From: Calditrichia bacterium
GTDB lineage: Bacteria; Calditrichota; Calditrichia; RBG-13-44-9; J075
Length of the DNA: 64,000 nucleotides
Reading direction: 5' to 3'
Assembly: GCA_020634975.1 (NCBI GenBank)
Contig: JACKAQ010000001.1
Location: forward strand, 3,383,272-3,447,271
Position 1 is the first letter of the stretch. Each line of letters opens with the position of its first letter. Below, one piece after another: positions 1 through 64,000 of this stretch. Position numbers and translations under genes: made by a program. The notes beneath the pieces are model-generated. The model had not been told where the DNA came from. It worked only from the letters and a program-made list of their open reading frames with translations, and made no database searches.

Positions 1-1686
1 AACAACGCTCTGGACAATATTTTCGATGTATCGCTGATAGACCTCACCGATGTGGAGCGATTGGAAGTGATCAAAGGCAGCAACACGGCATTGTATGGTT
101 CCGAGGCGTTTTCCGGGGTGGTGAACGTGGTGCCGCGTGCCCGCCAGGATTATAAAATCCGCTTTCAACAACGGATCGGCTCATACAATTCCGGCGATTG
201 GGGGCTGTATCTCAACAATAAAATCGGCAAATTGTACGGCGGTTACAGTATTAAGCGCGGTAACGCGCAACGGGCTTTTGCCAACGAGGCAGAGGGCAAC
301 CAGTTGCTGGAAAACCGTTCGGAACACCACACTGCAAATTTGGCGTATCATTTTAAAGAAACGCCCGGTGGCAGACCCATTTCTTCGCTGAGTTTGATGT
401 ATGTGCGCTCCGAGCTGGATTTTGCCAACCAGCGCGATAGCGAAAATCTGCAAAATTTCAATCAGATGATCTCGGCGCGATTTGATGGCGATATCGGTAA
501 TGTTACCGGATTATCGCTTTCCGGCGCATACCAATGGCTGGATGAAAACCAGTTTCTGCTGTTCGCAGATGCCGAAAATTCATCCGGTTTTCTCACCCGC
601 GAAATCGAAAACCGGTCGTGGCATTTTAATGCCGACCGCACCATGCGCTACCGTAACTTGCGATTACTGATTGGTTATCAATATAAACAAACCTTGCTCG
701 ATTTCCGCGACAACCGCTTTGTGATCAACGATGAAGATAACGAACTGGCGTTAGCATCGCTGAAACGGGCGCAACATGGCTTTGTTTCTATCGCCAAATA
801 TCGCGTGCCGACACGCTCCACATTTTTTCCCAGCATCAATTTTGATGCGAGTTTCCGATACGATATTGTAAAAGACCGGGAAGCGGAATCGCATATTCAA
901 AACGATACCCCGGCGGATGATGCGCTGTGGCGGGAGCAAACCATCAAAATTTCGGCGCATACCAACGGCAGTAACGGCAAATTTGCGCTGAACGGATTTA
1001 TTAATCTCGGTTCCAACGTAAAATTTCCAACGCTGATGCAGCAAATTAGCTCGCGGGAAATTTTGGCGAGCGGCGATAATACGGTATTGCTGCGACCGGA
1101 AAAGAATCACAGTATCGAATTTGGTGCGGAAATCAGCCGGGAAGTCCGGCGGCCGCAACTTTTCGGTTGGCAGTTGGGTGTCAATTTATTCCACAATGAA
1201 TATCAAAATAAATTCCGCAGTTATTCCCTGCCGGGAACGCCGATTGCGTTTTTTGACAACGTGCCTTTCGCCAGCATTACCGGTGTGGAAGCGCAGCAGC
1301 GGCTGTTTCTGTTTAATAAAAAAGTGACGATGGAATTGGGTGCGTCCCGTTATTCGCTGTCTGATCTGGCAACTTTTCCATTCAAATATGATCGCAAATA
1401 TACATTTGATATCCGCATCGACGAAGGCGGCTATTCCTTCCGTGTGAACGCGTTTAAAGAGGGCGAACAGATTGCCCAGATCCGCAAAACCGACGGCACT
1501 TTTTCGGAAGTCAATATCGGTTCCGTCGGGAATATTGATGTATTTTTCAGCAAATCTTTCGAAATTAACCGCATCAAATGGTTTTTTAACGCGAGTTTTC
1601 GCAATGTATTAAATGATGATTATCAGTTGGAAGGGTTGACTTTGCGGGATCGCCGGTATTATTTTACACTCGGTATTCAATATTAA
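1..1686 (+). CDS. TonB-dependent outer membrane receptor, 5'-partial (frame is open to the window start)
   Basis: The plug/barrel junction motif 'DLTDVERLEVIKGSNTALYGSEAFSGVVNVV' is typical of TonB-dependent transporters. The long beta-barrel region ends in an aromatic residue ('...LGIQY'). The reading frame is open from nucleotide 1, so the N-terminus lies upstream of the window. Confidence 0.8.
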   Translation, partial: NNALDNIFDVSLIDLTDVERLEVIKGSNTALYGSEAFSGVVNVVPRARQDYKIRFQQRIGSYNSGDWGLYLNNKIGKLYGGYSIKRGNAQRAFANEAEGNQLLENRSEHHTANLAYHFKETPGGRPISSLSLMYVRSELDFANQRDSENLQNFNQMISARFDGDIGNVTGLSLSGAYQWLDENQFLLFADAENSSGFLTREIENRSWHFNADRTMRYRNLRLLIGYQYKQTLLDFRDNRFVINDEDNELALASLKRAQHGFVSIAKYRVPTRSTFFPSINFDASFRYDIVKDREAESHIQNDTPADDALWREQTIKISAHTNGSNGKFALNGFINLGSNVKFPTLMQQISSREILASGDNTVLLRPEKNHSIEFGAEISREVRRPQLFGWQLGVNLFHNEYQNKFRSYSLPGTPIAFFDNVPFASITGVEAQQRLFLFNKKVTMELGASRYSLSDLATFPFKYDRKYTFDIRIDEGGYSFRVNAFKEGEQIAQIRKTDGTFSEVNIGSVGNIDVFFSKSFEINRIKWFFNASFRNVLNDDYQLEGLTLRDRRYYFTLGIQY

Positions 1687-1698
1687 TTCCGGGGTAAA

Positions 1699-2574
1699 AT
1701 GATACTGTCTGCTGCACTAAATCCGGTTGTCCGCCGGGCAATATGTTGTATCGTCAGCTGGCTGATTGTCGGCTGCACAGAAAATCCGTTTACCAACACC
1801 GAAACATTCCAATCCCACAGCTCATTCAGCGGCCAAATTCAATTTAATCAATCAGATACGACCCAAATGCCCCGGGCATATATTTGGATGGAAGCGTTGG
1901 ATTTCGGCACGTTTTCCGAAATTGGTGGCGCATTTAAACTGTCGTTGCCATCGCCATCTAACCAGCCGGGCGGCGGTTTTACGGGTAGTTCAAATGTGTA
2001 TTTTTATCTGGCTAATTTTTCGCTGGACTCGATTCGGGTGGTTATGCATAAAGGCGAGCTTATTTTCGAACGCGGTTCGCTGAATAATGTGGGGCAGGTG
2101 GAAGAAGATATTGTTTTGAATCAGCTGTTTTCGGTGGATATTTCTGCAGAACCTGCATTTTTTACTTCGGGTTTTGAAGACACCCTCGATGTTTCCGTGA
2201 CTCTCAGCGCTTTTGCAGATTCTCAGGCGATTTGGACGATGGCAGCAACAACGGATGATATCTCCAGCGTGTTGCTTTGGCAGGTTGATTCCACATCGAA
2301 TGACGCCACATTTTTACGCAACCTCGACGCTACGGAGCAATTGCGAATTATCGGGGAAACGCCGGTAACCTGGCATGGACAGTTTGTTATCGCGCCGCAA
2401 TTAATTGATATCGGCGAATACCGTGTTTTACCCCATCTCTGGGTTGACGGGCATCGCCCGCCGGATGCGTTAATCCGAAAATTAGGAACCACTTTTCGGG
2501 CATATGATGAAAGTTTCCGGTTTTTGCCGTTTTTGCGGAATGGTGGCAAATTGACGATTCTTGAGCCCAAATAG
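1699..2574 (+). CDS. hypothetical lipoprotein encoded downstream of the TonB-dependent receptor
   Basis: A 291-aa ORF begins 13 bp after the receptor stop. The N-terminus ends in a lipobox-like 'LIVGC'. No recognisable catalytic motif was found. Confidence 0.45.
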   Translation: MILSAALNPVVRRAICCIVSWLIVGCTENPFTNTETFQSHSSFSGQIQFNQSDTTQMPRAYIWMEALDFGTFSEIGGAFKLSLPSPSNQPGGGFTGSSNVYFYLANFSLDSIRVVMHKGELIFERGSLNNVGQVEEDIVLNQLFSVDISAEPAFFTSGFEDTLDVSVTLSAFADSQAIWTMAATTDDISSVLLWQVDSTSNDATFLRNLDATEQLRIIGETPVTWHGQFVIAPQLIDIGEYRVLPHLWVDGHRPPDALIRKLGTTFRAYDESFRFLPFLRNGGKLTILEPK

Positions 2575-2604
2575 CCGTTTCGAATTCGAAATAAATCCCC
2601 AAAA

Positions 2605-5600
2605 TTATTGCGACAGCCAAACCCGGATCAGCGAAATGAGGTGTTCCTCGTCCACCGGTTTCGGGAGAAAATCGTTTGCGCCTGCGGAGAAACAGCTATC
2701 GCGGTCGCTTTGCATCACTTTGGCTGTCAGCGCGATAATCGGCGTATTTTTAAAAATTTCCTGGCTGCGAATTTGGCGCATCGCTTCAAAACCGTCCATT
2801 TCCGGCATCATGATATCCATTAAAATCAAATCCTGATGCGGATCGGATGCCAGCATTTTTAACGCCTGCACGCCGTTTTTGCCTGTGCTAACCTTCATCC
2901 CTCGGGATTCCAGAACTTGTGTCAGCGCAAACAGATTGCGCATGTCATCATCAACCAGCAGAATTTTCTTGCCTTCGATGATTTCTGCTTTTGCCGGCAG
3001 CGATTCAACCATCTGTTGTTGATTTTCCGGCATTCTTTCGGTCAGGCGATGCAAAAATAAATTCGTTTCATCCAACAGTTTTTCCGGCGGACAATGGCCT
3101 TTTTTGAGCACTCGCTGCGCCAGTAATTGCAATTGTCCCTGCTCATCCGGGGATAATTCTTTTCCGGTGTAAATAATTACGGCTGGCAAGGTGACATTCG
3201 GCTGAGACTGCAACGATTCCAGCAAATCAATTCCGGACATATCCTTCAACCCCAAATCCAGAAGAATACAGTCAAATTCATCTTTGTTCAAAACATCGAT
3301 AGCTTCCGTACCGTTGGCAAAAGTGGTGATTTGCAAATCTTCGCTGGCAAAAAAATCGGCTAAATTTTCGCGCAGGTTGTCGTCGTCCTCAACAATCAGC
3401 AGCTTTTTGGGATAGCGTTCCGCGATCCGTTCGATTTTCAGAAATGCCGATTGCAATTGCTCAACCGAAACCGGTTTGTGCATCACGCCGATTGCGCCGA
3501 GTTTTAAGGCATCGTCCAGCGCCGATTGCCCGGAAATAACGTGCACGGGAATATGGCGGGTGACTGAGTCATTTTTTAGTGTATCCAGCACATTCCAGCC
3601 GTTTCGCCCGGGTAAACCGAGATCGAGAATGATACCGTGCGGCATTAACTGTTGGGCAAATTGCAAACCGGTATCGCCATCGCCGGCAATAATGCCTTTG
3701 AAATTCCGATCGTGGACAAATGTTAGCAAAATATTGGCAAATTCCGGGTCATCTTCGATAATCAGAATTACGCGGTCACCGCTTTCCAGATTCGCACGAT
3801 CATCCTTTATCGCAATTGGCTCGGGTTTGGGCTCGGGAACAGACATGTTTTCCACCAAAAAATCGACGTTTTGGGGAGGCGTCAATATTGCATCGTGTTC
3901 GGCGGGAATAATCCCGGACGATTGGGCAGGTAAAATAATGCCAAAAGTGCTGCCGATGCCCGGCTCGCTTTCGAGATACATTTCGCCGCCCAAAATATTT
4001 ACCAACTCGCGGGAAATGGATAGCCCCAAACCGGTGCCGCCATATTTGCGGCTGGTTGTGCCATCTGCCTGCTGAAATGCTTCGAATATCAGCTGATGTT
4101 TTTCGGGGGCAATGCCAACGCCGGAATCGCGAACGCTGATAATCAGCGCCGGATTTTCTGCCAGCGACGCACGCTGCAATTTTCGCTTCCCGTTGAAGCT
4201 GCGAACATCGATTGTCACGCCACCGGATTCGGTAAATTTGAATGCGTTGGAAAGCAAGTTTTTCAGCACCTGGCTCAGCCGGAGCGAATCCGTATCGATC
4301 ATGCCCGGTGCATCTTTTTCATAATTGATGGCGAAATCCACACCCTTTTGCTCTGCGATATGTTGGAACTGTAACTCGATATCGGACAACAGGTTACGTA
4401 AATCAGTCGCACGGATATCAATTTGTAATTTACCGGATTCAACTTTCGAGAGATCCAGAATATCGTTAATCAGCGTGAGCAAATCCGTACCGGCGGAGTT
4501 GATAATTTGGGCATAGCGAATCTGCCCCTCGGTAAGATTTCCGGTTTTGTTTTCCGATAGCATTTTGGATAAAATGAGCAAACTGTTCAGCGGCGTGCGC
4601 AACTCATGCGACATATTCGCCAAAAACTCGGATTTGTATTTATTGGCAAGCTCCAGATCGCGTGCTTTTTCTTCAACCAGTTTTTGGGCGATTTTCAATT
4701 CTTCATTTTTGCGTTTTAACAACGTTTGCTGTTTTTCCAGCTCGTGGGTTTGCGCTTCCAGCTCTGTATTGGAGGTTTGGAGCGCCTGTTGTTGCAGTTG
4801 CAGTTGTTTTTCAGATTGTCGCAGCGCTGCGGTTTGTATTTCCAGCCGTTCATTTGCTTGACGCAATTCTTCCTGCTGAGTGCGTAATTCTTCAGCCTGT
4901 TTTTGAGTGGCTTCCAGCAAATCTTTCAGTTTTGTGCGCGATTCCGCCGTTTGAAAATTTATGGCGATATTGGGATTTACCTGCTCCAAAAATTGCAATT
5001 CATTTTCCGTAAATTCCCCAAATTTGCCAAGTTCGATAGCGCCGATAATGTTGCCTTCGTAAATAAATGGCGTAACCAGCACATTGGCAGGTGTTGATTC
5101 ACCTAATCCTGAACGGATACTCAAATAGCCATCCGGCACATTTTTCAGGAGTATGGTTTTTTTCGTGAGCGCAGTTTGGCCGACCAAACCTTCGCCGATT
5201 TCAAATGTTTTTTGGTCATCCTGCCGGATAGCCAGCGAGTAGCTCCCCACCATCTTCAGCCGGTGCTGATCCGGCAATAAATAAATGGCGCCAACCTGCG
5301 CATCCAAATATCCGCACAAAAACTGGATCACGTTTTGAGCCATTTTTTCAATGCCCAGCTCGCCGCTCATGTGCGTGTGCAGTTCGGTTTGTCCCGTTTT
5401 CAACCAGTTTTGCTGGGTGTTTTCCTGCGATATTTCGATGAGATTGCGCTTCATTTGTTCCAGCGCATTGCCCAAAACATCCGCTTTGCTGCGAACGCGA
5501 ACGGAATATGAATAATCGCCCTGCCCGATGGCATTGGCGGCGCGGGTTAGGTCTTTTGTCGCGTCGATCAGCGATACAAACGCTTTTGCCAAAAACCCGA

Positions 5601-6312
5601 ATTCATCCCTCGTTGTAACCTGCAAAGCCACATCAACTTTGCCCTGCGCCAAATTGTTTGCTGCATTTACAATTTCATTCAACGGTTTGTCGATTGACCG
5701 GATGATGTAATAACCGAGGATGCTGAACAGCACCATCACGATAAAAATAACCGAATTGGTGAGCAGCGTCGATGCTTCATAATTGGTTTTGGTAGACCGG
5801 AATGCCTCGGTCATTTTAACTTTATTTTCGCGGGTTTTGTCTGCCAGGGTGGTTTTGATGCTGTTATACTGCTCTTTCATCACTTCCAGCGCGGCAATGG
5901 TTTCCTCATTAAATTCACCCAAAATCATGCGTCGGACGTTTTTGTCTGCCAATCGATAATAAATTGCCAGATCTTTTTCCATCCGGTTCAAAATTTCTTC
6001 GGAAATGGTGGGATTCATTCTGCCGGTATTCAATTGCAGTAGAAAAACTTTATACAGAGAATCTGCAATAACCAACTCATCTTCATCGGCGGCGGCAACG
6101 GCATTTTGCATGGCATATTGCAGCGAAAGCAGCGTTTCTTCCAGATCGCGGCTAAGCTCCAACGCCGACACATAACCGGTTTCAATTTCCGATATCAGTT
6201 GCTCATTGTTATAGCGGAAAAAATAATTGCTCATTACAATAATCACAAAAATCAAAATGGAGATAATTACCATTAATGATATTTTGTCGCGGATTTTAAG
6301 TTGACTAAACAT
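2605..6312 (-). CDS. hybrid sensor histidine kinase/response regulator (TM, HAMP, GAF-like, coiled coil, HisKA, HATPase_c, three receiver domains)
   Basis: There is an N-terminal TM segment and a HAMP-like segment. A long QQ/EL-rich coiled coil follows. The H-box is 'MSHELRTPLNSL' and G-box motifs 'GGTGLGLSIS' are present. Three REC domains carry conserved 'DLGLPG', 'LLDLGL' and 'ILMDIMMPEMDG' aspartates. Confidence 0.85.
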   Translation of the reverse strand: MFSQLKIRDKISLMVIISILIFVIIVMSNYFFRYNNEQLISEIETGYVSALELSRDLEETLLSLQYAMQNAVAAADEDELVIADSLYKVFLLQLNTGRMNPTISEEILNRMEKDLAIYYRLADKNVRRMILGEFNEETIAALEVMKEQYNSIKTTLADKTRENKVKMTEAFRSTKTNYEASTLLTNSVIFIVMVLFSILGYYIIRSIDKPLNEIVNAANNLAQGKVDVALQVTTRDEFGFLAKAFVSLIDATKDLTRAANAIGQGDYSYSVRVRSKADVLGNALEQMKRNLIEISQENTQQNWLKTGQTELHTHMSGELGIEKMAQNVIQFLCGYLDAQVGAIYLLPDQHRLKMVGSYSLAIRQDDQKTFEIGEGLVGQTALTKKTILLKNVPDGYLSIRSGLGESTPANVLVTPFIYEGNIIGAIELGKFGEFTENELQFLEQVNPNIAINFQTAESRTKLKDLLEATQKQAEELRTQQEELRQANERLEIQTAALRQSEKQLQLQQQALQTSNTELEAQTHELEKQQTLLKRKNEELKIAQKLVEEKARDLELANKYKSEFLANMSHELRTPLNSLLILSKMLSENKTGNLTEGQIRYAQIINSAGTDLLTLINDILDLSKVESGKLQIDIRATDLRNLLSDIELQFQHIAEQKGVDFAINYEKDAPGMIDTDSLRLSQVLKNLLSNAFKFTESGGVTIDVRSFNGKRKLQRASLAENPALIISVRDSGVGIAPEKHQLIFEAFQQADGTTSRKYGGTGLGLSISRELVNILGGEMYLESEPGIGSTFGIILPAQSSGIIPAEHDAILTPPQNVDFLVENMSVPEPKPEPIAIKDDRANLESGDRVILIIEDDPEFANILLTFVHDRNFKGIIAGDGDTGLQFAQQLMPHGIILDLGLPGRNGWNVLDTLKNDSVTRHIPVHVISGQSALDDALKLGAIGVMHKPVSVEQLQSAFLKIERIAERYPKKLLIVEDDDNLRENLADFFASEDLQITTFANGTEAIDVLNKDEFDCILLDLGLKDMSGIDLLESLQSQPNVTLPAVIIYTGKELSPDEQGQLQLLAQRVLKKGHCPPEKLLDETNLFLHRLTERMPENQQQMVESLPAKAEIIEGKKILLVDDDMRNLFALTQVLESRGMKVSTGKNGVQALKMLASDPHQDLILMDIMMPEMDGFEAMRQIRSQEIFKNTPIIALTAKVMQSDRDSCFSAGANDFLPKPVDEEHLISLIRVWLSQ

Positions 6313-6390
6313 GGTAAACCAATTTAAAATAATAGTTTATGTGGTAGAGAAAATGTTGAAATCGATATACTTTTTGAGAAATAAACGGTA

Positions 6391-8121
6391 CTATCTAACG
6401 GTTTTTCCTGCTACAACTTGCGAAATCACATGCTTCAATTCGTCTATCCGCAACGGTTTCGCCACATATCCGTCCATTCCGGCCAACAAACATTCTTCTT
6501 TGTCGCCTTTGATCGCGTTTGCGGTTAGGGCAATAATGGGAATATGCTTGTTTTGATTTTTTTCCATTTCGCGGATGTTGCGGGTTGCGGTCAGCCCATC
6601 CATTTCCGGCATCATCACATCCATCAAAATCAAATCGAAGGCATCATTTTTGAACAAATCGAGTGCTATTTGGCCGTTTTCGGCAATTTCTATGGAATGC
6701 CCCATTTTTTCCAGCACACGATACGCGAGTTTTTGATTGACGTGATTATCTTCCGCCAGCAAAATATGCAGCGATTGGGTATTTTCCGGGTGATCCATGG
6801 TCGTTAAATCTGGCAAATGATCATCCGCAGATTCTGTTTCGTCAATCGCTTGTTTCAGCACAATTGTGAAAATGAAACTGCTGCCGGGTGTCTCTGGATT
6901 CTGTTTCAAAAAATCGGTCGGTTTTTCGCTTAATTTGCCTTCCTGAACGATAGTATATGTATTTTCAGTGTTATGATTTGCCGGACTCTCAACCCAAATT
7001 TTTCCGTTCATCAACACGACCAGTTGCGAAGAAATTGCCAGCCCCAAACCTGTTCCGCCAAATTTGCGGGAAATGGAATTGTCAACCTGGGTAAACGCAT
7101 CGAAAATGTTTTCCTGCTTTTCCGGCGGTATGCCGATTCCCGTATCGGTGATGTTTAATTTCAAACAAATTTGGTCGTCATTTTGCCATTCCGGTGTAAT
7201 GCTAACATAAACAAAACCGTTTTCCGTGAACTTGATGGAATTGCCAATCAGATTGATAAGTATTTGGCGCAGCCGGTCCGGATCACCGATTACCACTTGA
7301 GGAATCTCATCAGAAATGTGGTATAAAAGCGCAATGTTTTTCTCTAAAGCCCTGAAACTGAGTGCACGCAATGTTTCGTGAATCAATTTGCGGATTTCGA
7401 AAGGAAACGTGGTTAGCTCCAGTTTTTGGGCTTCTATTTTGGAAAAATCGAGAATATCGTTGATTATTTTGAGCAGCGAATCTGCGGAGTGGAGGATCAT
7501 TTCGCTGTATTCGAGCTGTTCCTTCGAAAGATGGGTTTCCAGAAGCAGGTTGCTCATCCCGATGATGCCGTTCATCGGTGTGCGAATTTCGTGGCTCATA
7601 TTCGCCAAAAAAACGCTTTTTGCGCGATTCGCCCGGATAGCATCGTCTTTTGCCTGCTGGAGCATATCCATTTGCATTTTAAGCTGGACGTTTTTGATTT
7701 TCAGCAGCTCTTTTTGGCGAAACAAATCAACAAAAATATCAACTTTGCTGATCAGGATTTGCGGATCAACGGGTTTAAAAATGTAATCGACCGCGCCGGC
7801 GGTATAGCCTTCAAAAATATGGCGCTCATCTTTGCTGATTGCCGTAACAAAAATAATGGGAATATGGCGGGTGCGCTCTGCTCCGCGCATCAGCTTTGCG
7901 GTTTCAAATCCATCCATTTCCGGCATTTGAACATCGAGCAACACCAATGCAAAGTCGTTTTCCAGCAGCAATTCCAGCGCTTTGTAACCGGAGTCAGCCA
8001 AAAATAATTGGCGATCGGGTGCAGCCAGTACGCTCTCCATCGCAGTCAAATTTTCCTGGCGATCATCGACAATTAAAATATTTACAGTTTGACTTTGAAA
8101 ATTATCCAATAGGTTCTTCAT
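6391..8121 (-). CDS. hybrid histidine kinase (REC-HisKA-HATPase_c-REC), probably cytoplasmic
   Basis: The N-terminal receiver carries '[11 protein letters not shown]...[11 protein letters not shown]'. The H-box is '[19 protein letters not shown]', with '[10 protein letters not shown]' further on. The C-terminal receiver carries '[11 protein letters not shown]...[12 protein letters not shown]'. No TM segment is visible. Confidence 0.85.
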
Positions 8122-8208
8122 TGATCAGACAAAACTTTTTCCGGTTATCGAATCAGGTTTATATATAATATTAACAGGGAACTATGACGTTGTTCGCGAT
8201 CGGAAATT

Positions 8209-8673
8209 TTACTCGATCGAAATGGCGACTACCGGGAAATCCGCGATGTTGGTTTTTGTCGATACATAGCCGATAGCATTCGGGTTTTCTTCGATATATT
8301 TCAAAATTTCCAAATCGTTTGCTTTTTCCGGTGGCGGAATCCCCCGGCCGGAAAAAATCTGTTTTTGCCAGTAGGCTTTAATTTTGGAAACCTTTTTTTC
8401 ATGAATTTTGGTTGAAAAAGTTATGCGAACCGGTGCGTCTTCTTTAAGTTCGATGGGCAAAATCATCTCGTTATTTTCCCAGACTTGAACCTTCTTCAGA
8501 AATATTTCAGATAACTTGTTTTTGTCTAATACTTTGATAGGGTTGGACTTATGGACAATTACAACAAAATCTGACGGTTCCCCTGCATTTAAATTAAACA
8601 GCATGCAAAGGCCAAAAATACCAACCCAGATGTTCATTTTTTTATAGTGCATTTCGTTAATCCGTTTTTTCAT
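8209..8673 (-). CDS. small secreted periplasmic-binding-protein-like domain protein (PstS/PhnD-like fold)
   Basis: It has a signal peptide. The C-terminal motif '...NAIGYVS...' is typical of phosphate/phosphonate-type substrate-binding domains. It lies immediately downstream (same strand) of the hybrid kinase gene. The domain assignment is tentative. Confidence 0.45.
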   Translation of the reverse strand: MKKRINEMHYKKMNIWVGIFGLCMLFNLNAGEPSDFVVIVHKSNPIKVLDKNKLSEIFLKKVQVWENNEMILPIELKEDAPVRITFSTKIHEKKVSKIKAYWQKQIFSGRGIPPPEKANDLEILKYIEENPNAIGYVSTKTNIADFPVVAISIE

Positions 8674-8691
8674 CGTCTGTTTAAGCTCTGC

Positions 8692-9840
8692 TTAGAAACT
8701 GCTGGCCAAGCTTAAAATTGCATATCTGGTTTTAAGTTGGGATTGGATATAGGGGTTTATGTATTGATCTTCGACCAAAAATCCTTCGGTAGTATGTGCT
8801 TCCACCTTTATTACCAAATTTGCGGAAAATGCATAATTTAGGGCAACGCCAAAATCCTGATGGAATTTTTTATCTATATAAGTGCCGCCGATCAGATTGC
8901 CCATATCGAATGGTACGTAGAATTGATGAAATTTTATGGTTTCGTATTGCAGGTTCATCGACAAATCGCCAACCAAACTCAAACCACCCTGTATGTAATA
9001 GCTGTTCATGTAAAACGGAGAGTTGACAACGGAAATGATGTTGTCTTCCGCACGGATGGTAAATCGCTCGAAATCGCCTTCGATGGAAGCTAGATAGCTG
9101 GTAATTGACGGCTCTTGCAGGTTCGCTAATTGAACAAAACTTAATCCCCGCGTCAGAATTCCGTAATAGCCGCTAAATCCGAATCGCAATCCGTCGATGG
9201 GTGTGAATAACCAGCCCTGATAGCCAAATGCACGTTCAATGTCTGCTTCGTCTACAACCAACGTAACTTCGTTGGTTAAGAGTGATTGCAACTTATACCA
9301 TTCCAGCCAGCTCCATTGCCCGGCAAAAACATCACTACGAACGCTCCAGTTTTTCCCCAGTTGATGGGTGTAGCTTAGCACAATCCCGTTCACCGCTTCG
9401 CTGGAAGCACGGGATTCTGAATAAACAGAAGTTGGCGCCCGGTAAAACGGGAGCAGTACACTTACGTCCCGCAATTCGTTCATGATGCCTAATGGCATTT
9501 GCACTTTCCCGAATTTGATGGAAAATGCTGGCGAAAAATGGTGCTCGAAAAATCCCCAGTCCAATTCGAGATCTTGATTAACCAACATGGTTGGGTTTTT
9601 GCCGAGCCGTTTGTGCGCCAGTTGTACCACAAAGTTATTGGTTTCGTTAACGTCAAACCGGAATTGGAGTGCCAGATTGCGATAATCACTGGTGCCATCC
9701 GTTGGGATACCAAAAATCTGGTGATCATCGCTGATGGCAAATCCCTGCGTCAGATGTCCGAAAACCCGCAATTTAGACTGTCCGGAAACACTCAAAGACA
9801 GTGCTATAAATGCAATAAAAATAGTTGTAATGCGTTTCAT
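8692..9840 (-). CDS. outer-membrane beta-barrel (porin-like) protein, paralog 1 of 3 in tandem
   Basis: It has a signal peptide and the conserved N-terminus 'QSKLRVFGHLTQGFAISD'. The alternating beta-strand pattern ends 'RYAILSLASSF', a terminal Phe as in outer-membrane beta-barrel signatures. It is roughly 60% identical to the two neighbours. Confidence 0.7.
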   Translation of the reverse strand: MKRITTIFIAFIALSLSVSGQSKLRVFGHLTQGFAISDDHQIFGIPTDGTSDYRNLALQFRFDVNETNNFVVQLAHKRLGKNPTMLVNQDLELDWGFFEHHFSPAFSIKFGKVQMPLGIMNELRDVSVLLPFYRAPTSVYSESRASSEAVNGIVLSYTHQLGKNWSVRSDVFAGQWSWLEWYKLQSLLTNEVTLVVDEADIERAFGYQGWLFTPIDGLRFGFSGYYGILTRGLSFVQLANLQEPSITSYLASIEGDFERFTIRAEDNIISVVNSPFYMNSYYIQGGLSLVGDLSMNLQYETIKFHQFYVPFDMGNLIGGTYIDKKFHQDFGVALNYAFSANLVIKVEAHTTEGFLVEDQYINPYIQSQLKTRYAILSLASSF

Positions 9841-9963
9841 ACTATCATAGCCCCGTTAAAAAATTCACGACTTGTTACTCATCTATTATCGTGATTTATT
9901 AATATTTCATAACCCACTGGGTCAGTTTTTTTATCGGTTCGATCACAATGCTCTCAACTGTTT

Positions 9964-11109
9964 TTAAAAACTCGTTGCCAGGCTTAAAATTGCATATCTG
10001 GTTCGTAAGGCATCCGGCAGATAGGGCGTGGTAAATTGGTCCTCGACAAAAAAACCGTTGGTTGAATGAACTTCTAACTTTATCACAATATTCGATGAAA
10101 ATGTGTAGTTCAACCCGACACCAAAATCTTCATGTATTTTGCGGCTAATTTTTTTACCAAGTGGCACAATTCCCAGATCATAAGTGACAATAAAATCTTT
10201 AAAATCAACAACTTCGTATTGGGCATTCAGAACAAAATTGCTCCAGATATTTACGCCGGATTGCACATAATAACTGTTCATGTAAAACGGGGAGTTGACG
10301 ACGGATATGATATTATCTTCCGCCCGAACCAGAAATCGATCAAAATCACCCTCCACAGAAAACAAATAACTTGTCAGTGATGGCGCTTTGATGCCGGATA
10401 GCAACTCGCTAAGCCCATTTTCCGTATCGCCGAAATAGCCGCTGAAGCCAAAACGCAACCCATCAATGGGTGTCATTAGCCACGCCTGACAGCCGAAAGC
10501 TTTTTCAATATCAACTGTTTCGAGCTTTACTGAAAGCTCGTTCGATAAAATGGGTGCAATCAAAAGCCACTCCAGCCAACTCCATTGCCCTGCAAATACA
10601 TCGCTGCGGAATCTCCAGCCTTTACCAAGTTTTGTAGAGTAGCCAAAAACAATGCCGTTTACATATTCTCCGGAAGCACGCGATTCTGAGTAAACCGACG
10701 ATGGCGCCCGGTAAAACGGCAGCAAAACGCTAACATCACGCAACTCGTTATAAATGCCCAACGGCATTTGAACTTTGCCAAATTTGAGAAAAATTTCCGG
10801 TGAAAAATGATGTTCGAAAAATCCCCAATCCAGTTCCACATCATCTGCTTCCGATTGTGCTGGGTGTTTACCGAGACGTTTGTGGGCGATTTGCACGATC
10901 AGGTTGTTTTTTGGATCGATGTCGTATCGAAATTGTAAAGCCAGATTGCGGTAATCGCTGGAACCGGATGTCGGAATTCCGAAAATCTGGTGCTCGTCGC
11001 TAATGGCAAATCCTTGCGTCAGATGTCCAAAAACGCGCAGCTTGGATTGACCGGATATGTTCGCCGAAAGTGCAATCAAAAGCGTTGAGATGGTTAACAA
11101 ATATTTCAT
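9964..11109 (-). CDS. outer-membrane beta-barrel (porin-like) protein, paralog 2 of 3
   Basis: It has the same architecture and conserved blocks as paralog 1, including 'ELDWGFFEHHFSP' and 'GKVQMPLGI.NELRDVSVLLPFYRAP'. The C-terminus is 'LSLATSF'. Confidence 0.7.
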   Translation of the reverse strand: MKYLLTISTLLIALSANISGQSKLRVFGHLTQGFAISDEHQIFGIPTSGSSDYRNLALQFRYDIDPKNNLIVQIAHKRLGKHPAQSEADDVELDWGFFEHHFSPEIFLKFGKVQMPLGIYNELRDVSVLLPFYRAPSSVYSESRASGEYVNGIVFGYSTKLGKGWRFRSDVFAGQWSWLEWLLIAPILSNELSVKLETVDIEKAFGCQAWLMTPIDGLRFGFSGYFGDTENGLSELLSGIKAPSLTSYLFSVEGDFDRFLVRAEDNIISVVNSPFYMNSYYVQSGVNIWSNFVLNAQYEVVDFKDFIVTYDLGIVPLGKKISRKIHEDFGVGLNYTFSSNIVIKLEVHSTNGFFVEDQFTTPYLPDALRTRYAILSLATSF

Positions 11110-11249
11110 TCCGCATAAACCCCATTCCGTTATTTTAAACCGCTTCTCATCTATTATCGAGACTTAAATGGTTTTCATGATCAAAAAAATCGACCGTTTT
11201 TTGTTATAAAAGTATCGGTGTAAATTATTGGTTTACCGGGTTTATTTGG

Positions 11250-12401
11250 TTAAAATCCGGTTGCCAGGCTTAAAATCACAAAATTAGTTTTTAACGGTTT
11301 ATCCAGATACGGGTTAACGAAAACGTCTTCGTACAACAATCCGCGGGTTGTGTGCGCTTCCAGTTTCATCACAAAACCAGCCGAAAAAATGTAATTCAGT
11401 CCGATGCTGTAATCCCTGTGCAGTTCGCTATCCACATGTCGTTTGGGTAGAATTTCCCGCAGGTAAAACGGTACGATTATGTTTTTTGAATCGATCGATT
11501 CAAATTGAGCATTCAACACAAAGTTGTTCCAAAGATTAAAGCTGCTTTGCAAATAATAATTTTGTAGGTAGAATGGTGAGCCGGATACCGCAATAATATT
11601 TCCTTCCGCACGAAAAACCGCAGCATCGAAATCATATTCAAAAGATGCCAGATAATTTCCCACAGTCGGATTTTCCACCCCGGAGAGCACATTCAGCCCA
11701 AAACCATTTTTTGTGACGCCGTAATAGCCGCTAATGCCGGTTCGCAAGCCTTCAAGTGGGGTGTTTAACCATAATTGGGTGCCCAAAACGGATTCAATAT
11801 CAACCCGTTGTACGTTGGTTTTAAAACCGTTTCCCAACGGATTTTCTATATTTGCCCATTCTCCCCACCGGAATTGCCCCGCAAAAAAGTCGCTGCGAAT
11901 GCTCCAGCCTTTTCCGATGGGAAATTGTATTCCGAAAACCACCCCTTCAATGGCTTCGCTGGAAATACGGGATTCGGTATAAACCGAGGAAGGCACGCGG
12001 TAAAAAGGGATGAGTACACCTACATCGCGAACCTCGTTGAAAATACCCAGCGGCAGTGATACTTTCCCGAATTTGATGTAGCTCGAAGGCGTGGGGCGGT
12101 GTTCAAAAAATCCCCAATCCAGCTCGATATCCCTCGTGATCTCCATCAGCGGGTTTAAACCGAGCCGTTTGTGGGTGAGCTGAACGATAAAATTGTTAGA
12201 TTCGTTGACATCAAAGCGAAATTGCAGTGCGATATTCTGATAATCAGATGTGCCTTTCGATGGAATACCATAAATCTGGTGGTGATCGCTGATTGCGAAT
12301 CCCTGAGTCATGTGTCCGAAAACCCGGAGTTTGGACTGGCTATACAGCGGATTACAAAGCAAAAGAGCGAGTAAAAGTTGTGAAATTCGTAATTTTATCA
12401 T
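11250..12401 (-). CDS. outer-membrane beta-barrel (porin-like) protein, paralog 3 of 3
   Basis: It has the same family blocks, for example 'QSKLRVFGHMTQGFAISD' and 'IELDWGFFEH'. The C-terminus is 'LSLATGF'. Confidence 0.7.
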   Translation of the reverse strand: MIKLRISQLLLALLLCNPLYSQSKLRVFGHMTQGFAISDHHQIYGIPSKGTSDYQNIALQFRFDVNESNNFIVQLTHKRLGLNPLMEITRDIELDWGFFEHRPTPSSYIKFGKVSLPLGIFNEVRDVGVLIPFYRVPSSVYTESRISSEAIEGVVFGIQFPIGKGWSIRSDFFAGQFRWGEWANIENPLGNGFKTNVQRVDIESVLGTQLWLNTPLEGLRTGISGYYGVTKNGFGLNVLSGVENPTVGNYLASFEYDFDAAVFRAEGNIIAVSGSPFYLQNYYLQSSFNLWNNFVLNAQFESIDSKNIIVPFYLREILPKRHVDSELHRDYSIGLNYIFSAGFVMKLEAHTTRGLLYEDVFVNPYLDKPLKTNFVILSLATGF

Positions 12402-12582
12402 GACTCAACCGGTACTTTATAAATTTTTCAAACATTTGTACCAATACATAATCGTGTCTTTCAATTGAAAATTAAGATTAGAATTCAGGTTTTTGCATTG
12501 TTCCATTTCCATTGATTCACCACCTGCGAAATCTTATATTGGCCACATATGACGCGACATATACGTTAAACAGGAGGTAATT

Positions 12583-13911
12583 ATGGACTTGACAAAACAG
12601 ATGCAACGGGTAGCGGTTGTCGGTGCTGGCGGAAAAATGGGCAGCGGTATTTCGTTGCTTTTGGCGCAGGAAATGACCCTGCAATCGCTGCAATCGGAGC
12701 ATGTTGGCACAAATTTTCAATTAGCATTAATGGATATCAGCGCAGATGCGTTAGATGGATTGCAACAATATCTCGCCAAACAGACGAACAAATTTGCACA
12801 GAAAAATAGCGAATTGCTGACGGAATACTTTCCCGGTGATGATGCGACATCAATTGCAGAAAAATTTGTTGCAAAAATGCAATCGCTGCTGCGCCCGGTA
12901 ACCGATTTATCGGAAATCAGCAATCAGCAAATAATTTTTGAAGCCGTATTGGAAAAACTGGATCTGAAAGTCAATATTTTCAATCAGTTAAAGCAATCCA
13001 ATCCGGATGCGTATTTCATGAGCAACACCTCCTCCATTCCCATTCACGAGCTGGATGCGATTGTCGGAATGGGTGGGCGGATCATCGGTTTCCATTTTTA
13101 CAACCCACCGGCAATCCAGAAGCTGGTGGAGCTGATTATCCCGGAAAAAGTGGATCCCAAACTGCCGGAGCTTTCCAAAGCGATCGGTAAAAAACTGCGC
13201 AAAATCATTGTGCCATCCAATGATATTGCCGGATTTATCGGGAATGGGCATTTCATGCGCGACGGGTTGCATGGCATTCATGAAGCCGAGCATCTAATGA
13301 AAGAAGGCATGAGTTTCCCGCAGGCAATTTATACCGTCAACCGCATCAGCCAGGATTTTTTGCTGCGCCCGATGGGCATTTTTCAACTGATTGATTATGT
13401 GGGTCTGGATATTTTCCAGAGCATTTTGAAAATTATGAACCCGCATTTTCCCAAAGAAACGCTCCACAGCCGGTTGATCGACGGGCTTGTGGCAGCCGGT
13501 GTAAAAGGCGGGCAATTTTCCGATGGCAGCCAAAAAGATGGTTTTCTGAAATACGAAGGCGGCAAAGTTGTGGGTGTTTACGACAATGCTCAACAAAAAT
13601 ATTTGTCGATACATGAGGGGCGCTGGCAGGAAGTTATCGATTCGCAGATTGGCGAACTGCCGGAAAGCCACGAACCGTGGAAAACTTTGCTCAAAGATGT
13701 AGATCGCGATGGGAAATTACAGCGTTATTTTAGCGATCTTTCCGAAAGCCGGACGCTGGGTGCCAAACTGGCGATCAATTATTTGAAACATTCCAAATCG
13801 ATTGGTGAACATCTCGTAAGCTGTGGCGTTGCCGACAGCGCGGATGATGTGAACAGCGTTCTGATGAACGGATTTTTCCATCTCTACGGACCGGTGAATT
13901 CGTTCGTTTAA
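12583..13911 (+). CDS. 3-hydroxyacyl-CoA dehydrogenase family protein (NAD-binding N-domain plus C-terminal extension)
   Basis: The Rossmann motif 'VAVVGAGGKMGSGI' near the N-terminus is present. The 'FHFYNPPAIQKLVELI' block is typical of 3-hydroxyacyl-CoA / 3-hydroxybutyryl-CoA dehydrogenases. A good SD (AGGAGG) lies 6 nt upstream of the ATG. Confidence 0.7.
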   Translation: MDLTKQMQRVAVVGAGGKMGSGISLLLAQEMTLQSLQSEHVGTNFQLALMDISADALDGLQQYLAKQTNKFAQKNSELLTEYFPGDDATSIAEKFVAKMQSLLRPVTDLSEISNQQIIFEAVLEKLDLKVNIFNQLKQSNPDAYFMSNTSSIPIHELDAIVGMGGRIIGFHFYNPPAIQKLVELIIPEKVDPKLPELSKAIGKKLRKIIVPSNDIAGFIGNGHFMRDGLHGIHEAEHLMKEGMSFPQAIYTVNRISQDFLLRPMGIFQLIDYVGLDIFQSILKIMNPHFPKETLHSRLIDGLVAAGVKGGQFSDGSQKDGFLKYEGGKVVGVYDNAQQKYLSIHEGRWQEVIDSQIGELPESHEPWKTLLKDVDRDGKLQRYFSDLSESRTLGAKLAINYLKHSKSIGEHLVSCGVADSADDVNSVLMNGFFHLYGPVNSFV

Positions 13912-13943
13912 TTCCAGAAGTTACAATTTTTTTACGTTCAGAA

Positions 13944-13976
13944 AAGGCAGGGCAAAACCCTGCCTTTTTTGTTTTT
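13944..13976 (+). terminator. rho-independent terminator (GGCAGGG-CAAAA-CCCTGCC followed by a T-run)
   Basis: A perfect 7-bp GC-rich stem with a 5-nt loop is followed by TTTTTTGTTTTT. It lies 33 nt after the dehydrogenase stop. Confidence 0.7.
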
Positions 13977-14042
13977 GAGAGTTTATGCGAATTTTGTAGA
14001 TTTACAGATTCACCAAAAACTCAACAAAAGGATACCGACCGG

Positions 14043-15770
14043 ATGAGTTGGTTTATTGGCGCATTTCCAAACGGAAACGGGATAATTTCCAAAGAATTCT
14101 TTTTGCAAAAAACAGCGTTTTTGCCCGAACACCGATTGAAAATTTGCACCAAACAACTTTGCCTGATTGCCGGTGGCATCGCAGAAACTTGCCAGTTTTC
14201 TGTTGCTGCGGATGAAACATCCGGCTGGTTGCGGCAGGTGTTGGCATTCATTTTGTCGATGGATTGCCAACATTGATGACCGGCGCAGATTGGTCAACTG
14301 TTTTTGCCGGAGCTGAGACGGATTTGTCATCGCTCAACGGGCATTTTGCCGCAATTGGCTGGCAAAACCGACGCATCCGTTTTTTCACTGATCCGCTGGG
14401 GTTGCGCAACATTTTTTCCGGGAAATTGATGGCGTCATGTGGTTTGCAAGTCGCATCGACTGGTTGGCAGGTATAAAAGCGGTTGCAAAATCGAATTGGA
14501 AACATTCAGTGCGCACTGGCTGTTGATTAATCAATTGTCGCAGGAAAGCGGTGTAACCGGTGTTCGGCGGCTTTGCCAGGGCGGTATCGCAACGGCTGAA
14601 CCGGGAAAGTTCACGCTGACAAACCACGAATGGTTGCCGGATAAATCGCAAAATTTTTCCGAAAAATCGATGCCGGATTTATTGCGCGATTTTACTGTTT
14701 ACGCTCGGCGGGGAAAAACGCTGTCGCTGGGGTTGTCCGGCGGGCTGGATTCGCGGGTGCTGCTGGCACAGTTGCTCAACCAACCGAAAAATGATTGGGC
14801 TGTACACCTTTAATGTTCCGGAGCACCCGGATCGAAAGATTGCCGGTAACATCGCTTCAGCATTGGCATCCCGCAAACGGTAATCCCCGCTTTTTCCCCG
14901 ATACCGAAAAGATTTTTGAAATACTAAAAAACTATGTTGGGCAAACTCGATTGTCATCGCCGGCATCTGGGTTTGTTAATGTTCAATTTACAGCTATTTA
15001 CACCACCTCGGAAAAATCGTTATCGATGGCGGTTCGGGCGAAATTGCCCGGCGACGCTATCTGAACATGCTGCTGCTGCGGGGTAAAACAGCGCTGCTGA
15101 ATGGCAATGTTTCGCAAATTTTGCCGTTTTTGCATGTGCATCGCGCCAATATTTTACTGCGAAGTTCAGTTACAACTGGAAAACAGCCTTGCTGGCGAAC
15201 TGGAAAATGTGTGGTCCCAGATGCCAGATATCCGGCATTTTGGTGTGGAAAACTGGCTGGATTTGTTCGCCATCCGCACCCGATTTCCCAATTTTGCAGC
15301 CTGGAGCAAAGCCGGTCAGATAGTGAACTGGTGAATTTCATGCCGTTTGTGCAACCGGCATTTCTCCAAAAATGTTCGAGACACCGGTTCGCGAACGGGA
15401 TAACGGGCGAATGTTCCGCAAAATTATCCGCGAAAATTATCCATCGCTGACCCGTTTTTCACTCGTGAAAGATGGCATCGTTTATCCGTATCCGTTTAAA
15501 ACCATTTCTGCATCGCTGTGGATGAAAGGAAAACGCAAATTTGGGAAAGTGTATGTCGAGCAAAATACAATTCATTTGCTAACTGCGATTGAGCCACAAA
15601 TTCGCGGTTTGCTGGATTCCGCAACGGTGCGACAGAGTAATTTTTATGATTATCAGATGTTGCAACAGATTGTTGATGGGTTTTACAGCGGCGATCAGCG
15701 CCATGCCAAAGCTTTGGATTGGTGGCTGGCTTTCGAGCTGTATCGGCAGCAAATTGAGCAAACAATGTAA
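14043..15770 (+). pseudogene. asparagine synthetase (AsnB) / lasso-peptide-cyclase-like gene disrupted by at least five frameshifts
   Basis: Consecutive ORF pieces in frames 0, 2, 0, 1, 2(?), 1 and 0 together read like one AsnB-family protein. The blocks in order are 'HFAAIGWQNRRIRFFTDPLGLRNIF' (GFA..W / DPLG), the PP-loop 'LSLGLSGGLDSRVLLAQL', 'LYTFNVPEHPDRKIAGNIASAL', 'IVIDGGSGEIARRRY' and a C-terminal region. No single frame is open for more than about 130 codons. Confidence 0.55.
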
Positions 15771-15981
15771 TGCATATTTTGCACTTTGGCGCAAAAAGGT
15801 AATTTTTACATCATTTTCCGCAACAAAATTTCGAATCAATTTTATTCTCATAAACATTTATTTATAAAGCAATTAGCGGCATGCTTTTTTGTGCCGGAAT
15901 GTTGTGGCATGTCAATTGTTTTAATTAGAGCATACTAATTTTTTTAACGGTAAAACTATTGCTAAATTTTCGGAGGCTCTT

Positions 15982-17202
15982 TTGAAACAATCTTTGACAG
16001 GAAACATTTTCCGGATGTTCAGTATTTTCTGCTGCATTTCTTTGCCGATGGTTGCCCAGGTTTGGACAATTCAAAACAGTGGCGTATCCGATCAGCTCAA
16101 AAGCGTTCACTTTGTCAGCAATTCTGAAGGCTGGGTTTGCGGCGATAACGGGGCATTGTTGCACACGGTAAACGCCGGTGAAACATGGTCCCGCGTTGCG
16201 GTTTTCAGCAGTGATCTGCACGAAGTTGCGTTTTTGGATGCGCAAACCGGCATCGTTTCCGGTGATGACGGGGCAATTTTGCGCACAACCGATGGCGGCG
16301 CAAACTGGAGCATTGTTAATAGCGGCACCAGTTCGCAATTGCGTGGCTGCGGTTGGGGTGCGGATGGCATTGCCTGGGCAGCAGGTCGTGATGGCGTGTT
16401 GCTAAAATCGACAGATTTTGGAGCAACCTGGACCCTTCAGCAAAGCGGCACAACCAACCGGATTCGCTCGATCGTGGGATACGGCAGCACTCACGCATGG
16501 GCAGTCGGCAACGATGGATTGATTCGCAGCACAGCAAATGGCAACAGTTGGGCAGCCCAAAACAGCCCGGTTTCGGACAATCTCGAAGATGTTCAATTTA
16601 TCAACACCAACGTGGGATTTGTTTCCGGCAGCGGCACAGTGCTGTTTACCGATAACGGCGGCGCAACCTGGGCAGTTCGTGGCAGTGGCGTCAGCGGCGA
16701 AACCAACGGATTGTATTTTACGGACGAATCCAACGGCTGGGTTGTGAATGAAATGGGGCAAATTTTCCACACAACCAACGGCGGCGTAACCTGGGCAACA
16801 GAAACAACCGGCACTTCCGGTATATTAAATGATGTGTTTGTTGCAGCCAACGGCGCTGGTTGGGCGGTTGGCGATAACGGCGTCATTTTGAAACATGCGC
16901 CACTCACCGGAATTGATGATGAGCCGGAAACCGCCGTTCGCGAAAATAAACTGGCTCAAAATTACCCGAATCCGTTCAATCCCGCGACAACAATTGCATT
17001 TAATTTGGCCAGTTATCAAAAGGTGCAATTAACCGTTTACAACATTGCCGGTCAACAGGTGGCGGAATTGATCAATCAACCGTTGATTGCGGGCGCGCAT
17101 TCGGTTACCTTTTCCGGGGAAAACTTGCCTTCCGGGGTTTATTTTTACGAACTTCGTGCCGGCAGTTTTAACGAAATTAAAAAAATGATGCTGGTGAAAT
17201 AA
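15982..17202 (+). CDS. secreted BNR/Ycf48-like beta-propeller protein with a C-terminal T9SS sorting domain
   Basis: It has a TTG start with an upstream GGAGG and a signal peptide. At least six 'G...T.DGG.TW' repeats of the BNR/Ycf48 type are present. The C-terminus 'NYPNPFNPATTIAF...VYNIAGQQVAEL...SGVYFYELRAG' is a classic type-IX secretion CTD. Confidence 0.75.
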   Translation: MKQSLTGNIFRMFSIFCCISLPMVAQVWTIQNSGVSDQLKSVHFVSNSEGWVCGDNGALLHTVNAGETWSRVAVFSSDLHEVAFLDAQTGIVSGDDGAILRTTDGGANWSIVNSGTSSQLRGCGWGADGIAWAAGRDGVLLKSTDFGATWTLQQSGTTNRIRSIVGYGSTHAWAVGNDGLIRSTANGNSWAAQNSPVSDNLEDVQFINTNVGFVSGSGTVLFTDNGGATWAVRGSGVSGETNGLYFTDESNGWVVNEMGQIFHTTNGGVTWATETTGTSGILNDVFVAANGAGWAVGDNGVILKHAPLTGIDDEPETAVRENKLAQNYPNPFNPATTIAFNLASYQKVQLTVYNIAGQQVAELINQPLIAGAHSVTFSGENLPSGVYFYELRAGSFNEIKKMMLVK

Positions 17203-17218
17203 ACCGGTCGATTATTTA

Positions 17219-17234
17219 TGGAACAATATTTGCA
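17219..17234 (+). promoter_or_regulatory. candidate sigma-54 (-24/-12) promoter TGGAAC-N5-TTGCA upstream of the cytochrome gene block
   Basis: The sequence is 'TGGAACAATATTTGCA', with GG and GC spaced by 10 nt as in the TGGCAC-N5-TTGCW consensus. There is one mismatch in the -24 hexamer. It lies about 75 nt upstream of the 17308 start. Confidence 0.4.
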
Positions 17235-17307
17235 AATCCAAACATGGTAACGTAATCCGGTGACACTTTGTATACCGGATTAACGGTTTTAATAACGATT
17301 AACAACA

Positions 17308-18219
17308 ATGATGCAGCCTGTGAAGAATACGCACACGAAAACCCAACGCGACTGGTTTAAAATTGGTTTGAAAATAGTTTATGTAATTTCGTTATCAATT
17401 TACGCATACTATTTGATAGACGGATTGGGATTTTACCAACTACCGTTTCAGGAACGTCCGCATCACGAGGCATACCGGAATTTGCGGTCCGCCGGATTGC
17501 GCGGGCACGGTTTTGGCATTATCGGTTCGCTGATGATGACGTTGATGCTCCTGTATTCTGTTCGGAAACGAACCAACTGGTTTGGCAAATGGGGCGCGAT
17601 CAGCCGTTGGTTGGATGTGCATATTTATCTCGGGATCATGGGACCACTACTGGTCATTTTGCATACTACCTTTAAGTTGAACGGCATTGTTGCGGTTAGC
17701 TTCTGGTCGATGATCGCGGTTTCCGGCAGCGGAATTTTGGGGAGATATTTGTATTTGCAAATTCCCCGGAACCGGCGCGGAGACGAACTCAGCCTGAAAG
17801 AAATTGAATCGCTCGATCAGGAATTTTCGGAAGAACTTTCCCGCGAACTGGGGCTGAAAAACGGTAAGCTTGCCCGGCTTCAGGAAATTGCCGGTGTGCA
17901 AAATGTAAACAAAGATGCCGGGTTGTTCAGTTTGCTGATGGGCATGCTCCGGTTCGACCTGTTCAGCTTTTTTCGTAAATACCGGCAGCAGCGGATGTTG
18001 CGGAAAGAATTCCAGCTGGACAGCCAGCAATTGAAAGCCGCAATCGAAATTTTGCATCGCAAACAATTGCTGGAACGCCGGATTTTACTGCTCAATCATG
18101 TTCAGCGGCTGTTCCATTATTGGCATGTGTTTCACAAGCCATTCGCGATTTTAATGTTTCTGATCATGATTTTACATATCGGCGTGGCAGTTTGGTTGGG
18201 TTACACATGGATTTTTTGA
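17308..18219 (+). CDS. polytopic membrane protein with conserved intramembrane histidines, possibly a b-type cytochrome / quinol-interacting subunit
   Basis: Several TM helices carry His pairs: 'WLDVHIYLGIMGPLLVILHTTF', 'LFHYWHVFHKPF' and 'MILHIGVAV'. The gene leads the multiheme cytochrome block. The functional call is an inference from the architecture only. Confidence 0.4.
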   Translation: MMQPVKNTHTKTQRDWFKIGLKIVYVISLSIYAYYLIDGLGFYQLPFQERPHHEAYRNLRSAGLRGHGFGIIGSLMMTLMLLYSVRKRTNWFGKWGAISRWLDVHIYLGIMGPLLVILHTTFKLNGIVAVSFWSMIAVSGSGILGRYLYLQIPRNRRGDELSLKEIESLDQEFSEELSRELGLKNGKLARLQEIAGVQNVNKDAGLFSLLMGMLRFDLFSFFRKYRQQRMLRKEFQLDSQQLKAAIEILHRKQLLERRILLLNHVQRLFHYWHVFHKPFAILMFLIMILHIGVAVWLGYTWIF

Positions 18220-18308
18220 CGCACTTCCGACAGCAGTGGACTCGGAGCGAACTCGAAGGGCAGATGCTAATTTTCATTTTCTTTATCAACGTTACGTAAA
18301 AAGGGAGT

Positions 18309-20027
18309 TTGACCATTCAATCAGCATGCATCTGGCAGCACATATTTTTTCGGTTTTGGCGAATCGTTTTTTTGTGGAATGTTTTTGCAGCAACCTTCGC
18401 AATTGCGCAGCTTTCGCCGGGCGATCTGCACCAGTCTCACGCCAAATTAGAGGGGTTGAGCAATTGCACCAAATGCCATTCCAGCGGCGCACAAATCGAT
18501 CTGGGAAAATGTCTCGATTGTCATAAATTGCTAAAACAGCGCATCGATTCGAACAAAGGGTTGCATGCCCGACCGGATTACAGTGATTGTGTCCACTGCC
18601 ACAACGACCATCACGGCAGAGATTTCGAAATGGTATTCTGGAAAGAGGGACAGGATAATTTTGACCATGATTTGACCGGTTACCGGCTGGAAGAAAAACA
18701 TGCCGAACTGAAATGCCGGGACTGCCATAAACCCGCCAATATCGCCGATCCGCAGCCGTTGCTCAATCAGGATAAAAATCTCGAACGCACATTCTTGGGA
18801 TTGCAGCAAGCCTGTTTAACCTGCCATGCGGATGAGCATCGCGGGCAATTGGCGGAAGATTGTCTGAAATGTCACACCTACAGCGGTTGGAAACCTGCCA
18901 ACCGTTTTGATCACGACAAAGCCAAATTCCGGCTGACCGGATTGCACCGGGATGTAAAATGTGTCGATTGCCACAAAGAAGAGCGTGATAATCGCACAGC
19001 GGACGACCCGACATTTGCCCGGTTTACGGGCATCGCATTTCAGAATTGCACAAACTGCCACGAAGATGTGCACCGGGGACAATTCGGACAAAATTGCCAA
19101 AAATGCCACAGCACTGCCGGCTGGAAAAAGCTGCTTGCCAATGCGGATTTCAATCATAATTTAACGCGATATCCATTGCGCGGCAAACACGCCACAGTTG
19201 CCTGCGAAAGCTGCCACAAACCCGGCATTCCGCGTCGCGGATTGGCATTTGCCAAATGCACCGATTGTCACACAGATTTTCACCTCGGGCAATTTGCGGC
19301 ACGTCCCGGCGGCATCGCCTGCGAAAATTGTCACACTGTCAAAGGGTTTTCTCCCGCGAACTTTACGTTCGACGATCACGCCAAAACGGATTATCCGTTG
19401 GAAGGCGCGCACCTTGCCATTCCCTGCATCGCCTGTCACGCGGGCACGCCAAACGGGCGTGGCAGTTCGCGATCAATGTTGCGGATCAACCGGTTTACCT
19501 TTGTGTCCACCAAATGCATCGATTGCCACAAAGACCCGCATTTCGGCGAAACCAAACGCTTTGTGGATATCAACGGCTGCGAAAGCTGCCATCGCGTGGA
19601 TAGCTGGCGGAGCATCGAATTCGATCACAGCCAAACCGATTTTGCACTGCTCGGCAAACATAACAGCACTGGCTGCATTCAATGCCACGTTCCGGCTGCG
19701 GAAACATCCGGCGGCAAAAGGATTCCGTTCCAGAATATGGCGCAGAATTGCCAACACTGTCACGCGGACAAACACAACGGTCAGTTTGTTACCACATTTG
19801 TTTCCGCCGGAAAAGAAATTCGAGGTACTGATTGCGCCCGGTGTCACGGCGAAGAAAATTGGCAACCGGTGAAATTTGATCATAATCGCGATTCCAAATT
19901 TTCGCTCGAAGGCGCACACGAAAAAGTTGCCTGCGAAGCATGTCACATGACTGTTGCGGAAGCGGACGTCACTTTCCGGCAATTTAAACCACTCGGCAGC
20001 GAGTGTTCGGATTGCCACGGCGGGTGA
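18309..20027 (+). CDS. multiheme c-type cytochrome, 20 CxxCH motifs, with an N-terminal hydrophobic anchor or signal
   Basis: The 20 counted CxxCH sites include CTKCH, CLDCH, CVHCH and CSDCH. Many are followed by a distal His. It has a TTG start with AAGGGAG immediately upstream. Confidence 0.85.
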   Translation: MTIQSACIWQHIFFRFWRIVFLWNVFAATFAIAQLSPGDLHQSHAKLEGLSNCTKCHSSGAQIDLGKCLDCHKLLKQRIDSNKGLHARPDYSDCVHCHNDHHGRDFEMVFWKEGQDNFDHDLTGYRLEEKHAELKCRDCHKPANIADPQPLLNQDKNLERTFLGLQQACLTCHADEHRGQLAEDCLKCHTYSGWKPANRFDHDKAKFRLTGLHRDVKCVDCHKEERDNRTADDPTFARFTGIAFQNCTNCHEDVHRGQFGQNCQKCHSTAGWKKLLANADFNHNLTRYPLRGKHATVACESCHKPGIPRRGLAFAKCTDCHTDFHLGQFAARPGGIACENCHTVKGFSPANFTFDDHAKTDYPLEGAHLAIPCIACHAGTPNGRGSSRSMLRINRFTFVSTKCIDCHKDPHFGETKRFVDINGCESCHRVDSWRSIEFDHSQTDFALLGKHNSTGCIQCHVPAAETSGGKRIPFQNMAQNCQHCHADKHNGQFVTTFVSAGKEIRGTDCARCHGEENWQPVKFDHNRDSKFSLEGAHEKVACEACHMTVAEADVTFRQFKPLGSECSDCHGG

Positions 20028-20202
20028 GAGTTGTGGACGCCGGGGACACCCGCATTCGCAGAGGCAGCAGTAAAGCTTTTTTGTCATTCCTGCGAATGCA
20101 GGAATCTCCCGGTTATTTCTTCGGGTATCATTTTATTTTTTTTCATAAGTTTTAATAAACTACTGTAAATAAACAAAATAGCACATAAAACAGAAGTGCC
20201 GA

Positions 20203-22152
20203 ATGAACAAATGGATTAACATCATCGCTGTGGTTTTGGGGTTGGCGCAAATGGTTTTTGGGCAAGAAAATGTGCAGAATCCGCAGAGCAATGTGCAGAA
20301 TCCGCACGGCAAAATAAAATGGGAATGTGTGGATTGCCACACTACCGAATCGTGGACGGAAATGAAAGACCCGATGGTTTTCCGCCACGAAGCAACCGGT
20401 TTTGCGCTGGTTGGCGCACACAAAATTACCCAATGCATGAGTTGCCACGAAAGCCCGAAATTTGCCGAAGTCGGTGCTGCCTGCGCCGATTGCCACACCG
20501 ATGTGCACCAGGGTGAATTTGGCATCAATTGCCAGAGCTGCCACACTGCGCAAACCTGGGAAAACCGGATCGACGTTCGGCAATTGCACGCGGCTCGCGG
20601 TTTTCCGCTATCCGGTGGACATGCAGTTGCGGATTGCCAAAGCTGCCACATCAGCGAACAGCGCAACGAATTTGCCGGTACCGCAAGCGCCTGTTTTTCC
20701 TGCCACATCGCGGAATTTAACGAAACGGTCGATCCAGATCACCAGCAAGCTGGATTTTCGCTGAACTGCGAAAATTGCCACCAACCCGCGGCAATCGCCT
20801 GGAATCAGAATGTGCGATTTGATCACTCGATTTTTGAATTACGCGGCGCCCACAAAACCACCGAATGCGCGGCATGTCACACCGAACAATTTACCGGAAC
20901 GCCACGCGAATGTTTCGCCTGTCACGAAGCGGATTTCCAGACAGCACAATTGCCCGATCACATTTCGCTCGGTTTCCCAACCGAATGCGCTGAATGCCAC
21001 AACGAAACGCGTTGGCAAGGCGCTGCATTCGATCATATTTCCGCCAGTGGATTTCCTCTGAACGGTGCGCACAGCACGATTTTCTGCGCCGAATGCCATG
21101 TGGACAATCAGATGACCGGATTGCCGCGTGATTGCTTCGGTTGCCACAACGATGATTATCAGGAAACCACCGATCCCAACCACGTTCTCGGAAATTTCCC
21201 GCAGGATTGTTTGGTTTGCCATAACGAATTAACCTTTGTTCCGGCAGATTTCGATCACAATTTGACCCAGTTTCCGCTTACCGGCGCACATGCGACGCTT
21301 CAGTGCGAAAGCTGCCACGAAACCGGCGATTTCACCGCGTTGCCAACGGAGTGCTATTCTTGCCATCAACCGGATTTTGAGGGCACAACCGATCCGGGGC
21401 ATGTGCAAAATAACTTCAGTTTCGATTGTACGCTTTGTCACAGCACTTCCGCATGGGAACCGGCGACGTTTGACCATAACGCCACCGATTTCCCGCTGAC
21501 CGGTGCGCACATCGGGCTGGATTGTTTGAGCTGCCACAGTTCCGGGTATGCCGGAACCCCAACCGCCTGCGTTTCCTGTCACGAAGATGATTTTCAGGCG
21601 ACGACGGATCCCAACCACATCGCTGCTGCATTTCCGCTGGAATGCGAAGTTTGCCACAGCACGGTAGCGTGGGAGCCCGCAATATTTGATCACGATAACA
21701 CAGATTTTCCGTTGACCGGTGCGCACACCGGTGTGGATTGCAACAGTTGTCACGCCAGCGGATACACCGGCACGCCGACAGCATGTGTCAGTTGCCATCA
21801 ATCCGATTTTGACAACACAACCGATCCCAACCACATTGCGGCAAACTTTCCGGTTCAGTGCGAAGTTTGCCATAGCACCACCGCATGGGAGCCGGCAAAC
21901 TGGAATCACGATCAGCTGTATTTCCCGATTTACTCCGGCGAGCACCGCAACGAGTGGGATACCTGCGCGGATTGTCACCTCGACCAGACCAATTTTGCCA
22001 CTTTCGAATGCATTTTCTGTCACGAGCACCGCCAATCGGAAATGGATGACGAGCACAACGACGTGAACAACTACGTTTACGAAAGCACCGCTTGCTACAA
22101 TTGCCACCCGGACGGCCGGGAATTGATGCAATTGGATCGGATGCGTAATTAG
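20203..22152 (+). CDS. multiheme c-type cytochrome, 25 CxxCH motifs, secreted, with a modular tri-heme repeat architecture
   Basis: It has a signal peptide. There are 25 CxxCH sites. A module of about 65 aa, 'FDH..TDFPLTGAH....C.SCH..GY.GTPT.C.SCH..DF..TTDPNH', recurs at least six times. The conserved C-terminus is 'CIFCHEHRQSEMDDEH...CYNCHPDGRE'. Confidence 0.9.
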   Translation: MNKWINIIAVVLGLAQMVFGQENVQNPQSNVQNPHGKIKWECVDCHTTESWTEMKDPMVFRHEATGFALVGAHKITQCMSCHESPKFAEVGAACADCHTDVHQGEFGINCQSCHTAQTWENRIDVRQLHAARGFPLSGGHAVADCQSCHISEQRNEFAGTASACFSCHIAEFNETVDPDHQQAGFSLNCENCHQPAAIAWNQNVRFDHSIFELRGAHKTTECAACHTEQFTGTPRECFACHEADFQTAQLPDHISLGFPTECAECHNETRWQGAAFDHISASGFPLNGAHSTIFCAECHVDNQMTGLPRDCFGCHNDDYQETTDPNHVLGNFPQDCLVCHNELTFVPADFDHNLTQFPLTGAHATLQCESCHETGDFTALPTECYSCHQPDFEGTTDPGHVQNNFSFDCTLCHSTSAWEPATFDHNATDFPLTGAHIGLDCLSCHSSGYAGTPTACVSCHEDDFQATTDPNHIAAAFPLECEVCHSTVAWEPAIFDHDNTDFPLTGAHTGVDCNSCHASGYTGTPTACVSCHQSDFDNTTDPNHIAANFPVQCEVCHSTTAWEPANWNHDQLYFPIYSGEHRNEWDTCADCHLDQTNFATFECIFCHEHRQSEMDDEHNDVNNYVYESTACYNCHPDGRELMQLDRMRN

Positions 22153-22334
22153 TTTTCAAAGCAAAAAACAAGTTGAAAGATATTCAAGAAATAACGCCAC
22201 GGAGACACAGAGTGCACAGAGCATTGAAAATAAATAACTTAAAAAGCCCTCTGTTTTCTCTGTGTCTGTGGTTTCGCAAAATTTTTTAACGTTTACTCAG
22301 AAATAAAATTTTTACCCAAAGCAAGGTTTGCAAA

Positions 22335-23957
22335 ATGAAACAGATGTTGAAAATCGCAATTGCGCTATGGCTCGCATTCACGTTGTTTGGCGTGTCGGCG
22401 CAGGAAAAAACCACCCGGTACGAGGTTCGCTATGTTTCTGCGGAAAATGTATATCTTGCGGCGGGCAGCCAGGTTGGGCTGGCGATTGGCGATACGCTGG
22501 AAATCCGCGATCGCGGTAAAATGATTGCCCGGGTGCTGGTCACTTACGTTGCGGAACAATCGTCGAGCTGTCAGATTTTGACCGCCACAGGCGAAATCCG
22601 TCCGGGAATGGGCGCGGTTTTGACTGGCGCAGCGCCGCAAACCGAACCCGGTTTACCCGGTGAAACGGAATCCGGCGACGTATCGAACGAAACAAAAAAG
22701 CGCACCGTCACTGTCCGGACAAAACAAAAATCCCAAAAATCCACCGATCTCAGCGGCAGCATTTCGCTGCGCTATTACACGCTGAACGATCTCACCGAAC
22801 GCAATCTCGATTTTAAACAGCCCACATTTCGGATCAATTTGCGGGCAAAACGGTTGTGGGGAAAAGATTACACACTGCGCATCCACACCCGCACCCGCCA
22901 CGATGAGCGCACCCGTGCCTATCGCGAAGACGTGCCCAAAAGCGAATGGCGCAACCGGATTTACCAGTTTGCACTCGGTTACGAAAACCGCGATGCCCGG
23001 GTAAATTTCCGGCTCGGGCGCATCACCACCAACCGGCTGAGCGGCGTTGGCTACATCGACGGATTGCAGTTGCAATTCAACCTTTCGCCATCGGTTGATG
23101 TGGGAATTTTGGGCGGCACGCAGCCGAACTGGCGCGATTCTGCACCGCAAACGAATGTTCAAAAAGCTGGTGCATTTCTTCATTTTCAAAACGGCGAGAT
23201 GCGCGGTCGCTTTTTCGAAACGACCGTTGCCGCCGCCGGCGCGTATGCGGATGGCGTGGTCAGCCGGGAGTTTTTGTACTGGCGTAGCAATTTTCGTTCG
23301 CCGGGCGGATTCAGCTTTTTCCACATGCTGGAAATGGACATGAATCGCAATTGGCGAAAAGAAAAAACCGGCAAAAGCGCGGTGCTCTCCAATCTTTATC
23401 TGTCCGCGCGGCAGCGTATTTCCGATGCGGTTACTGCCGGCGTTACTTTCGATAACCGGCAAAATTACTGGACTTACGAAATTCGCACATTGGCAGACAG
23501 TCTGTTCGACGATGCGCTCCGAACCGGATTTCGCGGCAATCTTTCCGTTAAATTGCCCGGCAGGATTTACGTTTTCGCCAACGGCGGTTTGCGCAAAATT
23601 GAACGGGATAATGTTACCACAACCTCGTACGCTATCGGCTTGAATCGCAGCGGATTGCCCGGCAACACATCGCTGCGGCTGAACGGCTCCGGTTTTTCGA
23701 ACAAGAATACCAACGGCACGAATATCGGCGGCGATATCGGCAAAAGCTTCTCCGCCGGTCACCGGATCGATATCGGTTATTCGCGCTACGCCTATTCGTT
23801 CGATTGGGACGGCATCAATCGCGTGACCGATACGTACAGCGCGCAAGCCTATTTGATGCTGCCGGCACGGCTGTTTTTCAGCGGGCTGTATCAATACGAT
23901 CTGGGCGATGATATCGAAGGTTTCCGAATGTATCTGGAATTCGGGTATCGTTTTTAA
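22335..23957 (+). CDS. outer-membrane beta-barrel protein encoded between the two 25-heme cytochrome paralogs (putative porin component of a porin-cytochrome complex)
   Basis: It has a signal peptide and about 540 aa. The alternating-hydrophobic strand pattern ends 'YLEFGYRF', a terminal Phe. The position is analogous to mtrB/ombB-type genes. Confidence 0.65.
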   Translation: MKQMLKIAIALWLAFTLFGVSAQEKTTRYEVRYVSAENVYLAAGSQVGLAIGDTLEIRDRGKMIARVLVTYVAEQSSSCQILTATGEIRPGMGAVLTGAAPQTEPGLPGETESGDVSNETKKRTVTVRTKQKSQKSTDLSGSISLRYYTLNDLTERNLDFKQPTFRINLRAKRLWGKDYTLRIHTRTRHDERTRAYREDVPKSEWRNRIYQFALGYENRDARVNFRLGRITTNRLSGVGYIDGLQLQFNLSPSVDVGILGGTQPNWRDSAPQTNVQKAGAFLHFQNGEMRGRFFETTVAAAGAYADGVVSREFLYWRSNFRSPGGFSFFHMLEMDMNRNWRKEKTGKSAVLSNLYLSARQRISDAVTAGVTFDNRQNYWTYEIRTLADSLFDDALRTGFRGNLSVKLPGRIYVFANGGLRKIERDNVTTTSYAIGLNRSGLPGNTSLRLNGSGFSNKNTNGTNIGGDIGKSFSAGHRIDIGYSRYAYSFDWDGINRVTDTYSAQAYLMLPARLFFSGLYQYDLGDDIEGFRMYLEFGYRF

Positions 23958-24105
23958 CCCGAATTTACGTAAATTGCTGAAAATTATGGAAACAGCATCT
24001 TCTCTACGAAGAACCGCATGAGGGGATATTTATTATAGATTTGATACTAATCGCGCAAAATGACGGCTCATAAATTTTGTGCAAAGGCGTGATGGGAAGA
24101 TAAAC

Positions 24106-26031
24106 ATGCGTTGGGCAGCGGTTATTCTGATTGTTGTCGTTTGGGTTAGCAATGGTTTTTCGCAAAATAATTCAAACAATCCCCACGGGAAAATCAAATG
24201 GGATTGCATCAATTGCCACACAACGGATTCGTGGACAACGTTGAAAAAGCAAATGGATTTTGATCACGATGACACCCGGTTTTCGCTGGAAGGAGTGCAT
24301 CAAACCACCGATTGTATGAGCTGCCACACCCTCAAATTTGCCGATGCAACCCGCGCTTGCCTCGATTGTCACACAGATGCACACGAAGGCAATTTGGGCA
24401 TGTATTGCCAGAATTGCCATACACCGCAAAGCTGGAACGATCCCCAAAATATGTTGCAAATTCACGCTGAACGGGGATTTCCGTTGTCCGGTGCACATGC
24501 GATTTCCGATTGTCAGTCCTGCCACACAACCGAGCTGTTCAACGAGTTTTCCGGCACCGCGAACAGCTGTTTCACCTGCCACATGGACGATTTTACCCAA
24601 ACCGAAAATCCAGATCACCAAAGCGCCGCATTTTCGATGCAGTGCGAAACCTGCCATCTTCCCGCTGCCATCAATTGGCAGCAGAGCGTGCGATACGAAC
24701 ATCCGCCGCAATTTGCTATCAACGGTGCGCACCGCTCGCTGGACTGCGCCGAATGCCACAGCGAAACCTTTGCCGGAACGCCGGATATGTGTTTCGATTG
24801 CCATTCAGAAGCGTTCCGCAGCGTAGAAATGCCTGACCACGCGGCGATGGGTTTCCCGACTGAATGCGCAGTTTGCCACTCGGAAAACGGTTGGCAGGGT
24901 GCCGCATTCGATCACGTTCAGGCCAGCGGATTTGAGTTGAACGGCGCACATGCGATTGCCCAATGTGTCGATTGCCACGCCGATAACCAATTGGCAGGAT
25001 TGCCGCGCGACTGTTTCGGCTGCCACGAAACGGAATTTCAGGAAGCGCTGGAACCAAATCACGTTGCCAATAATTTTCCGATGGAATGCCAAAATTGCCA
25101 TGTGGAAGTTGCCTGGCAGCCCGCCACATTTGATCACGATTTGACGGATTTCCCGCTTTCCGGGGCGCATGCGACAATCCAGTGCGCGGATTGCCACGAA
25201 AATGGCGAATTCATCGCGCTGCAAACCGACTGTTACGCCTGCCATCAGATTGATTTTGAAAACGCTAACGAACCTGATCATGTGGCAAATAACTTCAGTG
25301 TTGTGTGCACGGATTGCCACACAGATCTCGCGTGGGAACCGGCGACGTTTGATCACAACGCGACAGATTTCCCGCTGACCGGTGCGCATGTTTCGGTGAA
25401 CTGCATCGATTGCCACAGCGCTGGTTACACCGGTACGCCGACAGCATGTTTCGCCTGCCATGAAACCGATTTTCAAAACACAACCAATCCAAACCACGTT
25501 GCTGCGGGGTTTCCGCTGGAATGCGAGGTGTGCCACACTACAACAGAGTGGCAATCTGCAACATATGATCACGACCAAACAGGCTATCCGCTAACCGGGG
25601 CACATAATTTGCTAACCTGTAATGACTGTCATTCGGGCGGTTATTCCGGCACACCGACGGTTTGTGTGGGTTGCCATTTGGATGATTATCAGGGCACAAC
25701 CGATCCGGATCATGCGGCAGCCGGATTTCCCACAGAGTGCGAAACGTGCCACAATACCACAAGGTGGGATCAGACAAACTGGAATCATGATCAGTTGTAT
25801 TTTCCGATTTACTCCGGGGAGCATCGAAATGAGTGGAATACTTGCGCCGACTGCCATGTGGACCAGAATAATTTTGCGGTTTTCGAGTGCATTTTCTGCC
25901 ACGAACACCGTCAATCAAAGATGGATGATGAACACGATGGTGTAACCGGTTATGTTTACGAAAGCGGTGCCTGTTATGCCTGTCACCCGGATGGTCGCGA
26001 GCGAATGCGACTGGAGCGCATCAGGCAATAG
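24106..26031 (+). CDS. multiheme c-type cytochrome, 25 CxxCH motifs; paralog of 20203..22152
   Basis: The module order is the same and the termini are near-identical ('NPHGKIKW.C..CHTT.SWT', 'CIFCHEHRQSKMDDEH...CYACHPDGRE'). An AGGGAAG SD precedes the ATG at 24106. The ORF track's earlier ATG at 24079 is less likely. Confidence 0.9.
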   Translation: MRWAAVILIVVVWVSNGFSQNNSNNPHGKIKWDCINCHTTDSWTTLKKQMDFDHDDTRFSLEGVHQTTDCMSCHTLKFADATRACLDCHTDAHEGNLGMYCQNCHTPQSWNDPQNMLQIHAERGFPLSGAHAISDCQSCHTTELFNEFSGTANSCFTCHMDDFTQTENPDHQSAAFSMQCETCHLPAAINWQQSVRYEHPPQFAINGAHRSLDCAECHSETFAGTPDMCFDCHSEAFRSVEMPDHAAMGFPTECAVCHSENGWQGAAFDHVQASGFELNGAHAIAQCVDCHADNQLAGLPRDCFGCHETEFQEALEPNHVANNFPMECQNCHVEVAWQPATFDHDLTDFPLSGAHATIQCADCHENGEFIALQTDCYACHQIDFENANEPDHVANNFSVVCTDCHTDLAWEPATFDHNATDFPLTGAHVSVNCIDCHSAGYTGTPTACFACHETDFQNTTNPNHVAAGFPLECEVCHTTTEWQSATYDHDQTGYPLTGAHNLLTCNDCHSGGYSGTPTVCVGCHLDDYQGTTDPDHAAAGFPTECETCHNTTRWDQTNWNHDQLYFPIYSGEHRNEWNTCADCHVDQNNFAVFECIFCHEHRQSKMDDEHDGVTGYVYESGACYACHPDGRERMRLERIRQ

Positions 26032-26067
26032 TTCAATTGAGGATAAAAGGAGTTTAAATTTCAAACG

Positions 26068-27411
26068 ATGGAATCTATGATTATTTATTTAGCAACAGCG
26101 GCTTTGGCTGTTATCATTTTTATACCTTATTTTGTCAAATTTCGTAAAAAACAACATGAAAATTATGAGCGCCGGAAAGAGGCTGAAACGCTGGGTGTAA
26201 TTCGACCGCAGTCGCAATTTCCACTAATTGACCAGTCACTGTGCATCGGTTGCGGTTCCTGTGTACTGGCCTGTCCGGAAGGTGATGTTTTGGGTGTAGT
26301 GCACGGCAAAGCCATGATTATCAACGGTTTACGCTGTGTTGGTCACGGGCATTGCGAAACAGCTTGTCCTGTTGGTGCCATCAAAGTCGGGCTTGGCGAC
26401 ATCACCACCCGCGATGATATTCCGGTTCTGGACAGCGGTCACCAAAGCAATGTACCCGGATTATATGTTGTTGGAGAATTGGGTGGGTTATCGCTCATCC
26501 GGAACGCCATTGCCCAGGGGCAAAATGCCGTTCGGGAATTGGCCAAAACGTTGCCGGCCAATCGTGATCGTACCATTCGGGATTTGCTGATTGTAGGTGC
26601 AGGCCCGGCAGGATTGACCGCAGCACTCACCGCCAAAGAGCAGGGGTTGAATTATCTGTTGATTGATCAGCAGGAACCGGGCGGCACCATTTTGCAATAT
26701 CCCCGACGCAAATTGGTGATGACCCAGCCGATCAATATACCGCTTCACGGGCGGCTCGACAAAACAGAATACACCAAAGAAGATTTGCTGGAAATCTGGC
26801 AGCGAATTATCAACAAACATCAATTGAATATCCAAACCGGTGAGCGGCTGACCGGGATAAATCCGGTTGGTGATGAATTTGAATTGGTCACCCAAAACAA
26901 CTCTTTTTATGCCCGAAAAGTAGTGTTGGCGTTGGGCAGGCGCGGCACACCGCGAAAATTGGGCGTGCCCGGTGAGAAAATGTCCAAAGTCGCCTATCAG
27001 TTGATCGATGCGCAATCGTATCAAAATGCCCATATTTTGGTGGTTGGCGGCGGCGATAGCGCTGTCGAAGCTGCCATTGCCCTGGCTCGCCAAAAAGGAA
27101 ATATCGTTTCCATTTCCTATCGCAAAAATAAATTTTTCCGCATCAAAAAGAAAAACGAAGATCGCATTATGCGATTGATAAAAGAGAAAAAAGTGCTGCC
27201 GTTGTTCGAATCAACGGTATTGGAAATAGAGCCGGATCGCGTGATTTTGCAGCAAGATGTGGAAATGTTTGAGATCCCCAACAATTATGTTTTTATTTTT
27301 GCCGGCGGAATTCCGCCGTTCAAAATGTTGCAGGAAATGGGTATCCGTTTTGGCGGCGAAGCCAAAACATTTGCGCCACCGGTAGCTGTTCCGTCGGGTT
27401 TCAGCAACTAA
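26068..27411 (+). CDS. membrane-anchored 2x[4Fe-4S] ferredoxin domain fused to an FAD/NAD(P)-binding pyridine-nucleotide oxidoreductase (thioredoxin-reductase-like fold)
   Basis: It has an N-terminal TM helix. 'CIGCGSCVLACPEGD' and 'CVGHGHCETACPVGA' are ferredoxin-type clusters. 'LLIVGAGPAGLTAALTA' and 'HILVVGGGDSAVEAAIALA' are dinucleotide-binding motifs. Confidence 0.75.
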   Translation: MESMIIYLATAALAVIIFIPYFVKFRKKQHENYERRKEAETLGVIRPQSQFPLIDQSLCIGCGSCVLACPEGDVLGVVHGKAMIINGLRCVGHGHCETACPVGAIKVGLGDITTRDDIPVLDSGHQSNVPGLYVVGELGGLSLIRNAIAQGQNAVRELAKTLPANRDRTIRDLLIVGAGPAGLTAALTAKEQGLNYLLIDQQEPGGTILQYPRRKLVMTQPINIPLHGRLDKTEYTKEDLLEIWQRIINKHQLNIQTGERLTGINPVGDEFELVTQNNSFYARKVVLALGRRGTPRKLGVPGEKMSKVAYQLIDAQSYQNAHILVVGGGDSAVEAAIALARQKGNIVSISYRKNKFFRIKKKNEDRIMRLIKEKKVLPLFESTVLEIEPDRVILQQDVEMFEIPNNYVFIFAGGIPPFKMLQEMGIRFGGEAKTFAPPVAVPSGFSN

Positions 27412-27465
27412 TGCATCGCGGAGGAGAGAATACGCCGCAAGTTTTATGCTTCGACGGGGCGGCTT

Positions 27466-28503
27466 TCAATAACTCGCCTCATCCAACTTCACTTTTCCGC
27501 TGAACGTTTTGTAAACGAAAATGGTGTAGCCCGCAACCAGCGGCGCACCGATGGCCACAATGGTCATCATAATTTCCAGCGTTTTTTGGGAAGACGCCGC
27601 ATTGTACACATCAATATTGTACGCCGGATCGACCGTGGACAGCAGGATATTCGGATACAACTCGATGGCGGAAAGGATCAGCAAAAAACTGATGGTCAGC
27701 GATGAAAAAATGAATGCCTGCAAAAATTTGCGCTGCGATGCCAGTCGCGGCAAATTGGCGATGCTCAAAAACGCCAGTACCGGCAGTAAAAAAAGGATCT
27801 GGTTCGAGCGGAAATCGTCGGACAAATGCGGTATGTAAAGCAATGTATAAAGCGTTGTAATACTGAAAGTTACGATAAAAAATATCATCGCGTATTTTTG
27901 CAGTTCGAGCAACTGTTTGTAGAGTTTGCCCTCCGTTTTCAGCAGCAAATAAATCGCGCCATGCGACATAAACAGCGTCAGCGATGTCAGCCCGACCAGA
28001 ATCGAATACAAATTCAAAAATTCAAAAAAACCGGCGCCCTGATACACATAATCCGGGCCGATGGCGATACCCTGCAACACATTCCCCAACACAACGCCGA
28101 GCAAAAACGCGAGCATAATGCTGGAAATGGAATACGAAACGTCCCACATTTGCCGCCACCAGCGCATCGGTTCTTTGCTGCGAAATTCAATCGAAATTGC
28201 GCGAAAAATGATGAACAGGAGGAACAGCATAAACGGCACATACATCGCGGAAAATAATGTTGCGTACACCACCGGAAATCCCGCAAACAACGCGCCGCCG
28301 CCGATAACCAGCCACACTTCGTTGCCGTCCCAAACCGGTCCGACCGCGTTCAGCGCAATCCGCCGGCTTTCCTCTTTTTTGAAAAACAAATGAAATGCGC
28401 CGGCGCCAAAATCAAAACCGTCCAAAATGGCGTATCCGGAAAACAGCGCCCCGACCACCAAAAACCACCATGTGGGATAATCTATACCAAATAATGTTTC
28501 CAT
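27466..28503 (-). CDS. cydB: cytochrome bd ubiquinol oxidase subunit II
   Basis: The N-terminus 'WWFLVVGALFSGYAILDGFDFGAGA' is characteristic of CydB. The protein is polytopic. The gene sits 3 bp downstream of cydA. Confidence 0.9.
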   Translation of the reverse strand: METLFGIDYPTWWFLVVGALFSGYAILDGFDFGAGAFHLFFKKEESRRIALNAVGPVWDGNEVWLVIGGGALFAGFPVVYATLFSAMYVPFMLFLLFIIFRAISIEFRSKEPMRWWRQMWDVSYSISSIMLAFLLGVVLGNVLQGIAIGPDYVYQGAGFFEFLNLYSILVGLTSLTLFMSHGAIYLLLKTEGKLYKQLLELQKYAMIFFIVTFSITTLYTLLYIPHLSDDFRSNQILFLLPVLAFLSIANLPRLASQRKFLQAFIFSSLTISFLLILSAIELYPNILLSTVDPAYNIDVYNAASSQKTLEIMMTIVAIGAPLVAGYTIFVYKTFSGKVKLDEASY

Positions 28504-28506
28504 CGT

Positions 28507-29886
28507 TTATTTTCCAGTTAAAATGGTTGTTATTCCTTTAGTTAAAGGTCTGTCTTCAATTTCTGATTCATCGAACGGGCCGTGTTTGATTTTTTTATCG
28601 AGCAGATATAAAAATAGCGCAAACAATAACGCGTAAATCAGGAAAAACATGATCAGTGAAAACAGAACCTGGTTGGCGGTTACCGATGCCGAAAGTGCGT
28701 CCGATGTGCGCAGTAATCCGTAAACGACCCACGGTTGCCGACCCATTTCCGCGGTAAACCAACCGACCTGATTGGCAATCTGCGGCAGTAGCACCGCGAA
28801 TACGAATATTTTGAGTAACCATTTGTTTTCGAATAACTTACCGCGCCACAGCAGAAAGCTGGCCAGCAACGTTAGCCCGATCAGCGCCATCCCGATTGCC
28901 ACCATAATATGATAAAATTGGAACACCGCATTCACCTGCGACGGGCGATCTGTTTCGGGAAACGCGTTTAGTCCGGTCACCGGTGCGGTGACATCGAAAT
29001 TCAGCAAAAACGATAAACCGCCGGGAATTTTCAACCCGGTAACTTCCTGATTTTCAGCATCCACCCAGCCAAAAATATACAGGTCAGCCGGGGCGCTGGC
29101 ATCGAAATGTCCCTCCAGCGCCGCCAGTTTTGCGGGTTGGTTTACCGCAACGCCTTCCGCCGATTTGTGTCCGGTGAACAGTTGTCCCAGCGAAAAAATC
29201 GTGGCAACAACCAGCGCAATGCTGAACGCTTTTTTGGAAATTTCGACATATCGCCCTTTCAGCAAATAGTAGGCATGAACGCTCAGCACCAAAAATGCGC
29301 CGGCAAGAAATGCACCCAACCAAACGTGCAGCAGCCTGTCCACGCTGGACGGGTTGAACACCATTGCCCAAAAATCGGTGATTTCCGCGCGGGCGCGAAT
29401 GCCTTCACCAACGATGTGAAATCCCGCCGGCGTTTGCTGCCAGCTATTTGCCACGACAATCCAGACGGCGGAAAACATGGAGCCGAGAAATACGCCGATG
29501 GTCGAAATGAGGTGAACTTTCGGTGAAACGCGGTTCCAGCCGAACAGCAGCACCCCGAGAAATCCGCTTTCCAGCGCGAACGCAAAAATGCCTTCGGCCG
29601 CCAACGCGCTGCCGAACACATCGCCCACATATCTGGAATAGGTTGCCCAGTTGGTGCCGAATTCAAATTCCATTACAATTCCGGTAACTACACCAATGCC
29701 GAAAGTTAACGCGAAAATTTTCGTCCAGAAACGGGCGAGAATTTCGTATTTTTTATCTTTCGTCCGGACGTACTGGCTTTCGAAAATAACCATGAGCAAC
29801 CCCAAACCGATGCTCAACGGCGGGTAGATATAATGAAATGCCACAGTAAATGCAAACTGGATTCTGGCTAATATTTCTACATCCAT
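28507..29886 (-). CDS. cydA: cytochrome bd ubiquinol oxidase subunit I
   Basis: The N-terminus '[28 protein letters not shown]' is characteristic of CydA. The Q-loop region and multiple TM helices are present. Confidence 0.9.
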
Positions 29887-30130
29887 TTTATGTATCCGTG
29901 AAATGATGTTTAACTTTGGGAAATTAAGCGCTTCAAAATTACCCGGAAATCCGCTGAAAAAAGCGGTTGAAATTACAATTTTCAGCGATATGTATCCTGA
30001 TACGCAACAAATTAATGGCTGCCGCAGCCGCTATCAACGACTTTGTGAAAATAATCCTCAAATTGGTGCGAACTCATTGTCCAGCCAAAAAAATTGTAAC
30101 TATTCTAAATTTGAGGGATATTATCTGTGT

Positions 30131-30622
30131 ATGAACGATCGAATGGTTGGCTTTTCGGAATTATATCGCCGATATGCGGCGGATGTGTACCGGTTCGCAT
30201 TTTGGCTGAGCGGCGATGGCGATGTGGCAAACGACATTGTTTCGGAAACATTTGTGAAAGTTTGGCTATCGAAAAAAGATGTGCAATTGCAAACTGTGAA
30301 AGCTTTTTTGTTTACCATCGCACGGAATGAATTTTTGAAAAGCCTGCGCAGCAACAAACGGCGCAGCGAAATACCGGAAGCATTGCTGGATGCCGCGCTG
30401 ATTGCGGATGAACAATTTGCCCAAACCGAATCGCTTCTGCGCACATTGCGACACCTCCGGCAACTGCCGGAAATCGATCGTGCTGTGCTCATTTTGCATG
30501 CGATGGAAGGATTGCCGCAACAGGAAATCGCGACAATTTTAAACCTCAGCCTGTCGGCTGTGAAGGTGAAAATTTTTCGCTCCCGCCGTAAATTGCTGGA
30601 ATTAGCGCTAAATAGTGAGTGA
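30131..30622 (+). CDS. RNA polymerase ECF-type sigma-70 factor
   Basis: Region 2 reads 'LYRRYAADVYRFAFWLSGDGDVANDIVSETFVKVW' and region 4 reads 'LPQQEIATILNLSLSAVKVKIFRSRRKL'. The in-frame ATG at 30131 gives a typical size of about 163 aa. The ORF-track start at 29903 would add an unlikely 76-aa extension. Confidence 0.8.
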   Translation: MNDRMVGFSELYRRYAADVYRFAFWLSGDGDVANDIVSETFVKVWLSKKDVQLQTVKAFLFTIARNEFLKSLRSNKRRSEIPEALLDAALIADEQFAQTESLLRTLRHLRQLPEIDRAVLILHAMEGLPQQEIATILNLSLSAVKVKIFRSRRKLLELALNSE

Positions 30623-30661
30623 GGATAAAGACAATGTTTTCAATAATTTGGAGATAAAAAA

Positions 30662-31087
30662 ATGAACATAACGGAACAGGTGATTCTGGATTTACTGCCG
30701 GTTTATCAATCCGGCGACGCCAGCGAAGACACCGTGAAATTGGTGGAAACATATTTAGCCGAACATCCGGATTTTGCCAAAAAAATCGCAAAAGCTTTGC
30801 CGGAAATTCCGGTTGAAGAAATTGCCCAAAAACATCAATTTATAAAGGAGAACGAAATGACCGCACTAACGCAAACCCGATCGCTGTTGCGCTGGAAAGG
30901 CATTTGGATGGGTTTTGCAATATTCTTTTCAGTTGCCCCGCTTTCATGTTATTCAACCGAGGCTACAGGTTTTCATTGGGTGTTTGAAAATTCGCCGCTT
31001 TTGGCGCTGGGATATTTTGCTGTTGGAATTTGTTGCTGGATCGCATTTTTTGTTATTCGACATCGCCTGAAAAGCACCGATTTGTAA
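30662..31087 (+). CDS. putative membrane-bound anti-sigma factor
   Basis: It lies immediately downstream of the ECF sigma gene. It has a soluble N-domain and two C-terminal TM helices. The call rests on position and topology only. Confidence 0.45.
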   Translation: MNITEQVILDLLPVYQSGDASEDTVKLVETYLAEHPDFAKKIAKALPEIPVEEIAQKHQFIKENEMTALTQTRSLLRWKGIWMGFAIFFSVAPLSCYSTEATGFHWVFENSPLLALGYFAVGICCWIAFFVIRHRLKSTDL

Positions 31088-31320
31088 TCGGAAAAATGTA
31101 ACAAAAATGGCTCACCTCCCGTGGATTATCCGAAACTTGGCTGAAGTTGCACCATTTTTATTCTGTTGAAACACTCCGCTCAAACCTTTCGCAGCAATTG
31201 CATAGGGCTTTTCCCGAAGTAATCCTTTGTAGAAAAAGGGATTTTTGCTATATTTTTTAGCGACTTATCGAAAAAAAATGTGCAACTGCTTCAACTAACC
31301 GCATCCGAACGGAGAATCGT

Positions 31321-32754
31321 ATGATCAAACTTAAGCCATTCAATGTGCTGCATTGGGTGTATTTTTTACTCTCAACTGTAATCAGCTTGTATCTGTTCAG
31401 CCAGCCTGCGACAAATGTGATGGCGGATTGGCCCGGCGTTGTGCAGTTTGTGCGCTCTGCACTGTTGATGTTTGCATTGTATCTGATGTTCCAAAAATTA
31501 TTTGAGATGGAGCTACACACAAAAATAATTTTGGGGATGATTCTCGGTGGATTTGCGGGATTTATTTACGGTAACGAAATTGTGGAAGTAAAGCCGGTTG
31601 GAACGGCGTTTATTCGGTTGATCCAAATGATTGTTGTGCCGTTGGTGCTGGCATCGCTGATCAGCGGAACCGCCAGTCTCGGCGATATCAAAAAAATGAA
31701 GCGCATCGGCAGCAAAACGCTGGTGTATTACCTCTGCTCAACGGCAGTGGCGATCTCGATCGGGTTGATATTCGCCAATATTTTTCAGCCGGGCAGTGGC
31801 ATGTCTCCTGATGTGCAGGCAAAATTGCTGGAAAGTTACGGCGGTGCCGCCGGCGAAAAAGTGGCTGCGGCACAGGGCAGCGTATCGATTGTCGATACAT
31901 TTTTGAATATGATACCCAAAAATCCGGTGGAAGCGTTAGCTTCTGCCAGCATGTTGCAGGTGATCTTTTTTTCGATAATGACCGGTATCGCACTGACCAT
32001 TTTGCCGAAAGACAAAGCTCAGCCGGTGATCAATTTTTTTGACGGTTTGTTCGAAGCGATGATCAAAATTGTGGTGATCGTGATTGAAATTGCGCCGTAC
32101 GGCGTGTTCGCGCTCATCGCGGATGCTGTCGGTAGCTTCGGGCTGGAAATTCTGGCATCGCTGTTAAAATATACGCTGGTTACCGCAGTCGCATTGTTTG
32201 CAGTGCTGATGATTTATCCGTTTGTTGTCAAACTGTTCTCCGGAATGAGCCCCAGGATGTTTATGCGCGGTATTCGTCCGGCGCAGCTGGTGGCATTCAG
32301 CACCAGTTCCAGCGGCGCAACGCTGCCCGTTACGATGGAATGTTCGGAAGATAATCTTGGTGTTTCCAAAGAGGTTGCCAGCTTTATTTTGCCGCTCGGC
32401 GCAACTGTAAACATGGACGGAACGGCGTTGTACCAGGGTGTGGCAACCATTTTTATTGCACAGGTTTATGGCATTCCGCTGGATTTAGGCGCACAATTGA
32501 TGGTGGTGCTCACCGCTACGCTGGCATCCATCGGCACTGCTGCTGCGCCGGGAGTCGGCATTTTGATGCTGGTGATAGTGTTGCAGCAAGTTGGTGTTCC
32601 GCTGGAAGGCATTGCGCTGATTTTGGCGGTTGATCGATTACTCGATATGCTCCGGACAGTTGTGAACATCACCAGCGATGCAACTGCATCGGTAATTGTT
32701 GCCGCAACCGAAGGCCAACTGCATGAGCCGCCGAACGAAAGCAAGGGGGTATAA
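31321..32754 (+). CDS. dicarboxylate/amino acid:cation (Na+/H+) symporter, DAACS family
   Basis: The hallmark 'IQMIVVPLVLASLISGTASLGDIKKMKRIG' is present. Later blocks 'SSSGATLP' and 'MDGTALYQGVATIFIAQ' are also present. Confidence 0.85.
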   Translation: MIKLKPFNVLHWVYFLLSTVISLYLFSQPATNVMADWPGVVQFVRSALLMFALYLMFQKLFEMELHTKIILGMILGGFAGFIYGNEIVEVKPVGTAFIRLIQMIVVPLVLASLISGTASLGDIKKMKRIGSKTLVYYLCSTAVAISIGLIFANIFQPGSGMSPDVQAKLLESYGGAAGEKVAAAQGSVSIVDTFLNMIPKNPVEALASASMLQVIFFSIMTGIALTILPKDKAQPVINFFDGLFEAMIKIVVIVIEIAPYGVFALIADAVGSFGLEILASLLKYTLVTAVALFAVLMIYPFVVKLFSGMSPRMFMRGIRPAQLVAFSTSSSGATLPVTMECSEDNLGVSKEVASFILPLGATVNMDGTALYQGVATIFIAQVYGIPLDLGAQLMVVLTATLASIGTAAAPGVGILMLVIVLQQVGVPLEGIALILAVDRLLDMLRTVVNITSDATASVIVAATEGQLHEPPNESKGV

Positions 32755-32802
32755 ACCCAAACAAAACAGCAAGTTGTGATTTTTTTAAAAGGAGTTGGAA
32801 TA

Positions 32803-34167
32803 ATGACAGATAAAAATAAGGATCAGCCCCAGGTTAATAAAGCGCCAAGCTATTCATCGGATAAAAGTAACGGGAAACGCAATCAATCTCCGCAAATTTA
32901 CCTGAACCTGAATGTTCGGGGATTGCCGCAATCCGCCACGCTGACCATCAATGAATTGAGCGCTTCGCTGATCAAAAACGGTAAAAAAGTATATAAATTG
33001 GGATTGGGACAATCGCCTTTTCCGGTACCGGAGGAAGTCGTTGCTGCGCTGCAAACGCACGCTCACGAAAAAGATTATTTGCCGGTGAAGGGATTGCCGG
33101 AGCTCCGGGCCGCAGTTGCCGGGTTCCATCGCCGCAAAGAAGGTATCAATTTTAAAGCTGAAAATGTACTGATTGGCCCGGGTTCCAAAGAATTGATGTT
33201 TATTGTTCAGCTCGTGTATTACGGTGATTTGGTGATACCGACGCCCAGTTGGGTATCGTACGCACCGCAGGCGCAGATTATCGGGCGGCACATTCGTTGG
33301 GTGCCCACCCGGTTGACCAATAGCCTGAACCTCATGCCGGAAGATTTGGAAAAATTGTGCGAACCCGATCCCGATCGCCCGAGAATTGTTATCCTCAATT
33401 ACCCCAATAATCCCAGTGGCAGCACTTACACGACGGATGAACTGAAAGCAATTGCCAAAGTTGCCCGCAAATATCGTATCATTTTAATTTCCGATGAGAT
33501 TTATGGCGAGATGCACCACAAAGGGCAGCATGTTTCCATCGCGCGATTTTATCCGGAAGGCACAATTATCAGCAGTGGATTGAGCAAATGGTGTGGTGCC
33601 GGCGGCTGGCGATTGGGCACTTTTACGTTCCCGGAATCCTTGAATTGGTTGCGCGATGCCATGTCTGTGGTCGCCAGCGAAACCTTTACGGCAACATCTG
33701 CGCCGATTCAATATGCCGCCGTGCAGGCGTTCAATGGCAGCGAAAAAATTGAGAAGTATCTGGCGCGATCCCGGAAATTGCTCAGTGCGTTAGGACGCTA
33801 TCTCGCCCGGCGGCTTCAAAAAGCCGGCGTTGCGTTACCGGAGCCAAAAGGCGGATTTTATTTATACGCCAATTTTAACTCATTTCGCGAAGCACTGAAT
33901 CGCCGGGGAATTTATACCAGCGATGAACTTTGCCATCAATTGCTCAACGATACCGGCGTTGCCATTTTGCCGGGCAGCGTATTTGGCAGCCAGCCGGAAA
34001 CGTTGACCGCCCGGTTGGCTTATGTGGATTTTGATGGCGAAAAAGCCTTGGCAGGTGTTGCGACATTGCCACCTGCCAAAGTTATCGATGTAGAATTTTT
34101 GCGGGAATATTGCCCGAATGTTGTTACCGCTGTGGACCTGATTTGCGATTGGCTGGCTACAAAATAA
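32803..34167 (+). CDS. pyridoxal-phosphate-dependent aminotransferase, class I/II (aspartate/aromatic aminotransferase-like)
   Basis: Family blocks 'NYPNNPSGSTYT' and 'ISDEIYGEM' are present. The PLP-lysine block is 'SSGLSKWCGAGGWRLG'. An AAGGAG SD precedes the ATG at 32803. Confidence 0.8.
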   Translation: MTDKNKDQPQVNKAPSYSSDKSNGKRNQSPQIYLNLNVRGLPQSATLTINELSASLIKNGKKVYKLGLGQSPFPVPEEVVAALQTHAHEKDYLPVKGLPELRAAVAGFHRRKEGINFKAENVLIGPGSKELMFIVQLVYYGDLVIPTPSWVSYAPQAQIIGRHIRWVPTRLTNSLNLMPEDLEKLCEPDPDRPRIVILNYPNNPSGSTYTTDELKAIAKVARKYRIILISDEIYGEMHHKGQHVSIARFYPEGTIISSGLSKWCGAGGWRLGTFTFPESLNWLRDAMSVVASETFTATSAPIQYAAVQAFNGSEKIEKYLARSRKLLSALGRYLARRLQKAGVALPEPKGGFYLYANFNSFREALNRRGIYTSDELCHQLLNDTGVAILPGSVFGSQPETLTARLAYVDFDGEKALAGVATLPPAKVIDVEFLREYCPNVVTAVDLICDWLATK

Positions 34168-34800
34168 TCACTTTTGATCACGAAACGGGCGTTGGGCGCG
34201 ACGTTCGTTTCGTTGCGCCTCATTCAGCTTTTTGAATGTTGCCTGCTGGTCAGCTGTGAGATGTTTGGCGATGGCGGCATCTTGCTCGATCATCAGTGCT
34301 CTCATTTTTTCCCGGTCATCCCGGCTCGGGCGTTGTCCCGGCTGACGCATCGAGCGTATTTTCTCACCATATTCTGCCATAACCGGTTGAATTTTGGCGA
34401 CTTGCTCCTCGGTCAATGCCAGCTCTTTTTTGAGCATCTCCAGCCGTTGTTCGCCAAATCCGCCGCGCGGTGCACTTCGCCCAAGTTGCTGTTTTTCCAT
34501 CACTTCTGCGAATATTTTTTTTTGCTCGTCCGAAAGAATATTTTGGATTTGCTGCTGTTCCTGAACCCGCAAATCTGCCTCGGCTTTTTGCAGCGCATCT
34601 GGATTATTTTTATTTTCTTCCCGTAATTGATTCATTTGCTGCCGGCTGTTTTCCAAAATTTTTTGAATGGATTCGGTCTGCGTCTCACTCAAATTGAGCT
34701 GTTTTTTCAACATTTCGATTCTGCCCGATGGCGATTGCGCTGAAATTTGTGATACCGTAAGCAGCAGAATTGCTGCCACCATAACTAAAAAATACCGCAT
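34168..34800 (-). CDS. periplasmic LTXXQ-motif protein (Spy/CpxP-like chaperone family)
   Basis: It has a signal peptide. Repeated 'LSETQTESIQ', 'LTEEQVAKIQ' and 'LTADQQATFKKL' motifs occur in a coiled-coil-rich protein of about 210 aa. Confidence 0.6.
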   Translation of the reverse strand: MRYFLVMVAAILLLTVSQISAQSPSGRIEMLKKQLNLSETQTESIQKILENSRQQMNQLREENKNNPDALQKAEADLRVQEQQQIQNILSDEQKKIFAEVMEKQQLGRSAPRGGFGEQRLEMLKKELALTEEQVAKIQPVMAEYGEKIRSMRQPGQRPSRDDREKMRALMIEQDAAIAKHLTADQQATFKKLNEAQRNERRAQRPFRDQK

Positions 34801-34921
34801 AATTTTTTCTCCGAAAAATGGGTTGTTTTACAAATTGAATCATCCACAAGCTGTCCTCTTTTCAGGTGCTTCGAATATTAGACACGGTATTTTCTGTAAT
34901 CTTTCAAAAATTTTGGTAGAA

Positions 34922-34953
34922 ATAAAAAAGGGAACGTTGACCGTTCCCTTTTG
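34922..34953 (-). terminator. rho-independent terminator downstream of the phosphohexomutase gene (GGGAACG-loop-CGTTCCC)
   Basis: A perfect 7-bp stem is flanked by A-run and T-run, so it could work in either direction. It lies 26 nt after the minus-strand stop at 34979. Confidence 0.65.
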
Positions 34954-34978
34954 CGAACATCTGATTTTGAAATGTTGA

Positions 34979-36337
34979 TCAGTGCGGTTTCAGTGCGCTG
35001 ATTTCTTCCTTTATTTCCTGCAAAATGCTCCATGCGATGTCCGGTGTGCGGGCTTCAACAATAGCGCGCATAATCGGTTCGGTGTTCGATTTCCGCAGGT
35101 GAATCCAGCAATCCGGGCGGTCGATGCGCAATCCGTCCATAAAATTGAGCGTGTCCGAACTGTATTTGCTGCTGAAATGTTCGATCACATGATCGGGATT
35201 GACATCACCCAGCGGTGTTTTGTCTTTCAGAATGTAATATTGGGGCAGCGTTTGCTTCAGATCCGTGACGGATTTCCCCCATTCGGCAAGGTGCTGCAGG
35301 GTTAGTGCAACGGCAACCGGTGCGTCTCTGCCCAAATGGATATCCGGCAAAATGATGCCGCCGTTACCTTCGCCGCCGATGACGGCGTCCACATCGCGCA
35401 TTTTATCGGCAACGTTAATTTCGCCAACTTTGGTTTTGGTGAGCTGGCAATTGTAATATTGGGCAATGTCATCCACTGCGCGGGAGGTGGAAAGGTTGAT
35501 GACCACATGTCCGAGTTTTTTGCTCAAAATAAATTTCACTGCCATCGCCAGGGTGTATTCTTCGCCCATCGGGTGACCGTCGTTGCCGATGAGTGCGCAA
35601 CGATCCACATCCGGATCGACGGCAACACCCAAATCTGCGCCGCTGTCTTTTACGGCCTGGCATAAATCGCCCAAATTTTGGGGAACGGGTTCCGGTGTGT
35701 GGGCAAAAACGCCGGTTGGTTCCAGATTTAGCCCAACGATTTCGCAACCGAGATCTTCCAGCAATTTTGGAATAATCGCACCGCCCGCACCGTTGACGCA
35801 ATCCAGCGCCACTTTGAATTTGCGACTGCGGATCAAATCGATGTCAATATATGGCAGGTTGTAAATTTTACGCAGGTGGTCGTTGATGGCATCGGGATAG
35901 CTTTCTTCGTGACCCAGCACGTTCCAGCTAACGTATTCTGTTACGCCCCTGTCTGCCCGTTCGAACAATTCCTTGATCTGGTTTTCGGGGAGAAACAGCC
36001 CGTCTTCACCGATGAATTTCAACCCGTTCCATTGAATAGGGTTGTGGCTTGCGGTGATGGCAATGCCGCCGGCAGCTTTGAGGTGCTCAACTGCAATTTG
36101 TACGGTGGGCGTTGGTGTAATACCGATATCGATCACCTGGCAACCGCTGGCCATCAAAACAGATTTTACGATCGGGCGAACAAATGCCTGGCTAACGCGC
36201 GGGTCTCCACCCACGACTACTTTTTTATCGCTCAACATTTGGGCGAACGCATGCACATATTTGGTAATAATTTCTGGCGTCAGGCTGTCTCCCACAATGC
36301 CACGAACGCCGGAAACACTGGTCATCAAACTTTTCAA
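34979..36337 (-). CDS. phosphoglucomutase/phosphomannomutase (alpha-D-phosphohexomutase) family protein
   Basis: The N-terminus reads 'SVSGVRGIVGD'. The active-site serine loop 'ITASHNPIQWNGLKF' is present. A metal-binding 'DPDVDR' motif is present. Confidence 0.85.
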   Translation of the reverse strand: MKSLMTSVSGVRGIVGDSLTPEIITKYVHAFAQMLSDKKVVVGGDPRVSQAFVRPIVKSVLMASGCQVIDIGITPTPTVQIAVEHLKAAGGIAITASHNPIQWNGLKFIGEDGLFLPENQIKELFERADRGVTEYVSWNVLGHEESYPDAINDHLRKIYNLPYIDIDLIRSRKFKVALDCVNGAGGAIIPKLLEDLGCEIVGLNLEPTGVFAHTPEPVPQNLGDLCQAVKDSGADLGVAVDPDVDRCALIGNDGHPMGEEYTLAMAVKFILSKKLGHVVINLSTSRAVDDIAQYYNCQLTKTKVGEINVADKMRDVDAVIGGEGNGGIILPDIHLGRDAPVAVALTLQHLAEWGKSVTDLKQTLPQYYILKDKTPLGDVNPDHVIEHFSSKYSSDTLNFMDGLRIDRPDCWIHLRKSNTEPIMRAIVEARTPDIAWSILQEIKEEISALKPH

Positions 36338-36481
36338 CCTAAAATACCTCCGGGGCTAAAAGGGTTATCATTTTATTATCATAAAAATATAATATGCATA
36401 TTATCGGCAACAAAGCATGGACTTAATTCACAAATTCGGATTTTACGGTTGTAAACGATTGGCGAGGGCAGGGGAGTGGAT

Positions 36482-36513
36482 AAAAAAAGGGAACGCGTTT
36501 GCGTCCCCTTTTG
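36482..36513 (-). terminator. rho-independent terminator downstream of the sigma-70 gene (GGGGACGC-AAAC-GCGTTCCC on the minus strand)
   Basis: An 8-bp stem (one G.U pair) is followed on the minus strand by a TTTTTTT run. It lies about 25 nt after the stop at 36539. Confidence 0.6.
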
Positions 36514-36538
36514 AGAAAGCGGTTATCAAATTTCCGTA

Positions 36539-37393
36539 TTAGAGGAACAGCCGCAAATTTTGGGAGCGGGACTGATGCCGCAACCGAATCAATGCACGTT
36601 CCTTAATTTGGCGAACCCGTTCACGGGTTAATTTGAGGCGTTCGCCAATTTCTTCGAGCGTGTACGGACGCTCATAATCGACACCAAAATACATTTTGAT
36701 GATTTTCTCTTCCCTGGATGTGAGTGACTTCAGCACTCTGCGAATTTCCTGTCGCAGCGAATCGGTAATCAAATCGCCATCCGGCGTTTTGCTATCCGGG
36801 TTCCGGATAATCTCCTTCATCGTTCCTTCCTCTGAACGATTGATCGGCTGATCCAGCGATACGTGAAACGCGCTGCTGGTCATCGCTTCGGAGATATCGG
36901 GGACTGATATGTCTAATTCCTGGGAGATTTCTTCGTAGGAGGGATCCCGGTTGAACTCCTGTTCAAGGGTTCGAACCAGTTGATTCACTTTGCTGATCAA
37001 ACCAACCCGGTTAAGGGGGAGTCGAACGACTCTGGAATGCTCAGCTAACGCTTTCAAAATGGATTGTCGAATCCACCAGACTGCGTACGAAATAAATTTG
37101 AATCCGCGTGTTTCATCAAACCGTTTTGCAGCTTTGATCAATCCGAGGTTGCCCTCATTGATCAGATCAGTTAGCGGTAAACCCTGGTTTTGATACTCTT
37201 TAGCAACTTTCACGACAAACCGGAGGTTTGCGCGGATGAGATGATGCAGTGCTTCCTGATCGCCTTGTTTAATACGCTGAGTGAGTTCGATCTCTTCAGC
37301 GGGGACGAGCAGTGGTATCTGACTGATCTCATCTAAATATTTTTCCAGGGAAAAACGGGGGTTGGAACGAATGCCACGTAGCTCCAGACTCAT
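36539..37393 (-). CDS. RNA polymerase sigma-70 family factor (RpoD/SigA-like, regions 2-4)
   Basis: Region 2 reads 'ANLRFVVKVAKEYQNQGLPLTDLINEGNLGLIKAAKRFDETRGFKFISYAVWWIRQSI'. Region 4 is 'YTLEEIGERLKLTRERVRQIKERALIRLR'. The start is chosen at the ATG preceded by GGAGAGG. Confidence 0.8.
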   Translation of the reverse strand: MSLELRGIRSNPRFSLEKYLDEISQIPLLVPAEEIELTQRIKQGDQEALHHLIRANLRFVVKVAKEYQNQGLPLTDLINEGNLGLIKAAKRFDETRGFKFISYAVWWIRQSILKALAEHSRVVRLPLNRVGLISKVNQLVRTLEQEFNRDPSYEEISQELDISVPDISEAMTSSAFHVSLDQPINRSEEGTMKEIIRNPDSKTPDGDLITDSLRQEIRRVLKSLTSREEKIIKMYFGVDYERPYTLEEIGERLKLTRERVRQIKERALIRLRHQSRSQNLRLFL

Positions 37394-37655
37394 GCAAGGC
37401 CTCTCCACGTTTTGGGTTAAACTTAGAAAAAGCAATATCATAGATCAAGCGGTGGGAAGAAATATAATACACGTATTTGCACTTGTCAAAGAAAAAATCG
37501 GCAGTGTGTAAAAAAATTTCACACTTCTGTTCTAAACGCAATATTTAACGGATTAGGCAGATTGTCGATAATAAATCACCTGCGGAAAGAAATATTAAAT
37601 AAACATTTGATTTACAGTTCAGCGAAAACTAAATTTATAAGCTAAAAATAACCAC

Positions 37656-37728
37656 GCCCCCGTAGCTCAGTGGATAGAGCACTGGCCTCCGGAGCCAGGT
37701 GCGTAAGTTCGATTCTTACCGGGGGTAC
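37656..37728 (+). tRNA. tRNA-Arg (anticodon CCG)
   Basis: A manual cloverleaf was built. The acceptor is GCCCCCG/CGGGGGU. The D-arm is GCTC-AGTGGATA-GAGC. The anticodon stem CTGGC/GCCAG has loop CT-CCG-GA. The T-arm is GTAAG-TTCGATT-CTTAC. Confidence 0.8.
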
Positions 37729-37734
37729 AAAATG

Positions 37735-37775
37735 CAGGCTGTTTGAAATTTAAAATTCAAACAGCCTTTTTTATT
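37735..37775 (+). terminator. rho-independent terminator after the tRNA (AGGCTGTTTGAA...TTCAAACAGCCT followed by TTTTTT)
   Basis: A 12-bp perfect stem with an 8-nt loop is followed by a T-run. On the opposite strand it could also serve the sigma-54 activator gene. Confidence 0.75.
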
Positions 37776-37838
37776 GATTGCAAATGTTGTTTTTTGGGAA
37801 TGAGAAGTGATAAAACAAATGCTGATAGTTTCTAAAAA

Positions 37839-38840
37839 TTAACTGTCTATGCCATGTTTTTTTAGCTTATACCGAAATTTTTCTCTGGTGATGTGGAGTA
37901 ATTTTGCTGCTTTTGCTTTGTTGCCTTCGGCTGTTTCCAGTGCTTTTTCGAGCACTGCTTTTTCCAATTCGTCCAGGGGAATGCCCTGTGGCGGAAAGTT
38001 GATCTCGATTTTTTGGCTACCGCGAATATTGACCGGATAATTTTTAACGATGTGCCCCTCACCCAGTTTTAAATCATCATAAGAAATAAGCTCAGATGAA
38101 CTGAGTAACACAACGCGCTCAATAGTGTTTTTCAATTCGCGAACATTGCCCGGCCATGGGTAACTGAGCAGCAAATCTTTTGCTGCGTTTGAAAATCCGC
38201 GAATTTTCCGGTGATGCTCTGCCGCAAACTGGAATAAATAATATTCTGCCAGCAACAAAATATCCTGACTGCGTTCCCGCAAAGGCGGCACCCGGATGGA
38301 AATCACGTTTAACCGATAATACAAGTCCTCCCGAAATTTGCCTTTCTGAACCAAATTTACCAGATCGCGGTTGGTTGCGGCAATTATCCGCATTTTGAGG
38401 TCAATATTGCGGATGCCGCCCACCCGCCGGAAGGCTTTTTCATCCAACACTTTGAGCAATTTCGATTGCAACCCGATATTCATATCCCCAATTTCATCGA
38501 GAAAAAACGTTCCGCCGTCTGCCAGTTCCAGCAACCCTTTTTTAGTTTTTCGTGCATCAGTAAATGCGCCGGCTTCGTAGCCGAACAATTCTGTTTCCAG
38601 CAGCGATTCCGGCAGCGCCGTGCAGTTAATTTCCACAAAAGGCTTTGTAGCCTGCTGGCTGGCATTGTGGATTGCCCTGGCGATCAGCTCCTTGCCGGTT
38701 CCGCTTTCACCCAAGATCAGCACGGTAACGGTGGAGCTGTGCACAACTCTTTTGATGTCCTCATACAACTTTTTCATTTGGGGACTTTTGCCAATGAGGT
38801 TGTAAAAATTGATGATCTGATCGCCGGGGGAAATGCTCAT
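37839..38840 (-). CDS. sigma-54-dependent transcriptional activator lacking an N-terminal sensor/receiver domain (AAA+ plus Fis-type HTH only)
   Basis: Walker A is 'ILGESGTGKELIARAIH'. The sigma-54 contact motif is in its 'GAFTDA' variant. The C-terminal HTH is 'AKAAKLLHITREKFRYKLKKHGI'. Only about 20 residues precede the AAA+ core. Confidence 0.85.
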   Translation of the reverse strand: MSISPGDQIINFYNLIGKSPQMKKLYEDIKRVVHSSTVTVLILGESGTGKELIARAIHNASQQATKPFVEINCTALPESLLETELFGYEAGAFTDARKTKKGLLELADGGTFFLDEIGDMNIGLQSKLLKVLDEKAFRRVGGIRNIDLKMRIIAATNRDLVNLVQKGKFREDLYYRLNVISIRVPPLRERSQDILLLAEYYLFQFAAEHHRKIRGFSNAAKDLLLSYPWPGNVRELKNTIERVVLLSSSELISYDDLKLGEGHIVKNYPVNIRGSQKIEINFPPQGIPLDELEKAVLEKALETAEGNKAKAAKLLHITREKFRYKLKKHGIDS

Positions 38841-38974
38841 TTTTTGTTAACCTGATTTCTGTTCATTCAAGTTCAATGGTTCCCATTTATTATCGGATTC
38901 CCCGCGATTTTCTTGAAGTGGACATCGATCTCAGGTTGTTTTATATCAATGATTTCCCGGCTCTGATTTCCAGA

Positions 38975-39811
38975 TTATTCGATGAAAATTGCCACGCAAC
39001 CCTCATTTCCGGCTGCTGCCGGCAATGACACAGGTGATACATCTTTTTCGGAAAACAGTGCCCGTAGTCGATCAAAAAAATTTGCTGCCAACGGATGCTG
39101 TGATTGCATCGAAACTCGACCGGATGTCGAATACAAATTACGCAATAGTGCAATTTCCTGGATATATTTTTCGACGTTGCGCGATAAGCTGCTGCCCCGG
39201 CTATCGAACAGCTCGCTGTTGGCAATGCGAATTTGTGTGCCGCTGCTGTCCGCAAAAAACGCTGCAACAATGGTGAAGGTTTGCCCTGGAAATGTTTTTT
39301 TATTTCCGGCGCGATCTACCGCCGTAAAGCTGAATGAATAGTTGTGTCCCGGAACCAGCATCTCGCCGCTGTTGCCAATGCCATCCCACGGTATATCAGC
39401 AGGTGGATTGCCATCGCCGCTAACGGTATAAAATACATCGCCGTTGCTCCGGAAAATGTGCATTTCCCAATACTTCAGATCGCTGAAATTGGCATGAAAC
39501 ACCTTTACCGGCTGCGGTTGGATGTTCGCGAAAGCGGGCGAAATCAGTTTGAAAGTGAACGAATCCCATTTATTTTCACCGACCGATTGCCCGGACACAC
39601 CCACCGCCGCCCAGGAAATTTTTTCGGGAATCTGGATGAGATCTGAAAAATCCATTGGCATCATAACCGGCAATTTTTCTTCTTTCATTTCTGCGGAATA
39701 AGTGGCTTTTACCACAACTTCGTCTAGCGAACCGGATTTTTCTTCAGAATTCTGTCCGAACACGCCCGATGTTGCGAACAAGATGACGGAAACAATCATT
39801 AATAATTTCAT
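38975..39811 (-). CDS. hypothetical secreted protein (Ig-like middle domain; possible degenerate OmpA/Pal-like C-terminal segment)
   Basis: It has a signal peptide. The 'WDGIGNSGEMLVPGHNYSFSFTAVDRAGN' block resembles FlgD/Ig-like folds. It is the last gene of the Exb/TonB block. The function is unknown. Confidence 0.4.
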   Translation of the reverse strand: MKLLMIVSVILFATSGVFGQNSEEKSGSLDEVVVKATYSAEMKEEKLPVMMPMDFSDLIQIPEKISWAAVGVSGQSVGENKWDSFTFKLISPAFANIQPQPVKVFHANFSDLKYWEMHIFRSNGDVFYTVSGDGNPPADIPWDGIGNSGEMLVPGHNYSFSFTAVDRAGNKKTFPGQTFTIVAAFFADSSGTQIRIANSELFDSRGSSLSRNVEKYIQEIALLRNLYSTSGRVSMQSQHPLAANFFDRLRALFSEKDVSPVSLPAAAGNEGCVAIFIE

Positions 39812-39833
39812 TGGTTTTCCTTTTCTTTTATCG

Positions 39834-40832
39834 TCAAATGACGAATTGGAACGTTATTACACCGGATTGATCGAGGCGAATGCCGCTGTTTTCGAGCGCG
39901 GCAAATTGCCACTGTTTTAGCGCTTCGATCACCAGACGATCCCACTCACCCGATCCGCTGGTGCGAACCACCACCACATTTTCCCGCACGACACCATTTT
40001 CCATCACCGTAAAGCGGAGCGCGACAGTTGCGCTAACGCCCTGACGTTTTGCCCATTCCGGGAACGGCGGGATAATTTTACGGATGATTTTCCGGTTGGC
40101 CAGCGCACCCGTGATAACCGTGCCCGGCTGATCCGGTTTCAACGCATCGGGATTCAAATCTTTTTGTTTCGGCTTACTATCGATTTTAATGCTTCCGCTG
40201 TTTGTGGCGTTCGATTTTCCGGTGCCCGCGCCAAGTTGAATTTGCGGAGTTTTGGGCCCGTCAACCGCGATGCCCGCTGTTACCGGAGCAGTTGAGGCGA
40301 GCAAGTTCTGGCTGTCTCCCAGACTGATCGGCGTGGGACGGGCAATTTTTTCGTCATCGCGGATGCCTTTTGCCGGGGAAATCTTGATCAGATCCGCCGG
40401 TTTTACGATGTTGTTTGCCACCGCTTGCACTTTTTCGATATTGATTGGCGCCTGCTTCCGCTTCCGGTCAAGAAAAATTTTATCCGAACCGGCAGCCGCA
40501 ATAGATGCGCCGGTTTCCGGCTGCGGCAGCTCGTTGGTTTCCGGCAAAACGGCTGCAGCCTGCACGATTTTCTTTACCGGTTTCGGTTGGATTTCCGGGG
40601 TTTCTGCCGGCAATTCTTCGGTCATATCGATAAATGTGATTTCCCGGATCGGCGGCGTTTCAGCCACGTTCATATCTGCCAAACCGAAATACAGCGCGAA
40701 CATGATGATGTGAATCGTCACAGAAAAACCCATCGCACCGGCAGAGCGGAAGGTGTCATTCCGAAAAAAAATCGCGGAAAACCGGGTCACCAACTGTCTG
40801 TAAATGATGGTTTTAAGGTTGTTGTTTTTCAT
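39834..40832 (-). CDS. energy transducer TonB family protein
   Basis: It has an N-terminal TM anchor and a proline/charged linker. The C-terminal TonB domain reads 'IPPFPEWAKRQGVSATVALRFTVMENGVV...VITFQFVI'. The start is chosen at the ATG preceded by GAGGGGGAA. Confidence 0.8.
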   Translation of the reverse strand: MKNNNLKTIIYRQLVTRFSAIFFRNDTFRSAGAMGFSVTIHIIMFALYFGLADMNVAETPPIREITFIDMTEELPAETPEIQPKPVKKIVQAAAVLPETNELPQPETGASIAAAGSDKIFLDRKRKQAPINIEKVQAVANNIVKPADLIKISPAKGIRDDEKIARPTPISLGDSQNLLASTAPVTAGIAVDGPKTPQIQLGAGTGKSNATNSGSIKIDSKPKQKDLNPDALKPDQPGTVITGALANRKIIRKIIPPFPEWAKRQGVSATVALRFTVMENGVVRENVVVVRTSGSGEWDRLVIEALKQWQFAALENSGIRLDQSGVITFQFVI

Positions 40833-40842
40833 AAATTCCCCC

Positions 40843-41247
40843 TCAAACCTGATCCCGGTTGCGTTGCAGCGTTGCGATGGCAATCCGGGTTGCGCCGGCT
40901 TTTTTTGCGGTGCCGAGCAATTCCAGCACGATGTTATGGGTCACATTTTTGTCTGCACGGATGACCACCAACCGGTCCGGATGTTCCGCCACTCGCTTTT
41001 TCAGTTGAGCGGCGAGCGCCGGAAACGAGGCAATGGCGTCTTCGTTCAACGCCAGTTTTCCGTCATTCGAATACGAAATTGTGATGTTCGATTCGGATTT
41101 TGCTTCCACGGTTTTGGCGCGCGGAAGGTTGATTTCCATATCGACAGGCGTCATCATCAACGGCGATGTGACCATAAAAACGATCACCAAAATGAGGGCT
41201 ACGCCCACCAACGGGGTTATATCTACTTTGCTGATTGGCTCTTCCAT
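40843..41247 (-). CDS. biopolymer transport protein ExbD/TolR
   Basis: It has the single-TM ExbD architecture 'ITPLVGVALILVIVFMV'. The C-terminal blocks are 'LVVIRADKNVTHNIVLELLGTAKKAG'. The start is chosen at the ATG preceded by GGGAG. Confidence 0.8.
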   Translation of the reverse strand: MEEPISKVDITPLVGVALILVIVFMVTSPLMMTPVDMEINLPRAKTVEAKSESNITISYSNDGKLALNEDAIASFPALAAQLKKRVAEHPDRLVVIRADKNVTHNIVLELLGTAKKAGATRIAIATLQRNRDQV

Positions 41248-41263
41248 GGCATCTCCCGGGGAG

Positions 41264-41677
41264 TTATTTTTGTTTGATAATGGATAGTTGCACCGCGCCG
41301 CTTTGTTTGGCGATATCGAGCACTGCAACCACGCGATCGTGCAGCACGCTGCTGTCCGCGCTGATGAGCACCATTTTTTCCGCGCTGGCATCGAGAATTG
41401 ATTTTAGCGAATCGGGCAACGTTGCCGGATCGATAGCGGTGCCGTTCAATTCCACGATGTCATTTTCCCGGATGCTGATCTGCGCTTTCAACGGCGTTTC
41501 CTCAATTTGTGTTTGCGCTTTGCCCAGCGACGGCGTGGCAACGTTGATTCCTGATTGCATCACCAGCGGATAGGACACCATAAAAATGATCACCAGCGTC
41601 AGCGAAACATCCACCAGCGATGTCAGATTGACCTCCGTGACGCCGCCGTTTTTCCGGATTTGTTTGTTCATTTTCAT
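41264..41677 (-). CDS. biopolymer transport protein ExbD/TolR (second copy)
   Basis: 'NLTSLVDVSLTLVIIFMV' and 'MVLISADSSVLHDRVVAVLDIAKQSG' are typical ExbD blocks. Confidence 0.8.
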   Translation of the reverse strand: MKMNKQIRKNGGVTEVNLTSLVDVSLTLVIIFMVSYPLVMQSGINVATPSLGKAQTQIEETPLKAQISIRENDIVELNGTAIDPATLPDSLKSILDASAEKMVLISADSSVLHDRVVAVLDIAKQSGAVQLSIIKQK

Positions 41678-41714
41678 TGCTGAATTTTCTCCTGATTTTC
41701 GGAACGATGGCTGT

Positions 41715-42335
41715 TCACGCGTTGTCCGGGATTCCCAATATGATCAACACTTTTTTGCTGACCGATTCGATTTCCAGCATGGTTGTGTTCACTTTTCGCA
41801 AAAAATAATTGTAAAACACCACCGCGGGAACGGCGACAACCAGCCCGCCGGCAGTGGTAATCAGCGCCTCGGCGATGCCTGCAGAAATCACCGACGGTCC
41901 GGCGGAACCGGAAACGGACAGCGAGTGGAACGCCTGGATGATCCCGACCACCGTGCCGAACAGCCCGATCAGCGGCGCAATGTTGCCCAGCGTTCCCAAA
42001 ATATTTAGGTTTTTTTCCAGCTTGGTGCGTTGTTCCAATGCGATGGCGTCCATCATATCCACGGCTGCGCCGGGATTTTTATTTGCCTCTTCCAGCCCGC
42101 TTTTGACCACCCGCGCCAGCGGTGAAAACGAGTTGCTGCAAATGTTTATTGCTGCTTCAACGTCATTTTGTTTGAGCGCATTTTTGATGCTCGTAAAAAA
42201 TGAATCCGCATTCACCGTTGTGTGTTTAAAAAACAGCCAACGCTCCAAAATAAAGGTAACGGCAACCACCGAACAGCCCAATAAAATGAGCATCGTGATA
42301 CTGGATTTTATGGTTTCAACAACGTTCAAGTCCAT
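41715..42335 (-). CDS. MotA/TolQ/ExbB proton-channel family protein
   Basis: The three-TM topology is present. The conserved 'LGTLGNIAPLIGLFGTVVGII' and 'ALITTAGGLVVAVPAVVFYNYF' blocks are present. Confidence 0.85.
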   Translation of the reverse strand: MDLNVVETIKSSITMLILLGCSVVAVTFILERWLFFKHTTVNADSFFTSIKNALKQNDVEAAINICSNSFSPLARVVKSGLEEANKNPGAAVDMMDAIALEQRTKLEKNLNILGTLGNIAPLIGLFGTVVGIIQAFHSLSVSGSAGPSVISAGIAEALITTAGGLVVAVPAVVFYNYFLRKVNTTMLEIESVSKKVLIILGIPDNA

Positions 42336-42437
42336 TTTTTATCTCCTGTTGATGTTTGTTTTTAACTGCAGATTTCACTTTAAAATGATCTGTTCTCATT
42401 TTCCTCTGCGCGCTTTGCGCCCTCAGCGGTATAATTT

Positions 42438-45400
42438 TCATTTCGCCGCTTTCAGATCTGTCAGCGCTTGAATGCGTTCTTCTGCCGCAACTACCCAGCG
42501 TTCTTCCGATGTGCTGTTCACCAGCAATTGATACGCCGATACCGCTTTCGAGTCTTTCCCGATATTTTCATAAATTGCGGCGAGCTGGGCGAGCGAACTG
42601 AGCCGGTAATAGTCTGCGGATTCGCCAACGCCGATCGATTGACTGAAAATGGATTCGGCTTCATCTACCTGATTTTGTTGAAGATACAACATCCCCAAAT
42701 GATAAATGGCTTCGCTGGCAATTGCTCCGTCGGGTGTCCGGATCAATGTGGTGTAAAGCTCAATTGCATCGGGATGCTGGTTTAATTGCATATGCTCATT
42801 CGCCATTTGCAACCGGATTTTCGGTGCATCCTCTGCCGAAGGATATGCCGTCAAATACTGCCGGAAATATTCCAGCGCCTGCGCATGATCGTTCAGCCGT
42901 CCGGCGGTCCAACCGGCATTTTGCAACGCGTGCGCCGCAAATCCGGATTCCGGGAAACCCGCAATCACCGCATCAAAACAATCGATGGCAGACAGGTAGC
43001 TTTCCATATTAAAATAGCAAACACCCAACAGAAAATTTGCTTCCGGCAACTGGTTGCTCGCCGGAAAATATTGGATAAACTGGCTGAACTCCCGTGCGGC
43101 ATCCGGATATTTTTCCTGTGCCATAAACGCTTTCGCCAGCGAAAACTGGGCATCCGGCGCGTAAGACGAACTCGGAAACGCAGTCAAAATTTCCTTGAAT
43201 TCCGTTGCTGCGGCTTCGTACGAACCTTCGGCGAGATAATTGGTTGCCATCCGGTAACGCGCATCGACCGCCAGCTCCGCATTGGCGGATTGCTCCGCAA
43301 CTTTTCGGAATGTTTCCGCCGCCTGATCGGTTTGCCCAAGCTGGTAATAGCTGTACTGGATGCCTTCCAACGCCACAGTGTTTTTTTCGTGATCGGGAAA
43401 TTTATCTAAAAATTGCTGATAGCGTTTGATCGCTAAATCATAATTTTCTGCGTTATACGCCGACTGGGCGAGTCGCAAATGGCTTTCCACTGCAACCGGG
43501 CTTCCGGGATATTTCCGGATAATTTTGGTCAGCACAGAATCCGCATCTTCAAAATAATTAGCCCGAAAATAGAGATCCGCCGCCTGAAACAGCGCATCCG
43601 GTGCTAATGGCGATTGCGGGAAATCGATGGCCATCCGTTCCCACGTATCGATGGCTTCGGCATATTGCTGCAATCGGTAATAGCATTCAGCAACGTGAAA
43701 TGCGGATCGCGAAATCAGCGCGGCATTTTCCGGCAGACGCTGGTCATCCGGCTGCACCGGATATTCCTGCAACGCCGCCGCATATTTTTCCTGATGAAAC
43801 AGCGCCGTGGCATAACCGTATCGCGCCGCGGATTTGTTCGGGTTGCTCAGCGTGTTTTTCAATTCGCGAAACTCGTCGATTGCGGCATCGACACCCTGTT
43901 CGTAAAACGCAATCCACGTCAATCCCAATTGCGCTTTTTCGGACAAATCGTCCGGTTGCTCGCTGAGCACGCGGTTGTAATTTTCTTTGGCGAGATCGTA
44001 ATGTTTCAGAAAATAGGCGGATTCTGCCATCAGCAAATAATTTGCCCGTTCCCAAAAGCTCAATTCCGCATCACCCGCGTCGCTTTTCAGATAGCTGTTT
44101 CGGTTGATAACCTGTTGATATTGTTGTCTTTGAAAATCCTCATTCTGCAGGGCAAAAAATGCGGCTTCGGGAATGCTACCCGTGCCGCGCGACTGGATAA
44201 TTCTGTCAAAATATTTGTTGGCATTCGATGCCTCTTCGTTCATCGCCAGCATAAAATTGACTGCCGGAACGATTTCGTTTTTCGGATACATCGATAAAAA
44301 TTGCCGCATGCTGATGACCGCACTAAGGCTGTCGCCTTTTTCCAACTCGGTCATTGCTGCTTTTATTTTGGCGAGCGGCGCGATGGGCGAATTGGCGTTC
44401 AGCGATGCAATGGTGTGAAATCGCCGAATCGCATCCTGATATTTTGCGGGATCGATTTTGCCCATCATCCGGAAACACTCCGCCTGCATGTATTGAAAAC
44501 AGGCGCTGTTGGCAGATTCTGATTCGCGGCTAAATTCAGATAATGCATCGTCTGTCTGATTCAAATTGAGATACACCCAACCCAGCCGGAAAGTAACCGC
44601 ATCACGAAAACGGCTGTCCGGAAAATATTGCCGGAAGCGTTTCAGTTCGGATTGTGCCGCCAGCCAGTCCTGCCCGCGCATGAACACATCCGCAGCCTGC
44701 AGCATGGCTTTTGCCGCAGCCGGCGAACCGGGAAACTGGTCGTTGATTTTTTTGTAGATGCTGACCGCCAAAATGCGGTTTTCCACCATTTCGTACGCAT
44801 TGGCGAGGAGGGAAAGGCTGAGCGGGTCGCGTTCGTTTTTCAGTAAATCAATGGCGTGTTGCGGCTCGTTTTCCGCGATGGACAGCCGCGCCTGCAGCGA
44901 GCTCAGCCGTGAATCGCTCGCGGCAGCCGGATTTTCGCTGACAATTTCATCGATCAGCGAACGGCACTGCGTCCAATTTTCCCGGTTGGCAGATTGCCAC
45001 GCCAGCGCCAGCGATGCTTCCAGTTTGATGAACGGGATTGCGCTCCGGTCGTGCAGCGATTGGAACACCTGCACCGCGAGATTCTCTTTCCCGCTTTTCA
45101 GAAAAATGATGCCGCGCCGCAGTTCCGTTTCCTCACGGATCGAATCGGGCAGTTTTCCGTCGCGGTTGCCAATCTGTTCCAGCGCTTTCAACGCGCCGTC
45201 GTATTTTTGGGCGTTGAGCAACGCTTCGGATTGCAAAAAGGATATCCGTGAAAACAGCACGGCATCCCGGGTTTCCTTTTTGGCTTGTTCGCAAAGCGTA
45301 ACAATGGTATTGATATCGCCGCCCTCCGAAAAGCTGTTGGCAGCCGTCTGGAAATGTTGCCAGGCAATATATTCATCGCCGAACGCCAACCCGGTCAACA

Positions 45401-45461
45401 GGGCAACCCAAACGGCGATTGCGATATGAAATTTCCGGTGTTTTGTTCTATTGTTGTTCAT
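42438..45461 (-). CDS. large tetratricopeptide-repeat protein (signal-anchored, about 1007 aa)
   Basis: Dozens of TPR-like 34-residue units occur, for example 'AEAIDTWERMAIDFPQSPLAPDALFQAADLYFRANYFEDA'. The start is chosen at 'MNNNRTKHRKFHIAIAVW' with an upstream GGAGAAAA. Confidence 0.75.
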   Translation of the reverse strand: MNNNRTKHRKFHIAIAVWVALLTGLAFGDEYIAWQHFQTAANSFSEGGDINTIVTLCEQAKKETRDAVLFSRISFLQSEALLNAQKYDGALKALEQIGNRDGKLPDSIREETELRRGIIFLKSGKENLAVQVFQSLHDRSAIPFIKLEASLALAWQSANRENWTQCRSLIDEIVSENPAAASDSRLSSLQARLSIAENEPQHAIDLLKNERDPLSLSLLANAYEMVENRILAVSIYKKINDQFPGSPAAAKAMLQAADVFMRGQDWLAAQSELKRFRQYFPDSRFRDAVTFRLGWVYLNLNQTDDALSEFSRESESANSACFQYMQAECFRMMGKIDPAKYQDAIRRFHTIASLNANSPIAPLAKIKAAMTELEKGDSLSAVISMRQFLSMYPKNEIVPAVNFMLAMNEEASNANKYFDRIIQSRGTGSIPEAAFFALQNEDFQRQQYQQVINRNSYLKSDAGDAELSFWERANYLLMAESAYFLKHYDLAKENYNRVLSEQPDDLSEKAQLGLTWIAFYEQGVDAAIDEFRELKNTLSNPNKSAARYGYATALFHQEKYAAALQEYPVQPDDQRLPENAALISRSAFHVAECYYRLQQYAEAIDTWERMAIDFPQSPLAPDALFQAADLYFRANYFEDADSVLTKIIRKYPGSPVAVESHLRLAQSAYNAENYDLAIKRYQQFLDKFPDHEKNTVALEGIQYSYYQLGQTDQAAETFRKVAEQSANAELAVDARYRMATNYLAEGSYEAAATEFKEILTAFPSSSYAPDAQFSLAKAFMAQEKYPDAAREFSQFIQYFPASNQLPEANFLLGVCYFNMESYLSAIDCFDAVIAGFPESGFAAHALQNAGWTAGRLNDHAQALEYFRQYLTAYPSAEDAPKIRLQMANEHMQLNQHPDAIELYTTLIRTPDGAIASEAIYHLGMLYLQQNQVDEAESIFSQSIGVGESADYYRLSSLAQLAAIYENIGKDSKAVSAYQLLVNSTSEERWVVAAEERIQALTDLKAAK

Positions 45462-46731
45462 TTTTGTTTTCTCCGGGGTTGTTGATTCGTTCGTCAAATC
45501 CCAGTGATCCGGAAGGACCGGCCGTGTTGATGGAAACCAGCGTGCCATCGGAATGGTGCGTTTCCCCCGCAACAGTGCTCACCGCAAACCGGTAGAAAAA
45601 CTTGCCGTCGTGAACGAGTTGTCCGGCATCGTTGCGACCGTCCCAAACGATTTCTTCGGGCAATTCCGTTGCCTGCGCGAAGTTGCGCACGATGTTGCCT
45701 TCGGCATCCACGATCTCAAAATTCCAGCGATTGATGTCGCTGCGGCAATTCACTTTCAACTTGATTTTTGAAACATTCTGCTCGCCTGCCGGGGAGAAAA
45801 CGTTCGGATAGGCGGTTGCGGCAACGCCAAATCCGCCAAATGAATAATTGAGCGCGAACACCTGATTGGTGCCGAGTTCCGATGTGTTTTTGTTGCTGTA
45901 ATCCATCCCGAACTGGTTGAGCGATAATCCCAATCCCATGGTGATCTGGCTGTTGTTGACACCGCCGCGCAACGCAATCATCGGCATTACCTGATATTCC
46001 ACACCGATGTTGAGCGCGGTTTTATCCCATCCCAGAATTTTGGAGATTTCCGTGCTCACCGACATTTTGTCTTCGAACAGTTTGGCGACCGCGCCAACGC
46101 GAAGCTGGCGGGCAAAACTTTGCGATTCTTCCGCCAGCGTCATCGACGGAGCGAGTGCGTTCACCAGCATCAAACCGGTGGTCAGCCACGGCGACAGTTG
46201 CTTCCGCAAACCGATGTCAAACCCGTGACCCATTCCCGAGTAATCGAGCATTTTTTGGGTAACCAGTTTGTAATTGATCCCGATGGCGATATCCTGAAAT
46301 GCTACCGTTGACCACGACGCGAGGAACGCCATATCGCTGAGATTGAAGTTGCCGATTTCCTCGTTCAGCTCGTTGCGCTGATCAAATTCCCCGGAGTTGA
46401 GGGCGATCAGACCGAGCCCGAAATTGCCGTAGCTGCGGGTGGGGGCGGTTGCCGCAACATAATCCAAACTGGTGTTCATAAACAATTTAGAGTGCATAAA
46501 ATAGATCTGGAACGGGTTCTGGTTGGCTAAACCTGCCGGATTCCAGAACAACGCCGAGCCGTCCTGTGCCATTGCGGTGTAGGCATTTCCCAATGCCTGC
46601 CCGCGTGCGCCTATCCCCATGTGGAGATAGGCGCCGGGCATTCCGGCTGCACCTTCCTGCGCAAATAACGCAGGGAAACTGAGCATCGCGATCGCTGCGA
46701 TTAATCCGATGAAACGTCTATTTTTTTTCAT
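45448..46731 (-). CDS. outer-membrane beta-barrel protein of PorP/SprF/PorV-like type with a C-terminal FlgD/Ig-like domain (putative T9SS cargo-partner)
   Basis: It has a signal peptide (start 'MKKNRRFIG...'). The N-terminal motif is 'GSALFWNPAGLA'. A beta-rich core is present. The C-terminal block is 'IVWDGRNDAGQLVHDGKFFYRF'. Its frame region overlaps the stop of the giant T9SS cargo gene by 4 nt. Confidence 0.5.
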   Translation of the reverse strand: MKKNRRFIGLIAAIAMLSFPALFAQEGAAGMPGAYLHMGIGARGQALGNAYTAMAQDGSALFWNPAGLANQNPFQIYFMHSKLFMNTSLDYVAATAPTRSYGNFGLGLIALNSGEFDQRNELNEEIGNFNLSDMAFLASWSTVAFQDIAIGINYKLVTQKMLDYSGMGHGFDIGLRKQLSPWLTTGLMLVNALAPSMTLAEESQSFARQLRVGAVAKLFEDKMSVSTEISKILGWDKTALNIGVEYQVMPMIALRGGVNNSQITMGLGLSLNQFGMDYSNKNTSELGTNQVFALNYSFGGFGVAATAYPNVFSPAGEQNVSKIKLKVNCRSDINRWNFEIVDAEGNIVRNFAQATELPEEIVWDGRNDAGQLVHDGKFFYRFAVSTVAGETHHSDGTLVSINTAGPSGSLGFDERINNPGENKNEQQ

Positions 46732-46784
46732 TTTTTGGCTCCCAAATGGTTGAATAACGGTCATTGCTTCAATTGATTGTGCCA

Positions 46785-49700
46785 TCATCGCAACACCGCG
46801 ATTTTGCGCATGGCGTTCATGACAACCTTGCCGTTGGCGGTGGCTTTGGCAACGAGGATGTAGCCGCCGTTACCCACTTTTTGTCCGCGATCGTTCACAC
46901 CATTCCATATGACAGAGTTGGGATGGCTGCTGTTTTCGCGACCTTTTCCGCCCGGCTCACCGGCGCTGATTTTTTGTGTCCACACCAGATTCCCGAACAG
47001 ATCGAAAATCTGCAGTTTCACATCTGCATCTACCGGCAGGTAGTAATCAATTCGTGTCATATCGGATTCCAGACCAAATGGATTCGGGTAGTTGACAGGT
47101 TGACCGTCGGGCATGTCCGAAGTGGTCAGGTTGACGACGATTTCGAAATCCGTCGCAACGGTGTCCACGAGTGCCCGGACGATGTTGGTTTCGGTCACAC
47201 GACCTGCTGTAAACGTGACGCTGGCGACGCCTTCGCCGTTGGAAACGGCGTTGCCCTGTTTGAGCTGCCCGCTGCCCTGAACCAGTTCAAAGCTGACATC
47301 ATGGTTGATTACCGGGTTTCCGGCCTGATCGAATAATTTTGCCAGCAACACCAGTTCTTCCAGACCGCGCAGCTCGGTTTTCGGTGCGTTGACCGAAATC
47401 GATGCGACGTTTCCGGCAAAAATTTCCAGCGGATCGGAATAGCCCGGATCGGTGCCGATGCCGTCCGCAACTTTAATCCGGATAACGCCCACAAAATCGC
47501 CGCTTTGCTGCACGGTGCGCTGTCCGCCCTGCAGGTTGAATGACGCATTTTCGAATGTGCCGACAACCTCGTCAATATCTTGCGCGTCAACCGCGCTCAG
47601 GTTTACCACATGGTTTGCGCTCGGCACGATTTCGCCGATGCCGTTTTTGAAAAATACGGTCATCGCGAACGATTCGCCGGCCGCAAAGCGAGTTGTATCT
47701 AATGAAATTTCATAATGTAATCCGCCGACGAGCACTTCCAGCAGCGCATCGAGCGAGGTGCGGATACTCGAACGGCTGTCGTTGATTGCCCGGATAATCT
47801 GGTTGCCGCCCTGGTTCAGCGTCACCGAAAATCCGGCTTTGCCGTTCACCAAAACGGAGTCATTTTTGATAATTGTGGCGCTATTGTCGGTGGTGAATAA
47901 GTGCACGTTATCCGCAGGTGCGTTGGTGATGGCGTTCCAATAATCATCCACCGCCCAAACTTCAACCGAAAACGGCAGTCCGGAGGTTTGACGCTGTGCG
48001 CTGTTGGCGCGTCCCGGGGTTTTCAGCGGATCGTTTTCGGTATCGCCGGGCAGCAGCGATTCGCCGGGGAGCAACACCAGCAGTTGCGAAAAAGCGTTCG
48101 GCTCGACAATCAGGCTGTCGGCAATTGCCGCCGGAAATCCGGTTGTGAAAGTGAATTGCGCCTGAATGTTGTGCGTTCCTGCTGCGCGAACGGTCACCGG
48201 AATTTCGGATCGCCCGTTCGCCAATTGAATGTCGGCGGGAATTTGGGCAAATGTATCGCTGACGCTGATGCTCAGCGAATCAGCATTTTCGGCAATGATA
48301 TTCCAGAATGCATCCACCGCGCGAACCGTAATGTTGAATGCGTTTCCGGCGGTTTGGGTGAGTGCGTTGCCTTTTTTGCCGGGGTTGACGCCGGGTGTCA
48401 CCGTTTCGCCGGGGAGCAACACTTGCAATCCCGCGAGTTCAGCAGGAACGACCGTAAACGTGTTGCTGTAGCCGGTGTGGGTGTTCGGCGCGGGCACGTA
48501 ATCCGCGGCGTACAGCACAACCGCGGAATCGGCGCGGGTGACGGCCAGTTCGCCCTGCCAGTTGCCGTTTGCCAGCGTGACGCCGGTTTGGGTAATTGTG
48601 CCGTTTCCGGTTGAGGCGGAGAGGATGATATCGCCGTCATAATCGGTAATCGGATTGTCGTAAATATTCATCGCCTGAATGTGCAGGCTGAAGGACTGAC
48701 CGGCAATTTGCCCGCTGTCGATCACGGAAAATGCGAAGTGATGCACAGCGCCGGACTGCACGGAAAACTGGCTGGAGGTGTCGGCAAACGCCGGATTCGA
48801 CGCACCTGCGACCCGCAATTTCTGGTTGCCCGGTGTCAGCATCGTGAAATCAATGTTGCTGATTCCGGCGGTCAGCATCGTTTCCGATGGCAGCACAGCC
48901 TGCGGATCGGTTGCGCTGAAATTGACTGCGAAGCTGTCCGGCGCGGTCACGTTCCACCATGCGTCGGTTGTGCGTAGCTTGATTTGGAAGGGCACACCGC
49001 TGATCTGCGGTTGCGGATTGCCGGATTTTCCCGGTGCCAAACCGGGTGTTTCCAGTTCGCCCGGCATCAGGAGTTGCAGTTTGCTGAATGCGCCCGGAAC
49101 CACCGTGAACGGGTTGCTGTTTCCGCGAACGATGTCCGCGAAATCGTGCGCGTTCAGATGAACGCTCTGCGCTGCTTTGGTGATCGTCACCGGTCCGCTC
49201 CATGTGCCATCGACAAACTGGACATTGCCAACGATGATCGTTCCCGGTCCCGTCGATGACGTCAGGCTGACCATTTCGTTGTAATTGGTGACGGTTGAGC
49301 CGCTGCCGTTTACCGCGTGAATGGTTACGTTGATGGCATTGCCGGCGCTCTGCGGACTGCTGATCGGTTCGAACAAAAAGCTGGCTACCGAACCGCTCAC
49401 TACGTGAATCAACGGCGATGTATCGGAAGAAATTTGCGGATCGTGGCGATAATGCGCGGTCAGCGTCCAGAATCCCGGCGTGTTCAATCGCGTATTCGCG
49501 AAAGTGATGGTGCCGGATTGCAGTTGCGCATCCAGCGGTAAATTCGCGGATGGATCGGTAGCGGAAAGCCCCACGGTTCCTGTGTCGGTCGTGACCGCGT
49601 TCCACCATTCGTCCACGGCGTTGATCGTTACCGGGATCGCGTCGCCGGCAACCAGTGGGTCAACATCGCCGGTTTTTCCGGGAGCGATCCCCGGTGTTGC

Positions 49701-52700
49701 TGTCTCGCCGGGCAGCAAAATTTGCATCCGGGTAAATTCGCCCGGGGTGATGTTGAATAAATTGCTCTGCCCGCTGTGCGGATTTGCCGCAAAGTCGAGG
49801 CAGGTTAATTGCACGTTGGCTGTTGCTTTTGTGATGGTGATGTTGCCGCTCCAAACGCCGTCCACAAAATCGACTTCGGATGGCGAAATGGTGGCTGCGC
49901 CGCTGCTCGATTCCAGACGGGCGTGCCCGTTGTAACCGGACACCGGATTTCCGGCAACGTCCGTTGCAGTTATCGTTACGCCAAATGCGTTTCCGGCGGT
50001 CTGGTTGGCGATGGTCGCAAATTCAAAATGATCCAGATTGCCGGGGAAAATATTGATGGCGCTGCTGACCGATCCCAAAATCGACGGACTGGAAATATCC
50101 GCCGCAGAAACGGTGTGAATGCCCGCCGTGCCCATGATGAAAGACTGGCTTGCCGCACCGTTGATCAACTTGCCCGTTTCCGAGAAAATGGCGCTCGTAT
50201 CGGTGGAGCTCAGCCTGATGCTGTCGCCGGCAGCGGTGATCAGGTTCCAGTGGTTGTCCACCGCGCGAACGGAAACGTTGAATTCTTCGCCGGTTTGCTG
50301 ATCCAGCGGCGTGCCGGTTTTTCCCGGCGCAACGCCCGGATTGGCCTGTTCGCCGGGCAGCAACACCTGCAATTTGCTGAACGATCCCGGCACGACCGTG
50401 AATGCGTTACTCGTGCCGGTGTGGTTCGGTGTGCCGTTGTCATTCGCGGTCAGCGTAACAGAACCGGCGGCTTTGGTGAGTGTAATTTCGCCGGAAAAAA
50501 CGCCGTTTTGGAACGGCCCGACGGTCACCGGTGTGATCGTTCCCGTGCCGGTCGATGCGCTCAATTCAACTGTTCCGTTGAATCCGAACACCGTTTGGTT
50601 GTCAGCGGTTTGCGCTTCGATGGCCACTGAAAACGGTGTTCCGGCAGTGACCGGACTGCTGATAGTACTAAATTCAAAATGATCCAGATTTTGCGGTAAC
50701 ACCGAAATTTGCGGCGTTTGCCCGTTTTGGATCGTCGGGTTGTTCAAATGAAATGCGGATACCGTATGCGCACCGTCGCTGTTCAGCGTGATGCTCACAT
50801 TTTTCGCGCCGTTGATCAGTCGCGCCGGTTCCGGCAGCGATGCGAACGCATCCGTGGAAGATACGCCGAAAGAATCGCTGGCGGTGGTCACTACGTTCCA
50901 GTATTCATCCACACCGTTCACAACGATGGGGAAGGGGTGACCGGCATTTTGCGATTGCGGCGTGCCGGTGTGTCCCGGTTCAACGCCTGGCGTTGCGGTC
51001 ATGCCCGGAACGAGCACCTGGAATTTGGTGAGCGCACCGGGTTGGACTTCGAACTGGTTGCTGGTGCCGGTGTGCGGCGGTGTTGCGCCGTCTTTTGCGG
51101 TCAGGTAAACGCCGCCGGAGGCAACTTTCAGCGTCACGTTGCCCGTCCACGTGCCGTTGTTGAAATTGGCGGTGATGGGAATCATCGTGTTATCGCCGGT
51201 GCTGGCTGCGAGGAAAACCACCCCGGAATAATCCGTCACGGGATTGCCCTGCGGATCAGCAGCGGTGATGGTAATCGAAAATGGTGTTCCGGCGAATTTC
51301 GGTCCGACAATCGTGGTAAATTCAAAGTGGTCCATATTGCCCGGATTCACCCGGATCTGGCTGCCGGTGCCCTGCGCAACCACCGGATTGGTCACATCCG
51401 ATGCGGAAACCGTTTGCAATCCGTTGGTGTTCAGCGTTACCAAAAATTGTTTGGTGCCGCCGCTCAGCGCTGCGTCGTTCGGGAGCGAAGCTGCAGCGTC
51501 GGAGCTGCTCAAATGTACCAAATCCGCGTTGCTGTTGATGACATTCCACCACTGGTCAACCGCATTTACGCGAATGTAAAAACTGCTGCCGGCCAAAACT
51601 TCGGCTGCCGTGCCGGTTTTTCCCGGCGCGATGCCCGGCGTTGCGGTTTCGCCCGGAACCAGCACCTGCAGTTTTGCCGCTGTTCCGGCGACCACGTTAA
51701 ATTGGTTGCTGTTTCCGGTGTGCGGCGGATTGGCTGCGTCCGTAACCGCCAGATTTACGAGGGTTGCGGCTTTGGTGAGCATCACCGAACCCGACCATGT
51801 GCCGTTAATCATGGTAATTTCGGACGGAAAAACGGTCTGCTCGCCGGTGGTTGAACTGATCGTCAGCACACCCTGAAAATTGGTTGCCGGAACGCCGAGA
51901 TCGTTCACCGCGGTAATCGTAACGTTGAACGGTTGACCGGCAACCTGCGTTGCGCTGATGTTGCTGAACACAAAATGATCGATGCCTTCCACCACCCGCA
52001 CTTCCGACGAAGTGTCCGGCAAAACGGATGCGTTGGACACGTCCCGTGCGGAAACAGTTTGCATTCCGGCGCTGTTCAGCGTCACGTTCATGCTCACGCT
52101 GCCGTTGTTCATCGTAGCGTTGAAGGGCAGATTTGCCGCAGCATCGCTGGATGTCAGTGCAACAACATCGGTATTGGGAATTTTATTCCAGAAATTATCC
52201 GTGCCGTAAACGTTCACCCAGAAATCGTTTCCGGCGGGTTGATCGTTTGGCAAACCGGTTTTCCCGATCCTGCTGCCCGGCGCGAAAGATTCACCCGGCA
52301 AAATCGTCAGCAGTTGGCTGAACGAACCCGGCAATGCGCAAAAACGGTTGCTTTCGCCGTCATGCGGCGTGAACGCCGGCGCCGGCGGCACCGAATTTAC
52401 GGTAACGGTTGTCCGGAAATACGTTTCATCCGCATTTCCCCAGATCCAATGCGCCGGGCTACCTGCAGGAAACCCGGCAACATTGGTTCCCCAGGGCGGG
52501 ATGCCATATGCCCCTAAATCGGTCGACTGGCTCCAGTTTTGATCATTAAAATCAAAACTTTGCCAGCCGTTTTCAAACGTTGATGTTTGCAACCAGGTGT
52601 TGCCGGAAACTTTCACAATCTGGCCGTTCACACGAATTTCAGCGAGCAACCCTTTGCTGGAACTCTGGTTTGTGCCGTGAATGGCCACAACATTTTTGCC

Positions 52701-53582
52701 GTCACGATATGGCAAAATATAGGTTTGCGCGGTTGTCGGCTGTGCGTTTCCACCGATAAAATTGCCGTTCACATACAATTCGTATGCGTCATCCGCGGTG
52801 ATGATGATTTCCATTTTATCCGATGCAGGTGTGCCGTCGCTGGCTTTTAGCCACACATCGCCGGTAACGCCCCATGCCGCTTCTTTTTCTCCCGCCCGAT
52901 ATATTTTTAGATCGCCGATCCATTTTCCCGAGCTGAGTTGAACGGCTTCCGGCTCAATTCTGCCTTCGCCGTAATCGGTTAATTCGGATAAATAAACCCG
53001 GCCGTTGTATTTGTTAACCAGATTCCCGTTTTGGTCGCGGGCGCTAATTTCTACGCTGGGAATCGTTTCACCCACACTCACCTGACCGGGAACGCCGCCG
53101 ACCGGATTGCCAATCGGGGTAATCATGAAATAATCGATTTTCACGATTCGCACCGGCGGAGACGATGCGGAATTGACCGATGGTTTCGAATCGTCGTGTG
53201 CGGTTATGGAATACAATCCGTTGGAATTCAGAATAACGGACAGCGTTGTGCTGCCGTTCACCAGATTCACCGGTAGCGGCAGTTCCGCCAATTGATCGGA
53301 TGATGTCAGCGACACCTGATCGTTGACCGGAACGATATTCCAATTGTTGTCTACTGCGTTCACAATTACGTCAAACGGAACGCCGCTGGTCTGGTCGATC
53401 GGTGAGCCGTTGTATCCGTTGCCCGTGTTTGGGGCTGGCGTCATCCCGGGTAGCAGAATCTGCAGCTTCTTTGCTACCTGGGCTTCCGCCGCAGAGAAAA
53501 ATAAAAACAGCAGCGCGATACAAATGCCAAAAATTCGGCTGTGACTACTGGCGCTGGCTTTACGCCATCCTGGGGATTTCAT
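46785..53582 (-). CDS. giant (2265 aa) secreted cell-surface repeat protein with a C-terminal T9SS sorting domain (adhesin-like)
   Basis: AAGGAGGTG sits 6 nt before the ATG and a signal peptide is present. Two domain types alternate about seven or more times. The A-type is 'LQVLLPGE.A.PG.APGKTG......G..F...V.AVD..WN.V'. The B-type is 'DHFEF..I......AG.PF.V.I.A.D..GN.VT.Y.G.V.L.SSTG'. The C-terminal 'NYPNPF...LQIFDLFGNLVW...VIWNGVNDRGQKVGNGGYILV' is a T9SS CTD. Confidence 0.85.
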   Translation of the reverse strand: MKSPGWRKASASSHSRIFGICIALLFLFFSAAEAQVAKKLQILLPGMTPAPNTGNGYNGSPIDQTSGVPFDVIVNAVDNNWNIVPVNDQVSLTSSDQLAELPLPVNLVNGSTTLSVILNSNGLYSITAHDDSKPSVNSASSPPVRIVKIDYFMITPIGNPVGGVPGQVSVGETIPSVEISARDQNGNLVNKYNGRVYLSELTDYGEGRIEPEAVQLSSGKWIGDLKIYRAGEKEAAWGVTGDVWLKASDGTPASDKMEIIITADDAYELYVNGNFIGGNAQPTTAQTYILPYRDGKNVVAIHGTNQSSSKGLLAEIRVNGQIVKVSGNTWLQTSTFENGWQSFDFNDQNWSQSTDLGAYGIPPWGTNVAGFPAGSPAHWIWGNADETYFRTTVTVNSVPPAPAFTPHDGESNRFCALPGSFSQLLTILPGESFAPGSRIGKTGLPNDQPAGNDFWVNVYGTDNFWNKIPNTDVVALTSSDAAANLPFNATMNNGSVSMNVTLNSAGMQTVSARDVSNASVLPDTSSEVRVVEGIDHFVFSNISATQVAGQPFNVTITAVNDLGVPATNFQGVLTISSTTGEQTVFPSEITMINGTWSGSVMLTKAATLVNLAVTDAANPPHTGNSNQFNVVAGTAAKLQVLVPGETATPGIAPGKTGTAAEVLAGSSFYIRVNAVDQWWNVINSNADLVHLSSSDAAASLPNDAALSGGTKQFLVTLNTNGLQTVSASDVTNPVVAQGTGSQIRVNPGNMDHFEFTTIVGPKFAGTPFSITITAADPQGNPVTDYSGVVFLAASTGDNTMIPITANFNNGTWTGNVTLKVASGGVYLTAKDGATPPHTGTSNQFEVQPGALTKFQVLVPGMTATPGVEPGHTGTPQSQNAGHPFPIVVNGVDEYWNVVTTASDSFGVSSTDAFASLPEPARLINGAKNVSITLNSDGAHTVSAFHLNNPTIQNGQTPQISVLPQNLDHFEFSTISSPVTAGTPFSVAIEAQTADNQTVFGFNGTVELSASTGTGTITPVTVGPFQNGVFSGEITLTKAAGSVTLTANDNGTPNHTGTSNAFTVVPGSFSKLQVLLPGEQANPGVAPGKTGTPLDQQTGEEFNVSVRAVDNHWNLITAAGDSIRLSSTDTSAIFSETGKLINGAASQSFIMGTAGIHTVSAADISSPSILGSVSSAINIFPGNLDHFEFATIANQTAGNAFGVTITATDVAGNPVSGYNGHARLESSSGAATISPSEVDFVDGVWSGNITITKATANVQLTCLDFAANPHSGQSNLFNITPGEFTRMQILLPGETATPGIAPGKTGDVDPLVAGDAIPVTINAVDEWWNAVTTDTGTVGLSATDPSANLPLDAQLQSGTITFANTRLNTPGFWTLTAHYRHDPQISSDTSPLIHVVSGSVASFLFEPISSPQSAGNAINVTIHAVNGSGSTVTNYNEMVSLTSSTGPGTIIVGNVQFVDGTWSGPVTITKAAQSVHLNAHDFADIVRGNSNPFTVVPGAFSKLQLLMPGELETPGLAPGKSGNPQPQISGVPFQIKLRTTDAWWNVTAPDSFAVNFSATDPQAVLPSETMLTAGISNIDFTMLTPGNQKLRVAGASNPAFADTSSQFSVQSGAVHHFAFSVIDSGQIAGQSFSLHIQAMNIYDNPITDYDGDIILSASTGNGTITQTGVTLANGNWQGELAVTRADSAVVLYAADYVPAPNTHTGYSNTFTVVPAELAGLQVLLPGETVTPGVNPGKKGNALTQTAGNAFNITVRAVDAFWNIIAENADSLSISVSDTFAQIPADIQLANGRSEIPVTVRAAGTHNIQAQFTFTTGFPAAIADSLIVEPNAFSQLLVLLPGESLLPGDTENDPLKTPGRANSAQRQTSGLPFSVEVWAVDDYWNAITNAPADNVHLFTTDNSATIIKNDSVLVNGKAGFSVTLNQGGNQIIRAINDSRSSIRTSLDALLEVLVGGLHYEISLDTTRFAAGESFAMTVFFKNGIGEIVPSANHVVNLSAVDAQDIDEVVGTFENASFNLQGGQRTVQQSGDFVGVIRIKVADGIGTDPGYSDPLEIFAGNVASISVNAPKTELRGLEELVLLAKLFDQAGNPVINHDVSFELVQGSGQLKQGNAVSNGEGVASVTFTAGRVTETNIVRALVDTVATDFEIVVNLTTSDMPDGQPVNYPNPFGLESDMTRIDYYLPVDADVKLQIFDLFGNLVWTQKISAGEPGGKGRENSSHPNSVIWNGVNDRGQKVGNGGYILVAKATANGKVVMNAMRKIAVLR
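47700..52400 (-). repeat. intragenic tandem array of alternating ~100-aa A/B domain repeats within the giant surface protein gene
   Basis: The boundaries are approximate. The repeat units are 35-60% identical at the protein level. Block starts such as 'LQVLVPGETATPG.APGKTG' recur at roughly 200-aa intervals. Confidence 0.6.
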
Positions 53583-53628
53583 TTACACACCTCCTTGTGG
53601 TTAAATAAAGTAAAAACAACTATTTCAG

Positions 53629-54051
53629 TTAATCGTTTGTATTATCTTTTGGCACAGTTTGCCGGGTGTTTTGTTCGTCCAGATTTTCCATCAGCATATT
53701 AATTTTATCGCCGATTTCGTGCAGGTAATCTGTCGATCGCATTTGAATCCGGTATGTGTAATTGCCTTTAATGGCTTGCTGCAATGCTCGCTTTATCTGG
53801 ATAACAGGACCCGCAACGCGGTGCGAAATGCGGGTACCCAGCCAAAAATTAAAGGCGCTCAGCAAAATGGTGATCAGGAAAATGGTGGAAAACAGCCAGT
53901 AAATCCGCAAATCCAGCGGCAGGTGGGCAGTGGATTTTTCGAAAATATAGAAAACGATGCCGCAAACCATAATCTCTACGGCCGTCAGAAATGTGTAAAG
54001 CATGGTGAAGGCAAACTGTATTCCCGGGCGAATGTAATAGTACCGACGCAT
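53629..54051 (-). CDS. small membrane protein with two TM helices and a HAMP-like domain
   Basis: Two TM segments are followed by 'ISHRVAGPVIQIKRALQQAIKGNYTYRIQMRSTDYLHEIGDKIN'. This is the HAMP amphipathic pattern with the conserved 'G..' and a second helix. The gene lies directly upstream of the giant adhesin gene and is co-oriented with it. Confidence 0.5.
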   Translation of the reverse strand: MRRYYYIRPGIQFAFTMLYTFLTAVEIMVCGIVFYIFEKSTAHLPLDLRIYWLFSTIFLITILLSAFNFWLGTRISHRVAGPVIQIKRALQQAIKGNYTYRIQMRSTDYLHEIGDKINMLMENLDEQNTRQTVPKDNTND

Positions 54052-54267
54052 ATAACCTTTCCTCTGTTTTACACAGGTAAAGGCAACATAAGTGCCAAAA
54101 AGAAAATTGGGAAATTTGTGAATGTCGGGTGAAAGGATAAGTAACAGAATTTAAAGAGTTGAGTTGAAAAATCGTTGAAAATCTGCGAAAAATTGATCTG
54201 CACATAAATTGTTTTTTACCGGTTGATATTTACCGATCGGTAAATATCAACCGGTAGGAATATGGGC

Positions 54268-55089
54268 TCAATCGCACTTGTAACCGGCGGCAACCACAAA
54301 TTCACCGGGAATCCGGTAGCTGTTGCCGTTGTGATATTCCGCGATGGAATCCAGATATTCCCGGTGAACATCCGCTTTGGTGGATTCATCGAAGCGCGCG
54401 TAAGCCAGCGCCACCGGACCACCGACAAAAGCTGCGGAACATGCCCGTTCATCTGTGGGGAAATGCAGTTCGGACGAGAGTCGATGGTTTTGAATTTCAC
54501 TGAAACCGGCATTTTCGAGTTGCAGTTGCAGCATGTCGCCGGTGCCAAGTTGGAAAAACATTGGACAAACTTCGGATTTCACCCGCGCATCGACAATCGG
54601 GAAAACTTCTGACCAGCCGCATTTGTCGCGATGCCCCCACACGGCAATCACTGCCCGTCCGCCGGGTTTCAGCACCCGGAAAATCTCGCGGAGTGATTGC
54701 AGCGGATTCGGGAAATACAGCAATCCCAACGCACACAGTACCGCATCGAACGATTGTTTCGGGAAACGCAAATCCTCCCCGTCCATTTGCCGGAACTGAA
54801 CATTGTGGATTTCGTTTTTCCGGGCGAAATCATCCGCCAGCCGGATCATTTCATCGGAAATATCCGTGCCGATTACCTCGCCATGCATCCCGACCGCCGA
54901 AGCTGCGGGAAACGTAACCAGTCCAGTGCCGCAGGCGATATCCAGCACTCGTTCGCCGGGTCGCAGGTTTGCCATTTCCAGCAGGCGGTTTTGCGCGGGT
55001 GCCAGCGGTTCCAACCAGCTTTTTTCGTAAATATGAGCGGCTTTATCCCAGCCGTATCGCTGGATTCGCCGTTGCAGTTTTGCTTCCAT
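54268..55089 (-). CDS. class I SAM-dependent methyltransferase
   Basis: Motif I is 'VLDIACGTGLVTFPAA'. A post-I acidic residue is in 'VIGTDISDEMI'. Motif II is 'FDAVLCALGLLYFPNP'. Confidence 0.85.
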   Translation of the reverse strand: MEAKLQRRIQRYGWDKAAHIYEKSWLEPLAPAQNRLLEMANLRPGERVLDIACGTGLVTFPAASAVGMHGEVIGTDISDEMIRLADDFARKNEIHNVQFRQMDGEDLRFPKQSFDAVLCALGLLYFPNPLQSLREIFRVLKPGGRAVIAVWGHRDKCGWSEVFPIVDARVKSEVCPMFFQLGTGDMLQLQLENAGFSEIQNHRLSSELHFPTDERACSAAFVGGPVALAYARFDESTKADVHREYLDSIAEYHNGNSYRIPGEFVVAAGYKCD

Positions 55090-55610
55090 TATTTGACCTC
55101 CGTTTCTAAAATTTTCACTTCCCGGCGGAGGGGCATCGCTTTGCTAAAAATGATAAAATATGAGCTGTGTGCTTCTGCTGTGTTCAATACACATAAAATG
55201 TCTTCCTCCGGTGCCGGGCTTTCCAGCGTCACGGTAAAACGAACTTCTGAATATGTGACCGGAACCGGCGCAACGGCGTATTCGCCACGAGCATCGTAAT
55301 CCGCCTGAACTTCCACTTCCAAAATGCGCATTGGCACATTCAATCGTGCAGCCCACATTGTATAACAAATCGCCAGACAACTTGCCAAAGCCCCACGCCC
55401 GAGCACACCGGGATTGGGTCCGGCATTTTCGCCACCGTGTTTTTCGTGCATATCAGCTGTAAATTGCCACTGTCCTTCCACAATTTCGCAGGTCATTCCG
55501 TCGGTAACCCTGGCTGTGGTAACCGCCGTTCCTCGGGCAATGTTGGGGCGAAGGGTCATTGCCTTTACATTCCGGGCGATTGCGTTTTTTATTTTCTGAT
55601 TAATTTCCAT
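55089..55610 (-). CDS. OsmC/Ohr family protein
   Basis: 'GGENAGPNPGVLGRGALASCLAICYTMWAA' carries the conserved Cys. The OsmC-like pattern is present. The stop overlaps the start of the methyltransferase gene by 1 nt. Confidence 0.75.
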   Translation of the reverse strand: MEINQKIKNAIARNVKAMTLRPNIARGTAVTTARVTDGMTCEIVEGQWQFTADMHEKHGGENAGPNPGVLGRGALASCLAICYTMWAARLNVPMRILEVEVQADYDARGEYAVAPVPVTYSEVRFTVTLESPAPEEDILCVLNTAEAHSSYFIIFSKAMPLRREVKILETEVK

Positions 55611-55647
55611 GAGTGTTTTCCAAATTTTTGATGATTGATGATGACAA

Positions 55648-55866
55648 TTAACTGGCTTTAGCGTATAAGGTAAAGGTATCCAATTCCGGTTCCTGCCGGC
55701 GAATTGCTTTGTTGTTGATTTCGGTCATGGTTCGGCTCAACACTTCCGGGTCTGTTTCCATGAAATCTTTCTGTCGATCCGCCAGATGCTGGTAGCCATA
55801 CGAGCAAACGGAAAAGCAGATATTTTTTCTTTTCAAAATTTCAGATGCGATGATTGCTGCGAACAT
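55648..55866 (-). CDS. small hypothetical protein (72 aa)
   Basis: This is only an ORF in a gap between annotated genes. No motif was recognised. Confidence 0.25.
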   Translation of the reverse strand: MFAAIIASEILKRKNICFSVCSYGYQHLADRQKDFMETDPEVLSRTMTEINNKAIRRQEPELDTFTLYAKAS

Positions 55867-55899
55867 TTTTATTTCCTTTTAATAATTTTATTTTGATTG

Positions 55900-56127
55900 T
55901 TAGAGTAAACCTTTGGCGATACACAGCGGGATGATGATGTATAAAATTGTATCGCGAATCAGATAATAGCCAAAAATGATAAACAAAAATTTCGTGCCGC
56001 GTTTGCGGATCAGTGCTTTCCAGCCTTCATTTTTCAGAATAATAACACTATCAAAAATGTAATGTTTATATAATCGCAGTAGCGGATTTTGGCGGAAAAC
56101 GGTTGCGACCTGGTTTGATAAATTCAT
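55900..56127 (-). CDS. small hypothetical membrane protein (75 aa)
   Basis: The ORF has a predicted C-terminal TM helix ('FLFIIFGYYLIRDTILYIIIPLCIA'). No motif was recognised. Confidence 0.3.
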   Translation of the reverse strand: MNLSNQVATVFRQNPLLRLYKHYIFDSVIILKNEGWKALIRKRGTKFLFIIFGYYLIRDTILYIIIPLCIAKGLL

Positions 56128-56233
56128 GTTAAATCTCCGGTTATCGTATTATTTTTTTTGCAGATTTGTATGGCTAAGCTGTTGTTAATTTACCGCTTAG
56201 CCATACAATATTTAATTGGTTGGTTGAGGTTGA

Positions 56234-56995
56234 TTACAATGCATCAACCGAAACTTGTTCTTTTGTTTTCGCTTTCAGCGAGGGAATTATTTTGGGAACA
56301 GTTTCTTGATAATTGATATAATCATCTCCAAATGTTTTCACCAGATCACGTTCCTCATAATAAACGCCAACCAGGATATACGCTGTCATTCCGAGTGCGA
56401 ACAGCAGGTGACCTACGGTCATATGCGGCGTAGCCCAAACTGCCAGAAAAATGCCGATCATCATCGGGTGACGCACATTTTTGTAGAATAAGGGTGTTAC
56501 GAAGCGTGGTTTTCCCGCAACTTTTTTCAGTAGTTGGAAAAACACCTGCTGCAATCCGAACAGCTCAAAATGATTGATCAGAAATGTTGAGAGCAGCAAA
56601 ATAAACCATCCGGCAGCAAACACAGCGTAAATTACCTGAGCAGCCATTGCATTGGTTATATTCCAAACAGTAGCCGGAATTGGCTGCCACTGCCACAACA
56701 TAAAGTAGAACAATACACTGGATACCAACACATAAGTGCTGCGTTCCATCGATTCCGGGATGTAGCGGGTAAGCCAGTTTTTAAATTTCCCACGGGCCAT
56801 TAAGGAATGTTGAAGTCCAAACAGAAGCACCAGCGAGATGTTGACCAAAACAGCGAGACCAATCGACGTCGTTTCTCCGGAGTTGATGGTTTTGGGCACG
56901 TAAAAATCGCCCACAAATGCGATGATATACAAAAACCAGCTGAAAAAAATGGAATAACTGATAACACCATATAAAAAAATCATTGCGCGTTTCAT
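56234..56995 (-). CDS. isoprenylcysteine carboxyl methyltransferase (ICMT)/NnrU-like membrane methyltransferase family protein
   Basis: It is polytopic. The C-terminal 'VRHPMMIGIFLAVWATP...GVYYEERDL' matches the ICMT/phospholipid-methyltransferase 'RHPxY...EE' signature. Confidence 0.65.
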   Translation of the reverse strand: MKRAMIFLYGVISYSIFFSWFLYIIAFVGDFYVPKTINSGETTSIGLAVLVNISLVLLFGLQHSLMARGKFKNWLTRYIPESMERSTYVLVSSVLFYFMLWQWQPIPATVWNITNAMAAQVIYAVFAAGWFILLLSTFLINHFELFGLQQVFFQLLKKVAGKPRFVTPLFYKNVRHPMMIGIFLAVWATPHMTVGHLLFALGMTAYILVGVYYEERDLVKTFGDDYINYQETVPKIIPSLKAKTKEQVSVDAL

Positions 56996-57405
56996 TCTAT
57001 TCTCCTTTGTTTGTTGAGTTTTTCACACGCTTAATATTTGTCTATCGTTTTGTTTTTTGCTGTTGTAACGATGACGTGAAAAAGGTATGAAAAAGTGCAG
57101 GAGAAATCTTTCAACTATGTCGCCGGTTTTTGCACAATTGTCGCAAATTTTTGGTGTGTTTGTGGTGGGGAAACAGTATTCCGTGGTTTAACGGGAGCGA
57201 TTTTGCACATATGTCGCATTTTTTTGAACAAATGTTGCAAACGGGGATTTTTGGGGGGAGAGGTGTTTTGAGGAAAATGCATTCCAGGCAGGAGCCTGGA
57301 ACGAGAGTCATCCGAAGCAGGAGCTTGGAACGAGTGACAAACGAGTGACAAGTGAGTGACAAATTTGGCGGTAGGGAACGCAGATCTGCGTTCCACAGAA
57401 GCAAT

Positions 57406-60400
57406 TTATTGAATTGATTTTTTAAAATCGCGCGGCGAGCAGCCAAATTGTTCCTGAAAACAGCGAGTGAAATACGCCTGGCTGTTGAATCCGACCATGT
57501 AGGCGATTTCCGCGATGTTTCCGGCATCCTGTTTGATCAGCTCAGCGGCGCGTTGCAGCCGGAACGAGCGGATAAATTCACTCGGCGACTGGTTAGCGAT
57601 TGCCCGCAATTTGCGGTGCAGCTGCGCCCGGCTCATCCCGATTTCGTCCGAGAACGCTTCCACGCTGAAATTTTCATCGTCCAGATGTTCTTCGATGATC
57701 GCTATTAATCGCGAGAGAAATTCCTGATGAATCGACGGCACGGTAACATCCGCCGGTTTGAGCAGCATTTCGCTGCTGAATTTCTGGCGCATTTGCTCGC
57801 GGATGCGAATCAGGTTGCGCACCCGGATCACCAGTTCCTGCGAATCGAACGGCTTCACCAAATAATCATCCGCGCCGGTTTCCAGCCCCTCAATTTTATC
57901 GCCCGTTGCCGCTTTTGCGGTCAGCAAAATTACTGGGATGTGGTTGGTTTTCTCGCCGGATTTTAGCGCGTCGCAAAGCTGGTAGCCGTCCATTTCCGGC
58001 ATCATTACATCGCTGATGATCAAATCGGGAATTTGCGCTTCGGCAATTTCCAGCCCGATTCGCCCGTTTTCCGCTTCGATCACCTGAAATTCCGGTCGAA
58101 GTTGCTCGCAGATGAACGCCCGCAAATCGCGGTGATCTTCCACAACCAGCACGATGCAATCATCGCCGGTGTTTTTTGAAACTGGCGATGCGGCATCCGG
58201 TTGAAAAACCGAACCGCCCGAATCGATATCGACCGGTTTCACCGGAATTTGCCGGACGATGGGCACTACTTGTTCTTCCGTTGCTTCCGATTTTTCGACA
58301 ATTTCTTCCGGTCGCAAATGTTTGGCGCCAAACGGCAGCCGCACCGAAAACGTGGTTTCTCGATCCACTTCGCTTTCCACAAAAACACTGCCGCGATGCA
58401 ACTCCACCAACTCTTTCACCAGCGCCAAACCGATGCCGGTTCCCTCAAACTGGCGGGTGGTGCCGGCTTCCACCTGATAAAACCGGTCAAAAATATTTTC
58501 CAGCTTGTCAGGCGGAATGCCCGGTCCGGTGTTGGTGATGCGGATTTCCACAACCGGCTGCTCATCGCCACCGCCGGCGATGCCGGTAACAATGCTCACA
58601 TCAATTTCCCCGTTTGCCGGAGTAAATTTGAAGGCGTTCGAGAGCAAATTGTTGAACACTTTTTCCAATTTTTCCGCATCAAAATAGATAAAAATAGCTG
58701 CCTGCCCCGATGTTTCCGTCAACGGTACATGATTAAACCGGAGTTCAATTTTCTTTTCCGGCGCGAAGGATGCGAACGATGCAAAAATTCGCCGGAGAAA
58801 CTGAACGATGTCGCTTTTTGCGGCTCGCAGCTCCATCCGCCCCGCTTCCAGTTTGGATAAATCCAGCAATTCATTTATCAAATTGAGCAATCGTGCGGCG
58901 TTCTGACGCATCATTCCCAAGTCTGAGTGGGCATCCGCAGTGGGTATGTTTCGCCGCAATTTGTCCAGCAATCCCATTATCAGCGTGAGCGGTGTTCGAA
59001 ATTCATGGGAAATATTCGCAAAAAACCGCGATTTCAGTTCGTCCATTTCTTTCAGCTTTTCCGATTGCTGCTCCAATTGGTTGCGCTGTTCGACCACCTG
59101 CGCGGTGCGCATTGTGATAATTTTTTCCAACTCCTCCTGCTGTTGTTTCAACTGCCGTACCCGAATTTGCACGATTCCGGCAATCGCAATGCCGCCCAAA
59201 ACAAAATACAGCAAAAATGCCCACCACGTGCGAAACCACGGCGGTAAAATGTCGAACGCGAAGCTGGTTTCACCAATTTCCGAGCGATACATATTTCTGG
59301 ATTGAACGCGGAAAACGTAATCGCCTTCCGGCAGGTTGGTGTAATCTTTTTTTGCCGTTGCCGACCAGCCAGACCATCCATGATCGAAACCGTCGAGCAT
59401 AAAGCGGAACTGGTTTTCGAACTCATTTTCAAAAGAGGGGAGGGCGAATTCGAAACGAAGCGCATTATCGTGATACTGCAACACCGGTGTTTCTGCCCGG
59501 TCGATGACGGTGCCGTTGAACAACAGCGAATGCCGGTTATTTTTGGGGATGGAAACATGGCGGATTAACGGTGGAAATTGCGGTTTCATTTGATAATCAA
59601 TTGCCGGATCGAAACGGATAATTCCCGGTTTGCAGCCGAACCAGATCACACCGTCTGCATCTGTGAAACAGGCATCCAGTGCCCCAAAAATCGATATTTC
59701 CCGGAAACGGCTTTTGTTGAGTTTGTAGCTGCCATCCGGCTGTTTTTCCGCCAGCCAGCAATGCCCGGTTTTGTTGCTGCCAAGCCGGAAAATGACGTTG
59801 CCATCGCCGGTTTCAAAAAGCCAGTAAATTTCAACGGTGGAATCCGCAAGTGCTGCGCCGTAAACCGAGTCTGGTTGCAATGTTTGGGTCGCTTCGTCAA
59901 AATACCGCAGACCTTTTAATGTTGCGAAAGAAACATGATTGTTAATCGCGCTAATTTGCCCGGTCGATAACGGCATGTCCATCTCAAAATGCGCGACTGT
60001 CGCGATGGGAATTTCCCGGTCGAGATGGTCGAGTTGGATTCGCATCACCCCTTTTTGCATCGTTCCCAACCACAACGAGCCATCGGGATTTTCCACAATG
60101 CTGCGGATTTCTTCGCTGATTCCATCGATTTTGCCGACATATCGCCAGCTTCCGTTTTCGTACCGCAAAACGCCGAGACCTAACAAATGTCCGGCAAAAA
60201 TCAGGTTTGGATTTTGTTGATAGCGATGCAAAAAAAACACCGTTTCATCATTCGTTGAAATTGGTTTAACCTGCTGATTTTCCAAAAGATAAACGCCGTT
60301 ATTTGTGCCGGCCAGCAGATCTTTTCCGGTGGAAAGCAAATGGAACGATTGGTGCTGAAAATTGCCATATTGGCGAAATGGTTTTTCCGATTGGGGATCG

Positions 60401-61500
60401 AGTAAATAAATGCCCTGCCCGGTCGCAACAAACAATTGTCCGCGATGCCGGATGATGTTTTCGACATTTCCTTCCAGCCCATTGATGCCCGTAAAATAGC
60501 TGAACTGGGACGGTAACGCGATTTTCGCGATGCCAAAATTCATGCCCAACCACAGCGAACCCATGCCATCGTGATACAAATGTTTGATATCGTCATCCGG
60601 CAAACTGCCGGATTTGTCCAGCCGCATTTGCAAATTTCCCTGCAGATCGATAATAATTGCGCCGGCATTGTAGCTGCCCAATACTATCCGTCCATCCGGT
60701 AATAGCGCAGCAGAGGAAAGCTGGTTGGACGAAATAAATTTTGTTGCCGCATCTGAAAAACGGGTAAATTTCTGATTTTTATGAAGATACAACCCAGCTT
60801 TGCCAACGCAGAATAATCGAGTTTCTGCGTCAATCGACAAAATTTCGAAAACACCATTTCCGGCGATCATTTCGCTTCCCGGAATTAATTGTAACGAATC
60901 GCCTGCCAGTTTGAAAATGCCAACGTTGCGTTGCTGGATAAATAGCGTGTCGTTCACCAGATGCGAGAGGAAAAACAGCGGATCGGTTTTCCAGATTTTT
61001 ATTTTCCCGTTGGACCAGCGAAACAATTTGCTGAATGTCTGGAAATAAACTGCGCCATCGCTGGTGCAGTGGGTTCGCCAAACTTCCGAAAAATCCCGTT
61101 CGTTTTCCGGAACGTTGTTCAGCAACGAAACAAAGCGCATTTCGCCAATGGAATCCGGCACGAGATAGCCAAAATCTGCCGACGCACCGACATAAATCGT
61201 CCCATCCGCGCCTTTGGCAAACGAACGCGCTCGCGCACTGTTGCGAGTTTCGATGAGCCGCCAGGTGGCGCCGTCATATTCGAGAACGCCGTTGCCATTT
61301 GCCGAGTAAACCACCCCGCGATTATCGCGGATGATGCACCAGTTTTGGGTGTGCTCGCCGTATGTTTTGGGGTCGTAAAATGTGATGTTTGGGCTGCCGG
61401 TTTCGTAGGCGGATGGCTGCTCACCGGCTGCCGATAAAGCAAAAAACCATCCCAGATGTATCGCAAATAAAATGATGGGTGTCAACAAAAACTGACGCAT
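57406..61500 (-). CDS. hybrid two-component system protein (periplasmic Y_Y_Y beta-propeller sensor, TM, HisKA-HATPase_c, REC, AraC-type HTH)
   Basis: The large N-terminal region has a repeated propeller pattern. The H-box is 'ISHEFRTPLTLI'. 'GTGIGLALVKEL' is present. The receiver is 'VVEDHRDLRAF...[11 protein letters not shown]'. The C-terminal AraC HTH is 'IAYMVGFNSQAYFTRCFQEQFG'. The start is chosen at 'MRQFLLTPI' (signal/TM). Confidence 0.85.
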   Translation of the reverse strand: MRQFLLTPIILFAIHLGWFFALSAAGEQPSAYETGSPNITFYDPKTYGEHTQNWCIIRDNRGVVYSANGNGVLEYDGATWRLIETRNSARARSFAKGADGTIYVGASADFGYLVPDSIGEMRFVSLLNNVPENERDFSEVWRTHCTSDGAVYFQTFSKLFRWSNGKIKIWKTDPLFFLSHLVNDTLFIQQRNVGIFKLAGDSLQLIPGSEMIAGNGVFEILSIDAETRLFCVGKAGLYLHKNQKFTRFSDAATKFISSNQLSSAALLPDGRIVLGSYNAGAIIIDLQGNLQMRLDKSGSLPDDDIKHLYHDGMGSLWLGMNFGIAKIALPSQFSYFTGINGLEGNVENIIRHRGQLFVATGQGIYLLDPQSEKPFRQYGNFQHQSFHLLSTGKDLLAGTNNGVYLLENQQVKPISTNDETVFFLHRYQQNPNLIFAGHLLGLGVLRYENGSWRYVGKIDGISEEIRSIVENPDGSLWLGTMQKGVMRIQLDHLDREIPIATVAHFEMDMPLSTGQISAINNHVSFATLKGLRYFDEATQTLQPDSVYGAALADSTVEIYWLFETGDGNVIFRLGSNKTGHCWLAEKQPDGSYKLNKSRFREISIFGALDACFTDADGVIWFGCKPGIIRFDPAIDYQMKPQFPPLIRHVSIPKNNRHSLLFNGTVIDRAETPVLQYHDNALRFEFALPSFENEFENQFRFMLDGFDHGWSGWSATAKKDYTNLPEGDYVFRVQSRNMYRSEIGETSFAFDILPPWFRTWWAFLLYFVLGGIAIAGIVQIRVRQLKQQQEELEKIITMRTAQVVEQRNQLEQQSEKLKEMDELKSRFFANISHEFRTPLTLIMGLLDKLRRNIPTADAHSDLGMMRQNAARLLNLINELLDLSKLEAGRMELRAAKSDIVQFLRRIFASFASFAPEKKIELRFNHVPLTETSGQAAIFIYFDAEKLEKVFNNLLSNAFKFTPANGEIDVSIVTGIAGGGDEQPVVEIRITNTGPGIPPDKLENIFDRFYQVEAGTTRQFEGTGIGLALVKELVELHRGSVFVESEVDRETTFSVRLPFGAKHLRPEEIVEKSEATEEQVVPIVRQIPVKPVDIDSGGSVFQPDAASPVSKNTGDDCIVLVVEDHRDLRAFICEQLRPEFQVIEAENGRIGLEIAEAQIPDLIISDVMMPEMDGYQLCDALKSGEKTNHIPVILLTAKAATGDKIEGLETGADDYLVKPFDSQELVIRVRNLIRIREQMRQKFSSEMLLKPADVTVPSIHQEFLSRLIAIIEEHLDDENFSVEAFSDEIGMSRAQLHRKLRAIANQSPSEFIRSFRLQRAAELIKQDAGNIAEIAYMVGFNSQAYFTRCFQEQFGCSPRDFKKSIQ

Positions 61501-61733
61501 ATCCAAACCTGCTTTGATGGAAATTGCTTTTTTTAGTACTGATTGGAAGTCGGAACAGGAAGCGCTGCTGCCGGTTACGGCAAGCCGGATTCTAATTGAG
61601 TGAACCACTGTTGCAAGACAAGATACCACAATCCGCGATACTTTTCAACGATGGTTTCCGAGAAGACTAAAATTATTTAATTGTGGGGTAATTTTGTGAA
61701 AAAACGGCGGAGACGAAATATCTGTTTTTTTCG

Positions 61734-63683
<1,950 letters not shown>

Positions 63684-63720
63684 GGAGAGGCTTCCTCTGC
63701 TTACAGTCGAAAAATAAGAT

Positions 63721-64000
63721 TTATAAAACGGTCGCGAGCTTCAATAAGTTTGAGCTGAAATTGCTGCCCTCTGCTTTGGCAGATTTTAGATTTATCAAAA
63801 TTTCCGGTTTATTTCCTTTTTGGCCGATACCAACTGAAAGCCCGGATTTGATATATTCTGGAACACCGGAAAGGGTAAGAATCTGTTTTTCTGTGCAAAA
63901 ATCTGCGATTTCTTTCAGAGGGGGAACACGCAATGGTGCGACATACAAAATATTTACATCGGCATCTGCGATTTTTTCAGTAATATCTTTGCTATCACCA
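63721..64000 (-). CDS. periplasmic substrate-binding-protein-like domain protein, N-terminally truncated by the window edge (PhnD/PBP-like)
   Basis: The frame is open to the window end. The visible C-terminal part '...[31 protein letters not shown]...' resembles the binding-protein domain of the 8209..8673 product. The gene is co-oriented with, and upstream of, the hybrid kinase at 61734. Confidence 0.4.

Follow-up and report, generated by a model that had tools for sequence, protein, structure and literature searches.

The window analysed here is a stretch of 64,000 nucleotides from a Calditrichia bacterium. It contains two 25-heme cytochrome genes, A and B, on either side of an outer-membrane barrel gene (BAR), together with genes for a putative di-heme b membrane protein (IMP), a 20-heme cytochrome (c20) and an Fe-S flavoprotein (FER). 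The features are summarized in Table 1. In NCBI the product of gene A has a match of 100% identity, H6629_13705, from a Calditrichae bacterium MAG, and another possible start of gene B is the GTG at 24079.

Table 1. Features of the cytochrome-barrel locus (positions in the window)
Feature	Position	Strand	Description
BNR/Ycf48-like beta-propeller	15982..17202	+	T9SS C-terminal sorting domain; recurrent neighbour, candidate member
IMP	17308..18219	+	303 aa, inner-membrane, putative di-heme b cytochrome, ferric-reductase/b561 type
c20	18309..20027	+	572 aa, 20 CxxCH, irregular heme spacing
Gene A	20203..22152	+	649 aa, modular cytochrome with 25 hemes: signal peptide and N-cap heme, then eight tri-heme modules
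Gene A, N-terminal core	20263..20781	+	heme 1, special module 1 (spacing 36/16/16), module 2 (35/19/25)
Gene A, canonical modules 3-7	20782..21873	+	five tri-heme units, 72-74 aa
Gene A, C-cap module and basic tail	21874..22152	+	spacing 35/15/28
BAR	22335..23957	+	540-aa outer-membrane protein: signal peptide, small N-terminal beta domain (aa 28-98), disordered linker, 22-strand beta-barrel
Gene B	24106..26031	+	641 aa, 25-heme paralog of A, downstream of barrel
Gene B, canonical modules 3-7	24658..25752	+	five tri-heme units
Gene B, C-cap module and tail	25753..26031	+	
FER	26068..27411	+	447 aa, predicted cytoplasmic; 2x[4Fe-4S] ferredoxin and FAD/NAD(P)-binding Pyr_redox_3 domains

Both cytochromes have 25 CxxCH motifs, the equal number given in the initial annotation, and every Cys sits inside these motifs. 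The hemes are laid out as 1 + 8x3, i.e. an N-terminal heme and then eight tri-heme modules. Modules 3-7 are canonical and module 2 closely resembles them, while the divergent modules 1 and 8 are caps. The canonical module has CxxCH spacing of 32-33/15-16/25 and recurs with a period of 72-74 aa, longer than the ~65 aa first proposed for the repeat. The module consensus, FDH..T.FPLTGAH...C..CH...GTP..C..CH..DF..TTDPNH, agrees with the motif described earlier. Internal periodicity is pronounced, with a mean pairwise module score of 138 vs 41 +/- 2.5 after shuffling (202 vs 50 +/- 4.5 for modules 3-7 only). Cys and His were kept in place in the shuffled control and the remaining residues permuted, and the likeness therefore extends well past the heme motifs. 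Modules A6 and A7 are 77% identical. No tandem array was found by TRF in the window DNA, the A/B repeat being seen at the protein level only.

Heme density is ~26 residues per heme in A and B. Each protein has 26 non-motif His at collinear positions, three of them in each module, and Met residues are few, with positions differing between A and B. Since no Met is conserved, bis-His ligation can apply to all 25 hemes of A and likewise of B. Pfam PF14522 Cytochrome_C7 (cut-off 24.8 bits) matches A in 8 stretches (119.2 bits, E=6.7e-35) and B in 6 stretches (103.5 bits). Searches of solved structures with A, by sequence and by fold, gave no match; the module profile finds the nine- and sixteen-heme c3-type cytochromes (PDB 1z1n, 19hc) weakly, at E about 1e-3. 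The AlphaFold2 model of A has low confidence (pLDDT 64, pTM 0.30).

A single BLASTP alignment spans A and B over their full length, rather than the heme motifs alone, at 61% amino acid identity. The two genes are true paralogs, and the earlier view that these collinear genes derive from one ancestor holds. The near-identity claimed for both ends of the proteins is wrong for the N-terminus. Identity is 77-87% over the final ~70 residues and 79% between the C-caps, whereas it is only 50% over aligned residues 1-38; the signal peptides differ, and the conserved part of the N-terminus is the short mature N-cap NPHGKIKWxCxxCHTTxSW only. In the C-cap dN is lowest (0.137) and dS is saturated, a sign of constraint and not of gene conversion. 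Nucleotide alignment, the dating check that had been suggested, gives 67% identity with saturated synonymous sites (pS 0.71), so the duplication is old. B is nearest to the A clade (61%), and copies of other lineages reach at most 56%. A cytochrome gene directly follows the barrel in 1/56 related loci, that of the sister genome (L002) only, and the nearest outgroup lineage (L059-L061) lacks gene B. As a second copy of the cable gene, B is old and specific to its lineage. Between the window and the sister genome, dN/dS is 0.05-0.10 throughout the cluster genes (0.075 for A and 0.09-0.10 for B), and B has been retained under purifying selection.

The initial annotation suggested that A and B are periplasmic and extracellular partners of common ancestry. 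Worked out in full, A, upstream of the barrel, would be the periplasmic partner and B, downstream, the extracellular one, the two meeting inside it like MtrA and MtrC within MtrB. The cytochrome-barrel-cytochrome gene order is real and speaks for this model, as does the purifying selection on B. Loci with two or three A-type paralogs also recur, twelve of them pairing a long copy with a 10-heme copy, so that paralogs could plausibly divide the work between them. However, the conduit evidently functions without a downstream cytochrome, given how rarely one follows the barrel, and the additional paralogs at other loci sit upstream of it. A and B also agree in signal-peptide type (type I), in N-cap and in C-cap; a lipobox and a T9SS sorting domain are absent from both, as from the N-termini of A-type orthologs, and no feature was found in the two sequences that separates their localisation. 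As B is confined to this lineage, the partner-pair reading is unsupported and is considered unlikely; B most likely acts as an alternative or additional cable rather than as a partner of different topology.

The two cytochromes are members of a large family of thousands of proteins that has neither a name nor a characterised member. The whole-protein search gave more than 5,433 homologs, a lower bound, and in 95 of the best 120 the heme count is 1 mod 3. When 1.84 billion proteins were searched with the module profile, 5,062 representatives matched, and a single protein can hold as many as 32 copies. Among relatives bearing both end caps, 86/89 have 3n+1 hemes, spanning 13 to 58. The N-terminal spacing pattern (36/16/16, 35/19/25) opens 119/182 relatives and also the 10-heme minimal paralogs, and the C-cap motif is kept across phyla. 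The smallest form is a 10-heme paralog of ~265 aa that consists of the core alone; the largest member has 94 hemes and the same caps as the rest of the family. In these patterns the family has a 10-heme core that stays fixed, made up of the N-cap heme, two special modules and the C-cap module, and n canonical modules are inserted into it, with n = 5 in A and B. The resulting rule of 3n+1 hemes is seen from 10 to 94 hemes. Both ends of the cable are constant, presumably because partners dock there.

Whole 72-aa modules have been gained or lost between close relatives. Gene B has 8 modules in the window and 16 (49 hemes) in the sister genome, although the two genomes are ~93% identical in DNA. 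The eight extra modules are inserted between modules 5 and 6, are 88-100% identical in amino acids and 83-96% in nucleotides, and appear in TRF as an array of 216-nt x 8.9. In the reading preferred here, the number of modules changes over short evolutionary times through tandem duplications and deletions of this 216-bp unit that stay in frame. Heme numbers likewise differ by three between L031 and L057 (28 vs 25; barrels 94.5% identical) and between L017 and L018 (22 vs 19; barrels 86% identical). The initial description of modular, extensible heme-wire proteins agrees with the 3n+1 rule and with these gains and losses, and the hemes may stack into a continuous chain along the A-type proteins.

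Within the closest outgroup lineage, L059 and L060 are exactly one 72-aa module apart from L061 while the remaining DNA is 99.7-99.98% identical; the gap between L059 and L061 could have arisen in assembly, if two nearly identical repeats were collapsed into one.

Most of 57 loci share the order IMP, c20, A, barrel, FER, IMP being the first gene of the cluster in most related loci and FER the gene directly after the barrel in 42/56. FER adjoins IMP on an Emticicia plasmid and in L050/L051. These five genes, the barrel among them predicted to have 22 strands, make up a conserved cluster in which A is the standard A-type component. Its hosts are mainly Calditrichota, and also Zixibacteria, KSB1 and Fibrobacteria; a cultured bacterium, Emticicia oligotrophica DSM 17448, carries the cluster as well, beside ccsA on its plasmid pEMTOL02. 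Homologs of the BNR protein border the cluster in many related loci. The common strand and conserved order suggest an operon; promoter and terminator scans of the cluster gave results no better than shuffled sequence. IMP has W-x3-H-x13-H motifs at aa 101 and 272, an SGxxG motif (SGILG) at aa 141 and hydrophobic segments; when it is aligned with homologs from Emticicia and Sphingomonadales, all four His prove invariant. Its UniRef homologs are named ‘Ferric reductase like transmembrane component’, some with PF01292. The heme number of c20 is constant (20 in 25/28 complete orthologs), whereas that of the A-type cytochrome ranges from 10 to 58 across loci. The AlphaFold2 model of BAR has 22 strands (pLDDT 87), and its N-terminal domain is predicted to be periplasmic.

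Among described systems, PCC3 porin-cytochrome clusters and the c7-domain polymers of Geobacter come closest. PCC3 clusters contain a porin, with 22 predicted strands in Leptothrix cholodnii, MHCs of ~66-aa repeats with three hemes each (24 hemes in 8 repeats, 27 residues per heme), and an IMP of ~300 aa that carries the W-x3-H-x13-H motif twice and SGxxG once (He et al. 2017, PMC5566968). Their periplasmic MHCs have 21, 24 or 27 hemes, and some clusters hold two copies of one MHC (PMC9900912). PCC3 is itself uncharacterised, and in ES-1 Fe(II) did not induce it (PMC8788666). The window cluster resembles PCC3 in IMP length and its identical motif set, in the large 22-strand outer-membrane barrel and in tri-heme repeats at ~26 aa per heme that change in steps of three hemes, a resemblance only, drawn from published descriptions rather than from the reference sequences (Slit_0867-0870, Slit_1446-1449, Lcho). 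In contrast to PCC3, the window has three MHCs (20, 25 and 25 hemes), a family that follows 3n+1 with defined caps, and the flavoprotein gene as a conserved member. An ‘extracellular-type’ MHC built of another repeat was not seen in it; c20, A and B, none with a lipobox or T9SS domain, give no sign of their localisation in sequence. PCC3 hosts are Proteobacteria (Fe(II)-oxidising and others), whereas the window cluster occurs in Calditrichota and FCB-group relatives; the matches listed for an IMP profile search are Sphingomonadales and metagenome proteins, and PCC3 reference organisms are not among them.

The c7 polymers of Geobacter sulfurreducens are concatenated tri-heme domains of ~70-80 aa that form an elongated ‘wire’, with a probable origin by domain duplication (PMC11492766). 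The chained c7-like domains of the dodecaheme GSU1996, of GSU0592 and of GSU2210 are comparable with A, along which Cytochrome_C7 is matched throughout. However, NCBIfam TIGR04257 (nanowire_3heme, cut-off 40) gives A 30.1 bits with no single stretch passing, and B is unlisted. By inspection, a unit of the window proteins reads H,H,heme,heme,H,heme; for PpcA the order is H,H,heme,H,heme,heme. Each tri-heme domain of GSU1996 has one His-Met heme (PDB 3OV0), whereas every heme of the A/B modules can be bis-His, and GSU1996 has neither the defined end caps nor the 3n+1 rule nor a barrel-linked cluster, all of which are found here.

Comparison with other conduits is more distant. The minimal ~265-aa decaheme gene directly beside a barrel gene recalls MtrA/MtrB, and weak matches to the DmsE/MtrA family and MtrC domain II/IV were found; against TIGR03508 (DmsE/MtrA decaheme, cut-off 192 bits) A scores 36.0, B 40.3 and c20 58.3. 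BAR, with 22 predicted strands, differs from the 26-strand barrel of the MtrB/PioB type, and, in contrast to MtrCAB/MtoAB complexes, the cluster has no MtrC-like lipoprotein. In Geobacter clusters of the OmaB-OmbB-OmcB type the extracellular cytochrome is a lipoprotein, whereas A, B and the A-type orthologs have no lipobox. A Lentimicrobium Bacteroidota MAG has adjacent 61- and 20-heme MHCs by a porin without synteny to characterised PCCs (PMC13013709). As 61 = 3x20+1, this ‘gigantic porin-multiheme cytochrome cluster’ (2026), mentioned in passing and without module analysis, may pair an A-type protein with c20 and belong to the window family, a match of heme numbers and not of sequence.

Two further roles without a cable outside the cell can be considered. 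The cytochromes could be periplasmic capacitors or relays in which module number tunes storage, with the barrel serving as a porin that lets a soluble substrate or shuttle through; for PCC3 the capacitor idea was raised by Hoover et al. 2023 (PMC9900912). A density of 26 aa per heme and a heme number free to vary from 10 to 94 suit capacity tuning, and Sec is the only export signal present. However, barrel and A-type genes keep strictly together in most of 57 loci, and the barrel is large, with 22 strands and a predicted periplasmic N-domain. GSU1996 extends about 1 nm per heme, and a 94-heme chain extended likewise would far exceed the width of the periplasm. This role is improbable. A respiratory module resembling Hmc or Qrc, linking soluble periplasmic redox enzymes with the metabolism of the cytoplasm via IMP and FER and having no extracellular role, is more improbable still. 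It would draw on the c3-type structures noted above, on weak NCBIfam likeness to HmcA, QrcA and nine-heme cytochrome c, and on a Sphingobium megaplasmid where an IMP and flavoprotein pair accompanies a 10-heme cytochrome with no adjacent barrel homolog. All NCBIfam scores are, however, far under their cut-offs (HmcA 53 vs 400), the barrel gene is conserved within the cluster, and no hydrogenase or formate dehydrogenase genes were found near it.

The preferred reading, at a probability of about 0.7, is that A and B are secreted 3n+1 cables, that the five-gene cluster is a trans-envelope electron conduit and that B is an extra cable. Electrons would be exchanged between cytoplasmic FER and IMP at the inner membrane, constant-length c20 would be the periplasmic carrier between IMP and the A-type cable, and the length-variable cable, associated with the outer-membrane barrel, would form the end of the route. 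The A-type cytochrome, lacking a lipobox or T9SS signal, may enter or cross the barrel; its localisation, the direction of electron flow and a link to extracellular electron transfer are likewise inferred.

A bolder joint reading, rather doubtful as a whole, is that the A-type protein is an adjustable single-polypeptide cable, tuned in reach and fed from the cytoplasm independently of quinone. The fixed, MtrA-like core of 10 hemes would be where the 20-heme relay of the periplasm and the 22-strand barrel attach, while in-frame gain and loss of 216-bp tri-heme modules would set the reach outside the cell on ecological time scales, for which 8 vs 16 modules at ~93% DNA identity and members of up to 94 hemes can be cited. 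FER and IMP would act as a split NOX/ferric-reductase-like pair through which cytoplasmic NAD(P)H or ferredoxin, and not quinol, feeds the cable directly. If true, this would mean that quinone-independent extracellular electron transfer is widespread in Calditrichota, Bacteroidota and allies.

The two 25-heme cytochromes of the window, here called A and B, belong to a set of six genes on one strand, which also encodes a di-heme-b-like membrane protein (IMP), a 20-heme cytochrome (c20), an outer-membrane protein (BAR) and an Fe-S flavoprotein (FER). A and B are aligned by BLASTP in a single stretch, end to end, with 61% identity, as expected from the initial annotation, which had described them as collinear paralogs with equal numbers of CxxCH motifs. 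Each protein has 25 such motifs, no cysteine outside them, and 26 non-motif histidines that are collinear between the two. A and B are secreted, heme-dense cytochromes in which bis-His ligation is possible for every heme. The gene coordinates are summarized in the table.

Open reading frames of the cytochrome gene cluster
Feature	Coordinates	Orientation	Basis	Remarks
IMP	17308-18219	same strand as rest of cluster	ORF call	
c20	18309-20027	same strand as rest of cluster	ORF call	
A	20203-22152	same strand as rest of cluster	ORF call	649 aa
BAR	22335-23957	same strand as rest of cluster	ORF call	
B	24106-26031	same strand as rest of cluster	ORF call	641 aa; alternative GTG start at 24079
FER	26068-27411	same strand as rest of cluster	ORF call	

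When cut after every third heme, both cytochromes resolve into eight tri-heme units of 67-79 aa, preceded by a signal peptide and a single N-terminal heme. Modules 3-7 are canonical, with a CxxCH spacing of 32-33/15-16/25 and a length of 72-74 aa in place of the approximately 65 aa first estimated. Module 2 departs little from this pattern (35/19/25), and modules 1 (36/16/16) and 8 (35/15/28) are divergent. The mean pairwise module score is 138, as opposed to 41 ± 2.5 when all residues except Cys and His are shuffled; the likeness among modules is therefore far above the effect of the fixed Cys and His residues, and the internal repeats are not confined to the heme motifs. Each module of A finds its best match in the module of the same number in B (53-79% identity), the exception being module 7 of A, which is closest to module 6 of A (77%). 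Since modules of the same number are most alike, the eight-module architecture is older than the gene duplication. The ends of the two proteins had been described as near-identical; the short mature N-terminal motif (N-cap) and the last ~70 residues, within the C-terminal cap (C-cap), are conserved, but the first 38 aligned residues are only 50% identical, owing to the differing signal peptides. Conserved ends and a variable middle are the pattern of these cytochromes. Just past the signal peptide of A, a 21-nt tandem duplication (20269-20312, 2.1 copies, 91% match) encodes NVQNPQS/NVQNPHG and repeats the start of the N-cap motif.

In the nucleotide alignment suggested earlier for dating the duplication, A and B are 67% identical, with dN 0.28 and saturated synonymous sites (pS 0.71). 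The C-cap has the lowest dN (0.137) and fully saturated synonymous sites, which indicates constraint, not recent gene conversion. Conversion as the origin of the conserved ends is ruled out, as neither third-position identity nor pS is any better there. B is 61% identical to its own lineage's A clade (A, the A ortholog of locus L002 and protein P0087) and at most 56% identical to the copies of other lineages. Horizontal import from another lineage is ruled out by this closest kinship, and by its sequence relationships B is an in-lineage paralog. Between the window and its sister locus L002 (~93% DNA identity), dN/dS is 0.05-0.10 across all cluster genes, with B at 0.09-0.10. The most fitting reading of B is that of a second cable gene, whether an alternative or an addition to A, kept by selection in this lineage.

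The duplication is real, and the finding is wider than initially supposed, since A and B fall among the small members of an unnamed and very large family. A is identical to a “hypothetical protein” at NCBI from a Calditrichae bacterium metagenome-assembled genome, and a saturated whole-protein search returned more than 5,433 homologs, mostly of 800-1,136 aa, from Ignavibacteriales, Bacteroidota, Acidobacteriota, Gemmatimonadota and others. A profile of the module matches 5,062 proteins among 1.84 billion representative sequences, with up to 32 copies per protein. The Pfam family Cytochrome_C7 covers every module of A and B; the specific NCBIfam models for nanowire_3heme, DmsE/MtrA decaheme, HmcA and nine-heme cytochromes all score far below their cut-offs. 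A and B have no sequence relative among solved structures. No PDB sequence matches the whole of A at E <= 0.01 (phmmer), and the module profile gives only marginal matches to c3-type 9- and 16-heme cytochromes (E 1e-3 to 1e-2). The AlphaFold2 model of A (pLDDT 64, pTM 0.30) found no match in the PDB by Foldseek, at that model confidence.

Members of the family follow a simple building rule. Heme counts of the form 3n+1 occur in 95 of the best 120 of the more than 5,433 homologs of A, and in 86 of the 89 proteins with both caps, where they range from 13 to 58. A minimal paralog of ~265 aa has 10 hemes and corresponds exactly to the N-cap heme, the first two modules and the C-cap. Together, the 3n+1 counts and this minimal form describe a fixed 10-heme core that takes up canonical modules after module 2 and ahead of the C-cap; in A and B the inserts are five canonical modules each. 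The 10-heme paralog adjoins the barrel gene in twelve related loci. In L008, L013, L014, L023, L031, L039, L040 and L057 it lies just upstream of the barrel and has the spacing 32/16/16/34/19/25/35/15/28; the arrangement recalls MtrA next to MtrB. At the other extreme are giant relatives, P0361 (2321 aa), P0362 (1987 aa) and P0364 (2005 aa). One of them bears the family's caps and 94 hemes (3x31+1), as does the top match of the module profile; another has 79 hemes and internal copies of the C-cap motif (YFPIYSGKH...), and the third has 81 hemes, with irregular c20-like spacing at the N-terminus followed by A-type modules and the C-cap. The 81-heme protein may be a fusion of c20 and an A-type cytochrome.

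Module copy number demonstrably changes between close relatives, which bears out the earlier description of an extensible, modular heme-wire family. In the complete Calditrichia chromosome OZ245730.1 (L002), the ortholog of B (11744-15424) carries 49 hemes and is built of 16 modules. Eight of these, each of 72 aa, are additional and lie between modules 5 and 6; they are 88-100% identical in amino acids and 83-96% in nucleotides, and are detected by TRF as an array of 216 nt x 8.9. Modules 6-9 of this protein resemble modules 10-13, which suggests duplication of a block of four modules within the array. TRF finds no 216-nt array in the window because the module repeats there are too diverged in DNA. 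Collapse of such an array during assembly might also leave a short B in the window; this is ruled out, as the module subtype specific to L002 is wholly absent from the window B and the extra copies share only 83-96% nucleotide identity. In the next lineage out from the window, the A orthologs of L059 (8256-10001) and L061 (7153-9114) differ by an exact 72-aa module indel (22 and 25 hemes) on contigs from different metagenomes that are otherwise 99.7-99.98% identical. This one-module difference reflects either population-level copy-number variation or assembly collapse. Two more pairs are one module apart, with 28 and 25 hemes (barrels 94.5% identical) and 22 and 19 hemes (barrels 86% identical).

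The cytochrome genes are tightly linked with the large barrel, the di-heme-b-like membrane protein and the Fe-S flavoprotein. A search with 12 closely related barrel sequences, taking one genome per species, gave 57 loci, mostly from Calditrichota, with some from Zixibacteria, KSB1, Fibrobacteria and others. The conserved order is IMP, c20, an A-type cytochrome (sometimes two or three), barrel and FER. In 25 of 28 complete orthologs c20 has 20 hemes, and the heme count of the A-type protein varies widely. A cytochrome after the barrel occurs only in L002 among 56 loci; FER follows in 42 of them, and directly so in the nearest outgroup lineage (L059-L061). The proposal that A and B, on either side of the barrel, are periplasmic and extracellular partners is thus unsupported. 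BAR belongs to no Pfam or NCBIfam family. In its AlphaFold2 model (pLDDT 87), a signal peptide and a small beta domain are followed by a disordered linker that leads into a 22-strand barrel; structure searches return only generic outer-membrane barrels. A promoter and terminator scan, of a type unsuited to this phylum, gave nothing above shuffled expectation.

IMP (303 aa) carries two W-x3-H-x13-H motifs and one SGxxG, the hallmark of the PCC3/PCC4 inner-membrane protein (PMC5566968). Its homologs are annotated as “ferric reductase like transmembrane component”, and the matches listed in its profile search are mainly from Sphingomonadales and metagenomes. A cytoplasmic flavoprotein consistently accompanies IMP. 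The genes of IMP and FER adjoin in L050/L051 and on an Emticicia plasmid (L062 11959-14131). On a Sphingobium megaplasmid (L065 12150-17325) IMP is paired with a FER-like protein that carries fused cNMP-binding domains, and a 10-heme cytochrome is encoded nearby. IMP and FER look like a split NOX/ferric-reductase-like module, through which periplasmic cytochromes could receive electrons directly from NAD(P)H or ferredoxin, with quinones bypassed. The Emticicia plasmid is the 100-kb pEMTOL02 of E. oligotrophica DSM 17448, a cultured Bacteroidota isolate; next to ccsA, it carries the same five genes (NC_018749.1, 78197-89995), encoding IMP, FER, a 23-heme cytochrome, a 40-heme A-type cytochrome and the barrel. 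The plasmid location suggests that the cluster is mobile.

Other genes surround the cluster in the window. Just upstream (15982-17202) lies a BNR/Ycf48-like beta-propeller with a T9SS C-terminal sorting domain, which may be a surface-exposed accessory, since homologs stand beside the cluster in many related loci. Between FER and a dicarboxylate symporter (27466-31087) are the minus-strand cydBA genes for cytochrome bd oxidase, the gene of an ECF-type sigma factor and a 141-aa ORF. In the L059-L061 lineage the symporter and an aminotransferase directly follow FER, which indicates that these genes, like B, were inserted in the lineage of the window. Further away, a 2,265-aa ORF (46785-53582, minus strand) with only weak C-terminal Ig-like matches (Big_1, FlgD_ig) is probably a giant surface protein.

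The cluster probably forms an electron path across the cell envelope. In this path FER and IMP would transfer electrons across the inner membrane, c20, of constant length, would bridge the periplasm, and the A-type cable, free to vary in length, would be attached to the barrel or run through it and reach beyond. In GSU1996, 12 hemes span about 12 nm; A-type members with 49-94 hemes, if similarly extended, would therefore be far longer than the width of the periplasm.

The closest described system is PCC3 (He et al. 2017, PMC5566968; Hoover et al. 2023, PMC9900912). Compared by published description, both have the IMP motifs, a 22-strand porin (predicted here), multi-heme cytochromes at about 26 aa per heme and heme numbers in steps of three, the PCC3 repeats being of ~66 aa with three hemes each. 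Unlike PCC3, the window cluster follows a 3n+1 rule with defined caps, has three multi-heme cytochromes and a conserved FER gene, encodes no cytochrome of a separate, extracellular-type repeat and occurs in different phyla. GSU1996, of the Geobacter c7 polymers, shares the principle of concatenated tri-heme units, whereas A and B fail its specific model and have no His-Met heme. Likeness to MtrAB is limited to the logic of a decaheme next to a barrel. A Lentimicrobium cluster (PMC13013709), mentioned in the literature for its lack of synteny to characterised PCCs, has neighbouring multi-heme cytochromes of 61 and 20 heme sites beside a porin, numbers that fit the A-type family and c20. Modular heme wires in porin-cytochrome clusters are a known kind; the variant described here and its rule are uncharacterised so far.

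Both multi-heme “wire” cytochromes and conduits of porin and cytochrome have been described before, but what is known of their mechanism comes almost entirely from Shewanella and Geobacter. The A-type family comprises thousands of proteins from Calditrichota, Bacteroidota, Ignavibacteriota, Zixibacteria, Acidobacteriota and others, with a simple and checkable rule of a 10-heme core plus n tri-heme modules. Under this rule the natural proteins make up a length series, of 10 to 94 hemes, in which the ends stay constant. The series is suited to testing the dependence of electron-transfer rate, storage and reach on chain length and is a possible template for engineered protein wires. The presence of the cluster in cultured E. 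oligotrophica makes genetics and biochemistry feasible. The pairing of an Fe-S flavoprotein with a b-cytochrome suggests that the conduit is fed in a way unlike the quinol dehydrogenases of the model organisms.

Follow-up and report, generated by a model that had tools for sequence, protein, structure and literature searches.

We describe a nine-gene cluster of a Calditrichia bacterium in which a giant 2265-aa protein is encoded next to an outer-membrane protein of the PorV/PorQ family. In the reading that we prefer, and hold with about evenly balanced confidence, the giant is a surface adhesin of the T9SS type that docks on a PorV-like anchor of its own, which would itself be tethered by a TPR protein. 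The giant resembles a secreted protein of the cell surface whose C-terminal domain (CTD) is of a type-A-like T9SS kind, and the assignment of its neighbour as a T9SS-related outer-membrane protein is supported. The region, located in the 64,000-nt stretch of DNA that was analysed (the window), most likely makes up the front half of an operon of approximately 15 kb that is conserved in Calditrichota and KSB1. Table 1 lists the features.

Table 1. Features of the cluster and its flanks, in the direction of transcription (window coordinates)
Feature	Coordinates	Strand	Evidence or remark
Sigma-54-type -24/-12 promoter element TGGCACTTATGTTGC	54083..54097	-	32 nt upstream of first gene
Membrane protein, 140 aa, first cluster gene	53629..54051	-	conserved directly upstream of giant in L002, L003, L004
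Giant surface protein gene, 2265 aa	46785..53582 (stop codon included)	-	ORF call
Predicted Sec signal peptide, residues 1-34	53481..53582	-	sequence inspection; cleavage after AEA
Array of 9 A and 8 B Ig-like domains, residues 33-2058	47409..53486	-	HMMs
CBM67-like / mushroom-lectin-like domain, residues ~251-404	52371..52832	-	PDB matches and ortholog alignment
Big_1 / invasin-D3-like Ig domain, residues 2072-2151	47130..47369	-	Pfam, sub-cutoff
C-terminal sorting-type domain, residues 2166-2265, ending ...RKIAVLR	46788..47087	-	FlgD_ig and profile
PorV/PorQ-family outer-membrane protein, 427 aa from probable start	45448..46731	-	NF033709
N-terminal hatch region and 14-strand barrel, residues 33-298 of 427-aa form	45838..46635	-	AF2
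C-terminal FlgD/CTD-like Ig domain of barrel protein	45529..45828	-	FlgD_ig 30.7-34.1 bits
TPR protein, 1007 aa, N-terminal signal or anchor	42438..45461	-	TPR families
ExbB/TolQ-type proton channel subunit	41715..42335	-	PF01618 121.6 bits
First ExbD/TolR-type subunit, 137 aa	41264..41677	-	PF02472 in L001 and L002 orthologous genes
Second ExbD/TolR-type subunit	40843..41247	-	PF02472 91.4 bits; probable start MEEPISK, by inspection
TonB-family protein: N-terminal anchor, long linker, TonB_C domain	39834..40832	-	TIGR01352, PF03544
Exported protein, 278 aa, last conserved cluster gene	38975..39811	-	kept in all orthologous loci
Sigma-54-dependent activator: AAA+ and HTH, no receiver domain	37839..38840	-	NCBIfam, up to 367 bits

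Domain architecture of the giant protein

The 2265-aa protein, proposed in an earlier reading made from the DNA by itself (the sequence-only reading), was recovered as an open reading frame preceded at 7 nt by a strong AAGGAGG ribosome-binding site. Its orthologs form about 20 clusters with 52-62% identity in Calditrichia and KSB1. By inspection only, the N-terminus carries a basic n-region, the hydrophobic core IFGICIALLFLFFSA and AEA before Q35. HMMs seeded with three or four internal copies of each repeat recovered nine A units and eight B units, six of the latter strong, in agreement with the proposed alternation of two repeat types each present at least seven times. The A units span residues 33-146, 416-530, 630-745, 846-961, 1063-1178, 1278-1394, 1494-1608, 1711-1815, and 1826-1950 (E 4e-22 to 3e-59), and the strong B units residues 531-634, 747-850, 963-1067, 1180-1282, 1396-1498, and 1610-1715 (E 5e-28 to 2e-57). 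The first B unit is split (residues 147-256 plus 382-420) and the last is degenerate (residues 1955-2058), giving the order A-b-(A-B)x6-A-A-b'. This alternation far exceeds chance. The array is old, and no tandem repeat is detectable in it at the DNA level.

The A and B domains are homologous to each other (hhalign 98.3%). A structure prediction of one A-B pair, which the sequence-only reading had proposed, yielded two tandem Ig domains (AF2, pLDDT 96.2) with SbsC, intimin D0-D1, LigA, and InvD as top structural matches. At the profile level, B matches FdeC (4e9l, E 2e-5) and A matches SbsC (E 9e-4); none of the Pfam models recognises either domain. The A-type domain is present in 12,376 protein clusters. 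Neither A nor B is exotic: both are Ig domains of the Big_1/intimin-like kind, and the suggestion that the repeats mark a distinct surface fibre is not supported. Compared with the Ig-repeat surface proteins that the A-B model resembles in fold (the Big_1 domains of intimin, invasin and FdeC, LigA, and the S-layer protein SbsC), the giant's A domain has an extra N-terminal segment of ~30 residues ('LPGE..PG..GKTG'), and its export would use the CTD, not an autotransporter barrel or S-layer anchoring. Beyond the array, residues 2072-2151 score 26.8 bits against Pfam Big_1 and 22.8 bits against Invasin_D3, both under the cutoffs.

The first B domain is interrupted in its last loop by a clean insertion of ~152 aa, whose boundaries were taken from the alignment with orthologs lacking it. 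Among ~21 ortholog clusters, the insert is carried only by this lineage and one other. It matches the Ca-dependent lectin of Pleurotus ostreatus (6kbj/6t0q/6t1d, E 2e-20), both lectin repeats of 6kbj/6t0q aligning to it, and also a domain of Streptomyces GH78 rhamnosidases. In contrast to the Pleurotus protein, the insert is single-copy and nested in an Ig domain loop. Of the earlier description as lectin/PA14-like, only the lectin half survives, and we propose a putative sugar-binding, Ca-lectin-like (CBM67-type) domain near the tip of the protein.

The last 100 residues score 27.4-28.8 bits against FlgD_ig, at the threshold of 27. The curated type A models are not reached by this domain (Por_Secre_tail PF18962, 14.4 bits with the cutoff at 27; TIGR04183, no match on the giant protein at E<=0.01), and the type B model CHU_C stays below its cutoff (18.9 bits against 27). 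A profile seeded with the CTD matches the PorU CTD over its full length (6za2, E 1.6e-8), the PorZ CTD (5m11, E 6e-6), and the F. johnsoniae cargo CTDs 8glj and 8glk; it includes sequences from other loci and matches FlgD equally well, placing the domain equally near FlgD and PorU. A near-invariant Lys lies close to the C-terminus of T9SS CTDs (PMC10994853), and the K of ...RKIAVLR falls in a conserved column at the corresponding end of the giant. The earlier call of a T9SS CTD is supported in this type-A-like form. The match to solved T9SS CTDs and the presence of the Lys argue for a docked cargo, as does a canonical Por_Secre_tail protein encoded in the same genome (window 15982-17202, PF18962, 41.6 bits). 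A SprB-type gliding adhesin was rejected as an identity for the giant on the CHU_C score and on the domain scan, which found no match to SprB repeats.

The PorV/PorQ-family neighbour

The longest open reading frame of the barrel gene (45448..46788, minus strand, 446 aa) overlaps the giant gene by 4 nt (ATGA), on which a claim of translational coupling had been based. In all orthologs, and as annotated by NCBI for the identical protein, the start is MKKNRRF (427 aa), at position 46731, 57 nt beyond the start of the longest frame. A GGGAG Shine-Dalgarno-like motif precedes this start at 7 nt, and the overlapping ATG has none. The two genes are therefore probably separated by a 53-nt gap, and neither the overlap nor the coupling drawn from it is upheld. 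In orthologous loci, the gap ranges from about 20 to 180 nt.

The barrel protein scores 112.8 bits against the NCBIfam PorV/PorQ family NF033709 (cutoff 90, residues 54-317), its identical NCBI entry is named 'PorV/PorQ family protein', and its orthologs form about 48 clusters of 413-435 aa. It misses the equivalog models for PorV (NF033710, 26.7 bits against 250), PorQ (NF033711, 77.7 against 220), and PorV2 (NF052325, 77.8 against 325). The AF2 model (pLDDT 81.5) contains 14 long strands, and Foldseek ranked PorV first (8gl6_F, E 1.9e-11; 6h3i_F, E 7e-10), followed by FadL, TbuX, and TodX. Passing the family model and having PorV as the best structural match both favour the anchor role. The barrel shares with PorV of F. 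johnsoniae and P. gingivalis (6H3I, 8GL6) a FadL-like barrel of 14 strands and the hatch at its N-terminus; it is only ~17% identical to the solved PorV and has an extra C-terminal FlgD-like Ig domain, as had been noticed from the sequence. The even strand count places this domain probably in the periplasm, as does the domain layout at locus L067, where OmpA and TPR follow from the same position, so that barrel, FlgD_ig, OmpA, and TPR form one polypeptide. The earlier label PorP/SprF/PorV-like stands for PorV and was dropped for PorP/SprF, whose Pfam and NCBIfam models gave no match at E<=0.01. A FadL/TodX identity was likewise rejected (PF03349, 16.3 bits against 29.7; second-tier structural matches).

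A search for other cargo/barrel pairs covered 80 loci from many phyla. In these, 50 of the 82 PorV-family genes directly follow a same-strand gene ending in a giant-type CTD, compared with a background of 95/963 for all genes, as counted with a CTD profile built iteratively on the same loci. The cargo-then-barrel arrangement thus recurs. Moreover, paralogous Calditrichales loci pair a CTD protein of >3300 aa with a fusion of PorV-like barrel and TPR, with no Exb genes.

PorV binds the CTDs of cargo (PMC10994853). Whereas PorV serves all cargo, the barrel described here is encoded beside one particular giant client. The best T9SS-structure matches of the giant's CTD, PorU and PorZ of the P. gingivalis attachment complex (PorU-PorV, PorZ-PorQ), retain CTDs that remain attached to barrels of the PorV/PorQ type (PMC11285876); in our case an Ig-repeat fibre takes the place of the passenger, and there is neither a sortase nor a PorZ-like one. 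SprB-SprF and PG1035-PorP-PorE provide experimental precedent for a triad of large CTD surface protein, dedicated barrel, and periplasmic TPR partner (PMC9143113), which further favours the anchored-cargo interpretation. The comparison with an adhesin and its SprF-like partner, made in the sequence-only reading, is apt in function and fails at the level of family: the barrel is of the PorV/PorQ family, the CTD is type-A-like, SprB repeats are missing, and the TPR protein has neither the OmpA nor the propeller portion seen in PorE. The barrel would act as carrier or anchor, by analogy with the roles of PorV towards type A cargo, of PorV/PorQ towards PorU/PorZ, and of PorP/SprF towards type B cargo.

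Gene cluster and sigma-54 elements

The cluster runs in the order TM-HAMP protein, giant, PorV-like barrel, TPR protein, ExbB, ExbD, ExbD, TonB, and 278-aa Ig protein. This order is kept in 9/9 Calditrichota/KSB1 loci with enough DNA (L001-L004, L084, L086, L088, L094, and L097), the giant gene being present in all nine; the full-cluster loci form a single clade, so order conservation may partly reflect inheritance. Neighbouring genes of the cluster overlap by up to 14 nt or lie at most 102 nt apart, and no convincing terminator was found inside it. The 140-aa first protein has two hydrophobic segments (topology by inspection) and a weak HAMP-like helix (Pfam HAMP, E 0.053). The TPR gene start, which agrees with 1007-aa orthologs, overlaps the barrel gene end by 14 nt; its product matches many TPR families, including YbgF/CpoB-like and BamD-like repeats. 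The MotA_ExbB, ExbD, and TonB_C domains of the TonB-ExbB-ExbD set all exceed their cutoffs, the TonB protein with 46.8 bits for TIGR01352 (cutoff 27.1) and 38.2 bits for PF03544, and the first ExbD has phmmer matches in all orthologous loci. The 278-aa protein has a central FlgD-like Ig domain with weak Big_3_2 and FlgD_ig matches.

The sigma-54-type element upstream of the first gene is the sole match in the window, with 0.32 expected by chance. The exact TGGCAC-N5-TTGC also occurs in the KSB1 ortholog L001, 129 nt upstream, and L003 and L004 have TGGCAC-N5-TTGT (TTGT at -12); no such element lies upstream in L002. The activator gene adjoins the cluster in five loci, with adjacent homologs in L001, L083, L087, and L091. 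Expression is probably driven by the sigma-54 promoter and the nearby activator, as judged from these motifs. The short gaps, the lack of a convincing internal terminator, the sigma-54 elements, and the adjacent activator support a joint role for giant, barrel, and TPR protein, as do the 9/9 gene order, the recurrent adjacency, and the barrel-TPR fusions.

Alternative readings and a possible mechanism

The genes from barrel to 278-aa protein might instead form a Tol-Pal-like envelope-integrity/division system that has a PorV-fold barrel as its outer-membrane partner by chance, with the giant as an unrelated neighbour, ordinary cargo of the general secretion route that makes no use of this barrel. 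We consider this unlikely, though with an appreciable minority chance. The TPR protein's best matches are YbgF/CpoB (231 bits) and BamD, and the ExbB and ExbD proteins score highest against TolQ and TolR. ExbB, two ExbD, TonB_C, and a CpoB-like TPR stand in one block as in Tol-Pal/TonB-ExbB-ExbD systems with CpoB. Large, distant TPR homologs (~1000 aa) lie beside ExbB/ExbD/TonB-like genes, without a giant or PorV-like gene, in Mucilaginibacter (L100) and a soil MAG (L102), loci that also contain a SPOR protein and an outer-membrane barrel, and in Atribacteria (L101), where the TPR gene sits among cell-shape genes; at L071, ExbB-ExbD-ExbD-TonB directly follow a PorV2-like barrel that no CTD protein precedes. 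The motor half may accordingly be an older Tol-like envelope module and only a neighbour. However, TolQ and TolR equivalogs stay under their cutoffs (130 bits against 221 and 82 against 127), and neither TolB nor Pal was found in the cluster, which led us to reject a Tol-Pal system proper. The TPR protein is also about four times as large as CpoB, and a PorV-like barrel and a giant protein with a CTD are linked to the block. The enrichment of PorV-family genes directly downstream of CTD-bearing genes, the giant/barrel-TPR fusions without Exb genes, the giant gene never being absent from the nine loci, and the sole recognisable promoter element lying upstream of the giant gene likewise speak against unrelated neighbours. 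Similar TPR-Exb blocks are found in other phyla.

A motor-coupled adhesin, in which an Exb/Tol-type stator, a TonB-like rod, a TPR scaffold, and a PorV-like hub would convey proton-motive force to the giant, powering a gliding-like movement or adhesion or release that depends on force, appears improbable. Every class of parts for such machines, comparable to Myxococcus Agl-Glt or Bacteroidota GldLM-SprB, is present in one conserved operon, and the TPR and TonB proteins match GltC and AgmX/PglI models very weakly. Those matches are far under the cutoffs, however, the motor module occurs without adhesins elsewhere, and the paralogous giant/barrel-TPR loci have no motor. The description of Caldithrix abyssi is that of a flagellated and not of a gliding organism (PMC5317091).

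Still less probable is an uptake system in which the barrel is a TonB-energised FadL-type channel and the lectin-bearing giant captures a polymer or hydrophobic substrate for import: FadL, TbuX, and TodX as next-best folds, a weak Toluene_X Pfam match (16.3 bits), the co-encoded TonB system, and the putative sugar-binding insert are offset by a FadL model far below its cutoff where PorV/PorQ passes, by the lack, on inspection, of an evident TonB-box-like N-terminus, by a cluster devoid of transporter or catabolic genes, and by an insert absent from ~19/21 ortholog clusters, which cannot be the core function. No TonB requirement is known for FadL channels, which also counts against import.

Against the dedicated-anchor reading itself we count the curated models missed by CTD and barrel, the TPR-Exb blocks without a giant, the single clade of the loci, and the iteration of the CTD profile on the same loci. 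No T9SS core gene (sprA/sov, porK/L/M/N, porU) was found among ~40 window ORFs scanned, and Bacteroidetes-type gliding machinery was not found in the C. abyssi genome (PMC5317091); both also weigh against it.

Under the dedicated-anchor reading, the giant would be exported by Sec and, by means of its CTD, end as a long surface fibre of ~19 tandem Ig-like domains with the lectin-like domain placed near the tip. The CTD would dock on the neighbouring barrel as a private carrier or anchor, whose tether to the envelope may be the barrel's Ig domain together with the TPR protein of 1007 aa, and the ExbB-ExbD-ExbD-TonB set may contribute energy from the proton-motive force or else envelope coupling. 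The theme of secretion and anchoring is already known, and the cluster is not a new kind of system.

The giant Ig-repeat protein

The gene for the giant protein has a strong AAGGAGG ribosome-binding site, and inspection by eye indicates that a Sec signal peptide is likely at the N-terminus of the product. Proteins identical or 99% identical to it have been deposited from Calditrichia and Calditrichota MAGs as "hypothetical protein" or "Ig-like domain-containing protein". HMMs trained on a small subset of the internal copies detected nine A and six strong B units (E 1e-22 to 1e-59), together with a first B unit split in two (b) and a degenerate last one (b'). The alternating array proposed by a sequence-only reading of this DNA was thereby recovered, in the order A-b-(A-B)x6-A-A-b'; next come a Big_1-like domain and, last, the C-terminal sorting-type domain (CTD). 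This architecture is exactly common to approximately 20 ortholog clusters; the KSB1 ortholog contains two extra A-B pairs and one short-form ortholog has fewer. No tandem repeat was found at the DNA level within the gene, indicating that the array is not a recent expansion. The GC content of the gene is 0.57 (positions 48001-52000) against a window mean of about 0.47-0.48, probably due to the Gly-, Ala-, Pro-, and Thr-rich repeats.

The two repeat types are homologs (hhalign 98.3%, E 2.5e-14), A having an additional Pro/Gly-rich N-terminal segment of ~30 residues. In profile searches, B matches Big_1-type domains in E. coli FdeC, and A matches Ig domains in the S-layer protein SbsC. The AlphaFold model of one A-B pair, a prediction that the sequence-only reading had called for, consists of two tandem Ig-like sandwiches (pLDDT 96.2), and its best structural matches are SbsC, intimin D0-D1, LigA, and InvD. 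The A-type domain occurs in 12,376 protein clusters at E<=1e-3 and in 2,332 at E<=1e-30, many of them giant proteins with up to 37 copies. The earlier suggestion that the repeat types mark a distinct fibre is not supported; the strict alternation is peculiar to the ortholog group of the giant protein, whereas the domains themselves are widespread. As no model in the Pfam copy searched matches either A or B, the A-type domain, with its ~12,000 protein clusters, merits a family definition.

Alignment with orthologs lacking the insert shows that its ~152 residues (about 251-404) interrupt the first B domain cleanly, in the final loop; the insert is present only in this lineage and one other cluster. 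Of its earlier description as lectin- or PA14-like, only the first half was retained. The insert aligns (E 2e-20) with each of the two repeats in the Ca-dependent lectin of Pleurotus ostreatus, in favour of which the PA14 identity was dropped, and also matches a domain in Streptomyces GH78 rhamnosidases. By these matches and its distribution, the insert is a CBM67-like module predicted to bind sugar and a lineage-specific add-on.

The assignment of a T9SS CTD to the giant protein needs qualification. The domain reaches Pfam FlgD_ig at threshold; of the type A models, Por_Secre_tail fails (14.4 bits) and TIGR04183 gives no match. A profile was seeded with the last 100 residues of the orthologs and refined iteratively with sequences from the fetched loci, converging on "PNPFNP...GVYFY...KKMxLxK"-type sequences of classic appearance. 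It matches the entire CTDs of PorU and PorZ as well as FlgD and two cargo CTDs from F. johnsoniae. The near-invariant Lys near the C-terminus (PMC10994853) is retained. We conclude from these profile comparisons that the CTD is divergent and type-A-like, falling outside strict membership by curated models. The same profile found a Ycf48/BNR-type β-propeller, a second CTD protein in the window, to which Pfam independently assigns a canonical T9SS type A domain (Por_Secre_tail PF18962, 41.6 bits). The propeller thus gives the genome at least one textbook protein with a type A CTD. The ORF following the propeller was considered as a second PorV-like partner and rejected, being a helical membrane protein without similarity. 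The type A sorting domain is reported to be restricted to the FCB superphylum and to co-occur with T9SS genes (PMC4737851, PMC11285876). Bacteroidetes-type gliding machinery was not found in the C. abyssi genome (PMC5317091), a report that calls for caution on any T9SS claim in this phylum.

Features of the window and their coordinates
Feature	Position	Strand	Basis
Giant Ig-repeat protein, 2265 codons	46785..53582	minus	ORF call
PorV-like barrel, longest ORF, 446 codons	45448..46788	minus	ORF call
Ycf48/BNR-type β-propeller with CTD	15982-17202	plus	
ORF following the propeller	17308-18219		
Four tandem multihaem cytochromes (572, 649, 540, 650 aa)	18309-26031	plus	
540-aa cytochrome ORF	22335-23957		
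Three tandem ORFs (381-383 aa)	8692-12401	minus	
MddA methanethiol S-methyltransferase	56234-56995	minus	
Hairpin after the sigma-54 activator gene	37736-37767		

Several other features of the window were recorded. Three of the four multihaem cytochromes were scanned (all but the 540-aa ORF) and have cytochrome c7/c3 motifs and MtrC/MtrF-like domains II/IV; judged by these motifs, the region may be an extracellular electron-transfer locus. The three tandem ORFs, possibly paralogs, adjoin hybrid histidine kinases and have no Pfam or NCBIfam match. The MddA protein scores 313.5 against an equivalog cutoff of 270, and its gene has an OsmC-like protein and an ArsM/UbiE-like methyltransferase as neighbours.

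The PorV-like barrel and its pairing with CTD proteins

The partner had been described as a PorP/SprF/PorV-like protein, of which the PorV part stands. The barrel scores above the NCBIfam cutoff of the PorV/PorQ family, and the deposited protein (identical or 99% identical, 427 aa) is named "PorV/PorQ family protein" by NCBI. It is far under the NCBIfam cutoffs of PorV, PorQ, and PorV2 proper, and no PorP/SprF model in Pfam or NCBIfam matches it. In the predicted structure (pLDDT 81.5), a hatch region at the N-terminus precedes 14 long strands and the C-terminal Ig domain already noted from the sequence; the best PDB matches of the model are the PorV chains of the F. johnsoniae translocon, ahead of FadL, TbuX, and TodX. 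Given the even strand number of the model, the Ig domain should be periplasmic. This placing is supported by a locus of candidate division FCPU426 (L067:9998-12142), where the same position runs on into OmpA and TPR domains within one 714-aa polypeptide (PorV-like barrel, FlgD_ig, OmpA, TPR), preceded by a 1163-aa CTD protein.

The 4-nt (ATGA) overlap between the giant and barrel genes exists only in the longest ORF and is not upheld. MKKNRRF is the beginning of the protein in every ortholog and in the NCBI call; its start codon is at 46731, with a GGGAG motif 7 nt upstream, so that the gap is probably 53 nt. The gap is ~20 to 180 nt in orthologous loci. The end of the barrel gene overlaps the start of the TPR gene by 14 nt here, and this overlap is not conserved.

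Other cargo/barrel pairs, a search proposed with the original description, proved frequent. The 80 loci listed were fetched with the barrel alignment and are labelled Calditrichota, Ignavibacteria, Zixibacteria, Elusimicrobiota, Nitrospirota, and others. Among them, the immediately upstream same-strand gene product ends in a CTD-type domain (<=5 residues from its C-terminus) for 50 of the 82 PorV-family genes, compared with a baseline of 95/963 among all genes, as counted with a CTD profile trained on these same loci without the use of position or adjacency. Most gaps between the CTD gene and the barrel gene are -17 to 92 nt.

A paralogous module occurs at six Calditrichia/Calditrichales loci (L008, L012, L020, L023, L025, L031), where a protein of >3300 aa ending in FlgD_ig precedes a PorV-like barrel-TPR fusion (~640 aa), followed by unrelated genes for a HATPase/HAMP/SpoIIE protein, a STAS protein, DUF4159, DUF4175, and patatin. 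No Exb genes were found at these loci. By their domain content, the pairs support a putative triad of cargo, PorV-like barrel, and TPR protein. The same logic underlies the experimentally shown PG1035-PorP-PorE and SprB-SprF complexes (PMC9143113), although the barrel family differs here. A recurrent Ignavibacteria pair, a 1234-aa protein and a barrel, is not claimed as PorU-PorV since the 1234-aa protein has no NCBIfam match.

The nine-gene cluster and its motor genes

Downstream of the barrel gene lie genes for a 1007-aa TPR protein, ExbB, two ExbD proteins, a TonB-family protein, and a 278-aa exported protein with an FlgD-like Ig domain; a 140-aa membrane protein is encoded upstream of the giant gene. 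Each of the nine loci for which sufficient DNA was available keeps this order. Four of them were retrieved by look-ups with the giant or the barrel as anchor (KSB1, Caldithrix sp., Calditrichaceae bacterium, and an ENA metagenome contig), and five by a metagenome scan that used the 278-aa protein as anchor. The barrel-anchored scan of the genome collection includes at least two true orthologs among the 80 loci listed. Intergenic gaps are short, and no convincing terminator was found within the cluster. The single TGGCAC-N5-TTGC element of the 64-kb window is located 32 nt upstream of the first cluster gene. The exact element also lies upstream of the giant gene in KSB1; TGGCAC-N5-TTGT is present at two further loci, and at one locus there is no such element. 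Here the cluster is followed by a gene for a sigma-54 activator that lacks a receiver domain, and four other loci have such a gene next to the cluster. In the window, a perfect hairpin with a 12-bp stem and a T-rich tail on the plus strand only comes just after the activator gene.

The locus is real and conserved, and its context is larger than was first described; the sequence-only reading was mostly right, with three details in need of correction. No description of the cluster was found in the literature on T9SS of Calditrichota/Caldithrix, PorV with ExbB/TPR/TonB, or PorV2. Identity of the TPR protein with PorW/SprE or PorE was rejected, as the scores (97.5/250 and 22/600) reflect generic TPR similarity.

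Distant homologs of the TPR protein (~1000-1200 residues) are located beside ExbB/ExbD, with or without TonB_C. The Mucilaginibacter and soil MAG loci also contain an outer-membrane barrel and a SPOR protein, and the Atribacteria homolog sits among cell-shape genes; no giant or PorV-like gene is present in any of the three. These loci suggest that the TPR-Exb-TonB block is probably an older Tol-like envelope module. In Calditrichota, the motor may cooperate with the adhesin anchor or may merely be inherited beside it. In another comparison locus (L071:9902-14182), ExbB-ExbD-ExbD and two TonB_C proteins come immediately after a PorV2-like barrel (228.9 bits against a cutoff of 325, which it does not reach) that has no CTD protein in front.

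We consider it quite improbable that the nine genes constitute one self-contained envelope-spanning machine that delivers force to the giant Ig-repeat adhesin or controls its release. The parts of such a machine would be a proton-driven stator of Exb/Tol type, a rod resembling TonB, a TPR scaffold of 1000 residues, and an outer-membrane hub with the PorV fold. If so, Calditrichota and KSB1 would have a motor-coupled adhesion or gliding device built of Tol-like and T9SS-like components; the phylum is reported to lack the gliding genes of Bacteroidetes.

We would class the locus as a variation on the theme of T9SS cargo with a dedicated anchor. For type B cargo, outer-membrane partners of its own (SprF/PorP) are well established, and for type A cargo a single common PorV is assumed. 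In this locus, a barrel of the PorV family is paired with one giant client, which is type-A-like. Should such pairs prove to be genuine carriers or anchors with their cargo, private paralogs of PorV would be a general route for very large surface proteins outside Bacteroidota. The fixed association with a Tol/TonB-like motor is the interesting question of this locus, and the link to the TPR protein and the Exb/TonB motor provides a concrete candidate for tethering or energising the anchor.
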